A program made the translations under genes and the position numbers. This document shows, in pieces, positions 1 to 58,249 of a stretch of 58,249 nt of DNA. The stretch comes from Alphaproteobacteria bacterium (GTDB lineage Bacteria; Pseudomonadota; Alphaproteobacteria; RF32; CAG-239), in the NCBI GenBank assembly GCA_017961285.1, contig JAGCXO010000032.1, positions 1-58,249 on the forward strand, given 5' to 3'. The notes beneath the pieces are model-generated. The model searched no databases, was not told the origin of the DNA, and saw only the letters and a program-made list of their open reading frames with translations. Positions within the stretch are counted from its first letter, which is position 1. The number at the start of each line of letters is the position of its first letter.

Positions 1-724
1 GTGCCAAATCTTCTTTCGGAGTTGTATAAATGTTTATGTGCTCTTTTTTCAAACCTTGGTCAAGCCACCATTGAATGCGGTTTTCTTTCCATATTTCGTG
101 CCATTTTTCGTCTTCTCCGGGCTCGATAAAGAACTCTAATTCTGCTTGTTCAAACTCGCGAACACGGAAAATAAAATTGCGTGGGGTAATCTCATTACGG
201 AAAGATTTGCCGATTTGGGCAATACCAAAAGGCAACTTGCGTGAGGTAGAATCAACGACATTTTTGAACTGAGTAAAGATTGCCTGCGCGGTTTCGGGGC
301 GCAGATAGCCGAAGGATGAGCCGTCATCAACAGGACCGATTGCGGTTTTAAACATAAGGTTAAACGGACGAGGCTCCGTCAAATCAGTGGAGCCGCAATT
401 CGGGCATTTACCATCTATGTGGTCGGCACGAAAACGACTTTTGCATTTTTTACAATCAACCATCGGGTCAGAAAAAGTGTCTTCATGGCCGGAATAGTGC
501 AAAACTTTTTGGTTGGTCAAAATGGCAGAATCGAGCCCCTCAACGTCATCGCGTTCATAAACCATAGAACGCCACCAAGCAGCTTTGAGGTTATTTTTGA
601 GTTCAACACCAAGCGGACCATAATCATACACACCTTGCAGACCGCCATATATATCTGCATTTTGATAAATAAAACCACGGCGTTTGCACAAAGACACAAG
701 TTGGTCCATAGTTGTAGCAGGCAT
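1..724 (-). CDS. glyQS: Glycine--tRNA ligase, homodimeric alpha2 type (5' part; runs off the window edge)
   Basis: Not in the ORF track. Manual translation from ATG at 724: [84 protein letters not shown]; frame open to the window start. Confidence 0.95.
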
Positions 725-801
725 TGTTTTCTCCATTTGTATAAGATTTGTTAACTTATTTAGGTTATAAAGTATGTCTAGAAAAATAGCAAGCGGAGAA
801 A

Positions 802-1662
802 ATGCAAATGGTGAAAAAATTGAAGGTTGCCTTGATTTATGACTTTGATGGCACTTTGAGTACAACCGATATGCAGGACTATTGTCTTATTCCAAAGTTT
901 GGAATGTGTGCAAAAACTTTTTGGCAACAAGCTAACCAATGGTGGCACGACAACGATGCCGACCAGATTACAAGTTCTATGTATTATTTTGTGAAGATGT
1001 CAAAAGAGAAAAAAATTCCGCTTAGTAAGAAAGTTTTTGCAGAATGCGGTCGAAGTATTGAATATTTTTCCGGAGTTGAGGGCTGGTTTGATAGGATTAA
1101 TCGTTTTGCAAAGCATTTAGAGATTGATATTCAGCATTATGTTATTTCGTCGGGATATGAGGAGATTATTGAAGGAAGCTCTATTCGCAAGCACTTTAAG
1201 GAGATTTTCGGATGTGCTTATGCTTATAATGAAAAAGGGCATCCAATTTGGCCGGCAAGAGTTGTAAATTATTCTACAAAGCCTCAATATCTTTCTAAAA
1301 TCAGCAAAGGATTGAATAAATTTGAAGATAGAGCCGTAAATGAATTTATGCCGGATGAAAAACGTCCGATACCTTTTACACAGATGATTTATTTTGGTGA
1401 TGGAGAGACGGATATTCCTTCTATGACTTTGGTAAAAAAGAACGGAGGATATTCGGTTGCGGTCTATCGTCCCAAAAGCCATTGCAAAAGGACTGCTGTA
1501 AAGCTGTTGAGTGATGGCCGAGTTGATTTTGCTCTGCCGGCTGATTATAGTGAAGAAAGCCAAATTGATACCGTAGTCAAGACTATTTTGGTAAAGATGG
1601 CGACAGAGCGAGATTTGCAGGTTTTGAAAGAAAAAGAAGATAAAAAGAAAACAAAGGAATAA
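802..1662 (+). CDS. HAD-superfamily hydrolase
   Basis: Motif [10 protein letters not shown], motif II ISSG, motif [10 protein letters not shown]. Confidence 0.85.
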
Positions 1663-1686
1663 CTTTTTAACAAAAGGCGGTGCATT

Positions 1687-2949
1687 ATGAACGTTACGGA
1701 AAAAGTTGCTATATTCAAGAAAGACTTAAAGAAAGGCAAGCTAAAACCTTTTAATGTTTGGGCTTTTATTTTCGGGTCTTTTTATTTCTTTTATACAGGG
1801 ATTTCCGTTTGGTATTTTTTCTTATTTTTTGTTTTTCCATGGGTTTTTACGGCGGCCTTAATTCCGCTATATCCTAATGTTTGGCTTTGGGCTGTCATAG
1901 GGTTGATTATCTCGCATATATGCGCCGGTTTTGTTGCCAATCCGGAAGGAAAAAAATATAAGGAAAACTTTATACAACAGTTTAAGAATGCTAAATTGGA
2001 TGCTGATGTTAAATATTTTAATATTTCGCCGTTAAGACTTTGGCTTTCATCATTCTTTACTCTCGGTTTGTATGATATTTATTGGAGCTATCGCAACTGG
2101 TCAGCTTATAAGAAAGCAACAAAGGATGACGTTGAGCCTTTGCTTATGGCTTTGTTTAATTTTTTGACCATATTTTCTTTGCAAAACAAAATTCAGCGCC
2201 TGTTGCCGGAAAGGAAAAAAATCAATTATGTGTGCGCAATATTGTATAGTGTGCTGTTTATATCGGGTGTTGTTGCCTATACATTGTCATTTGCTTTGAT
2301 ATCTTTGTTGTTGATGATAACATATGCTGTGCTTCCGACGTTGCTCATACCGATTCAAAAGAGTATTAACTCTATTTCCGGAAAAACTTCAAAAGAATAT
2401 ACAAAATGGGAAGTTGCGCTGTTGGTTGTCGGTGTTTGTTGCTTTTTATCAAGTTTGCTTTCTCCGTTGCCGCTGGAAGAAAGGCTGAGTAGCTTTAACG
2501 ATAAGCAACAGGCAGATATTGGCGAAACAATCGGCTTTGTTTATCGGCACGAACAAGGATATAAAAAGGTTTGCGCCGCAGAAGGATATGAGTTGAAAAA
2601 ATATCCGAAAGATTTTATGAATTTGTTCGGTAAAAATATTGAAGAATTGAAATCCGCTCTGCATTCCAGAGGAATTACTTTGGAAGAAATTATGAGTCAG
2701 GCAATGCCAGAAGAACTGAAAAATAAGATTTTGCTCAGTGTTTATGACGAGTTAAAGTCTTTGCGTAAAGCTGTGATTTTGAATATGATGGCCGACATGC
2801 AAAATATGTCTCCGGAAAAGGTTGCTTGGAAGGACGAATGGGAGGATCTGATTTCTTTTGAAGAAATATGCAATGTTTTTGATATGGGGGGAATTGATAT
2901 ATTGGAAAACAGCAGTGTAAAAGACTTTTTTAAGGATAAAAAGTTTTAA
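1687..2949 (+). CDS. Multi-pass membrane protein (DUF2628/DUF4234-like segments) with soluble C-terminal domain
   Basis: FNVWAFIFG and FFTLGLYDIYWSYRNW motifs, several hydrophobic segments, polar C-terminal domain. Confidence 0.55.
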   Translation: MNVTEKVAIFKKDLKKGKLKPFNVWAFIFGSFYFFYTGISVWYFFLFFVFPWVFTAALIPLYPNVWLWAVIGLIISHICAGFVANPEGKKYKENFIQQFKNAKLDADVKYFNISPLRLWLSSFFTLGLYDIYWSYRNWSAYKKATKDDVEPLLMALFNFLTIFSLQNKIQRLLPERKKINYVCAILYSVLFISGVVAYTLSFALISLLLMITYAVLPTLLIPIQKSINSISGKTSKEYTKWEVALLVVGVCCFLSSLLSPLPLEERLSSFNDKQQADIGETIGFVYRHEQGYKKVCAAEGYELKKYPKDFMNLFGKNIEELKSALHSRGITLEEIMSQAMPEELKNKILLSVYDELKSLRKAVILNMMADMQNMSPEKVAWKDEWEDLISFEEICNVFDMGGIDILENSSVKDFFKDKKF

Positions 2950-3011
2950 TCGTTTATCAGTATTTAAAACAGTGAAAGCAGATTCCATAAAAAGAATCTG
3001 CTTTCGTTTTT

Positions 3012-3254
3012 TTAGTGGCGCCCTCCTTGTTGTCCGCCACGGTGATGCTGTGGTGGTGGCGGAGGAGGAGGCGGTGTCGGCCGATGGTACCTATACCGCG
3101 GGGGCGGAGGTGTCGGCCGATAGTAATTGGTATAATAGCCGTAGCTGTTATACCTATACTGCGGCTGATAGGTCGGTCTTGTTATTACGACCTGATATGG
3201 TGTGCAGCTAGCCGCAAAAACTGCCAACACCAAGATAACTAATAAGTTTTTCAT
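3012..3254 (-). CDS. Small Pro/Tyr-rich lipoprotein
   Basis: MKNLLVILVLAVFAASC lipobox; repeated RPTPPPP. Confidence 0.65.
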   Translation of the reverse strand: MKNLLVILVLAVFAASCTPYQVVITRPTYQPQYRYNSYGYYTNYYRPTPPPPRYRYHRPTPPPPPPPPQHHRGGQQGGRH

Positions 3255-3421
3255 TTCTTTTTCTTTTTATTTTTATTTAATAATTTTTTTCAGTCTTGAT
3301 ACTATCATAAAAAAACTTTTTTGTCTATATTTTATTTTAAATTTTTGGGATTCAAGAAAATTTTGCATAAAATATTGTTAAAAACTGTGATAAATATTTG
3401 TAAAAATCAATAAGATATGCT

Positions 3422-4792
3422 ATGATTGGACAAAAGAAGAGAGAATCGGAGAGAGGAATGAACGGCGCAGATTTTAAAAGAATTGAGGATATAAAAAAGA
3501 AACACCCAAGAAAGCGTGTTCTTCAAAAGAATCTGTCAGCGCAAGTTGAGAGCAAGAAAGAGCAACCTAAAAAAGGAAGATGGTTAAAATATATTCCTTT
3601 TGCCATGCTCGGTTTTTCTTTGTTTGCAAAGAAAGCTGATGCGCAAACTCCGCAAAAAGCGCCAACACAAACAGTGGTAAAAAAAGCAGGACAGCCGGTA
3701 AAAGCTGATACTACATATTTTTATAATACCTCTTCTATGTATAATGAAATTATGAATATGGCAGTGGAAGAAGTTTTGGAAAATCCGGATTTTGTTAAAG
3801 ATGTTGCTAATGATGCCAAGTTTATTGCAGAAATTTCTAAGAATCCGGAAATTATAGCTGATATATGTGAAAAAGCGGGGATGAATACTATTGGAAATTT
3901 TGATATTAGCGGTTTTGATTGGACTCCCGGTTATCTCCAAGCATTAAAAGGCGGGAAAAACGCTAATACCCTAATCAAAAATATAAACCTAGTCAGAAAT
4001 GGGAATCCCGATGGCCGCAGTTGCCTTGGTGCTGTTAACAATGCCCTAAATAAAATAGATGCTGCTTGTTATGTCAGTACTGTGCATCAGGCTATTCCTA
4101 TGTTGCTATCTAATCCCAACTTGGTGAATCTTGAAAATGTGCCTTATGATTGCTATATATTCTTGCCTAACGGAACGGTAGGTGCTCAGGATGAGAACCC
4201 TGTTTATCCGAAGGTAGTAACCGGGCATATATGGCTGAAGCAAAATGTTAATGGGGTTGCAGAACAGGTCTATGGGCCAGAACATAGACCAGTGCCTGAA
4301 GATAGTATGAGAAACCGCAGAAACGATACATGGTATGGCGATGCTTATGTTTTTGCCCCAGCAGATAATATTGTAACTCGCGGCAATAATAATAATGCTC
4401 CAACTAAAGATGCGCCTAAAGCCGAAGATTTGTTATTGGTTCTTATGTCACAAAAACGCTACAAGGGCGATATAAAAGAAATGTTGATTATGCTCGGAGA
4501 AAAAGATCCGCAAACTTTGGCTGTTCTTTATATTGAGCATTCTAATCTGAAAAATATGTATGGACTTGATCAAATTGCCAAGCCTTCCAAGACAACAAAA
4601 ACGGCAAAGGTTACAAAAGAGCAAAGCAATAAACAACACATTGATGAAAATACAAAGGAAGACAAAGGCGATTCAGTAAAGCAGCATTTGACAAGAGCTG
4701 ATAAGCCTCTAAAAGCCCCAAGTGATAAAAGCAAATTGTTAAAGGCAAGAGATATTGCCGCGCTCATAAGCGATAGAAATAATCGAGTTTAA
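3422..4792 (+). CDS. Exported hypothetical protein, possible papain-fold (NlpC/P60/CHAP-like) Cys-His hydrolase
   Basis: 456-aa ORF; basic N-terminus, then hydrophobic segment and ADA|Q; SCLGAVNNAL and GHIW motifs. Confidence 0.45.
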   Translation: MIGQKKRESERGMNGADFKRIEDIKKKHPRKRVLQKNLSAQVESKKEQPKKGRWLKYIPFAMLGFSLFAKKADAQTPQKAPTQTVVKKAGQPVKADTTYFYNTSSMYNEIMNMAVEEVLENPDFVKDVANDAKFIAEISKNPEIIADICEKAGMNTIGNFDISGFDWTPGYLQALKGGKNANTLIKNINLVRNGNPDGRSCLGAVNNALNKIDAACYVSTVHQAIPMLLSNPNLVNLENVPYDCYIFLPNGTVGAQDENPVYPKVVTGHIWLKQNVNGVAEQVYGPEHRPVPEDSMRNRRNDTWYGDAYVFAPADNIVTRGNNNNAPTKDAPKAEDLLLVLMSQKRYKGDIKEMLIMLGEKDPQTLAVLYIEHSNLKNMYGLDQIAKPSKTTKTAKVTKEQSNKQHIDENTKEDKGDSVKQHLTRADKPLKAPSDKSKLLKARDIAALISDRNNRV

Positions 4793-4858
4793 ATAATGGT
4801 TTACAATCACGAGAAAATTAATTATATTGTCCTGTAGTTTTTTTAGGAGTGTTTTGTT

Positions 4859-5608
4859 ATGAATAAAATTTTAAATTATATAAAAAACGGTAAAGGCTGC
4901 GGTTTGAAGTTTTTGCTTTTATATTCTTTGATACTGTCGATTATTTTTGGTATAGAAATTAAGGTTTTGGGCGATAATTTTGTGCCTGAAATGCAGAGCG
5001 CTGCCGAAAAACTTTTGCCGGTTAAAATTGAGAATGGAACCATTATCGAGCCGAATAATGAGATAAAATCGGTTAATTTGAACTTTGGCGGCGTTATCTT
5101 TCCTCTCGTGCTCGATACTACCGTTGATACAATTGATCCGATTGGTTTGAACCCGGGAATTTATATTGCCAGAAAAGCACTTTATTCAGTCAGTGAAAAA
5201 GATATAAGAGTTATTGATTTTCAGGAAAATATGGACCTCTTGCAGGGAAATTATACTGACTTGTTTAAGAAAATTGTTTGGTTTATTTCTATTATAACTG
5301 TATTTATAGCTTGGATTATGCCTTTTGTCGGATATACTTTGTGTGCGGTTTTATATGCCTTTTGCGGACAATTTATTGCGAAAGTTAAGAAATTATCACT
5401 TGATTTTGCGGCGGCAATGCGTTTGGCTGTTGTTGCTTATTTGCCTACATTGTTAATCGTTCTTGCTTTGAATTTGGTTCGTCTGCATTTTTCATTTTGG
5501 TTTACGTCTACGGCAGTGCTGTTGTTGGAATATATCATAGTTTCTGCGATGCTGCCTGATGATAAACAAGAAAAACCGAAAGGAAATAAGGAAAACAAAA
5601 AAGGTTAA
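4859..5608 (+). CDS. DUF1189-like membrane protein
   Basis: N-terminal TM segment, beta-rich periplasmic region, three C-terminal TM segments. Confidence 0.5.
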   Translation: MNKILNYIKNGKGCGLKFLLLYSLILSIIFGIEIKVLGDNFVPEMQSAAEKLLPVKIENGTIIEPNNEIKSVNLNFGGVIFPLVLDTTVDTIDPIGLNPGIYIARKALYSVSEKDIRVIDFQENMDLLQGNYTDLFKKIVWFISIITVFIAWIMPFVGYTLCAVLYAFCGQFIAKVKKLSLDFAAAMRLAVVAYLPTLLIVLALNLVRLHFSFWFTSTAVLLLEYIIVSAMLPDDKQEKPKGNKENKKG

Positions 5609-5622
5609 CAAAATCCAGTTAT

Positions 5623-5661
5623 AAAAAAAATACCTCAAAAGCAATTTTGAGGTATTTTTTT
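5623..5661. terminator. Bidirectional intrinsic terminator
   Basis: A8-TACCTCAAAA-gcaa-TTTTGAGGTA-T7 between convergent genes. Confidence 0.85.
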
Positions 5662-5669
5662 ATAGAGTT

Positions 5670-6200
5670 TTAATATTGCAGCTTTTGCACAAAAAAATAT
5701 TCCATAACCGAGAAAATACCATAAACTATGACATATAATCCTATTATGGTGCTAATTGTCAGAACTCCGATGAATGGATATGCCAAAATTAGGAATGAAA
5801 ACAAAATCCCGATGATTCCGGTGGCAAGACTCCATACCCATGGCAACTGTATTTGGTGCAAACGATAGGCGCCGACAGACTGGATGACACCTATGGATAA
5901 GCACCCAATTGCAAATATAATCGGCAGAGTGGCGGCGGTTACTCCAAGATTGGTAACAAAAATAATGCCGATAAAAACATCCAATATACCTACAAAAAGT
6001 TCCCATCCGGACTGGAAAGAAAATGAGGTTACAATATAACCAATTCCGGCGATAATAAAAGCTATGCCTATGTAGAGCACCAATGCAAGCAGACTTGCCA
6101 ACGGATTTAGAATTATGAAAAATCCTAAAATTGTCATAATGATACCGATACACATGCGCCAAAACAGGATTTTTTTGATCGTTTGTTCTTTTTCAAGCAT
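5670..6200 (-). CDS. HdeD/DUF308 family membrane protein
   Basis: Repeated GIxxxILGxxxxxNP hydrophobic hairpins; about 6 TM segments. Confidence 0.8.
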   Translation of the reverse strand: MLEKEQTIKKILFWRMCIGIIMTILGFFIILNPLASLLALVLYIGIAFIIAGIGYIVTSFSFQSGWELFVGILDVFIGIIFVTNLGVTAATLPIIFAIGCLSIGVIQSVGAYRLHQIQLPWVWSLATGIIGILFSFLILAYPFIGVLTISTIIGLYVIVYGIFSVMEYFFVQKLQY

Positions 6201-6282
6201 ATTTATACCTCCTTATATATGTTGCTTTGAATAATATATAAGCATTTTTCAGGTGAGTTTTAGGAGGTGAGATTAAAAAAAT

Positions 6283-7002
6283 TTATAAGCCGCCATCCGG
6301 ATCATATGGTTTTTCATAATCGTCTTGATCTGATGAATTGTCTTGATAAGTCGGCCTGCTCTGCCGCTGAGGATATTGTGGTTGATAATATTGCGGCGAA
6401 TAATGCTGTGGAGGATATTGATATTGTTGCTGAGGATATTGCGGTTGCGAATATTGTTGATTTGCTTCCATTTCTCGCTGTTTTTGCTGTTTTAACATTT
6501 CTTCTTCTTGTTTGAGACCATAAATTGCATTAATCACCGTATCGCGAAATTCACGCGGTCTGTTAATGTCTTCAATATAAATTCGACTTTCGTCGTTGCC
6601 AACCTGAATGGCAACATCGGCCGCACCGAACAAGCGTTGGATTATGGATTGGGAAATCTGGACATCGTTTATCTGGGCAAGAGGTATATCTTTTTCTCTA
6701 ATATTGATGATACCGCGTCTGATATACACTCTTTGGTTGGTAACGGCATATATTTTGAGACGATTATCTATCCTTTTGTATATATAAGGAATTAAGAGGC
6801 AAAGACCTCCGACAATGGAAAGCGTTGTCAGCTTAAAGTTTTTGCCGAGCCAACTCACGGTTAAACCATTTACCGCGCCGGTGAATACCATCAAGAAAAG
6901 GATGATGGCTATCGACATAAACAACATGGGCAACACAAAAACTTTATAGCTGAAGTGAACCTCAATTTTTACATATTCGTTTGCTCTTAATATCTGCGAC
7001 AT
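6283..7002 (-). CDS. Bacterial PH-domain (bPH_2) membrane protein with Q/Y/P-rich tail
   Basis: Two TM segments, then YAVTNQRVYIRRGII..IPLAQINDVQISQSIIQRLFGAADV. Confidence 0.8.
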   Translation of the reverse strand: MSQILRANEYVKIEVHFSYKVFVLPMLFMSIAIILFLMVFTGAVNGLTVSWLGKNFKLTTLSIVGGLCLLIPYIYKRIDNRLKIYAVTNQRVYIRRGIINIREKDIPLAQINDVQISQSIIQRLFGAADVAIQVGNDESRIYIEDINRPREFRDTVINAIYGLKQEEEMLKQQKQREMEANQQYSQPQYPQQQYQYPPQHYSPQYYQPQYPQRQSRPTYQDNSSDQDDYEKPYDPDGGL

Positions 7003-7156
7003 ACGGCTGCCCTCTATATAACATTTATTTGATTATAAAATATTTTTTTTATTAACGCAATAATTTTGACTTATTTTTATATTATGTTATGATAAAAGCA
7101 AAAAAAATGAACTTTGAAACCATTATTTTCGTTTTAGACCTTGTAAGGAGGTTGTT

Positions 7157-7408
7157 ATGGATAAAATTTCGGAACTGCTGAGGGAAGCAAAGCCCTTATA
7201 TTTGAAACGCAAGCGCAGACGCAACCAGATGAAAATTGCTTTTACCGCTGTTGTGGCCGCGTTTATGTTTTTGGTTGTAATGCCGCAAAATATATCTCTT
7301 AGAGATGGTGGACAGTGGCTTGATTATGAACAATATATCTCCGCCGGTTCATCTATTGAGGATATGGGGCTGCCGGTTGATGAATATGGGTTGTTGATGG
7401 TCAGCTGA
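7157..7408 (+). CDS. Small single-TM protein, putative anti-sigma factor
   Basis: Basic N-terminus, one TM segment; TGATG overlap with the ECF sigma gene. Confidence 0.5.
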   Translation: MDKISELLREAKPLYLKRKRRRNQMKIAFTAVVAAFMFLVVMPQNISLRDGGQWLDYEQYISAGSSIEDMGLPVDEYGLLMVS

Positions 7409-7902
7409 TGAAGAATATTATCCTGGAAAATAAAGGGCTTATACGCTCGGTAATCCGCAAAATGACGGGGTCTTATAATGATGATATTGAGCAAGAAGTT
7501 TACATTAAAACTTGGCGCAATATGGATAATTATGAGGAGCAAGGTAAGTTTAAGCAATGGCTTTGCGCGCTTACGGCGAATGTGTGCCGCGACTATTTTC
7601 GCTCTAAATCAGTTCGTGAACAAAATGCGGCTGTCGATGATGAGGAAATTCTTGAAAATATCGCAACTCCGGCAACGCAAGAAGAACAATTGGATGCCAA
7701 AATGAGGCAGAAAATTATTTTGAAAGCCGTTGATGAGTTGCCGTATAAAATGCGCAGAGTTATTGAGCTGTATGAGTTTGAGGATATGCCTCTTGAAAAA
7801 ATTGCAAAAAAGCTCGGCGTTCCTGAGGGAACTGTTAAATCGAGACTTTTTAATGCAAGAAAAATACTTGGTCAAAAACTTTCGTTCTTAAAAGGAGAAT
7901 AA
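7408..7902 (+). CDS. ECF sigma-70 factor
   Basis: DDIEQEVYIKTW / FKQWLCALTANVCRD (region 2); EKIAKKLGVPEGTVKSRLFNARK (region 4). Confidence 0.93.
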   Translation: MKNIILENKGLIRSVIRKMTGSYNDDIEQEVYIKTWRNMDNYEEQGKFKQWLCALTANVCRDYFRSKSVREQNAAVDDEEILENIATPATQEEQLDAKMRQKIILKAVDELPYKMRRVIELYEFEDMPLEKIAKKLGVPEGTVKSRLFNARKILGQKLSFLKGE

Positions 7903-7904
7903 TT

Positions 7905-8357
7905 ATGAGAAATAAATTTTTGTTGTCATCTTGTTTGTCAGCAATGTTGGTTTTTGGGGCAAATGCTTTCGCTGTCGAAGATGTTGTGCCTGCAGATGTG
8001 CCGCCGGCTCCTCAACATCAACAATTTGAAGGGAAAAAAATGCACGAAATGCATCAGAAAAAATTGGCTGAAGATTTGGGCTTGACCGCCGAACAACAGG
8101 CAAAAGCCGAGGCCATTCGTAAAGCAGATTTTGAAAAAATGAAACCGCTCATAGAAGAGATGAAGGCTTTGCACGAGAAAATGGATAATATGAGAAAAGA
8201 AAATTTGGAGGCCTTTAAGGAAATTTTGACACCTGAACAAAAGGTGAAGTTTGAAAATATTATTGCTCAACATAAGGAAAAAATGGGAAATGCTCCAAAA
8301 CCTTATTTAGGTAAGCCCATGGGAATGGATAGAAGACATAAACTTCATAATCAATAA
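7905..8357 (+). CDS. Spy/CpxP-family periplasmic protein
   Basis: Signal peptide; two LTxEQ motifs (LGLTAEQQ, ILTPEQK). Confidence 0.85.
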   Translation: MRNKFLLSSCLSAMLVFGANAFAVEDVVPADVPPAPQHQQFEGKKMHEMHQKKLAEDLGLTAEQQAKAEAIRKADFEKMKPLIEEMKALHEKMDNMRKENLEAFKEILTPEQKVKFENIIAQHKEKMGNAPKPYLGKPMGMDRRHKLHNQ

Positions 8358-8361
8358 TGAT

Positions 8362-8392
8362 AAAAAAAGACCCGGCATGATGCCGGGTCTTT
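8362..8392. terminator. Bidirectional intrinsic terminator
   Basis: AAAGACCCGGCA-tga-TGCCGGGTCTTT between convergent genes. Confidence 0.85.
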
Positions 8393-8398
8393 AGTTTG

Positions 8399-9637
8399 TT
8401 AGCGGATATGTTTTACGGCAATATTAACGATATATTTCAGCCAACGAATTATAGTCTTTTGCTCGCGAACGCGCAACTGACTCCACCAATTTAAGCAACG
8501 ACGGAAGAATCCTTCTTTTGCCTTTGCGCTTCTTACTTCGCCTTTTTTGCTTGTTTGCGGGAGATTTGCCTCTTGTTCTTCTTTTGGGAGAATCTTTTCC
8601 CAACCGGAGAGTTTTTTGTTATATTTTTCCAAAATTCGGGCAATTTCATCATCCGGAACATAGGCGCCGTGAACGCGCTTTATCTCGCCATTTTGCGGCA
8701 AAAATAGTGCATCACCTCTGCCAAGTAAATCTTCTGCTCCAGGCATATCCAAAATTGTGCGCGAATCGAACTGCGATGCGACTTTGAAGGCCATTCTGGT
8801 CGGAAAATTGGCTTTTAGAATGCCGGTTACAACATCTACTGACGGTCTTTGGGTTGCCAATATGAGATGGATTCCGGCGGCTCGTGCTTTTTGCGCCAAG
8901 CGTTGAACGTGGTCATCAACATTTTTGTCGGCGGCAATAAGATCGGCAAACTCGTCAATTACGCAGACAATATATGGCAAAAATTCGCCTTTGTCGTTAT
9001 ATTCACCAATATTGCGGACCATTGTTTCTTCAAAAAGCCCATAGCGTCTTTCCATCTCGTCAACAAGATATTTCAAAACGGAAGCGGCTTGTTTGTTGTC
9101 GGTAACTACGGGGCCTAAGAGATAGCTCTTATCGTTATATACCGAAAATTCTATTCTCTTGGGGTCTATCAGGACAAACTTTAATTCACTCGGTTTTTTG
9201 ATGCTGATTAAGGATAGAATAAAGCAATTTAGGGCAACCGATTTTCCGGAGCCGGTGGTACCGCCAATCAACAAGTGGGGCATTTTAGCAAGGTCTGCAA
9301 ATACCGGTTTTCCGGCTATATCAGCTCCGATATAAAGTGGTAACGCTCCTTTTTGTTTTTTGAACTCTTCTGAGGCGACAACTCCTGAAAAATCTACTAT
9401 CTGCATGGTGTCGGCGGCAATTTCAAAGCCCAGTTTTTGGGTGCCGGCAATCGGCTCGACACGCAGTGATGTTACGCCCATTTCTCGCGCTATGTCCGGA
9501 AGAGAAGCAGTGATGTTTTTGATTTTGGTGCCGGCTTCGGGCAAAAACTCTATTTGTTTGACCATAGGACCGACATTTATTCCGGTAACTTCGCCTTTTA
9601 TCCCATAGTGAGAAAGTATTTCAGTTAAGTCTTGCAT
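8399..9637 (-). CDS. FtsK/SpoIIIE-family DNA translocase motor (alpha+beta domains only)
   Basis: DLAKMPHLLIGGTTGSGKS, LIDPKRIEF, VIDEFADL, LAQKARAAGIHLILATQRPSVDV; no N-terminal TM domain and no gamma winged helix. Confidence 0.9.
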   Translation of the reverse strand: MQDLTEILSHYGIKGEVTGINVGPMVKQIEFLPEAGTKIKNITASLPDIAREMGVTSLRVEPIAGTQKLGFEIAADTMQIVDFSGVVASEEFKKQKGALPLYIGADIAGKPVFADLAKMPHLLIGGTTGSGKSVALNCFILSLISIKKPSELKFVLIDPKRIEFSVYNDKSYLLGPVVTDNKQAASVLKYLVDEMERRYGLFEETMVRNIGEYNDKGEFLPYIVCVIDEFADLIAADKNVDDHVQRLAQKARAAGIHLILATQRPSVDVVTGILKANFPTRMAFKVASQFDSRTILDMPGAEDLLGRGDALFLPQNGEIKRVHGAYVPDDEIARILEKYNKKLSGWEKILPKEEQEANLPQTSKKGEVRSAKAKEGFFRRCLNWWSQLRVREQKTIIRWLKYIVNIAVKHIR

Positions 9638-9646
9638 TGTATCCTC

Positions 9647-10204
9647 TTATAGTTTGGTTAGTTTTAGGGCAATTTGTTCAGCCATTTGGTTGATGAGCTG
9701 ACTTTGGGCTTTGACAACATTGTTCAAATTGTCATCTACTGGCTCGCTGAAACGGCTGCGACCTTGATAGATGATATTACCGTTTTTGAAAATTGTCCAC
9801 CACGAATCAAGCGCAACTTGTTGGTTTAGGGTAATGTCAAATTTGCTGATTTCTACGCTGATTGTATAATCAAAATTTTCAGATATATATGTTTTGGGTT
9901 TTATGGTTGCTTTGGGCATATATAATGACATGTCGTCGGCCAAAATTCTGGAAATTGCATAACTCAACGGCTCTGCCCAGCGGTTGAATTCAGAAATTTT
10001 GAGTTCTGATGAGTCTGCTTCTTGCATCACCATTTGCGGGCGATCGGCATATTTTGGGACAATAACTTCATCTATACCGACAGTTATATTTTTTTGTGAA
10101 ATGACAACATCTTGGCTTGCGGCTTGCAAGTGGTAAAATGTCGAAGGTTTGCTTATGCCGCAACCGGCGAGCAGTAAAACAAATAGAAATACGATTTTTT
10201 TCAT
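9647..10204 (-). CDS. PqiC-like ABC transport auxiliary lipoprotein
   Basis: LLAGC lipobox; VIVPKYADRPQMV..SEFNRWAEPL. Confidence 0.85.
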   Translation of the reverse strand: MKKIVFLFVLLLAGCGISKPSTFYHLQAASQDVVISQKNITVGIDEVIVPKYADRPQMVMQEADSSELKISEFNRWAEPLSYAISRILADDMSLYMPKATIKPKTYISENFDYTISVEISKFDITLNQQVALDSWWTIFKNGNIIYQGRSRFSEPVDDNLNNVVKAQSQLINQMAEQIALKLTKL

Positions 10205-10207
10205 TTT

Positions 10208-10978
10208 TTAATATCCTCCTTTTCCTCTTAACAGCGCTTCGGGGTGACGTTCCATATAGTCGGCAAAATTGCCCAAAGTTTTGGCGGCCGATGAAATGTT
10301 TTGCATAGCTTGGTTGAAGCTATCCAAAGTTGTCGGAATATTGCGTGTTCTATCCGGAACAACCGAAAAATCGCTGACAAGTTTTTGCATTTGCGGCACA
10401 ACGTCATGGTTGAGACTGTCCAAAAACATATTGACTTTTTTGAAAGTTTCTCGGAGCGGAATTTCTTGTATGCCTTGAGAAATTTCGGCCATTTGCGAGA
10501 GAACAGTCGGAATTTCGGGGCGGTTATCTTCTGTGTGAGCTCTATATGTTGCTTTGTCTTCCTCTGGTATAAATTCCAGCTCTATCATAAGCTGTCCGGT
10601 GAGATAATTTTGGGTTGCAAGCCGCGCTCTCAAACCTTTGGCGACCAATTCTTTCAAAACCTGCCGAGCACTTTTACGAGGCTGTTTCGAGGTCAATTTT
10701 TTGGCACTGAATGAAACATATACCGGAATGCTGAAGTTTAGATCCTGCAAATCAGTTATAATATCTATTTTTGCCACTTTGCCGATAGATACACCTTTAA
10801 AAACTACCGGAGAACCTACATCTAAACCTTTTATGGATTCGGAAAAGTGCATTACCACCAAGTTTTTGTCGTTGCTTACTATCTTTTCGGATACAAACAT
10901 ACCGATAATTGCGGCAAATAAGGCTATTCCGCTGATGATAAAAAGACCTATCAGTTTGTTATTTGGTTTTTTGCGCAT
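10208..10978 (-). CDS. MCE/MlaD-family protein
   Basis: N-terminal TM; SIKGLDVGSPVVFKGVSIGKV; C-terminal ERHPEALLRGK. Confidence 0.9.
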   Translation of the reverse strand: MRKKPNNKLIGLFIISGIALFAAIIGMFVSEKIVSNDKNLVVMHFSESIKGLDVGSPVVFKGVSIGKVAKIDIITDLQDLNFSIPVYVSFSAKKLTSKQPRKSARQVLKELVAKGLRARLATQNYLTGQLMIELEFIPEEDKATYRAHTEDNRPEIPTVLSQMAEISQGIQEIPLRETFKKVNMFLDSLNHDVVPQMQKLVSDFSVVPDRTRNIPTTLDSFNQAMQNISSAAKTLGNFADYMERHPEALLRGKGGY

Positions 10979-11735
10979 CTTTTTGTTTTCCTCTGGTTAA
11001 AAATTGATAAACTGTTTCATTGGGCGGATTTTTCAGCATTTCGACGGGATTGCCCTGTCCGACAATCGATTTGCTGGTGCCATCCAAAAAAATCGAATTG
11101 TTGCCAATGGCAAATATTGAGGCAAGTTCGTGAGTTACAATAACAATGGTTGTGCCGAGACTGTGATTTATATCCAAAATCAAATCATCTAACAATTTTG
11201 AACTGATTGGATCGAGCCCGGCTGATGGCTCGTCAAAATATACAATTTCAGGATCTAGAGCCAAAGCTCTTGCCAAGCCGGCGCGCTTTTTCATACCGCC
11301 GCTGATTTCTGACGGATAGTATTCTTCAAAACCGGCAAGCCCTACCAATGCCAGTTTTAGTGATACCAGTTCTTTAATTTGCTCATCCGTGTAATCTCGG
11401 TATAGTTGCAAAGGCAAAGCAACATTTTCCGCCAAAGTCATGGAGCTGAATAAGGCGCCGCTTTGATATAAAATCCCGCTGTCTTGCATTATTTGTTTTT
11501 TTTGCTGTTGGTTTGTGCCGGTAAAATTTTTCCCGTTTATGAAAATTTTGCCGCTTATGGGAGGGACCAATCCCGTCAATACCCGAAGAAGACTGCTTTT
11601 TCCGCAGCCGGAACCGCCCATAATCACAAAAATGTCATGCTTATTAACATTAAAGTTAATTTCTTTTAAGAGAATATTATCGCCATATCCGACAGTCAGT
11701 TTTTCTGCTATAATTTGTTTGGTATCATCACTCAT
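10959..11735 (-). CDS. MlaF-like ABC ATP-binding subunit
   Basis: GGSGCGKS, YQSGALFSSMT, ISGGMKKRAGLARALALDP, DEPSAGLDP. Confidence 0.93.
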   Translation of the reverse strand: MSDDTKQIIAEKLTVGYGDNILLKEINFNVNKHDIFVIMGGSGCGKSSLLRVLTGLVPPISGKIFINGKNFTGTNQQQKKQIMQDSGILYQSGALFSSMTLAENVALPLQLYRDYTDEQIKELVSLKLALVGLAGFEEYYPSEISGGMKKRAGLARALALDPEIVYFDEPSAGLDPISSKLLDDLILDINHSLGTTIVIVTHELASIFAIGNNSIFLDGTSKSIVGQGNPVEMLKNPPNETVYQFLTRGKQKDAQKTK

Positions 11736-12850
11736 ATTTCAAGCTCCTGACATATTACGGTGATTATACCGGTCATCACTATCATCCAAATTATGGCCGA
11801 AACAACCGCTTTGGTCGTTGAAACACCGACACTGTCGGCATTGCGTCCGCAATATATGCCATAATAGCAACCGCAAACGGCAATAACAATTCCAAAAACA
11901 AAGCCGTGAAAAATGCCGACCAAAAAGTTATTTAAGCTTATGGCATTAACCGACATCTCATAATATTTTTGTATCGGTATGCCGAGCATGGTTACTCCGA
12001 CAAATCCACCGCCCAACATTCCCATAATATCTGACCACATGGTCAAAATCGGCATGGTAACTACCAAGGCCAGCATACGCGGTGTTACCAAAAAATCTAC
12101 CGGATTTATGCCCATGGTTTTCAGGGCATCAATCTCCTCGTTTACCTGCATTGTGCCGATGGCAGCGGCGTAGGAGGCTCCGGTTCTGCCGGCCATGATT
12201 ATGCCGGTCATTATTGCTCCCATAATGCGTGTCATACCGATGGTGACCAAGCTTGCTACATAGATTTGCGCTCCGAAACTGCTGAGTTGGACGGCACCGA
12301 CAAATGCCAATATCAAACCGACCATAAAGCTTATCAAAGAAACTATCGGCAGAGCATTGAGACTGCAGGCCTCCAATGCGAAAGAAAAATCTATTCCGCG
12401 CATTTGCGATTTTCCGATTATGACTTTGCCAAAGGCCTTGATTGATTGTCCAATAAAAGCCAGCCCTTTGCAAAAACTTTTGTATATATCATAGCCCCAC
12501 GCACCAATTGCCTCCAAACTAAATGACGACTTTTGCTCCGGTGACGGGGGATTGCGATTGACCGCAAATGCCAAATTGATCAGACTGCTCAAGCCTTGCG
12601 GAAAGCTCTTTGGCTCAATATTTATCTTTCGAAAATCGGCAATTTTTATCAACTCAAACAATATAACAACCAAGGTCGAATCCCACTGCCCGAGATTTTT
12701 GGCATCAATAGCAATTTTATTTATGGCACTATTTTTCGCAACATCGTATAAAGCACTTTTTTGCTTTTGGTTATCATATAAAAGATAGTCGCCGGAGAGA
12801 GTTATCTTCAGCAAATCTTTGTTTATTTCATATTTCAAATCTTCATTCAT
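11732..12850 (-). CDS. MlaE-like permease with N-terminal STAS-like domain
   Basis: GRTGASYAAAIGTMQVNEEIDALKTMG; GRNADSVGVSTTKAVV. Confidence 0.93.
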   Translation of the reverse strand: MNEDLKYEINKDLLKITLSGDYLLYDNQKQKSALYDVAKNSAINKIAIDAKNLGQWDSTLVVILFELIKIADFRKINIEPKSFPQGLSSLINLAFAVNRNPPSPEQKSSFSLEAIGAWGYDIYKSFCKGLAFIGQSIKAFGKVIIGKSQMRGIDFSFALEACSLNALPIVSLISFMVGLILAFVGAVQLSSFGAQIYVASLVTIGMTRIMGAIMTGIIMAGRTGASYAAAIGTMQVNEEIDALKTMGINPVDFLVTPRMLALVVTMPILTMWSDIMGMLGGGFVGVTMLGIPIQKYYEMSVNAISLNNFLVGIFHGFVFGIVIAVCGCYYGIYCGRNADSVGVSTTKAVVSAIIWMIVMTGIITVICQELEI

Positions 12851-12897
12851 TACTATAATTTATTATCTTTTATAATTATATCAATGAAAATTGCCTG

Positions 12898-13287
12898 CTA
12901 AACAGCAATATCCTGCAATTTTTTTATAATTTCCTCATCAGCAGGAGGAAATTTGTATTTATTCATATCACTCGCCTTTACCCAAGCAGAATTTTGGTGA
13001 ACATTGAGTTTGATTTTAGCATTTTCGGGAATGGTTACCATATAAACATGGAGACAAAACTCATTTTCGGGATAGCGGTAGGTTGTATCCATTATATGTT
13101 TGCCGACAGTTGCTTCAATATTAAGTTCTTCCCTTAATTCTCTTTTGAGGCATTCTTCAATACTCTCGCCTTCTTCCTGCTTTCCGCCTGGAAATTCCCA
13201 AAGTCCGGCCAAAGGTTTGCCTTCGGGACGTTGTCCGATAAAAATTTTTCCGTCACGGACAATAATTCCTGTGCCTACATCTTTCAT
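12898..13287 (-). CDS. mutT: MutT-like NUDIX hydrolase
   Basis: Nudix box WEFPGGKQEEGESIEECLKRELREEL; start placed at ATG 13287, 1 nt after the gltX stop. Confidence 0.85.
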   Translation of the reverse strand: MKDVGTGIIVRDGKIFIGQRPEGKPLAGLWEFPGGKQEEGESIEECLKRELREELNIEATVGKHIMDTTYRYPENEFCLHVYMVTIPENAKIKLNVHQNSAWVKASDMNKYKFPPADEEIIKKLQDIAV

Positions 13288-13288
13288 A

Positions 13289-14728
13289 TTATGCTCCCAG
13301 TTTTTGCAAAGCTTGTTGAACACGTTTTACGGTCTCTTCTTTACCTAAAATAACCGCAATTTCGGTAGCACCGCCTGATGTAGTTTCTTTTCCGCTCAAG
13401 GCTATGCGCAAGGGATAAAGAATTTGCCCGTTCTTCATTTCATTTGCTACGGCCAAATTTTTCAACTGTTCAAACAGATTTTCGTTGCTCCAATCGGAAA
13501 CGGTTTGCAGTGCAGGCAAAACCAGAGCCAAGGATTTTTTCGCAACTTCGGTATCAGTTTTCATTTTTTTGTTGGTATATAAATCCAATGAATAATCCGG
13601 CATTTGCTCCAAAAAGTCGGTTTGGGCAGCTATATCATTGAATGTTTCGATACGAGGCTGAAGAACGCTACTCAACATCGGCAGATTGAGATTGCGGGTT
13701 AAATATTTTTGATAATAAGGCATTGCCAATTCGTGGAATTTTTCGCTTGAGAGTTCACGAATATAGCAACCGTTCATCCATGTCAATTTTACAATATCAA
13801 AAATAGCCGGCGATTTGTTCAAGCGTTCGGTAGTAAAACATTTTTTGAGTTCCTCAAGTGAAAAAATTTCTTGGTCGGTGCCGGGATTCCAACCCAACAA
13901 GGCAATATAGTTCAAAATTGCTTCGGGTAAATAACCTTTTGCTACCAAATCTTGGAATGAAGCGTCGCCGTTGCGTTTGCTCAATTTGTGCTGGGCATCT
14001 TTCATGACTTGCGGAACGTGAACATAAATCGGCGGTGTCCAACCGAATGCTTCGTAGATAAGATTATATTTCGGAGTTGAGGAAATATATTCATTTCCGC
14101 GAACAACGTGGCTGATTTGCATCAAGTGATCATCAACAACGTTGGCAAAATTGTAGGTCGGTAAACCGTCGGTTTTGAGCAAAACTCCTTCATCAAGTTC
14201 ATCATAATCAATTTCTATATCCCCGTATACTTCGTCATGAAAGTGGGAAACACCTTGTTTGTTGATGGTTTGACGAATGGTGTATGGCTCTCCTTTTGCT
14301 ACGCGGGCTTTTGCTTCTTCTAAAGGAATATGTTTGCAGGGGTCTTTGAATTTGGTCGGAATTTTATTTTCTTCTTCGTCGTTTTCTTCTTCATCATGTG
14401 CGGCACAAAAGCAATAGTGAGCTCCGCCGAGTTCTACCAATTTGTGAGCATATTCCTGATATATTTTCTTTCTTTCCGACTGAATATACGGGCCAAAATC
14501 ACCGCCGATATCAGGACCTTCGTCCCAATCCATATGAACAGTTTTGAGAGTATTGTAAATGATGTCGGTAGAGCCTTCAACATAACGCTTTTGGTCAGTA
14601 TCTTCAATGCGCAACAAAAAATCTCCGCCTTGAGATTTGGCAATTAAATACTCATATAAAGCCGTGCGCAAGTTGCCTATGTGCATATATCCGGTTGGTG
14701 ATGGTGCAAAACGTGTTCGTATTTTCAT
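13289..14728 (-). CDS. gltX: Glutamate--tRNA ligase
   Basis: RTRFAPSPTG, HIGN, RIEDTD, KLSKR. Confidence 0.97.
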   Translation of the reverse strand: MKIRTRFAPSPTGYMHIGNLRTALYEYLIAKSQGGDFLLRIEDTDQKRYVEGSTDIIYNTLKTVHMDWDEGPDIGGDFGPYIQSERKKIYQEYAHKLVELGGAHYCFCAAHDEEENDEEENKIPTKFKDPCKHIPLEEAKARVAKGEPYTIRQTINKQGVSHFHDEVYGDIEIDYDELDEGVLLKTDGLPTYNFANVVDDHLMQISHVVRGNEYISSTPKYNLIYEAFGWTPPIYVHVPQVMKDAQHKLSKRNGDASFQDLVAKGYLPEAILNYIALLGWNPGTDQEIFSLEELKKCFTTERLNKSPAIFDIVKLTWMNGCYIRELSSEKFHELAMPYYQKYLTRNLNLPMLSSVLQPRIETFNDIAAQTDFLEQMPDYSLDLYTNKKMKTDTEVAKKSLALVLPALQTVSDWSNENLFEQLKNLAVANEMKNGQILYPLRIALSGKETTSGGATEIAVILGKEETVKRVQQALQKLGA

Positions 14729-14738
14729 TTTTTATTCC

Positions 14739-16403
14739 TTATGACTTGATTAAAACTTTTGCTGCCGCTCTTGCCTCGTCGCTGATTTTTTCACCGGCAA
14801 GCATGCGGGCGATTTCTTCTTCGCGTTCTTTAGAAGATAAGAGCGTGATATAGGTGGTGGTTATATTGTTTTCTGTTTGTTTGAATACCTTAAAATGACT
14901 TTGTCCGCAAGCGGCAACCTGCGGTGAGTGAGTTACTACCAAAACTTGTTCTTTTTCTGCCAAATCACGCAAGCGAGTGCCAACGGCTTGGGCGGTGGCA
15001 CCGCCGATGCCGGCATCCACTTCGTCAAATATCATGGTTTTTTGTTCTTTGTCGGCGGCAAGATTAACTTTGAGTGCCAGCATAAAGCGTGCTAATTCTC
15101 CGCCGGATGCAATTTTGTTCAAAGGCCCTTGCGGAGAATTCGGATTGGTAGAAACCGTGAACGAAACATTATCTGTTCCAAAAGAATTCCATTGGCTTTC
15201 CGGCAATTCTTCGATTTTGGTAATGAAAGTTGCTTTTTCCATTTTGAGCGGTGGCAGCTCTGCCATAACTTTTTCATCTAATTTACTTGCCGCTTGATGA
15301 CGGAGTTTGCTCAACTCTTTGGCTGATTGCAGATATTGAAGGCGCATTTTTTCTTCTATTTTACTGAGTTCCAGTAAATTATCTTCTCCATTTTCAATGG
15401 TGGCAAGTTTTTCTTGCATTTCTTGTAATTTTTGCGGAAGATCATCAATCGAAACCTGATGTTTGCGCGCGGCAGAGCGCAGAGCAAAAAGCCTTTGTTC
15501 TATTTGATCTGCCTCGTTGGCATTATAACTCAGGCCTGCTGTTGCATCTTCTATCTGGCGGACAGATTCATCAAGATTTATAATAGATTGTTCTAAAGTA
15601 TCGGCAATTTCACCATATTTGTTATCCAACAGGTTGTTGATGCGACTGATTGCGTTCTCGGCACGGCGGATTGAGGAAAAAATATCATATTCCTGCGTCA
15701 AGGAAGAATATGCCAAATTAAAACTTTCCATTATTTTTTCGGAATTCATAATTTCGGTGCGGCGTTTGCTTAAACTTTCTTCTTCACCGAGCACCGGTTT
15801 TAGCTTTTGCAATTCGTCAACCCAGGCTTTCAAATTATCTTCTTCCTGTCTTGAATGTTCAAGCTGTTGCAAAGCTTTTATACGGTTGTTCACGGCTTGT
15901 TTATACTGATTATAAAAATTTTTAACTTGCTCAAGTTTTGCAGGATAATTTCCGTAGTTATCAAGTATGCCAATATGGTTTGCCTGATTAAGCAGGCCTT
16001 GATTGTCAAACTGACCGTGAATTTCAACAAGTTCGGAGGCAAATTCTTTGAGTAATTTAAGTGATACGGGCTGGTCATTGATAAATATTTTGCTCTTGCC
16101 ATCAGCGCTTAAACTTCTTTTGATGATTATCGAGCCGTCAATTTCGATATCGTTTTCTTTGGCAATTGTATTTATGTTGCTTTTTGATGAAGGAGCTGAA
16201 AATGTGGCGGTTACAGAAAGCTTGTCGGTGCCGTTGCGGATTAAATCGACATCAGCGCGGTTCCCCATAACCAATCCGAGAGCCCCCAACAATATTGATT
16301 TTCCGGCGCCGGTTTCGCCGCTTAGAATAGTAAAACCGGATGTAAAATCTACATCCAGTTTTTCAATCAAGACAAAGTTGCGAACCGACAGACTTTCGAG
16401 CAT
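14739..16403 (-). CDS. recN: DNA repair protein RecN
   Basis: SGETGAGKSI, EIHGQFD, ASGGELARFMLALK, IFDEVDAGIGG. Confidence 0.97.
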   Translation of the reverse strand: MLESLSVRNFVLIEKLDVDFTSGFTILSGETGAGKSILLGALGLVMGNRADVDLIRNGTDKLSVTATFSAPSSKSNINTIAKENDIEIDGSIIIKRSLSADGKSKIFINDQPVSLKLLKEFASELVEIHGQFDNQGLLNQANHIGILDNYGNYPAKLEQVKNFYNQYKQAVNNRIKALQQLEHSRQEEDNLKAWVDELQKLKPVLGEEESLSKRRTEIMNSEKIMESFNLAYSSLTQEYDIFSSIRRAENAISRINNLLDNKYGEIADTLEQSIINLDESVRQIEDATAGLSYNANEADQIEQRLFALRSAARKHQVSIDDLPQKLQEMQEKLATIENGEDNLLELSKIEEKMRLQYLQSAKELSKLRHQAASKLDEKVMAELPPLKMEKATFITKIEELPESQWNSFGTDNVSFTVSTNPNSPQGPLNKIASGGELARFMLALKVNLAADKEQKTMIFDEVDAGIGGATAQAVGTRLRDLAEKEQVLVVTHSPQVAACGQSHFKVFKQTENNITTTYITLLSSKEREEEIARMLAGEKISDEARAAAKVLIKS

Positions 16404-16406
16404 AGA

Positions 16407-17156
16407 CTATCCTTTGATGAGAGATGCTGATTTGGCTGTCCAATCACCTTTGGGATAATTATATTCCAAAATTTTATATGCGTTCGAAGCTTCGCTCTTC
16501 ATGCCTAGGAGAGTATAAATTTCTATCTGACGGTATAAAGCTTCTTCTATGTATTTTGTTGTTTGGTAATTGTTAACAACGTTGGAAAATCTGTTCAATG
16601 CCGAAAGATAGTTATGTTGTTTTAGGTAAAAACGTCCGACTTCCATTTCTTGTCCGGCGAGGTTGTCTTTGGTAAAAATAATTTTTTGTCTGGCATCCGG
16701 CGCATATTTTGACATTGGGAAACGTCTTACCAGCTGCTCAAGTGCTTTCATTGCTTTTTGAGTTTTTCCTTGATCACGATTAACATCGGAAATTTGGTCA
16801 AAATAGCAAATTGCTTTCAGATAATAGGCATAAGCAATATTTTCGTTGCCGGGGTGAAAACGGATGAAACGATCAAGCGACATTACCGCTTCATCATAAT
16901 TCTCGGCCTTATAATGTGAATATGCTCCCATCAATTTGGCCTCGGTTGCCCATTTGGAATATGGATATTCAAGCTCAACTTTTTCAAAAGTTTCGGCAGC
17001 TTTTTTATATTTTGTTTTGGCTAGTTGTTTGTGGGCTTTGTTATATAAACGCTCCACGGAAAGATGCTCATCTTGGTCTTCTTTTTCGGTTGAAGCACAA
17101 GAACTCAGCATTGATATTGCTATAAAAGCAAAGAGAAATAATTTTATTTTTGCCAT
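16407..17156 (-). CDS. bamD: Outer membrane assembly lipoprotein BamD
   Basis: Lipobox LSSC; TPR-like repeats; EMEVGRFY; start placed at ATG 17156. Confidence 0.93.
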   Translation of the reverse strand: MAKIKLFLFAFIAISMLSSCASTEKEDQDEHLSVERLYNKAHKQLAKTKYKKAAETFEKVELEYPYSKWATEAKLMGAYSHYKAENYDEAVMSLDRFIRFHPGNENIAYAYYLKAICYFDQISDVNRDQGKTQKAMKALEQLVRRFPMSKYAPDARQKIIFTKDNLAGQEMEVGRFYLKQHNYLSALNRFSNVVNNYQTTKYIEEALYRQIEIYTLLGMKSEASNAYKILEYNYPKGDWTAKSASLIKG

Positions 17157-17157
17157 T

Positions 17158-18012
17158 TTACACCACTTTATAATTAGAATTATCACTAAACAATTTTTTT
17201 AATACTTCGTTATTATGAAAATGTCCAGTCTTGTCGGCATTTAATGCCCCGATTATAAAATATCCCGAAGAATACATATCGCCTATGGCATCCAAAACTT
17301 TGTGATTTACACATTCAAATTTGTGTTTCATACCGTCGGGATTGAGCACACTGTCACCGTCCAAAACAAGCGCATTGTCAAGACTTCCGCCCTTTATCAG
17401 ACCGATTGATTGGAGATAGTCTATTTGTGTTTTTTCGCAAAATGTGCGGCATTGCGCAATCTCCGTAACAAATATTTTTTCATCAATAAGACCGTGAAAC
17501 TCTTGATGTCCGACAATCTTTGAGGGAAATTCTATCGTAAAGTCAATTTTCAGCCCTTCATCAAAAGGTGATAGGGTAATTTTGTTGTTTTTATTATCTA
17601 TAAACTCCACTTCTTTCAAGATTTTTAAGTATTTGCGCGGAGCGTTTTGTTTGGTTAGCGGGATTTTCTTTAGGGTTTGGTATAAAAACTCTGCGCTGCC
17701 GTCCAAAATCGGAATCTCCGGATTTGAGACTTCTATCAACGCATTATCAATGCCCAAAATATATAGCGCAGACATTAAGTGTTCAATTGTGCTTATCAAG
17801 TTGCCATGATTGTCGGCCAAACAAGTGCAGTTACGCGTATCTTTTACATTTGAATATAGTGCGGAAACAGGCTCGGCATCAGAAATATCTGAGCGTTTGA
17901 AGATTATACCGGTGTTTTCTTCTGCCGGTTTTATAACCAATTTTGACGGTAAGCCGGAATGAAGGCCAACTCCGTTTATTTCTACTGATTTTGATAATGT
18001 CTGTTGTTGCAT
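17158..18012 (-). CDS. lpxC: UDP-3-O-acyl-GlcNAc deacetylase
   Basis: GVGLHSG, STIEHLMSAL, EIPILDGSA, HKVLDAIGD. Confidence 0.97.
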   Translation of the reverse strand: MQQQTLSKSVEINGVGLHSGLPSKLVIKPAEENTGIIFKRSDISDAEPVSALYSNVKDTRNCTCLADNHGNLISTIEHLMSALYILGIDNALIEVSNPEIPILDGSAEFLYQTLKKIPLTKQNAPRKYLKILKEVEFIDNKNNKITLSPFDEGLKIDFTIEFPSKIVGHQEFHGLIDEKIFVTEIAQCRTFCEKTQIDYLQSIGLIKGGSLDNALVLDGDSVLNPDGMKHKFECVNHKVLDAIGDMYSSGYFIIGALNADKTGHFHNNEVLKKLFSDNSNYKVV

Positions 18013-18034
18013 TTTTCTCTCCTTATAAGAAAAA

Positions 18035-18430
18035 CAGGCAGCCTGTAAGCCGGGTTCTGTATTCCACTATCTTTGCGCAGCAAAGGTTGGAATGATAGTC
18101 ATTCATCTTGGCGAAACATTGCTGCAACGCTCATCGCGACCTACCTCTGGAGTGGAGTGGAAACGCCCCATGTAACTTTTATTAAAAAAGCTCTCCTAAC
18201 TTGGTCTTGCTTCAAACAGGGTTTACCTATGCCAAAATTATTGCTAATTTTGCGGTGAGCTCTTACCTAGCCTTTTCAACCTTACCAAAGCAGTGTTTGG
18301 CGGTAATTTTCTGCGGCACTTTCCCTTGGATTGCTCCAGCCAGACGTTATCTGGTGTTTTGTTTCCATAAAGCCCGGACTTTCCTCATCCGCGGATTTTA
18401 CCTTCCGTAATGCGACTATCCGGCTGCCTG
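18035..18430 (-). ncRNA. rnpB: RNase P RNA, class A
   Basis: Minus strand: CAGGCAGCCGGAUAGUCGC..GAGGAAAGUCCGGGC..ACAGAACCCGGCUUACAGGCUGCCUG; the ends pair to form P1. Confidence 0.96.
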
Positions 18431-18590
18431 TGTATAAAATTAGTATATTCACAAGGAAAAGCAAGAAAATTTTTGTTTTTTATAAAAAAAATATCATTTT
18501 CTTGTATCCCTTTGTGTGCATGACTTTGAAGAGTGTTTTGCTCGTAAAAATACAGAACAAACAAAGAACATCGAGAAAAAAACTAAAATT

Positions 18591-18625
18591 TCCCATTGAT
18601 TCCCAAAAAATCCCATGCTATACCA
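18591..18625. promoter_or_regulatory. MraZ-binding direct repeats
   Basis: TCCCA at 18591, 18601, 18611 and TACCA at 18621 (10-bp period; TGGGA on the minus strand), upstream of mraZ. Confidence 0.8.
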
Positions 18626-18661
18626 TAGGAAGTTGTCAACTAATTTAACAAGGAATCGGCT

Positions 18662-19126
18662 TTGAGAAAGACTTTTCTCTTTATGGATACAGTAGTCAAT
18701 AAGGTGGACGCCAAAGGGCGCGTCTCATTGCCTTCAGACTATCGTGCAATTGTTAAAGAATTATCAACGGAGATTGTTTGTTATCGCAGCCTTACTTCTC
18801 CTTGCATTGAGGGCTGTGCCGAAGAATTGCTTGAAAAAATTGCCGCAGATATGGAAACCTCACTTGATTTCTTTTCGCAAACACAAGATGAGCTTACTAA
18901 CTTGATTTTTGGTGATGCCAGAAGATTTTCTTTTGACAGCACCGGTAGAATTTTGCTCTCTGAAAAATTGTTAAAACATGCTCAAATCACAGACACTGCA
19001 GTTTTTGTCGGTAAAGGAAGAAAATTCCAAATTTGGAATCCGGAAAATTGGGCAAAAGAAGAAAAGAGGATTCGTAAAGAGATTGCATTAAAAAGACCAT
19101 CTTTAACAATGAAAGGCGGCAACTAG
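18662..19126 (+). CDS. mraZ: Transcriptional regulator MraZ
   Basis: NKVDAKGRVSLP, DSTGRILL, VFVGKGRKFQIWNP; TTG start with an AAGGA Shine-Dalgarno. Confidence 0.95.
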   Translation: MRKTFLFMDTVVNKVDAKGRVSLPSDYRAIVKELSTEIVCYRSLTSPCIEGCAEELLEKIAADMETSLDFFSQTQDELTNLIFGDARRFSFDSTGRILLSEKLLKHAQITDTAVFVGKGRKFQIWNPENWAKEEKRIRKEIALKRPSLTMKGGN

Positions 19127-19127
19127 A

Positions 19128-20054
19128 ATGATGCAGAAACATATACCGGTTATGCTTAATGAAGTTATTTCAAGCTTGGCTCCGACATCGGGAAAGGTAT
19201 ATGTTGACGCAACTTTCGGTAACGGCGGATACAGCGAAGCGATTCTTAAAAAAGCAGATTGCAAAGTTGTTGCTATTGACAGAGATCCCAATGTTTGCGC
19301 AAGAGCCGATGAGTTTAAGAAAACTTATGGCAAGCGTTTTGATTTTTGCCGCGGGTGTTTTGCCGATATCGATTCTTTGGTAAATGAAAATGTTGACGGC
19401 ATTGTGTTTGATATCGGCGTTTCATCTATGCAACTTGATGAAGCAGACAGAGGGTTTTCTTATGCCAAAGAAGCAAAGCTTGATATGAGAATGTCTTGTC
19501 AGGGTGTTTCGGCTTTTGATTTAGTCAATAAGCTTTCGGAAAAAGAGCTGGCAGATTTGATTTATAACTACGGCGAAGAAAGAAAATCGAGGCAAATTGC
19601 TTCGAAAATTGTCGAAGCAAGAAAGACCAAACCCATTCAAACAACAACCGAGTTGGCTGATATCGTGCATCAGGTTTTGTATAAGAAAAACGGTGCTCCG
19701 GATCCGGCAACAAGGACTTTTCAAGCTTTGAGAATTGCTGTTAATGATGAGTTGGCGCAGTTGGAACAAGGTTTGAAAAACGGACTTAAAATTCTGCGTG
19801 AGGGCGGAAAAATGGTTGTTGTTACCTTTCATTCGCTTGAAGACAGAATTGTTAAAAACTTTTTTGCGCAAAATACAAGTAAAAAAATTCATGTTTCACG
19901 CTACGGCAATAATAAAAATGTTTCTAAATTCGCATTTGCAGAGTGTTCCAAAGCAATTGTTCCTTCGGCTGAAGAAATTGCTCAAAACTCACGCGCTCAT
20001 TCTGCAAAATTGCGCTATGCAACAAAATCTATGGAGGTAAATGATGATGAGTAA
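19128..20054 (+). CDS. rsmH: 16S rRNA m4C1402 methyltransferase
   Basis: HIPVML, DATFGNGG, DIGVSSMQLD, FQALRIAVNDEL, FHSLEDRIVK. Confidence 0.97.
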   Translation: MMQKHIPVMLNEVISSLAPTSGKVYVDATFGNGGYSEAILKKADCKVVAIDRDPNVCARADEFKKTYGKRFDFCRGCFADIDSLVNENVDGIVFDIGVSSMQLDEADRGFSYAKEAKLDMRMSCQGVSAFDLVNKLSEKELADLIYNYGEERKSRQIASKIVEARKTKPIQTTTELADIVHQVLYKKNGAPDPATRTFQALRIAVNDELAQLEQGLKNGLKILREGGKMVVVTFHSLEDRIVKNFFAQNTSKKIHVSRYGNNKNVSKFAFAECSKAIVPSAEEIAQNSRAHSAKLRYATKSMEVNDDE

Positions 20055-20433
20055 TACAAAACCGGCTGTTATTTGTTTGTGGTTTACGCTCACTATATTG
20101 GTGGCTTTCGGAACTTTTGTTATGAAGAATTATGTTGCAGATTTGGAAAAAGAATTGGCACAAATTAACAGAAAAATCAATGATGATGTCAGATCTATTC
20201 ATATTCTAAAAGCAGAGTGGAGCCATCTGAACAATCCGGAAAGATTGCGCAGTTTGGCCACAAAACATATATCACTTGAGCCGGTTAAGCCGGAGCAAAT
20301 TATCAGTTATGCTTCTTTGCCTTTTGATTATGAATCAGATGATGTTACGCGTAAGATGATTGCCAGACAAAATATTACAAATACGGCTGAAAAAAACAAA
20401 GAATTGCGCCAATTAGCAAAGGTTCAGAGATAG
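20041..20433 (+). CDS. ftsL: Cell division protein FtsL
   Basis: TM plus coiled coil, ILKAEWSHLNNPERL; lies between rsmH and ftsI. Confidence 0.85.
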   Translation: MMMSNTKPAVICLWFTLTILVAFGTFVMKNYVADLEKELAQINRKINDDVRSIHILKAEWSHLNNPERLRSLATKHISLEPVKPEQIISYASLPFDYESDDVTRKMIARQNITNTAEKNKELRQLAKVQR

Positions 20434-20442
20434 GATAGGTCA

Positions 20443-22176
20443 ATGTTTTGGCGGAAGAGTGAAAAAAATAAATTTTATATTTTAGGAGAGGAGATTAAGG
20501 TTAATCGCTCTTTTTCCAGTTATAATATTGAAAAAGATCCTATATTGAGATGCCGCGCACGAATCGCCCTCCCGATATTGGCTGTGGCTATTGCATATTT
20601 GATTATTGCAACAAAAACTTTTATGGTTTGTTGGCAGGGATATACCCCTCAAAAAGAGACTGTGGATGAAGATGATTTGCCGCAGGTGCAGATTAATAAT
20701 CCGATATCTCGTGCAGATATTTTGGACCGCAATGGTGCTATTTTGGCCACATCTTTGCCTACTGTTAATTTGTATGCCAATCCCGACAAGATTAAAAATA
20801 AGGTAGAAGCAGCGACAAAACTGAGCGAACTTATTCCCGATATGCTGTATGAAGATATTTTAGCAAAATTGAGCTTAAAGAAAAACTTTGTTTATGTTAA
20901 ACGCAATCTTTCTTTGGCGCAAAAATATCAAATTTATGCTTTAGGAATTGAGGGGTTGGGCTTTGAGGATATGGAAAAAAGAGTTTATCCTCATAAGAAT
21001 TTGTTTGCTCATATTTTGGGAAAAACAAATGTTGACAATATCGGTATTGCAGGTCTGGAAAAAGAGCTGAACGAAAGATTGACCACTTCCGATTTGCCGT
21101 TACGTTTGAGTATTGATGCAGGTGTGCAAGATACAATCAGAGAAAAATTGAGTGCTGCTGTTGCGAAGTTTAATGCAATCGGTGCTTCGGCTATTTTGAT
21201 TGATGTAAATACAGGTGAAGTGTTGGCTATGTTGTCTTTGCCGGATTTTGATCCTAACTCAAATTCCGTGCCGGATGAAAGAGCTTTATTCAACTTTACC
21301 ACCAAGGGACTGTATGAACCGGGATCGGTATTGAAGATTTTTAATGCTGCAATGGGCTTGGAGAGCGGGAAAATTAAACTTACAGATAAATTTGATGCCA
21401 CGAAACCTCTGAAATTGAGATATAATACAATTAAGGATTATCGCGGAGAGAATCGTTGGCTGGATTTGCAAGAGATTTTGATCTATTCTTCTAATATCGG
21501 CTCGGCACAGATTGCTTTGAAGGTCGGGAAAAATACTCAACGCAACTTTTTGAAGAGCCTCGGTTTGTTTGATACTGTCGAGGGATTTGAAGTTACCGAA
21601 AAAGCTCACCCGAGTTTGCCTAAAAGGTGGGGAGAAGAAACTACGGCTACGGTTGCTTATGGCTATGGAATTTCGGTTACACCTTTACATTTGATTTCGG
21701 CATTTTCAGCTGTGGTAAACGGCGGAATCTATCACACTCCGACATTGTTGAAAAGGGACACTCCTCAGGAAGGGCGTAAAGTTATGTCATTAAACACTTC
21801 TAAAAAAATGCGCCAACTTTTGAGAGGTGTTGTGGTTAAGGGGTCGGGCAAGAGAGCAAATGTTGCGGGATATGAGGTTGCCGGAAAAACCGGAACGGCA
21901 CAAAAACTCGTGAACGGCAGATATATTGATAAAAAGGTTATGACCTCATTTATGGCGACTTTTCCGGTCTCTAATCCAAAATATGCTTTGTTCTTGATGA
22001 TGGATGAACCAAAGGCCAGCAAAGAAACTTTTGGCTTTGCTACCTCGGGATGGAATACAGTGCCTACTGCCGGCGAAATTATTACGGCAATTGCACCGCA
22101 ACTCAATGTGCAAGCTAATTATGATATAAATGATAAACGAGAAAAATTAATTGAGGCCTCGTATTATCGCGATTAG
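20443..22176 (+). CDS. ftsI: Penicillin-binding protein 3
   Basis: RADILDRNG, YEPGSVLK (SxxK), SSN, GKTGTA. Confidence 0.93.
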   Translation: MFWRKSEKNKFYILGEEIKVNRSFSSYNIEKDPILRCRARIALPILAVAIAYLIIATKTFMVCWQGYTPQKETVDEDDLPQVQINNPISRADILDRNGAILATSLPTVNLYANPDKIKNKVEAATKLSELIPDMLYEDILAKLSLKKNFVYVKRNLSLAQKYQIYALGIEGLGFEDMEKRVYPHKNLFAHILGKTNVDNIGIAGLEKELNERLTTSDLPLRLSIDAGVQDTIREKLSAAVAKFNAIGASAILIDVNTGEVLAMLSLPDFDPNSNSVPDERALFNFTTKGLYEPGSVLKIFNAAMGLESGKIKLTDKFDATKPLKLRYNTIKDYRGENRWLDLQEILIYSSNIGSAQIALKVGKNTQRNFLKSLGLFDTVEGFEVTEKAHPSLPKRWGEETTATVAYGYGISVTPLHLISAFSAVVNGGIYHTPTLLKRDTPQEGRKVMSLNTSKKMRQLLRGVVVKGSGKRANVAGYEVAGKTGTAQKLVNGRYIDKKVMTSFMATFPVSNPKYALFLMMDEPKASKETFGFATSGWNTVPTAGEIITAIAPQLNVQANYDINDKREKLIEASYYRD

Positions 22177-22179
22177 CAT

Positions 22180-22869
22180 CTATTGGCACAATTCACTTTC
22201 TTTGAGATAGTTATCACGCCTATCCAGTTTTTCCTGTTCTATTTGCAGGGTTATTTGAAAACGATTGATTATCGGACGGATTGTTTCGGCATATTTCATA
22301 TTTAGCTTTTCGACTACTTCTGATGATTTTTGATCCTCTTCAATCGGCATAGCTTTTAGAACAGACAGGGCTTTCTCCATTTTTGATTTTATGGTCGGCA
22401 AATAGTATTCTAGAACGGCAATATTTATTTGTTGGTGTTGTTGCTCGTGGCGCAGAGCAACTTTGTAGGTGCAGGTATTCGGAGAAAGTTCTTTGTTGAT
22501 ATAGATAACCGGACTGATATAACCTACAAATACGTCAATCGAGGTTGGAATTACGCATTTTATATCATCAATTATTTTGGTAATGCTGTTAAGTGAAAAA
22601 GACCAGTCCATGTCGCACAAAGAAAGACCTGACATATACATATCGGTATTGTGCGGAAGATGTTGCTTTCGGCTCATTATTTGCAGCTGTTTATCGCTGT
22701 GAGAAAAATCATAACGCAGTTTTCCGAATGAACTGCTGAGATTTAGTTTTGGTGTTTTGGTATATTGGGCACAAGGATTATATGAAGAATCGGCAGAAGT
22801 TTTTTGTGCAAAAGCCGTGTTCGAAAATGCAAAAATGCAAGATGTTAATATAAAAGCAAGATTTTTCAT
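22180..22869 (-). CDS. Secreted protein with HExxH motif (DUF922-like putative Zn peptidase)
   Basis: Signal peptide; ALRHEQQHQQI. Confidence 0.5.
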   Translation of the reverse strand: MKNLAFILTSCIFAFSNTAFAQKTSADSSYNPCAQYTKTPKLNLSSSFGKLRYDFSHSDKQLQIMSRKQHLPHNTDMYMSGLSLCDMDWSFSLNSITKIIDDIKCVIPTSIDVFVGYISPVIYINKELSPNTCTYKVALRHEQQHQQINIAVLEYYLPTIKSKMEKALSVLKAMPIEEDQKSSEVVEKLNMKYAETIRPIINRFQITLQIEQEKLDRRDNYLKESELCQ

Positions 22870-22915
22870 GTATAATATGTTACCATAGATTTATTAAAAT
22901 TGCGTTTAGGTAGAT

Positions 22916-23416
22916 ATGAAAAAAATTGCTTTTTTTACAGTGCTCATCGGGTGTTTTGCCATAAGTATGCTGGCGGCGCAGGCTGGTGGCACTTATGTAC
23001 GAAAAAAAATTAAACCCAGTTTTTTTATGCCGGAAGAAAAGACGGCAAAAGGAGAAATTTTACCTGCTTTTCCGGCATTGGAAAAGGGGATTTTGAAAGT
23101 TAGTGATGACGGGGTTATTTTGGTGAAAAAAAACATAACAAATTATGTTCCATCGGCAAAAGAAAAAGAATTGCCGATGCCGCTAAAAGCCCGGAAACAA
23201 AATTCTTATGAAGAAAACGAGGATGTTGCAACAACTTATACTCCGGATGAGGGGCTTGGCGATGATTTTAGCAAAAGCGAAAGATATCTCGCGATGCAAA
23301 AGGCTTATAACTATGATTTGCAGGTTATCGCCCAAACAGGACAAGCTCCGCAAAATGAGCAGCTGACTAAAGATTTGCAAAAGATGAGCAGTGAAAAGCG
23401 GTTTGAAGTGAAGTAA
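22916..23416 (+). CDS. Secreted hypothetical protein
   Basis: Signal-peptide-like N-terminus; no family recognised. Confidence 0.6.
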   Translation: MKKIAFFTVLIGCFAISMLAAQAGGTYVRKKIKPSFFMPEEKTAKGEILPAFPALEKGILKVSDDGVILVKKNITNYVPSAKEKELPMPLKARKQNSYEENEDVATTYTPDEGLGDDFSKSERYLAMQKAYNYDLQVIAQTGQAPQNEQLTKDLQKMSSEKRFEVK

Positions 23417-23442
23417 TCAGCGAAAGTTTTCTCAATTTATTA

Positions 23443-23472
23443 AAAAAAGGAGAGTAGTGACTCTCCTTTTTT
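23443..23472. terminator. Bidirectional intrinsic terminator
   Basis: AAAAAAGGAGAGT-agtg-ACTCTCCTTTTTT. Confidence 0.85.
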
Positions 23473-23493
23473 GTATTTAAATTTCAAAATTTA

Positions 23494-24546
<1,053 letters not shown>

Positions 24547-24597
24547 CTAAATTAAAAAATTTAGCTAATTTTTATAACAGTTAACGTTTTTTTGCAA

Positions 24598-25551
24598 TCA
24601 TTTATATTGTTTTTTCACACAATTTATAAAAGCCTGTTGACCCTCGTAACATTCTCGCAGAATTATGTCGGCCTTAAATTTGTTTCTAAACCAAGTCAGT
24701 TGCCTTTTGGCATATTGTTTTGTGTGCAAAACTGCCTGTTCAAAAGCTTGGTCCATTGATGTTTTTCCTTTTAGAAATTCGGCAAGTTCGGGAACACCTT
24801 TGGCTGACATTGCAGGCAAGGAAGAAGGCAGATTGCGAGACAGAAGATATTTTACCTCCTCAATGGCGCCATCTGAAAGCATTTTCTTAAAACGAATCTG
24901 ACAACGATCATCCAAAATGTTTTTCGGGGGCAAAATTGCAATATTGAAAAAAGTTGCTTCAGGAAGCTTTTTTACCATGGGTTGCTGATACCAAAAAGAA
25001 ATGGTTTTGCCGGTGGAAAGCCATATTTCATAGGCGCGCATTACACGGGTTTTGTCATTTTTATTCAGCATTGTTGCAGATGCCTCATCTATGGTGCAGA
25101 GTTTTTTATAGATGTGCTCCAAACCATAATCTTTCAACTCATTTGCGGCCTGTTTTCTTATTTCTTGCGGAGTTTCGGGAATTGGGGTAACTCCGTTAAT
25201 GAGGTTATCAATATACATACCGGTTCCGCCTACAAAAACCGGTGTTTGGCCTGATTGCCAAATTTTATGCACGCAATCTACCGCCAAATTCAGCCACGAG
25301 CAGACGTTGCCTTTTGTGGACTCGTCAAGATAGCCGTATAGTCGGTGCTCAACGATTTTTTGGTCTTCTGCACCAGGGGCGGCGGATATAACCGGGATAT
25401 GTTGATACACTTGGGAAGCATCGGCGTTGACGATAACGCCGTTATAAAGTTTTGCCAAATCTATGGCTAAAGCAGATTTTCCTGATGCTGTCGGCCCACC
25501 GATAACGATTATATTTTGCGACAACTTGCTTCCTCTACCAATATTTGACAT
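24598..25551 (-). CDS. miaA: tRNA dimethylallyltransferase
   Basis: GPTASGKS, NADASQVY, VGGTGMY, TKQYAKRQLTWFR; true start may be TTG at 25524. Confidence 0.95.
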   Translation of the reverse strand: MSNIGRGSKLSQNIIVIGGPTASGKSALAIDLAKLYNGVIVNADASQVYQHIPVISAAPGAEDQKIVEHRLYGYLDESTKGNVCSWLNLAVDCVHKIWQSGQTPVFVGGTGMYIDNLINGVTPIPETPQEIRKQAANELKDYGLEHIYKKLCTIDEASATMLNKNDKTRVMRAYEIWLSTGKTISFWYQQPMVKKLPEATFFNIAILPPKNILDDRCQIRFKKMLSDGAIEEVKYLLSRNLPSSLPAMSAKGVPELAEFLKGKTSMDQAFEQAVLHTKQYAKRQLTWFRNKFKADIILRECYEGQQAFINCVKKQYK

Positions 25552-26417
25552 AGTTTTTCATAACTGCCGCCGGTATGGATATATTGTTCAGGAACCAGTG
25601 AAAGCGGTGTCATACCCGGGGCTGTGTTTATTTCAAGAAAGACAATTCCGTCTTTTTCGTTATAGCGAAAATCGCTGCGGGAAACAGTTTTGCAACCAAG
25701 TTCTTTATGGATTTTTTCGGCATCACGAAGGGCTTGGTTGAAAATCGGCTCCGGAATTTCTGCCGGAATAATATGGGTTGTTGCACCATCAGTATATTTA
25801 GCGTGATAATCATAAAAACCTTTTTGAGGGCGCATTTCGGTTACTGTCAAGGCTTTTCCCTGCAATACGGAAACTGTCAACTCTTGTCCTTCTATATATT
25901 TTTCTACTAAAATCTCTGTGTTTATATCAGAAAAGTCAATATTTTCGAGATCTTGGGCAGAATGAATGATATAAACACCTACACTTGAACCATCGCTGAC
26001 AGGCTTTATAACATAGGGATAGTCCACATTTGTGCCGTGCTGACAAAACTCGGCAAAAGTCATTTTTTCACCGGCTGGAACTGAAATGCCGATGGATTGG
26101 CACAATAACTTGGTCATATGCTTGTCCATGCCTATTGCCGAGGCTTTGAGACCGGAATGGGTATATGGAATTTGCATCATATCTAGAAGGCCCTGAATTT
26201 CGCCGTCTTCCCCCCAGTTGCCGTGCAGAGCATTGAAAACAACATCAGGCTTTTCTTTGGTTATGGTTTCAATCAGTTGTATAGAATCGGTCAATTGATG
26301 TGGAACAACGTTATAGCCGACTTTTTTTAAGGCGGCTTCAATCCCTTTGCCGCTGGTAATACTGACCTCTTTTTCTGCGGAAAAACCGCCCATTACTACT
26401 AAAACTTTTTTTGACAT
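25509..26417 (-). CDS. ddl: D-alanine--D-alanine ligase
   Basis: GGFSAEKEVS, LHGNWGEDG, FYDYHAKY, LEINTAPGMT. Confidence 0.97.
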   Translation of the reverse strand: MSKKVLVVMGGFSAEKEVSITSGKGIEAALKKVGYNVVPHQLTDSIQLIETITKEKPDVVFNALHGNWGEDGEIQGLLDMMQIPYTHSGLKASAIGMDKHMTKLLCQSIGISVPAGEKMTFAEFCQHGTNVDYPYVIKPVSDGSSVGVYIIHSAQDLENIDFSDINTEILVEKYIEGQELTVSVLQGKALTVTEMRPQKGFYDYHAKYTDGATTHIIPAEIPEPIFNQALRDAEKIHKELGCKTVSRSDFRYNEKDGIVFLEINTAPGMTPLSLVPEQYIHTGGSYEKLCQILVEEASCRKI

Positions 26418-26478
26418 TTTGCAAAATTCCTTATAAAAAACTGTTATTGTGTTTTAGACTAACAGATTTTTTTTAATA

Positions 26479-27273
26479 ATGAAAGATATTTTAATTAAAA
26501 AAGTTTTATTGACCTTGTTACTTGTTGTTCTGCAAACTGCAGAGCCTTGCGCTATGGAAGTAAAACATTATTTTGATGCAGTCGTCGGAATTTTTAATGC
26601 CGCTGAGGCCGATTTTACTTATGAAATCGATACATCAAGGTATGCTACAAAAACTAACATATATACAAGAGGGTTATTCGATGCGCTATATCCTTTTGCC
26701 GCAAAATATGCAACATCAGGGAAATTTATAAATAATCATATGCAGACTGAAAATTACAGCTATGAGTCGCAATCGCGTTTTAATAATAGAACAAAAAAGG
26801 TTATTTATGACAGCTGCGGTATTCCGTTGAAATCTGTATCAACCAAAAACGGAAAAGAAAAAATTAAAAATATAAAAATAAGAACTGATGTTACTGACAC
26901 AACTGATTTGCAAAGTGTAATGGCTGACGTTATAAATCAATATACAAAGAAACAAACTTGTTCTGCGGTAAAAAAAGTTTTTGACGGGAAACGACGGTAT
27001 AATGTGATTTTTGAAGATTTAGGAAAAGAAGAAGTTATAAAAAGCGATTATTCGCCATATTTCGGAGAGGCTATTAAGTGTTCAATGTATATTGATAAAC
27101 TGAAAGAGCATGGAAATGATATGTTGTGGAAAATGGCCTCAGACAGTCCGGTATATTTATGGATTATGAGAGATAAAGAAACAAATTTCCCTTTTATTGT
27201 GAAAATTATGGTTGAGGATACACCTTTGGGTGAATTAAATGTTTACACTACAAGAATTGAGGTGAAAAAATGA
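26479..27273 (+). CDS. DUF3108-like exported protein
   Basis: Signal peptide; beta-rich; FDGKRRYNV motif. Confidence 0.6.
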   Translation: MKDILIKKVLLTLLLVVLQTAEPCAMEVKHYFDAVVGIFNAAEADFTYEIDTSRYATKTNIYTRGLFDALYPFAAKYATSGKFINNHMQTENYSYESQSRFNNRTKKVIYDSCGIPLKSVSTKNGKEKIKNIKIRTDVTDTTDLQSVMADVINQYTKKQTCSAVKKVFDGKRRYNVIFEDLGKEEVIKSDYSPYFGEAIKCSMYIDKLKEHGNDMLWKMASDSPVYLWIMRDKETNFPFIVKIMVEDTPLGELNVYTTRIEVKK

Positions 27274-28664
27274 TAAAGTCAGAATTGTTATTGCCGGCAG
27301 GCTCTTTGATAAAACTTAAGACCGCCATATTATACGGTGCAGATGCGGTTTATGCCGGAACTCCGGATATGAGCCTCAGGACACAATCAAAATTTTCGAT
27401 GGAAGACATCAAAGAAGGTATTGAGTTTGTGCACTCAAAGGGGAAAAAAATTTATTTGACGCTCAATCTTTATACTCACAATAAAGATATTGCAAAGTTG
27501 CCTCATTTTGTGGATACTTTGCGCGAACTAAAACCGGATGGTGTTTTGATTGCGGATCCGGGAGTATTTTTATATTTGAAAGAAAATGCACCGGAATTGA
27601 AGCGTTTTGTTTCTACGCAGGCGAACATTTGCTCTTATCAAACCGTGAAATTTTGGCAGGATTTGGGCGCTGATTTGTGCGTTTTGGGGCGCGAGGTGTC
27701 TTATGAAGAAATGGCTGAAATAAGAAAAAAATGTCCGGATATAAAATTGGAGACTTTTATTCATGGTGCTATGTGTATGTCTTATTCAGGCAGATGTTTG
27801 ATTTCTAATTTTTTGGCAGATCGCAGCGCTAATCAAGGTAAATGCGCACATTGCTGTCGTTGGCATTATAAACTTCATCTAAAACTGAAAGACGGCACGG
27901 TTAAAGATATTGAAATAAACGAAAACAATAAAGATATGTTTGAATATCTGGTAAAAGAAGAATTTCGTCCCGATGAGCTGTATGAAATTGTGGAAGACGA
28001 GCATGGCTCATACATTATGAACTCTAAGGATATGTGCATGATGCCGAGGCTAGACAAGATTTTGGATTTGGGACTGCATTCTTTGAAAATTGAGGGGCGC
28101 AACAAAACCGAATATTATGCGGCAATTACGGCAAGAGCTTATCGTCAAGCGATTGATGATTATTATACAAATCCAAAAAAGTGGGATAGTGCAAAGTATA
28201 TGCCAGAGCTTTATACCTTGCAAAACCGCGGTTATTGTTTGGGATTTTATGATGGGCATTTGACCAATATAAGTCAAAATTATGAATACACCAGAACACT
28301 CGGAGATTGGCTGTTTGCCGGCTCTATTGTTGAGTGGAACGGAGATGATGCAATTTTTGAAATTCGCAATTTTATAAATTCAGACGAAGAATTTGAGTTT
28401 TTGGTTCCGAACAGTTTGGATGTGATAAAGCTTAAATTAGCAGAGTTTGAAGATGCCGAAAGCGGGGAGATAACGCCAAGAGTTTCAGCCGGACAGGAGA
28501 AAAAAATCCGCATTCGTCCGCAGGCATGGAATATGCCACTTGAAGAAATCAAAAAGCTTTTACCGCAATATACGGTGGCACGCAAATTTATGCCTTTGAG
28601 CGGAGAAAATGCCGAAATGCTCCAACATAAAAAAGAAGAATTTGATTTGTTGTGCAAAGAATAA
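27270..28664 (+). CDS. U32-family protein (TrhP/YegQ-like tRNA hydroxylation)
   Basis: ELLLPAG, GADAVYAG, HGAMCMSYSGRCLIS..NQGKCAHCCRW, SLKIEGR. Confidence 0.9.
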   Translation: MIKSELLLPAGSLIKLKTAILYGADAVYAGTPDMSLRTQSKFSMEDIKEGIEFVHSKGKKIYLTLNLYTHNKDIAKLPHFVDTLRELKPDGVLIADPGVFLYLKENAPELKRFVSTQANICSYQTVKFWQDLGADLCVLGREVSYEEMAEIRKKCPDIKLETFIHGAMCMSYSGRCLISNFLADRSANQGKCAHCCRWHYKLHLKLKDGTVKDIEINENNKDMFEYLVKEEFRPDELYEIVEDEHGSYIMNSKDMCMMPRLDKILDLGLHSLKIEGRNKTEYYAAITARAYRQAIDDYYTNPKKWDSAKYMPELYTLQNRGYCLGFYDGHLTNISQNYEYTRTLGDWLFAGSIVEWNGDDAIFEIRNFINSDEEFEFLVPNSLDVIKLKLAEFEDAESGEITPRVSAGQEKKIRIRPQAWNMPLEEIKKLLPQYTVARKFMPLSGENAEMLQHKKEEFDLLCKE

Positions 28665-29723
28665 TCAAGCTTGTTTTTGGTGCTGTGCCATCCAAAGAGC
28701 TACAACGCTGTTGTTTTCTGCAGATTCTTGCTGTTTGTGCTCTTGGTAGGAACATAGCTTGTCTTGTGAAGAGTTTTCGATATTAAGTTTTGCACGTTCC
28801 TCACGCAGGTAGGCAATACGCTCTTGAATTGTTCTATCCGACTGAGTTTTTTCTTCCTGATTGAGAGAAAGATATAATCCGGTCTCCATGCGCTCTTCTT
28901 TGATGAGATTACCATCGTAATCAAATTCTTGCTGTCTGATTTTAGTATAGTCGTATTTTTTATCAAGCTTAATATCTGTGCCGGAACGAGTTGCAACTTT
29001 TCCGTCAGAAGTAATTTTTTTGATTTGAGCATTATCATAATATTCTACATTAAAATTTTTGTCTTTATAACTTTTAATATTACCATTTTCATAATATGTT
29101 GCATGATAAGAGTATATATTATCTTCTTTATTCGGATAGAATTGTTCTTTTTCTTTGATATTTCCATTGGGGTAATAACTGATCTTTTGCATTACTTTAC
29201 CAGTTTTATTACGGCGAATGGTAATTGTTTTGTTGCCATTATTATCATAAAAAGTTTCGCGATAATAATCGTTATTTTGAAAATCATTTGTCTTTTCGTC
29301 TTCTCTTAACTTACGTCTATGGTATATGCAGACACCTTTTTCATTATACTGAAGATACTCACCTTTATTATTGGAGGTTTCTTTTATTTTCCCGTTAGGA
29401 TAATATTTTACTATTCTGGAAACATCTCCATCTTTATCTCTAAATATCTCTTCACTGGGGGTTGTGCCATTTTCATAGAAATATCTTTCAAGATAAATAT
29501 CTTCCGCTCTTTCAGGGTTGGAATATGAGCCTTTCAAGTATCTGTATCCGATATTTCTAGGATTGCTTTTTTCAATATAAAAATCGGCAACTACATTACC
29601 TTTATCATCAAGGTCTGAAATGCACTTTATATTACCTTCTCTATCGTAATATTCTGTTCTGTGGCCGTTTATATCATTAAATCGATATTGTCGCCATTCC
29701 TTTTTTTTCTCATCATCGGTCAT
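28665..29723 (-). CDS. MORN-variant/YwqK-like repeat protein
   Basis: Repeated YYPNGKIK / YYENGNIK / FYDNNGNK units; no signal peptide; coiled C-terminal tail. Confidence 0.7.
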   Translation of the reverse strand: MTDDEKKKEWRQYRFNDINGHRTEYYDREGNIKCISDLDDKGNVVADFYIEKSNPRNIGYRYLKGSYSNPERAEDIYLERYFYENGTTPSEEIFRDKDGDVSRIVKYYPNGKIKETSNNKGEYLQYNEKGVCIYHRRKLREDEKTNDFQNNDYYRETFYDNNGNKTITIRRNKTGKVMQKISYYPNGNIKEKEQFYPNKEDNIYSYHATYYENGNIKSYKDKNFNVEYYDNAQIKKITSDGKVATRSGTDIKLDKKYDYTKIRQQEFDYDGNLIKEERMETGLYLSLNQEEKTQSDRTIQERIAYLREERAKLNIENSSQDKLCSYQEHKQQESAENNSVVALWMAQHQKQA

Positions 29724-29826
29724 GATTTTTCTCCCGCAGTCCTATGCATCCGTTTTTTTATGTTAACACATTTTAAGTTGTTTGCCAATAGGGGAGAGGC
29801 AAATTTAATTTTTTTGTAACATTAAG

Positions 29827-30114
29827 CTAAACTCTGTGGAAAGTGCCTTCTTCTATCGGGGGAAGAAAGCCGCTGCGGCGTCCGACAATGAACTCAACGC
29901 TGTCGACACGAGAAAAAATCGGTCCTTTGCGGCAAGAGATGAGCATTTGGTCGATTTGTTCTTCTTCTCCGCTCATCAAAATCTCTACGCTGCCGTCAAC
30001 TTCGTTGCGAACCCAACCGGATATACCGCCAATGCGCTCAGCCTCACGCACAGCAAAGCGTCTGAACCCAATGCCTTGTACTCTGCCCTTTATTTTGATA
30101 TAAACTTCTTTCAT
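29827..30114 (-). CDS. acyP: Acylphosphatase
   Basis: GRVQGIGFR, GWVRNEVDGSVE. Confidence 0.93.
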   Translation of the reverse strand: MKEVYIKIKGRVQGIGFRRFAVREAERIGGISGWVRNEVDGSVEILMSGEEEQIDQMLISCRKGPIFSRVDSVEFIVGRRSGFLPPIEEGTFHRV

Positions 30115-30611
30115 TGTTTTAGAAACTTTTCAATATCTTTGAGCTCGTTTAACAAATTTTTTCGGCGATCTTCAGCAAATTTGTCTTTGCCCCAATGCTC
30201 ACTTTGAACAAGTTCTTCCAAAGCAGAGGCTTCAAAAGCCTGTTTGGCATTTATTTTCCCTTTTACCAAAGCAGCAGCCAAAATACCGGAACGCATATTG
30301 AGTGTGGCAAGATAAAAAGCTGCCAACTCTTTGTCGCTCATTTTTTCAACAAATTTTTGAAAATTTTCCATAGTATTCGCTTTTTGTAAAGGAACATCCA
30401 ACTTGGAGGTTGTAACATATTGAGCATGCAAAGTTTCACCCATCCATTGCATTATCGGTCCCCAAACTTCTTGTTGTCTTTTGGCAACCTTGTCGTCCGA
30501 ATCCCAAAAAAGGAGTGAATCTGTTTTGGAAAATTGTAATAATCTGGCAATGATGTCGGAGCGATTTTCTTTTATCTCGCTGACTGCTTGTTGTAATTTT
30601 GTAACTATCAT
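30111..30611 (-). CDS. ATP12-family chaperone (N-terminally short)
   Basis: TDSLLF..QQEVWGPIMQW..LEELVQSEHWGKD. Confidence 0.75.
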   Translation of the reverse strand: MIVTKLQQAVSEIKENRSDIIARLLQFSKTDSLLFWDSDDKVAKRQQEVWGPIMQWMGETLHAQYVTTSKLDVPLQKANTMENFQKFVEKMSDKELAAFYLATLNMRSGILAAALVKGKINAKQAFEASALEELVQSEHWGKDKFAEDRRKNLLNELKDIEKFLKQ

Positions 30612-30613
30612 TA

Positions 30614-32764
30614 TTATTTTTTTCCTTCTTTATTTTTTTGTAATACACCTTTTACCATATTTTTGGCGGCATTCCTTATTTCTTTGGCGTTGTCTTTTAT
30701 CATGTTTATACTGTTATCTACTGCGGCAGATGTTCCCTGATAGGTCTTTTGCGCGGCATTTTTAACGCCGGTTGGTTTGGGGAATTTATCTTGGTATATT
30801 GTTCCCTCCATTGCAGTATAGCATGGCTCCATATCTTTATCCAAAAGCATTTGCGCGCCGGCCAACGTTCCACCTGAAAGAGCTACGCCGGCAAGTGTTT
30901 TGATGGTGTTTTCCTGATTGATCGAAACCTTAGGGGATTGTAAAGTGCCGGTAATTTTTACCAAACTCGAAAGAGCTTGTGTTATGCTGACTTCGGCCAA
31001 GCCCTCACGATAGACATTAAGGCTCAAATTGACCTTGTCCTTCGGCAGGCTGATGGTGCCGCTGCTGACGATATCTATTTTGTTTGTATCAACAGCTATA
31101 CCTTTGGGAAAAGAAAGAATACCTTGCTGAACATCGGCTCTTATTGCGGCGCATTTCAACTCGGCAACTTTATCATCTGTTTTCTTTACGTTTATAACTT
31201 CTAAAAGCTGTGTAATAAAGTCGTTGGTTATAAACTTGACTTTACCGGTTTGAAATTTGGCTTTCTCAATAATGGCGAGAACTTGCCCGTCTAAACTGTC
31301 CGCCACCTGACGATAGGTTAGACCTGTTCCTTTTAAGTCAAAATAAGTCTGGGTGTTGGCACCGGATATAAAACCAAATGTATCGGCAGAGCTCGGTTTT
31401 AGCTGTTGGATCAAGTCAGTCAGCAAAATATTTTCGGTTTTTCCTTTTATGGTGATACTTTTTTGCTGAGAATTGACACTGGCGGTTATATCGGCTTTTC
31501 CGCCGGCAATATCAAATTTTAGATTGGAAATATTAAGAATTCCGTTGTTTAATGCTGAGGTTAGATTAACGTTATTTAGGGCTAAATCAGGATTGACAAT
31601 GAGTTTTTCTAATTGCAATTTTGCTGTGGCGTTAACTGCTTGCATCAAATCATAGGGAATTTTATCGTTGGGAACAAGCGCCGTTGCCTGTGCTGACTTG
31701 ATAAGTGTGAAATTGAGTGCGGTCGGTTTGTTGCGGTTGAATACCCCAAAATCAAAAATGCTACCGGTAATATTGGCATTGATAGTCGGCTTGACTTTGG
31801 ATATATCTGCTTTTACCTGACCTTTAAGAACATTATTTACAATATCAAGTTTGCTGATATTTAATAATACATCTTTGAGAGTTGCGTTCCCTGTGCCTAT
31901 CATCGTGGTTTCGGGGGCATTAAAATTGCCAGCCGGATTGTATATGTTATAATCAAAAGAAGCTTTGAGTTTTTCATTGAGCATGTCTTTGACTTTGGCT
32001 TTTATGACGGATTTTATCCCTAAGGTATTCATATCAACTTTTATGGGGAATTCTCCTTGTCCGGACAGGAATGCCGCTAATGAGCCCAACTCACCTCGGC
32101 CGCTGAAATTCATACCGTTAAAAATTATATCCCATTCGATGTTTATTGGGCTGTTGATCCCCATAGTGCTCAGTTTTATGCTGTTGATTTCAACTTGCAT
32201 AACTGAATTTTTTTGCTGGTTGTAATAATTCAAAAGGCCTTTTTCTATTATTATTTCTTTGGCTACAAAATCTTTCAATTTTCCAAGTGCCGAGGCTGAT
32301 TCTTCGGCATATGCATTTTTTATAATCCAACCGCTTGAAGCTGTCGGTTGTGGACTATTTGAAGATTTTAATTCAATATTCCAACTGTTTTTACCGTCTT
32401 TTGATGTTTCTAAGAAAATTTTCGGTTCGCTCAACAAAATTCGGTCAATAACAATTTGCTTTGAAAGCAACGGAATCAGAGAAAAACTGACTTTTACGCT
32501 GCCAACTTCCACCATTTGCGGATTTTTTGCCCATTCAGGGTTGGCATAGGAAACATCATTGATAACAATGGTAGGAATTAGTGATATACCGATATTTGCC
32601 TCGCCGGCAATGGTTAATTTTCGACCGGTTTGTTCATAGACAATGTTCTCTATGTGTGATTTATATTTATTTAAATCAAAATTTTTCAAGAAAAAGTAGC
32701 CGCCGATAGCAATAGCCACAATCAAAAAGAAAAGAATCGAAAATAACCATTTCAGAAACTTCAT
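30614..32764 (-). CDS. AsmA-family protein
   Basis: N-terminal TM; DLNKYKSHIE..QTGRKLTIAG; long beta-rich body. Confidence 0.88.
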   Translation of the reverse strand: MKFLKWLFSILFFLIVAIAIGGYFFLKNFDLNKYKSHIENIVYEQTGRKLTIAGEANIGISLIPTIVINDVSYANPEWAKNPQMVEVGSVKVSFSLIPLLSKQIVIDRILLSEPKIFLETSKDGKNSWNIELKSSNSPQPTASSGWIIKNAYAEESASALGKLKDFVAKEIIIEKGLLNYYNQQKNSVMQVEINSIKLSTMGINSPINIEWDIIFNGMNFSGRGELGSLAAFLSGQGEFPIKVDMNTLGIKSVIKAKVKDMLNEKLKASFDYNIYNPAGNFNAPETTMIGTGNATLKDVLLNISKLDIVNNVLKGQVKADISKVKPTINANITGSIFDFGVFNRNKPTALNFTLIKSAQATALVPNDKIPYDLMQAVNATAKLQLEKLIVNPDLALNNVNLTSALNNGILNISNLKFDIAGGKADITASVNSQQKSITIKGKTENILLTDLIQQLKPSSADTFGFISGANTQTYFDLKGTGLTYRQVADSLDGQVLAIIEKAKFQTGKVKFITNDFITQLLEVINVKKTDDKVAELKCAAIRADVQQGILSFPKGIAVDTNKIDIVSSGTISLPKDKVNLSLNVYREGLAEVSITQALSSLVKITGTLQSPKVSINQENTIKTLAGVALSGGTLAGAQMLLDKDMEPCYTAMEGTIYQDKFPKPTGVKNAAQKTYQGTSAAVDNSINMIKDNAKEIRNAAKNMVKGVLQKNKEGKK

Positions 32765-32767
32765 TTT

Positions 32768-33691
32768 TTACTCCTTAAAAATGATGCCGACCGCTTTAAG
32801 GCTGTCTTTGAAATATGACGGCAGCGGGGCTGTGATAATTTTTTGCTTTTTATATATTACCGATAAATCTATTTTGTATGCATGAAGATGCAATTTATCT
32901 ACAAATAAATTATTTTTTCCTGATAAATTATATTTATCATCACCCACAATCGGGCAATTTATGGAAAGTGCGTGAACACGAAGCTGATGAGTGCGTCCTG
33001 ACAGCGGTTTCAGTTCCAATAGAGAATATTTGTTGCCGACATTATCAAGAACTTTATATATGCTTTTGGCTTCTTGTCCTTGCTCATTGATTTGCATTTT
33101 TTCACCGACTTTTAGCAATGATGCATTTATTTCGCCGCTATTTTTCGAGGGGCACCCGTTGACAAGAGCAAGATAAGTTTTGGGAAGTTTATGTTCACGA
33201 AAGGCTAATGTCAGTTTTTCTGCCATTTGCCGGTTGCGTGCCAGAAGAAGGATGCCGCTGGTATCTTTGTCTATACGGTGAACAAGGCGCGGACGCTCAT
33301 CTTTTTCAAACATCAGTGCATCTAAAAGTCCGTCGATATGTTTTTTTTGGTTGGTGCCGCCTTGAACGGCCAATCCTGACGGTTTGTTTATGGCAATAAT
33401 GTTGTCGTCTTTATAAATGACCAATGATTGAATCATTTTTTTATCTTTTTCGGAAATAAAATGTTCTTCCAAAGGTGCTTTTTGTTCATCCAACGGAGGA
33501 AGTCTTATTTCTTGTCCGGCCAAAAGTCGGGTTGATGTTTCGGCTCTCTTACCGTCAACCTTGATTTGCTTGGTTCTGAGAAGTTTTTGCAAGCGCGATA
33601 AACTCAATGAGGGGTATTCACGCAAAAACCAGCGATTGAGTCTGATACCGTCATCATTTTCGGCTACTTTTACGGTTGTAACTCCGGCCAT
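32768..33691 (-). CDS. RluA/RluC-family 23S rRNA pseudouridine synthase
   Basis: S4 domain; NKPSGLAVQGG, HRIDKDTSG, GRTHQLRVH. Confidence 0.95.
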   Translation of the reverse strand: MAGVTTVKVAENDDGIRLNRWFLREYPSLSLSRLQKLLRTKQIKVDGKRAETSTRLLAGQEIRLPPLDEQKAPLEEHFISEKDKKMIQSLVIYKDDNIIAINKPSGLAVQGGTNQKKHIDGLLDALMFEKDERPRLVHRIDKDTSGILLLARNRQMAEKLTLAFREHKLPKTYLALVNGCPSKNSGEINASLLKVGEKMQINEQGQEAKSIYKVLDNVGNKYSLLELKPLSGRTHQLRVHALSINCPIVGDDKYNLSGKNNLFVDKLHLHAYKIDLSVIYKKQKIITAPLPSYFKDSLKAVGIIFKE

Positions 33692-34131
33692 TATCTCCCG
33701 CCTTTCTTCGTGGAATTAGGTCTGCCGATTGTGCGCGGAATGTTATATTTTTTTCTCGGATTACTATATTTTTGGTATTCTGGTTCCGGCGAAATCACCT
33801 CAATTGCGCTTGCTTTCCCCATTAATTCTTCGTAGTTTTCTTTTATTATTTCCTCAAAACGTTTATTTTCTTCATCTTCCCGTTTTAGTTCTTCAAGTAT
33901 TAAATTTTTCATTTCTGCAATATCTGCCTCACCTTCTATGGGAGAAGATACAATAACGCATGCTCCACCTTGAGCTATATGCTGGCGCATTTTTTGGTCA
34001 TGAATAGAACCGACCGGCGTAACAACAATTTCAACTTTTTCTTCTTTTTGAAGTTGCTTTATAAATTCCTCTTTCATCTTTTTAAGAGTTTCTTCGGAGA
34101 TAATTATTTTTTTAATTTTTGCTTTACTCAT
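33691..34131 (-). CDS. Hypothetical Lys/Glu-rich protein
   Basis: Overlaps both neighbours (rarA stop, rluA start); no family recognised. Confidence 0.6.
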   Translation of the reverse strand: MSKAKIKKIIISEETLKKMKEEFIKQLQKEEKVEIVVTPVGSIHDQKMRQHIAQGGACVIVSSPIEGEADIAEMKNLILEELKREDEENKRFEEIIKENYEELMGKASAIEVISPEPEYQKYSNPRKKYNIPRTIGRPNSTKKGGR

Positions 34132-35432
34132 TTTTTGGAAGCCTTTTGCTTTCTCAAATTATCAAAATATTCAATGCGTTTTTTTATTTCACGCTCAAAA
34201 CCGCGCTCGACAGGATTGTATAATTTTACCCTTTTCATACCTTCGGGAAAATAATCTTGTCCGGAAAAGCCGTCTTCCAAATCTTGGTCATAGATATATC
34301 CGTCACTGTAACCTAATTTCTTCATCAGCTTGGTCGGGGCATTCAAAATATGTTTCGGGGGCATCAGAGAACCGGTTTTTTGCGCCAGTTCAAAAGCTTT
34401 GTGCATGGCTTTATATACTCCGGCTGATTTTGGAGCAGTAGCTAAATATGCAACCAGTTGCATAACTGCCAAATCTCCCTCCGGAGAGCCAAGTCTTTCA
34501 TAAGTTTCCCAGCAAGCTATGGCTTGATTTACCGCATTGGGGTCAGCGAGAGATACATCTTCAATAGAAAAACGTGTCAGACGGCGCAAAAGATATTTTG
34601 CATCTTCACCCGAATTAAGCATTCGGGCAGTCCAATACAGCGCCGCATCTACATCAGAACCGCGCAAAGATTTATGAACGGCGGAAATAAGGTTATAGTG
34701 TCCGTCACGACCTTTGTCATATACGGGAGCACGCGAGCGGATTATGTTTATGATATTATCTTTGTTAAATATTTCGCCTTCTTGAGCAAAATTAAACACA
34801 CTTTCTGCCATATTGAGAATATATCTGCCGTCGCCGTCAGCGGTGGCTTTCATAAACTCACGAGCTTCATCATCCACCGGAAGTTTGCGCCCGACTTCTT
34901 TTTCGGCACGTTGGAGCAGAACTTCAAAATCATCGGCAGTCAGCCGGTTCAAAACGAAAACTTGGCAGCGTGAAAGCAAAGCGGCATTGAGTTCAAAAGA
35001 AGGATTTTCGGTAGTTGCGCCAACAAGAATTATGGTGCCGTCTTCAACATAGGGTAAAAATCCGTCTTGCTGAGATTTATTGAAGCGATGAATTTCATCA
35101 ACAAACAGCAATGTTCCTTTGCCTTGTGAAGCGCGACGATCAATGGCATATTGAAAAACTCTTTTCAAGTCGGCAACACCGGAAAAAACCGCTGAAATTT
35201 GCTCAAAATAAAGATTGGTATGCTCAGCAATAAGTCTGGCTATGGTCGTTTTGCCGCAGCCCGGTGGTCCCCACAAGATGAATGAGCTGATTTTTCCGGA
35301 TTTTACCATTCTTCCCAAAGGAGAATCGTTGCCAACAACATGGTCCTGCCCAACAACCTCTGAAAGATTTTGCGGACGCAGACGATCGGCTAATGGTCTT
35401 TTTACCTGGTGAGAAAAAAGTGTGTTTTCCAT
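34128..35432 (-). CDS. rarA: Replication-associated recombination protein A
   Basis: PLADRLRP, GPPGCGKTT, FVDEIHRFNKSQQD, HKSLRGSD; start placed at ATG 35432 (AGGA SD). Confidence 0.95.
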   Translation of the reverse strand: MENTLFSHQVKRPLADRLRPQNLSEVVGQDHVVGNDSPLGRMVKSGKISSFILWGPPGCGKTTIARLIAEHTNLYFEQISAVFSGVADLKRVFQYAIDRRASQGKGTLLFVDEIHRFNKSQQDGFLPYVEDGTIILVGATTENPSFELNAALLSRCQVFVLNRLTADDFEVLLQRAEKEVGRKLPVDDEAREFMKATADGDGRYILNMAESVFNFAQEGEIFNKDNIINIIRSRAPVYDKGRDGHYNLISAVHKSLRGSDVDAALYWTARMLNSGEDAKYLLRRLTRFSIEDVSLADPNAVNQAIACWETYERLGSPEGDLAVMQLVAYLATAPKSAGVYKAMHKAFELAQKTGSLMPPKHILNAPTKLMKKLGYSDGYIYDQDLEDGFSGQDYFPEGMKRVKLYNPVERGFEREIKKRIEYFDNLRKQKASKK

Positions 35433-35439
35433 ATTTATC

Positions 35440-36525
35440 CTATCGCTCATTTCCATTTTGTTTTGTGGGTATGTTTATTTGTTTTTCGCGACGGCGATTG
35501 GCTAACTCTCTACGCTTGCGCTCCTCTATTACCTTGCGCAATTCTTCTTTGTTGGCACGATTTTGCTCGCGAATATATTCCATTGTTTCCTTATCTTTTA
35601 CGGGGGCTCCGTTTGACTTGTGGATTTTGGAATATATTTTTTTACTGAATTTTACCAGTTGTTCGGCATCCATTCCTTTGAACCCGCCGACATTCCATAC
35701 TCCGAATTCTTTATTGTTCCCTAAAAACAGTTCGGTTAAATCTATTCCCGCACTTTTTGATTTCTTTTTATTTTTTTTCGGGGCTAAAATTTTTTTTAGT
35801 TCAATTGCTGTTGGCGGGTGGCCGAGGGCTTGGGCAATTTGTTCGGGAGTTATAATACACGAACTTAGATCAAGTTCCATAATGTTTATGCCGGTAAAGT
35901 CAACACCGGTAAAGTCTACTCCTCGCAATGATACTCGGCGCAAATCAATCTTTTTTAAGTCCAGTAAAGTAAGGTTTATTTTGGTTAAATCGAGCTTTTC
36001 CGGATGATATTTGGCTACATATTCTATCAGTTGCTGTAATTCTTCCATGGTTATATCGTCAATTTCTACATCAAGAAGAATTGCATCTTGGAATTTTGCC
36101 TCGGTAAAAATGACATTGTTCAATGTAGCGCCGGTAAAATTGGTTCCAATCAGTTGTGCTCCGGAAAAAGTAGCGCCGGACAGATTGGCTTTGGAAAGAT
36201 TGGTATTTGTCAGATTGGCGCCGGAAAAATCTGCTCCGCGCAAATCTGAACCGGAAAAATTTACTCCGCTCAAATTGGCATAGGAAAAATCGGCATCTTG
36301 AAGATTTTCATTATCAAACTCGCCATTTTCAAGATTTTTGCCGTTAAATTCAATATTAAGCAGGGGGAGGTCTTCGGAAAGCTGAAAGTTGGAAACTGCG
36401 TGCCAACTTTCATCTTCAATATTTGTCTGGTTTGTTGCAGGCAAAGCATTATCAGCAGCCATTTGAGCAAGAGTTTTATCTCTGATGGCTTGAAGTTTGG
36501 CTATTTTATTTTGTTTTTTTGACAT
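35440..36525 (-). CDS. Pentapeptide-repeat protein
   Basis: ADFSY ANLSG VNFSG SDLRG ADFSG ANLTN TNLSK ANLSG run, plus a second repeat block. Confidence 0.88.
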   Translation of the reverse strand: MSKKQNKIAKLQAIRDKTLAQMAADNALPATNQTNIEDESWHAVSNFQLSEDLPLLNIEFNGKNLENGEFDNENLQDADFSYANLSGVNFSGSDLRGADFSGANLTNTNLSKANLSGATFSGAQLIGTNFTGATLNNVIFTEAKFQDAILLDVEIDDITMEELQQLIEYVAKYHPEKLDLTKINLTLLDLKKIDLRRVSLRGVDFTGVDFTGINIMELDLSSCIITPEQIAQALGHPPTAIELKKILAPKKNKKKSKSAGIDLTELFLGNNKEFGVWNVGGFKGMDAEQLVKFSKKIYSKIHKSNGAPVKDKETMEYIREQNRANKEELRKVIEERKRRELANRRREKQINIPTKQNGNER

Positions 36526-36584
36526 AAGCTGCTTTCCTTTACTGTATGTTATATTATTTTATTTTTTTGTATTTTACAAACATT

Positions 36585-37151
36585 TTATGAAAAATCGCCG
36601 ATATTTTCGGCAAAAACAATATCTTTGGCAACATCATAGGGAAAACCAGCGCGGACTATGGTTGCCAAATCCTTTTGGCGATTTTGCTTGCGGCTTTCTT
36701 CATCAGGTCGGAAAGGGCCAATCTTTTTCTTGGCGGCAAAATTCAGTGCCATTTCGCTTTCGTCAATATTACGGTTTTGCAAAATTTTGCCAACCACATC
36801 TTCGCTTATGCCCTTTTGCTGCATTTTCTGCTGTATATAGCGGGTTGGCTTGCCGGCGAGAAGATAGTTGTTTATTTTGATTTCGGCATATCTATCGTCG
36901 TTTATATAGCCGTATCTTTCACAATAGGATATAATTTCATCTATCCAAGTTTTGGCTTCGTTTATGTTAAAATCAGGCACTTCAAAGGAATATTTTGCAA
37001 GGCGTTGTTCCAGAACTTTGCGAAGATTGAGTGCAGAAGAATCGAATCGTTCGAGATAATACAAAGCTATATTTTGCAAACGAGTTTTGGTCATTTTGCG
37101 TAATTTTTTTTTGTTATTTGAAAAATCAGAGCAATATTCCGACATATCCAA
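36585..37151 (-). CDS. recX: Regulatory protein RecX
   Basis: ALYYLERFDSS..GYINDDRYAE..LQQKG-like..RAGFPYD. Confidence 0.85.
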   Translation of the reverse strand: MDMSEYCSDFSNNKKKLRKMTKTRLQNIALYYLERFDSSALNLRKVLEQRLAKYSFEVPDFNINEAKTWIDEIISYCERYGYINDDRYAEIKINNYLLAGKPTRYIQQKMQQKGISEDVVGKILQNRNIDESEMALNFAAKKKIGPFRPDEESRKQNRQKDLATIVRAGFPYDVAKDIVFAENIGDFS

Positions 37152-37237
37152 ACCTTTTGAGGACCGACATCATTAACCACATATTAAACAATAAATATTA
37201 TTTTATCAATAATAATAACAGCTATGGATTGAAGAAA

Positions 37238-37843
37238 ATGAAAAAACTTTTTGCTTTATCGCTTATGTTATTTATCATATCGGCGTGCTCTTCTGCTGAT
37301 GAGGTTCCGGCTCCCCAAAAATTTAGAGAACAACGTTTTGATGCTCAGCAAGTAATTGATCTTAAGGTTAATAAAATTGACGTTGTTTCTGAGTTTATGC
37401 CTTCGTTTACCAGACCTAATGTTGAGCACTTATTCCCTATTTCGATTGAAAAAACCGCAATGAACTGGGGAAATGACAGATTGCGAGCTGTTGATTTTTC
37501 TTCTGCAAAAAAAGCAACATTTATAATTAAGGATGCAAGTGTTACCGAAGAAATTGTCAAGTCTGAAAAGTTTTTTGAAAAAGACAGTCTGAAATATCGC
37601 GCAAGGCTTGCTGTGGTTCTAAAAGTCAGCGATACAGAAAAGTTTGCAAATGCAGAAACATCGCTTGAAGCTTGGCGTGAGCTGACTATTCCTGCTGATA
37701 CGCCTATTGATCAGAAAGAGATTTATTGGAAAAATATGGTTGATAAGCTGTTTCACGAATTTGATGCACGCATGCAGACAAACATACATAAATACTTAAA
37801 CATGTATGTTGATAATTCTCAATATATTACTGATTATGATTAG
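37238..37843 (+). CDS. Lipoprotein, hypothetical
   Basis: MKKLFALSLMLFIISAC lipobox at 37238; the longer ORF start at 37031 overlaps recX. Confidence 0.75.
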   Translation: MKKLFALSLMLFIISACSSADEVPAPQKFREQRFDAQQVIDLKVNKIDVVSEFMPSFTRPNVEHLFPISIEKTAMNWGNDRLRAVDFSSAKKATFIIKDASVTEEIVKSEKFFEKDSLKYRARLAVVLKVSDTEKFANAETSLEAWRELTIPADTPIDQKEIYWKNMVDKLFHEFDARMQTNIHKYLNMYVDNSQYITDYD

Positions 37844-38256
37844 TTATATCTTCTTTTTGAATTTTGACCGGCATTAAACTGTAACATCGGCAGTTTGATT
37901 TTTTGTGCCAATTTTTGACCGGCTCGTAAAACTTGGCAACTTCCATAAAAAACTGCGCTATCAGAGCTGAGAGGAGCTTCTGAGCAAAATTCGTAATATT
38001 CTCCAGGTTCCAAAACAGGTATTTCGCCCTGAAAACCGGGGGTGCTATCAGAAAAGTTATTGCCGAGGGAATCGGTTATGTTCCAATCTTTACCAATGAG
38101 GGTAATTTGTTCATTTGAGGTATTTTCAATGCAAAAATAGTATCCCCACAAAAACTCTTGTCCGGAGGCGCGGCGGCGGGTATCAACCAGCTCTGAGGCG
38201 GCAGTAATAACCAGACCATTTGACTTTAAGGTAACCATTTCTTGAGTATTTTGCAT
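37840..38256 (-). CDS. apaG: ApaG domain protein
   Basis: YYFCIENTS..WNITD..GEIPVLEPGEYYEF. Confidence 0.85.
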   Translation of the reverse strand: MQNTQEMVTLKSNGLVITAASELVDTRRRASGQEFLWGYYFCIENTSNEQITLIGKDWNITDSLGNNFSDSTPGFQGEIPVLEPGEYYEFCSEAPLSSDSAVFYGSCQVLRAGQKLAQKIKLPMLQFNAGQNSKRRYN

Positions 38257-38412
38257 TGTTTAACCTTTTATTAACTATTTATGGAGTCATAGTTAAATGT
38301 ATTTTGTAAAATTGCAAATACGGAATCATTTTGTTCACAAATTTGTGTATATAAATTGGGTAATTGGCTGTTTTTTTAGTGTATTGTGGATATTTTTCGG
38401 AGGGAATCGGAT

Positions 38413-38670
38413 ATGAAGAAGATTGAATTGGCGGTATTACTTGCTTTTGTGATGTTTGCAAAATCGGCAAGTGCAAATTGTTATATGATAAATGACAGTG
38501 ATGCCAAAAATCTTTGTTTGGCGCGTGAAAATAACAGTGCAACATATTGCTATATGATTAATGACGAGGATAATAAAAACTTTTGTTTGGCAACCGTCAA
38601 TCACAGCCAAACATATTGTTATATGATTAACGATAACGATAAAAAGAACTTCTGTCTGTCGTCGTTCTAG
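38413..38670 (+). CDS. Small secreted protein with three CYMINDxDxKNxCL repeats
   Basis: Signal peptide, then 23-aa tandem repeats with 6 Cys. Confidence 0.75.
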   Translation: MKKIELAVLLAFVMFAKSASANCYMINDSDAKNLCLARENNSATYCYMINDEDNKNFCLATVNHSQTYCYMINDNDKKNFCLSSF

Positions 38671-38745
38671 TGTTTTTTGTTGACTTTAGCATATTTTTGT
38701 GCCAGAAATATGGACAGAAAAATTATCTTTATAAAATTATTGTAT

Positions 38746-39168
38746 ATGGAAAAAAATAAAAACAAGTTTATTGTCACAGCAAAAGTAAAGAGGCTTCTTG
38801 TGACAGATGGTTTTGTTAGCTGCATTTTATTGGTTAAGAAAATTCAGCATCTGCAAAAAATTATGGTTAAGAGCCGTTTCGGTGATGGTTTGAGAAAAGA
38901 GAAAACAATTTCGAAAAGATACCTCTTTCCTCAAAAGATTGAATATCGCGTGTACAAAAACAAAAAGAATGTACACAAGATATCATCTTATTATCAATTG
39001 ACTCATTTGCAAGTTGGAAAGACCTATGAGCTCAAGTTCGAGTTTGTTGGTTTTGATGGGGATGAAGAGATCCTCCTCCTACATGATGTGAAAGACTTGC
39101 CTTTGAGATTGGAGAATGTGCTTGACCTCATCCGCAACCGTGCGGACATTATGCAGAGATATTGCTGA
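38746..39168 (+). CDS. Hypothetical protein
   Basis: Open frame; start uncertain (38677 or 38746); no family recognised. Confidence 0.45.
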   Translation: MEKNKNKFIVTAKVKRLLVTDGFVSCILLVKKIQHLQKIMVKSRFGDGLRKEKTISKRYLFPQKIEYRVYKNKKNVHKISSYYQLTHLQVGKTYELKFEFVGFDGDEEILLLHDVKDLPLRLENVLDLIRNRADIMQRYC

Positions 39169-39216
39169 TCTGTTTTTAGAATTCACTTATACGTCGTATG
39201 AAAATGCGACGTTTTT

Positions 39217-39483
39217 TTATTCGGCTTTATCGATTTTGGAAAGAGCTTGTTCAATACCGATTGCCAATTGGTCGGCGCAAGATGTTCCTTTGCCTCGGCA
39301 ATCGTTACCTTTTAGAAGGGCGGCAACTTTGGCAGCGTCGGCACCTTGGAGAAGTTTGCTTACAGCGGCAGTATATCCGGGGCAACCGCCGGAAAATTTG
39401 ACGTCATACAACTTGCCGTTTTCTAAAGCGAATGAAATTTCACGCGCGCAGACACCGCTGGTCTGGAAAGTATAATTTTTCAT
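39217..39483 (-). CDS. TIGR03905-family (TSCPD-domain) protein
   Basis: YTFQTSGVCAREI..GGCPG..CRGKGTSCADQLA; start placed at ATG 39483. Confidence 0.88.
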   Translation of the reverse strand: MKNYTFQTSGVCAREISFALENGKLYDVKFSGGCPGYTAAVSKLLQGADAAKVAALLKGNDCRGKGTSCADQLAIGIEQALSKIDKAE

Positions 39484-39560
39484 GAAAAACCTCCATAAAT
39501 GCTCGGTAATGCAGAATAGATATATGCATTGTCGGCAAAAGTCAAGGGATGAAGAATAAG

Positions 39561-39600
39561 AACAAAAAACTCCGGCGAGAATGTCGGAGTTTTTTGATTT
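39561..39600. repeat. Copy A of a 40-bp terminator direct repeat
   Basis: aacAAAAAACTCCGGCgAGAATGTCGGAGTTTTTTgattt; matches 40452-40492 with one substitution and one indel. Confidence 0.92.
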
Positions 39601-39616
39601 TAATACCCTGTTAAGG

Positions 39617-40000
39617 TTACTTTTCACAAATTGGAGTCACAAAGTAGTTTGTTTGTGCTGCTTCTCTGATTGCTCCTGTGCCTAACCAATCTACCACTCC
39701 TACAGTAACTACACAAAAATCTATAAGGCAACCCAAAAACGTTGTTGCATCTATTTTTGTTTCTACATGTCTTACTGAATCTCGGCATCCTTTTTTTGAG
39801 GCTCTTATTGTGACATTATCTGCCAATTTTTTCTTGGATATTGTTGCTACTCCTGCTCCCGTTCCGGCATATTCTTCCCCAATATAAATCTTTGCATCTC
39901 TGTCTTCTGATTGGACAATAATTGTCTCTTTTGTACCTGAGAACATTGAAGCACACCCTGAAAGCATCAATATTGCAGTTACAATGTATATTTTTTTCAT
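39617..40000 (-). CDS. Small lipoprotein (PEGA-like)
   Basis: MKKIYIVTAILMLSGC lipobox; AGGAG SD. Confidence 0.8.
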   Translation of the reverse strand: MKKIYIVTAILMLSGCASMFSGTKETIIVQSEDRDAKIYIGEEYAGTGAGVATISKKKLADNVTIRASKKGCRDSVRHVETKIDATTFLGCLIDFCVVTVGVVDWLGTGAIREAAQTNYFVTPICEK

Positions 40001-40120
40001 AATTAGGCTCCTTGAGTTGATATATTTAATATTTGCAAGACAGGAAAATGAAGTAAAATTTTATTTTTTTGTTGAACTAAAAATAGTATTAGTCATAATC
40101 CGATACCCTGTCTTTAGTTA

Positions 40121-40335
40121 AAGAAAAACCCACTTTCAAAGAAAGCGGGCGGATGTTCGAAAACCGTAAATCTAATAAGTAAAAAACGGCTCGGCTTATT
40201 CAGCTCATGGCCTTATTCAGCCGACATCCGTCCAAGACAGAAGTCGGCATATTTTTTAAAGTCGCTTATGCATATAGCGACTACTTATTAGATTTAAAGG
40301 GTTTCGATGCCCTAGATATGGTCTCCCATACCTAC
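40121..40335 (-). ncRNA. Candidate structured ncRNA/attenuator, element 1
   Basis: GAGA-loop hairpin; 15-bp perfect closing stem (40167-40181/40282-40296) extended by TCGAAA/TTTTCGA; internal hairpins; terminator at 40124-40149; no ORF. Confidence 0.6.
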
Positions 40336-40340
40336 TAATC

Positions 40341-40369
40341 ACTTTAGATAATAATCATTACTTTGTCAA
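40341..40369 (-). promoter_or_regulatory. Sigma70-like promoter of element 1
   Basis: TTGACA-N17-TAAAGT. Confidence 0.65.
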
Positions 40370-40451
40370 ACAAAAAACTTTTGCTTCACATGATTAAAGA
40401 AATTCGAGGATTCTTGATTTTTGCTGCACAAAAAAGGGATAATATTTTGGA

Positions 40452-40492
40452 AACAAAAAAACTCCGGCAAGAATGTCGGAGTTTTTTGATTT
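40452..40492. terminator. rpsI terminator (copy B of the direct repeat)
   Basis: AAAAAACTCCGGC-aagaat-GTCGGAGTTTTTT, 15 nt downstream of the rpsI stop. Confidence 0.9.
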
Positions 40493-40507
40493 GATAAACA
40501 ACAAAGA

Positions 40508-40981
40508 TTAACGTTTGCTGAATTGATAAGAACGGCGGGCTTTGGCAAGACCGTATTTCTTACGTTCAACAACGCGGTCATCACGGGTCAAGAATCCGGC
40601 TTTCTTCAAAGCTGCACGCAATTCCGGCTCATATTCGTTCAGGGCCTTGGAAATGCCGTGTTTGATAGCACCGGCTTGACCGGACAATCCACCACCGCTA
40701 ACGGTGCAGACTACGTCAAATTCATTTTCACGGTTAGTAACCTCGAAAGGTTGGTTGATTACCATTTTCAAAACTGGACGAGCAAAATATTCGTCAATGT
40801 TCTTTGAATTTACGGTAATATTGCCTTTTCCGGGCTTTAACCATACGCGAGCAACAGCATCTTTTCTTTTACCGGTAGCATAAGCACGGCCGAGTTTGTC
40901 GCGGTTAGATTTGCGAGCCTCGGTTTTTTCTTCTTTTGCGGTTACTTTAATATCTTTTAATGATTCTACTTTTTTAACCAT
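40508..40981 (-). CDS. rpsI: 30S ribosomal protein S9
   Basis: [45 protein letters not shown]. Confidence 0.98.
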
Positions 40982-41448
40982 TATAGTGCACTCCTCTTAT
41001 TCTTTGGGTTTTGAGCGGCGATATCCAACACAATCGGATTTTGAGCTGCATGAGGATGATTTTCACCGGCATAAACTTTGAGTTTTGTCATTTGTTGACG
41101 GCCAAGAGGATTGCGAGAAATCATTCTCTCTACCGCTTTTTCAATCACGCGACCAGGGAACTTGCCGGCCAAAATTTTGGCAGGAGTAGTTTCTTTGATG
41201 CCGCCAATCCAACCGGTATGTTTATAATATACCTTATCGGTCAATTTTTTACCGGTCAATTTTACTTTGTCAGCATTGATAACGATTACATAGTCGCCAC
41301 AGTCCAAATTGGGAACAAAGCAAGGTTTGTGTTTGCCGCGCAAAATTTTTGCAACTTCGGCAGCCAAACGGCCTAATACAACGCCTTGTGCGTCAACTAC
41401 GTACCATTTTCTTTCAATATCTGACGGTTTTGTAGCATAAGTGTTCAT
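40981..41448 (-). CDS. rplM: 50S ribosomal protein L13
   Basis: [36 protein letters not shown]. Confidence 0.98.
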
Positions 41449-41487
41449 ATTATCTCTCTTTTATAAATATGGGTTAAATTCTCGCTT

Positions 41488-41515
41488 AATATATACAAAG
41501 TTTTTTTGTTGTCAA
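41488..41515 (-). promoter_or_regulatory. Putative rplM promoter
   Basis: TTGACA-N16-TATATT. Confidence 0.5.
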
Positions 41516-41595
41516 TATAAAAAAACACAAAAAAATCAAATAAATATTGCACGGTATTATTATACCGTTTATTATCTTGTTGTTTTCTTTTGATT

Positions 41596-41994
41596 TTATT
41601 TACAGGTGTATATCAAATAACGACTATACGAAAAAGCTCCGCCGCCGAAAGCACTGGTATTGAAAGATGTTTGAGATTTGCCGAAACCTTGCGCTGATGC
41701 TCCGTTAGGGAAAATTCCGGCTTGTGCATTGATATTCGTGTTGGTATCTACATTTCCAAAAATCTGATTACCATTCAAAAAGCCGTTTGCCTGCTCGTTT
41801 GCCACAATAACATCAAACCCCATCGGGCAAGTTTTTCCGGCAAGGCGTAAGCAGTCTCCCATATTCAAAGTTTTTAAGTTGCCGCCGCAATCCGCCTGAT
41901 AGACTGTTTGTCCTTTTTCGTTGGTATATAAAATTCTGTTGCTGGTGCAAGCGGATAAGATAATAAAAAATGCAAGGACTAAAAATTTTTTCAT
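41596..41994 (-). CDS. Small lipoprotein of a prophage-associated type
   Basis: MKKFLVLAFFIILSAC lipobox with GAGG SD; VYQADCGG..DCLRLAGKTCPMGFDVI. Confidence 0.75.
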   Translation of the reverse strand: MKKFLVLAFFIILSACTSNRILYTNEKGQTVYQADCGGNLKTLNMGDCLRLAGKTCPMGFDVIVANEQANGFLNGNQIFGNVDTNTNINAQAGIFPNGASAQGFGKSQTSFNTSAFGGGAFSYSRYLIYTCK

Positions 41995-42022
41995 TTCAAC
42001 CTCTCTTTTTGTGAAAAAAAAA

Positions 42023-42266
42023 TAAAAAATACCGCCTTGCAAAAGGCGGTCGGAGAGTTCGAAAATCATATTTCGCAAAATGACTCTTTTAGCCTTTAGA
42101 AAACAAGTTTCCTGGACATACGCTAAAAGCTCCCCGACCTTTATCGGGGATAATTGTTGTTTTTCAAAAAACAACTGACGATGCTATCCAACACCGTGCG
42201 AAATAAGAGCTTTCGACAGCCCCGCACCTTTGCAGGCGCTGGCTTGTTTTGTTACAAAGCAAGCTT
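42023..42266 (-). ncRNA. Candidate structured ncRNA/attenuator, element 2
   Basis: GCAA-loop hairpin; closing stem TCGAAA..TATTTCGCA / TGCGAAATA..TTTTCGA; three internal hairpins; terminator ACCGCCTT-ttgc-AAGGCGGT plus U-tract. Confidence 0.55.
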
Positions 42267-42272
42267 GTTTGA

Positions 42273-42301
42273 AGTTTATGTGTATTTAATATCAAAGTCA
42301 A
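42273..42301 (-). promoter_or_regulatory. Sigma70-like promoter of element 2
   Basis: TTGACT-N17-TAAACT. Confidence 0.65.
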
Positions 42302-42512
42302 TAAAATTATCAAAGTATAAGGTAGTTGTTCTATCCAGCCTGCTAAGATCGACAAATATTGGTTTATCGACAACTTTTTCCGGTTTATAGGGTTCAGCCC
42401 AGCAGCGACAGTTGTAATCTTCCCCTGGGTTGCCACCTTCTGGGGGAATATGTTTGTTAAATATTTTTCCTTCGCGGGCTTTGTGGCTGGGGCGGACTTT
42501 GTCATCGTCTTT
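42276..42512 (-). pseudogene. Phage MuF (SPP1 gp7/Mu gpF-like) head-protein domain fragment
   Basis: Manual translation: KDDDKVRPSHKAREGKIFNKHIPPEGGNPGEDYNCRCWAEPY; no start codon, in-frame stop just upstream; not in the ORF track. Confidence 0.85.
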
Positions 42513-42556
42513 GTAACGCGGGTCTATTAGCTTTTACTATGACACAGCTTATAAAT

Positions 42557-42673
42557 TTATATCATTTGCAAAAAAACAGCTAGAAACCACAGTGAAGATA
42601 AAAAAATACATTTTGCAATCAATGGATGGTTACGCATATTACTTGTTCCGATTAAAAATAGAAGTAAAAAAAT
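42557..42673 (-). pseudogene. 3' fragment of a small two-TM membrane (immunity-like) gene
   Basis: IFLLLFLIGTSNMRNHPLIAKCIFLSSLWFLAVFLQMI begins at the point where the upstream Tlde1-like similarity ends. Confidence 0.4.
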
Positions 42674-42950
42674 TTGGCCCTTTGTTGGCAATATTTTGGT
42701 ATTGGGCACTTTGAAAATCTGGTTGTCCAGACATCGCATCTAAATTAGCTACCTGTCCGTTATTATTATGCAATCCCAAATTTTGCCCATCAAAAGTCAT
42801 ATAACAGTTTGGATCATTAGATGTTGGTTGCAGTTGACTTGACGTCTGCATATTCTTAATATTGCTTCCGATATTAGAAGTTCCAAAGCCGTAGTTATTA
42901 TCCGCATTAGTTCCCCAAAAGTTGGTTGTATACTGTGGATAGTTTGTCAT
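42639..42950 (-). pseudogene. Orphan toxin-tip cassette: shared repeat plus truncated DUF2778/Tlde1-like domain
   Basis: First 36 aa duplicate part of 43193-44017; then YMTFDGQNL..AMSGQPDFQSAQYQNIANKGP, truncated at the GP motif; ATGA overlap with the upstream gene. Confidence 0.65.
42843..42942. repeat. 100-bp direct repeat, copy 2
   Basis: 98/100 identical to 43739-43838. Confidence 0.97.
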
Positions 42951-43126
42951 TCCATCATTCGCAGTTCAACCCACGTTTGTTTACACCAATCTTTCGTTTT
43001 TCCTGATAATATACATTCATTAACATATTCATGTTTTAGATAGACTTCAAATAGAAACAGTAATACTAAATAAATTACAGGTATTGCTAATACGACAAGT
43101 AAGCTCTTAAAAATTTTCTTTTTCAT
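42947..43126 (-). CDS. Small single-TM protein, putative immunity protein
   Basis: MKKKIFKSLLVVLAIPVIYLVLLFLF..ECILSGKTKDWCK; GAGGG SD; directly follows the putative toxin gene. Confidence 0.6.
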   Translation of the reverse strand: MKKKIFKSLLVVLAIPVIYLVLLFLFEVYLKHEYVNECILSGKTKDWCKQTWVELRMME

Positions 43127-43192
43127 GCGTCCCTCAAATATTAAGATATGACGAGCATTATATAAATAAATGCTCATCATATCAATATCAAT

Positions 43193-44017
43193 TTATTTAA
43201 TGCCTAGCTTTCGCATATTTGGCGTTCTTCTATCATCAAGTAAATCCTCGCAACTTGTATTCGGATTATAATATCCTAGATTACTACCATAAAGATTATT
43301 TTGCAAATCTTTTTGACTATCTTCCATGATTTCATCATGACTCTGTCCTGTAATTCTTTTAACTGGATAATCCATAAGGTATTCTTTAGCATAGCCAAGT
43401 GCTATACCATTTCTTCTGCTCTTAGGACTAATTTTGGCAAGTTCACACTGCAAAAGAGGATGATAATAATTATCTATATCCGCACCTTGACCGGAGCCAA
43501 AAGTTTTTACGAGTTGGTTTCCTGTTTGTTTCATTTTTTTCCAATAATCATATGCTATTTTTGTATCAGCCGCTAGTTCTCCTAAATTTTCTCTAGCTTT
43601 CCTAATTTGTTCCGGTATAGACATTATACCATTTACAGCGGTATTTCCCCACTGTTTAACCGTATTCCAAGCACTGCTTTCCGGTTGTTGAGAAACCTGA
43701 GGTTGAACAGGTTGAGGTTGTTGCGGAACAGGTGCCATCGTCTGCATATTCTTAATATTGCTTCCGATATTAGAAGTTCCAAAGCCGTAGTTATTATCCG
43801 CATTAGTTCTCCAAAAGTTGGTTGTATACTGCGGATAGGTCGTTATCCCCTGATTATTCATCTTCGTCATCAGGTCATTTTCTCGGTTAACTCGTGCCGT
43901 TTGATATGCTAACTCATCACGCGTCGTAAACCCAGAGTGATCAACACCATAGGTGTCAATCGGATTACCGTTGCTTGCATACCCCAACGGCGAGGTGTAC
44001 TGTTTCCAAAAGCTCAT
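43193..44017 (-). CDS. Putative polymorphic toxin: novel N-terminal domain, P/Q linker, serum-amyloid-A-like tip
   Basis: GGAGGT SD; GADIDNYYH..CELAK..AKE..DSQKDLQNNLYG resembles SAA GADKYFH..DAAQ..ARE..DSLADQAANEWG. Confidence 0.6.
   Translation of the reverse strand: MSFWKQYTSPLGYASNGNPIDTYGVDHSGFTTRDELAYQTARVNRENDLMTKMNNQGITTYPQYTTNFWRTNADNNYGFGTSNIGSNIKNMQTMAPVPQQPQPVQPQVSQQPESSAWNTVKQWGNTAVNGIMSIPEQIRKARENLGELAADTKIAYDYWKKMKQTGNQLVKTFGSGQGADIDNYYHPLLQCELAKISPKSRRNGIALGYAKEYLMDYPVKRITGQSHDEIMEDSQKDLQNNLYGSNLGYYNPNTSCEDLLDDRRTPNMRKLGIK
43739..43838. repeat. 100-bp direct repeat, copy 1
   Basis: Encodes YPQYTTNFWRTNADNNYGFGTSNIGSNIKNMQT. Confidence 0.97.
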
Positions 44018-44094
44018 TTTATACCTCCTTTGTTGACAATTATAGTAAACAGTATTTTACTACTATCACAAAAAGGAATCAGCGTCTATCCGCC

Positions 44095-44126
44095 ATAGTT
44101 AGCAAGGTTCTAGCTATAGTTAGCAA
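44095..44126. repeat. Short direct repeat ATAGTTAGCAA x2 (21-bp period)
   Basis: Copies at 44095-44105 and 44116-44126, across the stop of the upstream gene. Confidence 0.7.
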
Positions 44127-44574
44127 AAGCTTTTTTAAATTCTCGATTGTTGGCTTGGGCTAATTGATTGAGCTTGTTTTCTATGTTTGTATTTTTATAC
44201 GGAATATCCACAGTTTTAGCTTTATTCTTAAGAAACCAGATAACAAAAGCTCTTGCTGAAAGAGTTTTTCCTGATTTTTGATATTCCTTAAAATGCCGAT
44301 ATTGCAAATTCTTAAAATAATCCCTAAACGGAGCGTATTTTTTATCGCGCTGTTTACCGCGATTTATTGCTTGTTGCTTTCTATCTATTTTTATGGCTGC
44401 ATCAGTGCTTGTTGCACGCATTTCACACCATTCTTCTCTGCTTTCGGCTTGCATCTCTTTTGCCCATGCGATTATTTCTTGTTGTAATTTCTTGTTTTTG
44501 AGCAACTCTTTATTATGTATAAACAAACTATTTAATTTGCGCAAGGACTCGCCGGGTATAGTTTCTTCTTCCAT
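44110..44574 (-). CDS. Hypothetical basic helical protein
   Basis: 154-aa ORF with AGGA SD; no family recognised. Confidence 0.6.
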   Translation of the reverse strand: MEEETIPGESLRKLNSLFIHNKELLKNKKLQQEIIAWAKEMQAESREEWCEMRATSTDAAIKIDRKQQAINRGKQRDKKYAPFRDYFKNLQYRHFKEYQKSGKTLSARAFVIWFLKNKAKTVDIPYKNTNIENKLNQLAQANNREFKKAFANYS

Positions 44575-44590
44575 GTTTTTCCTATAAAAA

Positions 44591-44624
44591 AATCTGCACC
44601 TAACTGTTAATTAAGGTGCAGATT
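44591..44624. terminator. Intrinsic terminator
   Basis: AATCTGCACCT..AGGTGCAGATT flanked by A-tracts (U-tract on the minus strand). Confidence 0.75.
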
Positions 44625-44649
44625 ATAAAAAATCAAGTTTTCGGAAAAG

Positions 44650-45132
44650 CTATTCTTCTACATATTCCTTCAATGCAGATAAAGCTTTTGTGCAGAGATT
44701 GTACTCGTGGTAATGCTTTCCACTTGTGCCATCTAATCCCCCTTGCTTTCTGAAAATTAGGACAATGTCTTTTGATTTTTCAGACGGCTCAACTGTGGTT
44801 GTCTGCCATCCTTGCATTAGAGGGAGCTGAATCACCTCTATTTTGCCGTCGCGACAATCACAAACCCCCATGTTCGGGATAAGAACAACACCTCGTGCGT
44901 TTTTGAAAGGGTTGCCCCAATTGAGCATAAATTTGGGACAGATGGTATCCCCTTTGTCATCTACGAGAGACCAGTAATCTTCTCTCTCGGTACCGGTGTA
45001 TTGATTGCGGTATGTGACGACTTCGTTCACTACCGTAAGGTTGGTACCTTCAATGTTAAACCTTCTTACTTCTTTTTCCTCACAAGAGGATAAGAGTGCC
45101 ATAATGGCAATCACAAATAATATTTTTTTCAT
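44650..45132 (-). CDS. Lipoprotein, hypothetical
   Basis: MKKILFVIAIMALLSSC lipobox. Confidence 0.75.
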   Translation of the reverse strand: MKKILFVIAIMALLSSCEEKEVRRFNIEGTNLTVVNEVVTYRNQYTGTEREDYWSLVDDKGDTICPKFMLNWGNPFKNARGVVLIPNMGVCDCRDGKIEVIQLPLMQGWQTTTVEPSEKSKDIVLIFRKQGGLDGTSGKHYHEYNLCTKALSALKEYVEE

Positions 45133-45288
45133 ATAAAAATCACCGGGTAATGTATTGAGTTAAGTTTCCCCCTGAAAAAAACAAAGAACAGAATATTCTC
45201 TCAATACTATTATTAATAATCAATCTTCTGATGTCTTTTTATCACAAATTAGACAAAAAATCAAGTATTTTTTTCTAATATTTAAGAC

Positions 45289-45320
45289 AAAAGGCGGTTG
45301 ATTAGACCGCCTTATTTTTT
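45289..45320. terminator. Terminator downstream of the cyclophilin gene
   Basis: AAGGCGGT-tgattag-ACCGCCTT. Confidence 0.65.
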
Positions 45321-45335
45321 AGTTCTTGTTGCCGA

Positions 45336-45887
45336 TTATTTCTTGATGTCGGCGACAACTTTCATGGAAATAATTTTATCCGGATCGATAACAGTGCCGT
45401 TGTTGCGCTCGTCACCGCGTTTGATGTTGTCAACATATTGCATACCGGAAATTACTTGTCCCCAAACGGTGTATTGTCCGTCTAAGAAATGTGAATCCTT
45501 AAAGCAGATAAAAAACTGGCTGTCGGCAGAGTTGGGATCAGCTGCACGTGCCATAGAAACAGCCCCGCGAACATGAGGTTTTGTGTTGAATTCGGCATCT
45601 AATTTTTTGCCGCTACCACCGGTGCCATTACCTAAAGGATCGCCGGTTTGAGCCATAAAACCTTCTATAACGCGGTGAAATTTCAGACCATCATAAAAAC
45701 CTTGACGGACAAGCTCTTTGATGCGGGCAACGTGATTGGGAGCAACGTCGGGATACATTTGAATCAATACATCGCCGTCTTTGAGTTTCAAAAGCAATGT
45801 GTTTTCAGGGTCGTTGACCTCATAAGCATTGGCACTTGCACATGTAAGGGCAAAAAACATGGTAAATAATTTTAAGAATTTTAACAT
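45336..45887 (-). CDS. Cyclophilin-type peptidyl-prolyl isomerase (exported)
   Basis: FYDGLKFHRVIEGFMAQTGDP, SMARAADPNSADSQFFI, YTVWGQV. Confidence 0.95.
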   Translation of the reverse strand: MLKFLKLFTMFFALTCASANAYEVNDPENTLLLKLKDGDVLIQMYPDVAPNHVARIKELVRQGFYDGLKFHRVIEGFMAQTGDPLGNGTGGSGKKLDAEFNTKPHVRGAVSMARAADPNSADSQFFICFKDSHFLDGQYTVWGQVISGMQYVDNIKRGDERNNGTVIDPDKIISMKVVADIKK

Positions 45888-48550
45888 TTTGATATCTCCT
45901 TTAGTTTATACAATTCTTCCAAAGCTTCACGCGGGCTCAAAGCGTCGGGATTTATCTGTTCCAAAGCCTCAAGCACCGGCGATTTTTTTGGTATTTCTTT
46001 TTCTATTTTTATCGCAGAAAAAAGCGGTAACTCGTCAGTTTGTTCTTTGATGCTGGTATTTTTCTTGTCGTTTTCAAGTGATGCCAAAACCTGCTCTGCT
46101 CTCTTTACGGCCAAGGGCGGAAGTCCGGCAAGTTTGGCAACATGGATACCATAGGACCTGTCTGCCGCGCCGTCGATTACTTCGTGCATAAAGACAACGT
46201 CACCTTGATATTCTTTAATCTTCATGCAGTGAAGCGACATTTTGTTCAACTTTTGCGACAGAGATGTCAACTCGTGGTAATGAGTGGCAAAAAGCGCACG
46301 ACAATGATTTATTTCGTGCAAGTGTTCAACCACAGCCCAAGCAATGGAAAGTCCGTCAAAGGTTGCGGTTCCGCGGCCGATTTCATCCAAAATAACAAGT
46401 GAGCGCTCATCGGCTTGGTTTAGGATCGCCGAAGTTTCGACCATTTCAACCATAAAAGTTGAACGACCGCGTGCCAAGTCATCAGAGGCTCCGACACGAG
46501 AAAATACTTTATTGACAACGCCAATATGCGCTGATGTTGCCGGAACATAAAAACCGGCTTGAGCCATTATGGCGATTAGTGCATTTTGACGCAAAAAAGT
46601 CGATTTTCCGGCCATATTAGGACCGGTAATAAGCCAAATATTGCTGTTTTTTTCACCCAAAACGCAATCGTTGCAGACAAAGGCATTTTGCCCCTCGGCG
46701 GCAAGAGAAACTTCTACCACAGGATGGCGACCTTCTTTTATTTCAAATAAAAGGCTGTTATCGACTTGCGGACGACAATATTTGCGCTCTATCGCGAGGT
46801 TGGCAAAACTTGAAGCAATATCCAATTCGCCGATGGCTTTAAGGCTGCGGGAAATGTCATCGGATGATATTTTGATGAGGTTAAGCAAGTTATTAAATAT
46901 TTCCAGCTCTATGTTCAGAGCTTTTTCGGCTGCATTGCGAATTTCGTTTTCAAACTCGTTCAACTCTACGGTGGTATATCTGACGGCATTTAAGACCGAT
47001 TGGCGATGGATGAACTGCTTATTTTCCATAAGCTGAACGGCATATTTGCTGGGAACTTCAATAAAGTGCCCGATCAAAGTGTTGTTTTTGATTTTTAGAG
47101 CAGAAATGCCTGTTTCTTCTTGGTATTTTTCCTGCATTTTTTCTATGCATCCCGCGGTGTTTCTTTGCAACTCGCGCAGGTTGTCCAAAGGTGGATAGTA
47201 CCCCTGGGCCACAAAACCTCCGTCACGTGCCAAAAGGGGCAAATCTTCGGCCAGTGCGTTTTTCAGCTCCATCACCAAATTTTGGTGTTCGCCGAATTTT
47301 TGGGTTATTTTTTGGATTGCGGGCGGAAGTTCTTGAAATATGTTTTCTTGCGGTGAGGCTAAAATATTTTTTATCTTTGGTAACAAAGACAAAGTTTCAC
47401 CGATAGAGGCCATATCACGCGGACCGCCGCGTCCGACAATCAGACGAGATAAAGCCCGCTCGGCATCGGAAGTGCCTTTGAGAATTGCCTGCAAGCGGTT
47501 GCGAGGATTGGCATTTTCTACAAAAAAATCTATGGCATTGAGACGGTTGTTAATTTCTTCTATGTTTAGCAACGGATTTGATAATCTCGATGCCAGCATG
47601 CGCGCACCGACAGCGGTGGCGGTATTATCCATTACATCCAAAAGAGAACTGTTGCGCACGGATGATGCGGAACTGATAATCTCTAAACTGCGCCTGGTTG
47701 AGGCATCAATTTCCATAATGTCGCGATTTTGAATTTTTGTAGGTTTTTCTATGCGGACATTTTGACTTTTTTGCGTATTTTGAACGTAGTCAAGCAGAAT
47801 ACCGGCGGCAGTGATTTCTTCTTTGGAAAAAGAGCCGTAAACCTCCATGCTTGAGACCTTGAAGTGCTCTAATAAATTGTGCAAAGCATTTTCGGAATTA
47901 AATCTGGCTTGCGGCAATACTGATAATTGAGGACGATAATCAGCAAAAATTTCAAAAATATGCGGGCTTTGCAAATAATTGTCGGAAATTAAAATCTCAA
48001 CCGGAGAAAGCCGCGACAAGAGAGAGCCCAATTTTGACTGCTCTTCTTTGTTGCCCAAAAAAGGAATTTCTTCGGTGTAAAACTCTCCGGTAGAAATATC
48101 GAGCCAAGAAGCTCCCAGAATACCGGTCGTTCTTACAATACTGAGCAAAAAGTTGTTTTTGCGGCTGTCCAAAAGATTGTCTTCGGTCAGAGTTCCTGCG
48201 GTAACAAGGCGGATAACATCTCTTTTGACAACAGCCTTATAGCCTCTTTTTTTGGCTTCGGCCGGGTCTTCCATTTGTTCGCAAATTGCAACTTTGTAGC
48301 CCTGTTTAATCAGCCTTGCCAGATAGTTTTCGTAGGCGTGAAAGGGAACACCACACATGGGAATCGGTTTATCGTTATAGTACCCCCTTTTGGTCAGTGT
48401 TAGATCTAAGGCTTTTGAGGCAACAACGGCATCATCAAAAAACATTTCATAAAAGTCACCGAGCCGGAAAAACAAGAGGTAGTCCGGATAGGATTTTCTG
48501 ATTTCAAAATATTGTTGTAAAAGCGGAGTTATATTATTTTTTTCGGCCAT
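45881..48550 (-). CDS. mutS: DNA mismatch repair protein MutS
   Basis: FFRLGDFYEMFF, TGPNMAGKSTFLRQ, STFMVEM, DEIGRGT, FATHYHEL. Confidence 0.98.
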   Translation of the reverse strand: MAEKNNITPLLQQYFEIRKSYPDYLLFFRLGDFYEMFFDDAVVASKALDLTLTKRGYYNDKPIPMCGVPFHAYENYLARLIKQGYKVAICEQMEDPAEAKKRGYKAVVKRDVIRLVTAGTLTEDNLLDSRKNNFLLSIVRTTGILGASWLDISTGEFYTEEIPFLGNKEEQSKLGSLLSRLSPVEILISDNYLQSPHIFEIFADYRPQLSVLPQARFNSENALHNLLEHFKVSSMEVYGSFSKEEITAAGILLDYVQNTQKSQNVRIEKPTKIQNRDIMEIDASTRRSLEIISSASSVRNSSLLDVMDNTATAVGARMLASRLSNPLLNIEEINNRLNAIDFFVENANPRNRLQAILKGTSDAERALSRLIVGRGGPRDMASIGETLSLLPKIKNILASPQENIFQELPPAIQKITQKFGEHQNLVMELKNALAEDLPLLARDGGFVAQGYYPPLDNLRELQRNTAGCIEKMQEKYQEETGISALKIKNNTLIGHFIEVPSKYAVQLMENKQFIHRQSVLNAVRYTTVELNEFENEIRNAAEKALNIELEIFNNLLNLIKISSDDISRSLKAIGELDIASSFANLAIERKYCRPQVDNSLLFEIKEGRHPVVEVSLAAEGQNAFVCNDCVLGEKNSNIWLITGPNMAGKSTFLRQNALIAIMAQAGFYVPATSAHIGVVNKVFSRVGASDDLARGRSTFMVEMVETSAILNQADERSLVILDEIGRGTATFDGLSIAWAVVEHLHEINHCRALFATHYHELTSLSQKLNKMSLHCMKIKEYQGDVVFMHEVIDGAADRSYGIHVAKLAGLPPLAVKRAEQVLASLENDKKNTSIKEQTDELPLFSAIKIEKEIPKKSPVLEALEQINPDALSPREALEELYKLKEISKC

Positions 48551-48637
48551 TTTAAATTCTTGCTCTTTTGTTTATTAAATTTAAACGTATTATATACTAG
48601 AATTGTTTTCAGTCCATTGTTTTATGGGATTTATACA

Positions 48638-50083
48638 ATGTTTAAAGCTCGAAATACGGTTTTTGGAATCGAAAAAGATCAGAATTTGGCCATAAGAGTT
48701 TTGGTTTTATCTATTCCTTCGTCTTTGGTTTTTGTTATTTTGGTTGCCCTGAAATTGTTGTCACCGAATATTGCCATTATGGCCTATTCGGCAGTGATTG
48801 TTTTTAATTTGTTTTGGCTGTTGCCGATTACTTTTGAGTTGCAACAACTGAAAAAATATATTTTTAATCTTTCGCAAGAGAATCCAGAACAAATTGAGCT
48901 TTTGCAGATTAATGAGAAAGATACTCAAGATATTGTCAACGCTGTTAATGAAATGCATCACTTTTGGACTAATAAGGCTGAAGCGTTGCAGGCTCAGACA
49001 ATGTCAGATACCGCAGTTCTTGATACTCTGCCCGATCCTATTTTGATGATTGATAAGAACGGGATTATATTGGGGGCTAATGATGCCGCTTATAAACTTT
49101 TGGGAAATAATATAAAAGAAAGCTCCGTTGATAAAATTTTTAATTCTAATAATTTTGTTAATGCAGTAGCAAGAGTTTTGCGCCAGGAAAGCAGTGCCGA
49201 AAATATTATTTTTTATGTTAATTCGGATAAGGATAACAATATTCCGCAAAAGAAACTTTATGCGCATATAAAACGTCTGCCCTGGATTTCTAAGGGAAAA
49301 ACCGTTGCTGTTATTTCTCTTTATGATTTCAGTAAAACCGTTAAAATTGAAAAAATGCAATCTGATTTTGTTGCTAATGCAAGTCATGAACTGAGAACTC
49401 CGCTTTCGGTTATTTCCGGTTTTATTGAAACTTTGCAAACCACTGCTAAAGATGATGAAAAAGCCAGAAATGAATTTTTAAAAATTATGGGTGAACAAGC
49501 CCGATATATGACTATTTTGATTGAGAATTTGCTTTCTCTTTCGCGAATTGAGCTTAATCAGGATAAAAATCCGGAGGATACTATTGTGTTGCCTCCTCTT
49601 ATTGATGATACTGTTGAGGCGGTCAGTTCAAAGGCAAACGAAAGACACATTGTTTTTGAAAAACAAATTGCAAAACAGCTACCAAATGTTGTGGCTGATT
49701 ATGGGCAAATCCGGCAACTATTGCAGAATTTGTGCGATAATGCCATAAAATATGGCGATGAGAACGGAAAAATAATTATAAGCGCAAAAAAATGCTCCAA
49801 AATTCCACCGGCAAAATCTTATCAGGTTGCAAGCGGTCCAGCTGTTGAGATTTCGGTAAATAATCGCGGGTCGCTTATTGCTCCTGAAGAAATAGACAGA
49901 CTGACAGAACGTTTTTATCGGATGAAAACCCATAAGGAAAAAAATATAAACGGAACCGGCTTGGGATTGGCGATTGTTAAGCATATCCTGATAAGGCACA
50001 AAGGCAATCTCAAGATTACATCTTCGGAAAAAGACGGAACCACTTTTACATTCTATTTACCGATTGAATTGGATAAAAATTAG
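48638..50083 (+). CDS. PhoR-like PAS sensor histidine kinase
   Basis: DFVANASHELRTPL, NLCDNAIKYG, RLTERFYR, GTGLGLAIVKH; start placed at ATG 48638. Confidence 0.88.
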   Translation: MFKARNTVFGIEKDQNLAIRVLVLSIPSSLVFVILVALKLLSPNIAIMAYSAVIVFNLFWLLPITFELQQLKKYIFNLSQENPEQIELLQINEKDTQDIVNAVNEMHHFWTNKAEALQAQTMSDTAVLDTLPDPILMIDKNGIILGANDAAYKLLGNNIKESSVDKIFNSNNFVNAVARVLRQESSAENIIFYVNSDKDNNIPQKKLYAHIKRLPWISKGKTVAVISLYDFSKTVKIEKMQSDFVANASHELRTPLSVISGFIETLQTTAKDDEKARNEFLKIMGEQARYMTILIENLLSLSRIELNQDKNPEDTIVLPPLIDDTVEAVSSKANERHIVFEKQIAKQLPNVVADYGQIRQLLQNLCDNAIKYGDENGKIIISAKKCSKIPPAKSYQVASGPAVEISVNNRGSLIAPEEIDRLTERFYRMKTHKEKNINGTGLGLAIVKHILIRHKGNLKITSSEKDGTTFTFYLPIELDKN

Positions 50084-51813
50084 TCAATTTCACTTGAAGG
50101 ATATATTATCAAAGGCTGATTTGGATCAATATCATTGCCTTGGTTTACGGCTTCGTGTAACGGAAGTTTGTAAAAATGCACAAATGTTACCGGTTTCATG
50201 GCGGTAGCTTTTTCTATACGACGGCGTATTTGCGAGCGTATATTATCCAGTATCGCAGTTTCTTGATAATTTAGTCTCGCGGCCGTTTCCGGCAGTAAAG
50301 GTGTTAAATCTTCAACTATTTTATCACGCAAAGCAGAAAATTCTTCAGGATTCCAAATATCTTTTGATGAAATACGCAATGCTATCAACTCCCATTTTTC
50401 ACCAAAAATTACACTAATGAAGACACTGCCGTTATAAGCTATTTGTTTGCGACGGCGGACAACTTCGGATTTTAGGGATATTATGACATTGCGGTCAACG
50501 GCCAAGACATCTGTCGGGACATTGGGCATTGGGACAACGGAATCTTTGCTCAATGCTATCGAGCCGCCGTTTTCAAGACTTATAATATCCTTTATACCGC
50601 AGGTTTCGGCAAAATATTTGTGTTCACGAATAAATTTTTTATCGCCGTGGACAGGCAATACTACTCGCGGGCGCAATATTTGATACATTGATTTAATTTC
50701 TTCTTTGCTACAATGGCCTGAGGTATGAACGAGCGCATCACTGTCAGTTATTACGTTAATGCCCTGGGCAATCAGTTTTTCTTGCATATTATTTATTTTT
50801 TCCTCGTTGCCGGGGATGATTTTTGAAGAAAATATCACACTATCGCCCTGACTTAGTTTTATGTAGGGATTTTGACCGTTGACAACAGAACTTAATACGC
50901 TTCGATAATTGGCCTGCGAGCCGGTGCATATGTATAATGCTTTGTCTGATGGTATGTTTTCACCTTCTTTGATATCGCAAAAATAGGGAACATCTTTAAG
51001 ATAACCGAGTTCTTTTGCTATTTTGACATTATTGAGCATACTACGACCGAACAAAATCGGGGTTCTTCCGGCTTTGTGTGCTGCAAGGATCAAACTTTCC
51101 ATTCTGGCAAGGTTGGAAGCAAAACAGGTGGCAACGACAGTGTTGGGAAGTCTTGGTATGAGATTGAGCAGACATTCTCTGACTTCGGATTCGCTGGGAA
51201 GCTCTTTATCTACCATTATGTTGGTTGAATCGCACACAAACATATCAACTCCTGAATCGCCCAATTCTTGCAGACGTTTGTAGTCGGTATGTAAATTGCT
51301 GATTTTGCCGTCATCAAAGCGCCAGTCGGTAGCATGTATCACTCTGATTCCTCCGGCGGTGATTGCAAGAGCTGACGTTTCCGGCACAGAGTGAACCATG
51401 GAGATAAACTCGACTTCAAAATTCGGCAATTTTACAATTGGATTTTCTTGGATGGATTGTAAAGGAACATTGTTTTCTAAATTATATTCCTTGAGACGAT
51501 TTTTTATTAGGCCGAGTGTGAAATCCGAGGCATATACCGGACATTTTAACAACGGCCAAACATGAGAGATTGCACCGAAATGGTCTTCGTGAGCGTGGGT
51601 TATGAAAATGCCTTCAAAATCTTTAGCTTTATCCGCAAAAAATGAGGCATCAGCAAAACAAAGATCTATGCCGGGGTAGTTATCATTTAGAAAACCATAT
51701 CCGCTATCTACCATTATGTATTTGCCGTTGTTTTCGTAGACATACATATTCATGCCTATCTCATCGGCGCCTCCCAAAGCTATAAAATGTATTTTTTTGT
51801 TTTCGTTATTCAT
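50080..51813 (-). CDS. rnj: Ribonuclease J
   Basis: ALGGADEIGMN, THAHEDH, HSVPE, HTSGH. Confidence 0.95.
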   Translation of the reverse strand: MNNENKKIHFIALGGADEIGMNMYVYENNGKYIMVDSGYGFLNDNYPGIDLCFADASFFADKAKDFEGIFITHAHEDHFGAISHVWPLLKCPVYASDFTLGLIKNRLKEYNLENNVPLQSIQENPIVKLPNFEVEFISMVHSVPETSALAITAGGIRVIHATDWRFDDGKISNLHTDYKRLQELGDSGVDMFVCDSTNIMVDKELPSESEVRECLLNLIPRLPNTVVATCFASNLARMESLILAAHKAGRTPILFGRSMLNNVKIAKELGYLKDVPYFCDIKEGENIPSDKALYICTGSQANYRSVLSSVVNGQNPYIKLSQGDSVIFSSKIIPGNEEKINNMQEKLIAQGINVITDSDALVHTSGHCSKEEIKSMYQILRPRVVLPVHGDKKFIREHKYFAETCGIKDIISLENGGSIALSKDSVVPMPNVPTDVLAVDRNVIISLKSEVVRRRKQIAYNGSVFISVIFGEKWELIALRISSKDIWNPEEFSALRDKIVEDLTPLLPETAARLNYQETAILDNIRSQIRRRIEKATAMKPVTFVHFYKLPLHEAVNQGNDIDPNQPLIIYPSSEID

Positions 51814-51822
51814 TATTTTACC

Positions 51823-52545
51823 TCAAAAATAAATATCACCGGCACTGATTGTCTTTATATCATTGTCAGAGGTTTTTAGCAGCAAATAACCTTGTTTGTC
51901 AAGCCCGGCAAATTCTCCGCTGATTTGTGTTTTTTCTCCTCTGACGGTTATTTTTTGGCCGATTTTATGTGCGTTATCAAGCCACATATCAATAATTTTT
52001 TGTTGTCCTTCTTTTTGATATGTCGAAACTATATTTGTAAATGCTTCTAAGTATGTCCGCATAAATCCTATTCTGTCAACGGCTATTCCGTGTTCTTTCA
52101 GGCAAGTAGCACTATAAGTTGCCGTGTTATCTATGTCGGGGGCCGCACAAATGTTCACGCCGATACCGATTATAACTTTTGAAGGCGGAACAATTTCCAA
52201 TAGAATACCGGATATTTTTCGATTGTTTATCAATACGTCGTTTGGCCATTTGAGCATTATATCGCAATCAGGTTTATAGTTTTTAATTGAATTAAATATT
52301 GCAAGGGATGATATCAGACCTAAAATGTTTGTATTTTCACTTTTCCAGCTGAAACCCAGTGTCATAAATAAATTTCCATCCAGACCAATCCATTTGTGTC
52401 CGAAGCGCCCTCTTCCATCTGTCTGCATTTTTGCAGTAACGACAATTTTGGATTTTTCCACTATAAGTTTTTTGGCCTCATCATTTGTGCTTTTGAGAGT
52501 GTCATAGTCTATCCATTGCCAATCATCAATAGCAATAAACGTCAT
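51823..52545 (-). CDS. birA: Biotin--protein ligase (monofunctional)
   Basis: STND, QTDGRGR, LKWPNDVL, KISGILLE, IGIGVN. Confidence 0.93.
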   Translation of the reverse strand: MTFIAIDDWQWIDYDTLKSTNDEAKKLIVEKSKIVVTAKMQTDGRGRFGHKWIGLDGNLFMTLGFSWKSENTNILGLISSLAIFNSIKNYKPDCDIMLKWPNDVLINNRKISGILLEIVPPSKVIIGIGVNICAAPDIDNTATYSATCLKEHGIAVDRIGFMRTYLEAFTNIVSTYQKEGQQKIIDMWLDNAHKIGQKITVRGEKTQISGEFAGLDKQGYLLLKTSDNDIKTISAGDIYF

Positions 52546-53963
52546 TTCAGTACCGCCATAAGTGTTTTTTCTATATCGTGCATCAGATATTGGGGATCAA
52601 TAATTATTATAACCATAACCAAAATATTTATGATCATACAAATATACACCCCTTTATCAACAATATCAAAACTGTTGTTTCTGGGTTCAAAATATACAGC
52701 GGTAATTATTTTTAAGTAGGCATATACTAAGATTATCATCGCAAACAGAACCGTGCCGATAATAATGAATTTGCCATCTATGACCATATTGTTGATAATT
52801 GAAAGTTTGCCCAAAAAGCCGAGCATTGGAGGAATGCCGATTAAGGATATCATAAAGAGCAACAGTGCGGCCGAAAGATATGGGCGCTGTGAGTGGACAC
52901 CTTTGATATCTTCAAGGCATGAAAGATATTTGCCTTTGCTGCGATAGCCGTAAAACACCGTATATATTCCGCTTACCGCAATTATATAAACAAGCAAATA
53001 GATAAAAGATGAAAGCAGGCTGTAATTGTTCAACGGAAGCAGACCAAGCAGAATTACCCCCATACAATATAGACCGCTGTATGCAAAAATTTTGCGAAGA
53101 TTATCCTCGCTGTTTGCTCCCACGGCACCCATAAAAACAGATAAAATACCGCAGATGGTAAATGTTTTATAAAAATATGGCAGTAAAGGTGCAAAAACAT
53201 TGGCAATAATGTTTATAAAACAAGCAAAATAGGCAAGAATGGGCACTATGGTTAAGTATCCGGCAACCGGCAAAATTGAAATTGAGACAACTTCTGCAAA
53301 CCAAAAATGGAACGGGGCTATCCCCATCATAAACAGCAATGCCATAAATATCAGCGACGCCGATATCAGTCCGATATTAAGAGATATTTGCTTTGTTTGA
53401 ATGCTTTGCAATATATTTGTATAATTTAAGTTCGAAATGTGGGTATGTAATATGAAAACTCCGGAAAAAAAAGCAATAATAAAAAGCAGACTGAAAATGA
53501 AATATTTTGCGGAAAGCTTTTTTTCTTTCGTGGTTTCTTCGATCAAAAGAAGAGGATAATTGCATAAAAAGCTTAATGATAAACTGAAGCATAAAATCCA
53601 TAGATTGGCGGCGGAGATTGCCAATGAGATACACAAAAGATTAAACATCATTATTGTGTAGAATGCAAAACTCGGAGTATTTTTGCTGATAAAGCGCTTT
53701 ACTGATAAATAGTTCCAGATGAGAACCAGTATATATATTAAAAACTTAAACAAGTTGGTGAAACTGTTGTTATAAAAATATTCGGCGGTATTCCTATTGT
53801 AAAAGATAGCACTAAATATTGCTGCCAATAAAATAAAAAAGCGGCTTATGGTATAAAATGTTTTTGGAGTGTATTGATGGCGGAATATACGCACAATCGT
53901 CATTGTGATAATTCCTATAAAAAGCAATATTTCCGGAGATAAAGCTATATATTTTTGAAGCAT
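52542..53963 (-). CDS. nuoN: Divergent NuoN-like antiporter-type subunit
   Basis: About 14 TM; APFHFW, IGIPPMLGFLGK; nuoN-birA-rnj synteny. Confidence 0.8.
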   Translation of the reverse strand: MLQKYIALSPEILLFIGIITMTIVRIFRHQYTPKTFYTISRFFILLAAIFSAIFYNRNTAEYFYNNSFTNLFKFLIYILVLIWNYLSVKRFISKNTPSFAFYTIMMFNLLCISLAISAANLWILCFSLSLSFLCNYPLLLIEETTKEKKLSAKYFIFSLLFIIAFFSGVFILHTHISNLNYTNILQSIQTKQISLNIGLISASLIFMALLFMMGIAPFHFWFAEVVSISILPVAGYLTIVPILAYFACFINIIANVFAPLLPYFYKTFTICGILSVFMGAVGANSEDNLRKIFAYSGLYCMGVILLGLLPLNNYSLLSSFIYLLVYIIAVSGIYTVFYGYRSKGKYLSCLEDIKGVHSQRPYLSAALLLFMISLIGIPPMLGFLGKLSIINNMVIDGKFIIIGTVLFAMIILVYAYLKIITAVYFEPRNNSFDIVDKGVYICMIINILVMVIIIIDPQYLMHDIEKTLMAVLK

Positions 53964-53966
53964 TTT

Positions 53967-55397
53967 TTACCCCATATACCAAAACGGATTGATGAATGTT
54001 GCCAGCAATAAAATTATGACCAGCATTAAAAAGACAAATACCGAAGCCGAAATATCTTGCGCACACACTGCGTTTTCTTGAGGTTCGGTTTGAGGATAAC
54101 GCAGATAAAACAGATGCTGTAAAAGGCTCAATGAACTGAGTACTATTGCCAGTAAAATAAATATGGACATTTTGAGGTTAAATTTAAGAAGGCCTGCAAA
54201 TATCAACATATTATTTAAGAATATTGATGACAGGGGCAGTCCTACGGCCGCTAAAATAAAAAATGATAATGCAAATGAACTGCGTTTTATATTGCACAAT
54301 ATTCCACATTCCATAAGCCCGTTGCACTGTTTTTCTTTTTCGATATGAGATAAAATTATCTCTATCGCCGCTACCACTATTATCCATGCAAAAAGAGAAA
54401 AACCTATGTTTTCCAACAATGTATCTGTCGGCAAAAGTGCTCCCAAAAGGTAGAAAATATAATATACCGAGCTGTATGAAAACAGCTTATATCTCACATC
54501 TCTGTTGCTAAATCCTATTAAAGCTATTACCAACATTGTAATTATGCTGATTATCTCAAGAGCAACAAGATATGGCGTCATTATGCTGGGTGCTGTCAGA
54601 GGGAAAAAGCGAATAAGCCCATAGACACCAGTTAGCGGCAATAAGTTGGCAATGATAAACACCAGCGGATTGGAGAGATTTGTGTTGATTGATGAAATCC
54701 AATAATGGAAAGGCCAAACAGGTATGCGTGATAAAAATGCCACAAAAATTGCACCCCAAACGAAAAACTGCAATTTAGGAATTAGGTGAGCATTACCAAT
54801 GTTTTGAATATTGAAATTTTGTTGGTTGAATAATATACAAAGCGCTATAAACAGAAAAACGGCACCTAACAGATTGTATAAGAAAAATCTGTATAAAATG
54901 TCTTGTTTTTTGATGTTGCCAAATATCCCGACAAGCATAAATAACGGCAGGAGCATTGCCTCAAAAAAGATATAGAATGAAAATAAATCGTATGACAAGA
55001 GATAATTTGTTATCATACTTAAGAAAAGCAGAGCAAATATTATCAAAGTTTTTTGACGATAGGTGTTGTTGCGTATCCCGATAAGGCCTAACAGAACGGC
55101 ACAATGCACCGCGGCTATCAACAACAGTGAAAAAATATCGGCACCGAAAACAAACTCTATTTTGGGCGTGCTGAGCCAATTTATGTTGCTTACGAACTGA
55201 ATATCTCCTTCTCCGCCGGCCACGGCACGAAGGGCAAAAAATATTATCAGCAAATTTGTTAATGTTACCAGCATTCCGAGTGAGAGGATGTTATTTCCCT
55301 TGGCTTCGGCGTTGTCTTTGGAGATGAGGGCAAACAATACTCCCAACAAAGGAATGGACATTATTAAGGGTAAAAAGATATTGGTTTGTTCTATCAT
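53967..55397 (-). CDS. nuoM: Divergent NuoM-like antiporter-type subunit
   Basis: DLFSFYIFFEAMLLP, PVWPFHYW, VGLP. Confidence 0.8.
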   Translation of the reverse strand: MIEQTNIFLPLIMSIPLLGVLFALISKDNAEAKGNNILSLGMLVTLTNLLIIFFALRAVAGGEGDIQFVSNINWLSTPKIEFVFGADIFSLLLIAAVHCAVLLGLIGIRNNTYRQKTLIIFALLFLSMITNYLLSYDLFSFYIFFEAMLLPLFMLVGIFGNIKKQDILYRFFLYNLLGAVFLFIALCILFNQQNFNIQNIGNAHLIPKLQFFVWGAIFVAFLSRIPVWPFHYWISSINTNLSNPLVFIIANLLPLTGVYGLIRFFPLTAPSIMTPYLVALEIISIITMLVIALIGFSNRDVRYKLFSYSSVYYIFYLLGALLPTDTLLENIGFSLFAWIIVVAAIEIILSHIEKEKQCNGLMECGILCNIKRSSFALSFFILAAVGLPLSSIFLNNMLIFAGLLKFNLKMSIFILLAIVLSSLSLLQHLFYLRYPQTEPQENAVCAQDISASVFVFLMLVIILLLATFINPFWYMG

Positions 55398-57049
55398 TTT
55401 GCAACTCCTTTATAATAAGTTGCAGCAAAAAGGACTATTCCGAATATTATGAGTAATATTTTTCCCCATATTTTGTCATTATGCAGGGATTTGAATGTAA
55501 AAATGAAAAAAAGAATCGAGTTTTTTATTGATGATATTATCGTTCTCTCTACCAAAAGAAAATCTATCGCTATGCGCAAACTTCTGCCGATTGCTTGAAT
55601 CGGATGAAGAATCATCCCCGAATAAATTGCTGTTGTAACATCTCCCGCTTGTATAAAACTTATGTTGTGGGCTTTGCCGAAACATTGCAACGGAAATATT
55701 AAGAACAGCAACAACCAAGTTATTATGATGCCTATAAAATATGCATATGTTATTGTCAGGTGGTCGTTATGCAATATAAATGCTACTAAAAATGACAAGA
55801 CCGGTAAGCTGATAAAAAATAATCGGCCGGAACTTATTGATGACTGTTGGCTGCCTTGATTTAGATATATTTCTGAGATGGTTTGTGATGTTATCAGCAT
55901 AATCAGTAATAGTCCACTCAGTGATAGCACTGTATTGTCTTTTGAAAAAATCAGCCAGTTAATGCAATATAGGCATATTGCTGCAAAATATATCAAAAAT
56001 AACATCTTAGAGTGACAGATATTGCCGGCTATTTTTGAAATATAGGTCTCATCACCGGAATCTTTGCTGATTATATTTAGAGAAACATTGAAAAGATATG
56101 CAGATGTGAGCAAAACAAAAAATTTATTGAGCGGGAAATTCGGCAACCATACATAGCCGGCATAGACCAACCCCCATAACAGCATTGCATTATATGAAGC
56201 TTTGCGCTTTAGGCTGTCTGATGAAATATAGCCCGAAAAGCCCCAAACTATGCTGAGACATGAAAAAATTTTTATCAGAGATTCCGAATAGCGGGAAATT
56301 GTCAAAATATTGTTCAACAAAAGCAGAGATATCAAGCCTATCAGCGGCGTGCTGGCAAAAAGAATAAAATTGAGGCGGTTAAAACTGAGTGAGGCTATTT
56401 TTTGATAGGTTACATGGAAAAAAGCCAAACCTGATTTGATAAAAATTGCCGCTAAAAGCATTATGGCAATAAAATCTCTGTGATGCCAGCTTTTGGTGTA
56501 TTCTTCCAAATGGGTTATATCAACTTTTCCCTGCTGTCCAAGAATTATGGCCAATATGTTAAGCAAAACAAAATCGGCAATAAAGTTGCCATAAATGTAG
56601 TATCTTTTGGCATTTAGGTCGTTAATCATTCCATAAACCACAACATCAGCCATTCCGACTGCCGCTAACAGTTGTATATAATTTATTGAACAAAAAGCCG
56701 TAATCATAAAAACACAATTGAAAAGTAGCAAGCCGCTGATGATATTTGGATTTTGCTCTTGCTGTGATATGGTATTGTAATATATGGCGATAGTATGCAG
56801 AATTAAAACGCCCAATATACCATAAACACCTGACTGCCATGGGTTTAGCTCTATGGACACCGGAAGATTGGGAATCGCTTGCCAAACAAAAGAAATTGCG
56901 TTGCCGGGATATGGGCTGAGAATGGAAAATATGCTATATCCCATTATGCATATAACTGCTAACGACCAAAAGGTTTTCATTCTCTTTGCCGGCAACAAGA
57001 GAGACAAAAACCCTACCGCAACCAATAAAAATATAAAATTTATAAACAT
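55394..57049 (-). CDS. nuoL: Highly divergent NuoL-like subunit
   Basis: Multi-TM; NYIQL, FIKSG..FH; C-terminal DFLLVE; position upstream of nuoM. Confidence 0.65.
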   Translation of the reverse strand: MFINFIFLLVAVGFLSLLLPAKRMKTFWSLAVICIMGYSIFSILSPYPGNAISFVWQAIPNLPVSIELNPWQSGVYGILGVLILHTIAIYYNTISQQEQNPNIISGLLLFNCVFMITAFCSINYIQLLAAVGMADVVVYGMINDLNAKRYYIYGNFIADFVLLNILAIILGQQGKVDITHLEEYTKSWHHRDFIAIMLLAAIFIKSGLAFFHVTYQKIASLSFNRLNFILFASTPLIGLISLLLLNNILTISRYSESLIKIFSCLSIVWGFSGYISSDSLKRKASYNAMLLWGLVYAGYVWLPNFPLNKFFVLLTSAYLFNVSLNIISKDSGDETYISKIAGNICHSKMLFLIYFAAICLYCINWLIFSKDNTVLSLSGLLLIMLITSQTISEIYLNQGSQQSSISSGRLFFISLPVLSFLVAFILHNDHLTITYAYFIGIIITWLLLFLIFPLQCFGKAHNISFIQAGDVTTAIYSGMILHPIQAIGRSLRIAIDFLLVERTIISSIKNSILFFIFTFKSLHNDKIWGKILLIIFGIVLFAATYYKGVAK

Positions 57050-57076
57050 TTATGACTCAATATTATGTTATAAGCA

Positions 57077-57105
57077 AAAACAAGGGCATTAACAGCCCTT
57101 GTTTT
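57077..57105. terminator. Intrinsic terminator just upstream of nuoL
   Basis: AAAACAAGGGC-attaaca-GCCCTTGTTTT. Confidence 0.8.
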
Positions 57106-57124
57106 ATTTTTGATTGTTAATTCA

Positions 57125-57439
57125 TCAGCCTAAATCCTTGATACTGCGAATAATACGCATAGGGACTTTGTATTCACGGGCGACATCGTCATTTTCTATT
57201 TCGGCCACCAGAACTTCACTAACCGATTTTAGCGGTGCATGAGCCTCTTCGGCAATATCATTGAGAACAAAAGCGCTCTCTCGGCTGCGATAAAGCAACG
57301 CAGTATCGCCTCCATCGTATAAGATACGCGGATTTTCGGGACCGCCTTCGCAATACTCGATAATAATCAATATTTCACCGGCGGTGTTTTGGAGCATGTC
57401 ATAACGCCCCTTTTGGTTGATTTTATTATTCTCAGACAT
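57125..57439 (-). CDS. Hypothetical acidic protein
   Basis: GAGGT SD before ATG 57439; no family recognised. Confidence 0.65.
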   Translation of the reverse strand: MSENNKINQKGRYDMLQNTAGEILIIIEYCEGGPENPRILYDGGDTALLYRSRESAFVLNDIAEEAHAPLKSVSEVLVAEIENDDVAREYKVPMRIIRSIKDLG

Positions 57440-57591
57440 AGAAACGACCTCATAATTTTTTTTGTTTAACATCAATTTTGAGTGGATGATAACACATAAT
57501 TATTAACAAATAAACTATTTTTTACAATTTATTGTTTTTTTTGTTGACGAACTGTTTTTTATAGATTATACAACAGTTCGTTATCTTATGT

Positions 57592-57667
57592 GGGCCCGTA
57601 GCTCAGTCGGTAGAGCATTTGACTTTTAATCAAAGGGTCGTGGGTTCGAATCCCGCCGGGCTCACCA
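57592..57667 (+). tRNA. tRNA-Lys(UUU)
   Basis: 76-nt cloverleaf, anticodon loop CTTTTAA, GTTCGAATC T-loop, encoded CCA. Confidence 0.97.
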
Positions 57668-57672
57668 ATAGG

Positions 57673-57700
57673 AAAACTCCTCTTTATGAGGAGTTTTTTT
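57673..57700 (+). terminator. tRNA-Lys terminator
   Basis: AAAACTCCTC-tttat-GAGGAGTTTTTTT. Confidence 0.85.
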
Positions 57701-57849
57701 GTATCTTTTTCTTGGCGGGATTCGAACCCGAGGGTTCGTTCAATTCCGACTATTTCTTTTGTTTCGCTTCGTTTTCTCTTGCTCACAAAAGAAAGTCTCA
57801 TTGTGTCTCCTTGAAAAAACTGCATTAAAGCAGTTTTTGCCGCGGCCAT

Positions 57850-57897
57850 CCGCCGGGCTCACCAATAAAAAAACTCCTCCTTGTGGGGAGTTTTTTT
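57850..57897 (+). repeat. Second copy of the tRNA-Lys 3' end plus terminator
   Basis: CCGCCGGGCTCACCAATA (18/18 with 57653-57670), then an AAACTCC..GGAGTTT hairpin. Confidence 0.92.
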
Positions 57898-58016
57898 GTT
57901 GGTCAAGTTGGGATAAGAACCCACGAAAAAGTGGGTTCGACAAGGAGGAGCAGGCGAGACGGAAGTATCGCCGCTCTTGCGACGACGCAGCGGCGAGTGA
58001 AACGTAGCCAATCATA

Positions 58017-58062
58017 GCCGGGCTCACCAATAAAAGAGGTCACCTTTGTGGTGGCCTTTTTT
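58017..58062 (+). repeat. Third copy of the tRNA-Lys 3' end plus terminator
   Basis: GCCGGGCTCACCAATA (16/16), then AGGTCACC/GGTGGCCT hairpin and T-tract. Confidence 0.9.
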
Positions 58063-58249
58063 GTGTTTTAAAACGGCGGGCTTCAAAATAAGAGACAAAA
58101 AATGACAAAAATATCGTATCATGAGTGGGAAAATGTGGTATAGTGTAATTCCTGATAATTAGTATAGAAATTTTTTTAATTATATCCTGTCGCCTTGGGC
58201 AAGTTACATAAAAGGATTCACGCCCCAAAAAAAATAAAAAAAATAAAAA

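What the first reader, a model, noticed from the sequence alone, without database searches (positions are those of the whole stretch)
52542..57105. Stand-alone NuoL/M/N with most proton-pumping residues substituted but intact reading frames
Seen: three full-length ORFs in the ancestral nuoLMN-birA-rnj context, preceded by a terminator and an unrelated gene instead of nuoA-K. By-eye alignment with E. coli numbering: NuoN E133 to S (FSLSLSF), K217 to M (FMMGIAPFH), K247 to I, K395 kept; NuoM E144 kept, K234 to R, K265 to L, E407 to N; NuoL E144 lost, K229 kept. Established: these charges form the central axis required for pumping. Inference: a repurposed or vestigial complex I membrane arm maintained for another role.
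Basis: partly seen in the sequence, partly recalled or inferred. Interest (0 to 1): 0.72.

Follow-up and report, generated by a model that had tools for sequence, protein, structure and literature searches.

The report
Pump-dead orphan complex I membrane arm
A family of anaerobic gut Alphaproteobacteria has deleted most of respiratory complex I but keeps its three outermost membrane subunits (NuoL, NuoM, NuoN) under strong selection although the charged residues that carry protons are gone, so the trio must now do something other than pump protons.

Summary
Three intact minus-strand ORFs (55394-57049, 53967-55397, 52542-53963) are divergent NuoL, NuoM and NuoN. They are followed by birA and rnj, as in canonical alphaproteobacterial nuo operons. 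They are preceded by a conserved terminator and an unrelated small gene.

NuoL is invisible to Pfam and PDB sequence searches, but profile-profile comparison and a predicted fold identify it, lateral helix included.

The genome has no nuoA, B, C, D, H, J or K. Its NuoE/F/G-like hits belong to a HydABC [FeFe]-hydrogenase. It is a fermenter with Rnf and an F-ATPase; cydAB, sdh, ndh and menA were not found.

The pattern is family-wide. In 151 genomes, NuoD occurs only in the one sister-family genome, while 147 keep the antiporter-like genes as open frames. dN/dS is 0.02-0.14, lower than birA in all but one pair. Conservation peaks at the N|M and M|L interfaces and the lateral helix.

At least three separate deletion events show that loss is possible and that the downstream genes survive it.

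Best reading: a selected, autonomous, non-pumping N-M-L membrane complex of unknown function. No description was found in the searched literature, though earlier notes of this scan report it.

The parts
55394..57049 (-). NuoL-like subunit (551 aa): 16 predicted TM helices plus a long lateral helix (residues 471-523) and a C-terminal anchor helix. K229 equivalent (K205) and D178 equivalent (D159) are kept. E144, H254, H334, H338 and K342 are lost; K399 is kept only here and in a few scattered relatives.
   Evidence: No hit alone. hhalign against canonical NuoL gives 97.6 %, E 3e-12, over 540 columns. AF2 model has pLDDT 79 and pTM 0.80. Foldseek top 50 hits are all NuoL/ND5/NdhF.
53967..55397 (-). 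NuoM-like subunit (476 aa), the most constrained of the three. E144 and H241 are kept. K234R, K265L, E407N and H322Y are fixed (or nearly so) family-wide. Its start overlaps the L stop by 4 nt.
   Evidence: PF00361 E 3e-30 and TIGR01972 174 bits against a 264-bit cut-off. There are 48 family-specific conserved positions. dN/dS is 0.024-0.076. Best PDB relatives are plant mitochondrial ND4 and Paracoccus NuoM.
52542..53963 (-). NuoN-like subunit (473 aa). E133, K217 and K247 are replaced by small or hydrophobic residues that vary between species. K395 and H224 are kept. Its stop overlaps the birA start by 4 nt.
   Evidence: PF00361 E 6e-30 and TIGR01770 195 bits against a 333-bit cut-off. Best PDB hit is Paracoccus NuoN, 8qby_N, E 1e-26. 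Residue columns are. dN/dS is 0.04-0.13.
57077..57105 (-). Intrinsic-terminator hairpin (CAAGGGC-loop-GCCCTTG plus a T run) between the upstream small gene and the L-like gene. It marks the place where nuoA-K used to be.
   Evidence: The same AAGGGC/GCCCTT hairpin is found in all 25 genus loci analysed.
51823..52545 (-). birA (biotin-protein ligase), overlapping the N-like gene by 4 nt. It is the ancestral downstream neighbour of nuoN.
   Evidence: Pfam hits. nuoN-birA-rnj order is seen in three class-level relatives with full nuoA-N operons.
50080..51813 (-). rnj (RNase J), the last gene of the conserved L-M-N-birA-rnj block.
   Evidence: Pfam hits. Synteny is shown.
57125..57442 (-). Conserved ~104-aa soluble beta-rich protein of unknown family ('up'). 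It is the ancestral neighbour upstream of the nuo operon and probably not part of the module.
   Evidence: No Pfam or NCBIfam hit. It is 46-86 % identical across the order. It sits upstream of nuoA in the sister family. It remains next to birA in genomes that deleted L-M-N. AF2 pLDDT is 87 with no PDB fold match.

Best explanation
The three ORFs are the vertically inherited nuoL, nuoM and nuoN of an ancestral alphaproteobacterial nuoA-N-birA-rnj operon.

In the ancestor of this family of small-genome, fermentative gut Alphaproteobacteria, nuoA-K were deleted. The genes for the distal membrane arm survived. These bacteria have Rnf (in many members), HydABC and an F-ATPase. In this genome, cytochrome bd, SDH/FRD, NDH-2 and MenA were not found.

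Shown:
- The trio is a tight operon with overlapping or nearly abutting coding sequences.
- It is under strong purifying selection.
- It keeps the antiporter-like fold and NuoL's lateral helix.
- It has lost most of the central axis of Lys/Glu/His residues that canonical complex I needs for lateral proton transfer and pumping.

Inferred:
- The proteins still assemble as an N-M-L complex clamped by the lateral helix. Conservation is highest at the N(TM12)|M(TM5) and M|L(TM5-8) contacts and on the lateral helix. It is lowest on the edges that no longer have a partner (the proximal side of N) or never had one (the distal TM12-15 of L).
- The complex does not pump protons by the canonical relay.
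- It serves a redox-independent role in the membrane, with the remodelled but highly constrained M subunit as its core.
- I think the most likely role is structural or organisational. A transport activity with changed chemistry is the main alternative.
For: Identity and descent:
- PF00361 hits for M and N.
- hhalign 97.6 % and a NuoL fold for L.
- Closest solved relatives are Paracoccus and mitochondrial subunits.
- nuoN-birA-rnj order occurs in relatives with full operons.

No partners:
- No nuoA, B, C, D, H, J or K in the genome.
- NuoD is absent from all 150 family genomes sampled.
- NuoK/MrpC is absent.
- The NuoEFG-like hits belong to a HydABC [FeFe]-hydrogenase.
- No cydAB, sdh, ndh or menA was found.

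Selection:
- 147 of 151 genomes keep the genes as open frames.
- Synteny holds in 27 genus loci and 13 other genera.
- dN/dS is 0.06-0.14 for L, 0.02-0.08 for M and 0.04-0.13 for N, against 0.11-0.24 for birA and 0.02-0.07 for rnj.

Loss of pump residues is family-wide, and fixed in M.

The R175(L)/E407(M) pair, described as an inter-subunit ion pair in PMC5552823, is neutralised on both sides.

Natural deletions leave 'up' next to birA.
Against: - No expression, assembly or activity data exist.
- M keeps a polar, non-ionisable core (E146, R224, H231, N243, Y313, N395, N396). This could still line a conduction path.
- L keeps K229, D178 and the N-side 'uptake' Lys K305 in most species.
- The interface argument rests on helix assignments from a single-chain AF2 model and on published structures. 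It does not rest on a model of the complex.
- Four genomes live without the trio, so the role is dispensable in some settings.
Confidence: 0.55

Rival explanations
1. The trio is still an ion or solute transporter. Examples would be a simplified cation/proton antiporter, a uniporter or a channel. It would use a rebuilt polar pathway, mainly in M, in place of the canonical Lys/Glu relay.
For: - M has 48 family-specific conserved positions. They include polar residues at the former relay sites: R224, N243, Y313, N330, S334 and N395-N396.
- The Pro/Gly breaks of TM7 and TM12 are conserved in M and N.
- L keeps K229, D178 and K305. An Asp one turn after E144 is invariant in the genus and present in 7 of 13 other genera.
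- A fermenter living on Rnf and an F-ATPase would benefit from an ion-homeostasis device.
Against: - The central TM8 Lys is replaced by Leu (M), by variable Ile/Val/Pro and others (N), or the TM8 His by Leu/Ser (L).
- Terminal TM12 residues are lost in M and L.
- The interior of N is not even conserved within the genus.
- The distal half of L, where the canonical exit path lies, is the least conserved part.
- No MrpB, C, E, F or G-type partners were detected.
Confidence: 0.27
2. The genes are functionless relics. They persist only because they carry the promoter and translational coupling for the essential downstream genes birA and rnj, or because selection merely avoids toxic misfolded membrane proteins.
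For: - The coding sequences overlap or nearly abut: L/M and N/birA overlap by 4 nt, and M/N are 3 nt apart.
- L evolves fast, at 22-30 % identity between genera.
- Four genomes have lost the trio.
Against: - dN/dS is as low as that of RNase J for M, and lower than that of birA in every pair for M and in all but one pair for L and N.
- Lengths and frames are kept across about 18 genera.
- Many new residues are fixed in M.
- Clean deletions that join the upstream gene directly to birA are viable. Operon architecture therefore does not force retention, and relics would have been deleted in these 1-2 Mb genomes.
Confidence: 0.07
3. The trio is part of a complete or hybrid complex whose other subunits are encoded elsewhere or lie in an assembly gap. 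Candidates would be complex I, Mrp, or a group-4 hydrogenase or FHL-type enzyme.
For: The genome is a 92 %-complete draft in 51 contigs. NuoE/F/G-like genes exist on another contig.
Against: - NuoD is absent from all 150 family genomes, nearly all of them at least 95 % complete.
- NuoK/MrpC is absent.
- No NuoA, B, C, H or J was found by tblastn.
- The NuoEFG-like genes carry H-cluster motifs and form a HydABC operon.
- The presence of Rnf does not track the trio.
Confidence: 0.02

Closest known systems
NuoL/NuoM/NuoN (ND5/ND4/ND2), the antiporter-like subunits of alphaproteobacterial and mitochondrial respiratory complex I (e.g. Paracoccus denitrificans 8qby)
   Same: - Homologous end to end, in the same gene order and with the same downstream neighbours (birA, rnj).
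- Same fold, including the broken TM7 and TM12 helices and NuoL's lateral helix and TM16 anchor.
- Closest sequence relatives among solved structures.
   Different: - No Q-module, N-module or NuoH/A/J/K.
- The central axis is dismantled: TM8 Lys/His gone in all three, TM12 Glu/Lys gone in M and L, and the TM5/TM7 pair gone in N.
- Scores fall far below the NCBIfam cut-offs.
- The host shows no detectable respiratory chain: cydAB, sdh, ndh and menA were not found.
Mrp (Mnh/Pha) multisubunit Na+/H+ antiporter, MrpA/MrpD
   Same: It is also a redox-independent membrane complex built from PF00361 antiporter-like subunits, with a NuoL/MrpA-type lateral helix.
   Different: - Mrp needs MrpB, C, E, F and G. 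MrpC/NuoK (PF00420) is absent here.
- Mrp keeps the Lys/Glu relay, which this trio lacks.
- By best family models, best PDB hits and synteny, this trio descends from NuoL/M/N and not from MrpA/D.
Partial complex I operons lacking nuoEFG (11-subunit enzymes of Campylobacter, cyanobacteria and archaeal Fpo; reviewed in PMC4453560)
   Same: They are modular subsets of complex I retained and re-used after loss of other modules.
   Different: Those keep the quinone module, NuoH/A/J/K and the intact proton relay, and they remain redox-driven pumps. Here only the distal arm remains, and the relay is gone.
Retention of NuoE/NuoF (24- and 51-kDa subunits) in hydrogenosomes after loss of the rest of complex I
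   Same: A single module of complex I survives the loss of respiration in an anaerobe and is re-used. This analogy rests on general knowledge; PMC6993867 appeared in a literature search but was not read.
   Different: There the soluble NADH-oxidising module survives with its catalytic cofactor sites and a known partner, the hydrogenase. Here the membrane module survives without its catalytic residues and with no known partner.

Membership tests
Respiratory complex I (NDH-1, Nuo) | Quinone-reducing module and E-channel subunits (NuoB, C, D, H, A, J, K) present | tested here: not met
   tblastn with E. coli and five alphaproteobacterial references finds none in the genome. PF00346 is absent from all 150 family genomes. 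PF00420 is absent from the family apart from weak, scattered hits.
Respiratory complex I (NDH-1, Nuo) | Central axis of conserved Glu (TM5), Lys (TM7), Lys/His (TM8) and Lys/Glu (TM12) in each antiporter-like subunit | tested here: not met
   In N, E133, K217 and K247 are lost. In M, K234R, K265L and E407N. In L, E144, H254, H334, H338, K342 and K399 are lost.
Respiratory complex I (NDH-1, Nuo) | NuoL-type C-terminal lateral helix plus TM16 anchor | tested here: met
   hhalign aligns through the C-terminus. The AF2 model has a 53-residue helix at 471-523 followed by a TM helix at 527-550. Foldseek gives full-length matches to NuoL/ND5 chains.
Proton_antipo_M superfamily (PF00361) | Sequence match above the Pfam gathering threshold | tested here: met
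   M scores 105.8 bits and N 104.9 bits against a 21.5-bit cut-off. L fails alone but is joined by profile-profile comparison and by fold. A few L orthologues carry a precomputed PF00361 hit.
NuoM / NuoN equivalogs (NCBIfam TIGR01972, TIGR01770, NF0044xx) | Score above the curated cut-off | tested here: not met
   174 vs 263.8 bits for M and 195 vs 332.6 bits for N. No model matches L.
Mrp-type cation/proton antiporter | Small subunits MrpB, C, E, F, G alongside MrpA/D | tested here: not met
   PF00420 (MrpC/NuoK) is absent. The genome has only two PF00361 genes, both in this operon. The flanking genes are 'up', birA and rnj. MrpB, E, F and G were not searched individually.
Group-4 [NiFe] hydrogenase / FHL / Mbh-type complexes | NuoB/NuoD-like hydrogenase small and large subunits and a NuoH-like anchor | tested here: not met
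   No NuoB, D or H homologues were found.
DAB (DabA/DabB) CO2-uptake complex | A DabA (PF10070) gene adjacent to a single NuoL-like DabB | tested here: not met
   Adjacency only: the neighbours are NuoM-like, 'up' and birA in all 40 loci inspected. No genome-wide PF10070 search was run.

The most novel reading that the evidence does not exclude
The distal membrane arm of complex I (N-M-L with its lateral-helix clamp) can live on as an autonomous, selectively maintained membrane machine. It would do so after the redox modules, the E-channel and the proton relay have all been lost. It would have acquired a new activity centred on a rebuilt NuoM core, either an unconventional transport or sensing function or a membrane-organising role. 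Earlier notes of this scan report similar charge-stripped arms in unrelated phyla. If those hold, this would be a recurrent second life of the antiporter-like module and not a single oddity.
Probability: 0.3. Interest if true: 0.82.

Novelty: new variant of a known kind. Interest (0 to 1): 0.63.

Why it matters
Complex I's antiporter-like subunits are assumed to exist only to move ions. Their buried Lys/Glu/His residues are read as purely catalytic.

Here nature has done the experiment. It removed the driver (nuoA-K) and most of the relay residues, then kept the three proteins under strong selection across a whole bacterial family. This has three consequences:

- It argues that the distal arm can fold and probably assemble on its own.
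- It separates residues likely to be needed for structure or assembly from those needed only for pumping. Kept residues are L-K229/D178, M-E144/R234/H241 and N-K395/H224. Lost residues are the TM8 Lys/His in all three, the TM12 Glu/Lys in M and L, and the TM5/TM7 pair in N.
- It points to an unknown, redox-independent function for a very widespread membrane-protein architecture.

It also documents how an alphaproteobacterial lineage dismantled respiration in the gut. The sister family kept a different subset of nuo genes.

Tried and rejected
- **Direct searches with the L-like protein.** Pfam, NCBIfam and PDB phmmer at E up to 10 found nothing. Only a genus alignment, hhalign and AF2/Foldseek resolved it.
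- **NuoE/F/G tblastn hits on contig C8.** These looked like complex I remnants. They are a HydABC-type [FeFe]-hydrogenase with classic H-cluster motifs.
- **Rnf as an obligate partner.** Rejected. Five trio-bearing genomes lack RnfD, and two trio-less genomes have it.
- **The upstream 104-aa protein as a new subunit.** Unlikely. It is separated by a conserved terminator. It sits upstream of nuoA in the sister family. It is kept where the trio was deleted. It has no family or fold match.
- **Functional replacement in the trio-less genus g27.** The gap holds a 262-284-aa signal-peptide-bearing protein of unknown function that shows no similarity to the trio.
- **The same variant elsewhere in the class.** In 401 genomes of 308 genera, only this family scores high.
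- **Literature.** Five searches found nothing on nuoL-M-N-only remnants. PMC4453560 treats only operons lacking nuoEFG.
- **Taxon name.** Sources say only 'uncultured Alphaproteobacteria bacterium'. I did not establish the named order or family.
Full report
**What is there**

The window is a whole 58-kb contig of a 1.2-Mb draft genome that is 92 % complete. Source names and earlier notes describe the organism as an uncultured gut alphaproteobacterium.

On the minus strand lie, in order:
- a small gene, 'up' (57125-57442);
- a hairpin terminator (57077-57105);
- three large membrane-protein ORFs: 55394-57049 (551 aa), 53967-55397 (476 aa) and 52542-53963 (473 aa);
- birA (51823-52545);
- rnj (50080-51813).

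The first and second ORFs overlap by 4 nt, as do the third ORF and birA. The second and third are 3 nt apart.

**Identity of the three ORFs**

The second and third ORFs match PF00361 over the whole model (E 3e-30 and 6e-30). Their best NCBIfam models are NuoM and NuoN, but at 174 and 195 bits against cut-offs of 264 and 333. Their closest solved relatives are Paracoccus denitrificans and plant mitochondrial subunits, ahead of E. coli and Thermus.

The first ORF gives no hit at all on its own. I collected its orthologues from 21 related species (A1) and compared them with an alignment of six canonical NuoL sequences (A2). The result was 97.6 % probability, E 3e-12, over 540 columns from the N-terminus to the C-terminus.

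An AlphaFold2 model (pLDDT 79, pTM 0.80) has 16 TM helices, with a 53-residue helix (471-523) before the last one. Its 50 best PDB matches are all NuoL/ND5/NdhF chains (probability 1.0, TM 0.58-0.69). So the first ORF is a very divergent NuoL that keeps the lateral helix.

**The substitutions**

It also extends them to the whole family.

| Subunit | E. coli residue | State in this family |
|---|---|---|
| NuoM | K234 | R in all |
| NuoM | K265 | L (I in one) |
| NuoM | E407 | N in all |
| NuoM | H322 | Y in nearly all |
| NuoM | H348 | aromatic |
| NuoM | H241 | kept in all |
| NuoM | E144 | kept in 23 of 27 |
| NuoN | E133, K217, K247 | small or hydrophobic residues that differ between species |
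| NuoN | K395 | kept in the genus and in about half of the other genera |
| NuoN | H224 | kept almost everywhere |
| NuoL | K229 | kept in all |
| NuoL | D178 | kept as an acidic residue (D or E) in all but one |
| NuoL | E144, H254, H334, H338, K342 | gone |
| NuoL | K399 | kept only in a few scattered species |

The only candidate for a shifted residue is an Asp one helical turn after NuoL E144. It is invariant in the genus and present in 7 of 13 other genera.

The pair L-R175/M-E407 is described as an inter-subunit ion pair in Thermus (PMC5552823). It is neutralised on both sides here. The central axis of charged residues is described as essential in the current mechanistic literature (bioRxiv 10.64898/2026.10.08.757549).

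**Are the other subunits elsewhere? No.**

- tblastn with E. coli and five alphaproteobacterial NuoA-N sets finds no NuoA, B, C, D, H, J or K in the genome.
- The NuoE/F/G-like hits on contig C8 are a HydC-HydB-HydA operon with H-cluster motifs.
- The genome has an F-type ATP synthase and Rnf. cydAB, sdh, sucAB, ndh and menA were not found. It is therefore a fermenter with no detectable respiratory chain.
- Across 151 genomes of the order (nearly all one family, about 20 genera, mostly at least 95 % complete), NuoD occurs only in the single sister-family genome. NuoK/MrpC also occurs, in effect, only there.

**Ancestry**

In class-level relatives with full operons, nuoN is followed directly by birA and rnj. 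The window therefore holds the 3' end of an ancestral nuoA-N-birA-rnj block.

The sister-family genome G019 carries, after the same 'up' gene, weak-scoring nuoA-B-C-D-H-J-K, then a truncated nuoM, then nuoN-birA-rnj. It has no nuoE, F, G, I or L in the block. That is a different remnant of the same operon.

**Selection**

- PF00361 genes are present as open frames of about 475 aa in 147 of 151 genomes.
- The order up-L-M-N-birA-rnj holds in the genus loci. L-M-N-birA-rnj holds in all 13 other genera sampled, with 'up' detected next to it in 10.
- Nei-Gojobori dN/dS on twelve pairs is 0.06-0.14 (L), 0.024-0.076 (M) and 0.04-0.13 (N). The comparison values are 0.11-0.24 for birA and 0.02-0.07 for rnj.
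- M has 29 positions shared with canonical NuoM and 48 newly fixed family-specific ones.
- In a sample of 401 genomes from 308 genera of the class, only this family has this variant.

**Where the constraint lies**

- In L, the best conserved parts are TM5-8 and the lateral helix. TM12-15 at the distal tip are the worst.
- In N, the TM5-6 region is the worst conserved. In complex I, that region faces NuoK/J/A. The TM12 region facing M is the best conserved.
- M is the most conserved overall, with a maximum around TM5.

This is the pattern expected if selection keeps the three proteins assembled. It is not the pattern expected if selection keeps three ion paths working. The helix assignments come from the AF2 model and published structures, so this step is inference.

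**Natural knock-outs**

Four genomes lack the trio:
- In G076, 'up' abuts birA.
- In G059, about 500 bp of an L remnant is left.
- In the two g27 genomes, an unrelated 262-284-aa protein with a signal peptide fills the gap.

Loss has thus happened at least three times. It does not harm the arrangement of birA-rnj, and it proceeds by deletion rather than slow decay. This weakens the idea that the genes are kept only as the 5' part of an essential operon.

Rnf presence does not correlate with the trio.

**Conclusion**

The most likely state is an autonomous, selected N-M-L membrane complex that no longer runs the canonical proton relay.

Whether it is structural or transports something by a rebuilt polar path in M cannot be decided with sequence data. 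I put 0.55 on the non-pumping structural reading, 0.27 on a transporter with changed chemistry, 0.07 on a relic and 0.02 on hidden partners.

No description of such a remnant was found in the literature. Earlier notes of this scan report the same thing in other genomes of this clade, and similar charge-stripped arms in other phyla. They agree with this report but are not independent evidence.

Noticed in passing
L118 (G019:C81:8000-23175), about 4250-13446: The only sister-family genome keeps a different, also weak-scoring remnant of the operon. After 'up' come nuoA(87 aa)-nuoB(139)-nuoC(208)-nuoD(365)-nuoH(278)-nuoJ(210)-nuoK(99), then a truncated nuoM(348), then nuoN-birA-rnj. There is no nuoE, F, G, I or L in the block. 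Several relay residues are already replaced (M K265I; N K247Q). This may be a second kind of redox-dead complex I remnant. The MAG is only 79 % complete.
   Followed up: partly
window 57125-57442 (-): A ~104-aa soluble, beta-rich protein is conserved at 46-86 % identity across the order. Conserved motifs include GGPENPR, LLYRSRES and VAREY. It has no Pfam or NCBIfam family. Despite a confident model (pLDDT 87), it has no PDB fold match. It is the ancestral neighbour upstream of the nuo operon.
   Followed up: partly
G000 contig C8: 8838-12792 (+): A HydC-HydB-HydA operon lies here (160, 559 and 590 aa). It is an electron-bifurcating-type [FeFe]-hydrogenase with NuoE- and NuoF-like subunits. 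It is the source of the only NuoE/F/G-like hits in the genome. Together with Rnf (C15) and an F-ATPase, it defines a fermentative energy metabolism.
   Followed up: partly
window 57592-58249: tRNA-Lys(UUU) lies at 57592-57667 (+). It is followed by two further copies of its 3' end (GCCGGGCTCACCAAT), each next to a hairpin terminator. This resembles leftover attachment-site repeats of integrated elements. In several related genomes the contig likewise ends within about 1-2.5 kb upstream of the L-like gene.
   Followed up: no
L121 3056-3910 (-) and L122 7920-8708 (+): In genus g27, the place of L-M-N is taken by a 262-284-aa acidic protein of unknown function with an N-terminal signal peptide.
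   Followed up: no
G147:C27:92677-92838 and G172:C4:1497-1631: There are weak PF00420 (NuoK-like) matches (20-23 bits, below the cut-off) inside 565-569-aa ORFs. In G172 that ORF is probably the L-like gene, because the M-like gene lies just downstream on the same contig. These are probably hydrophobic noise but were not examined.
   Followed up: no
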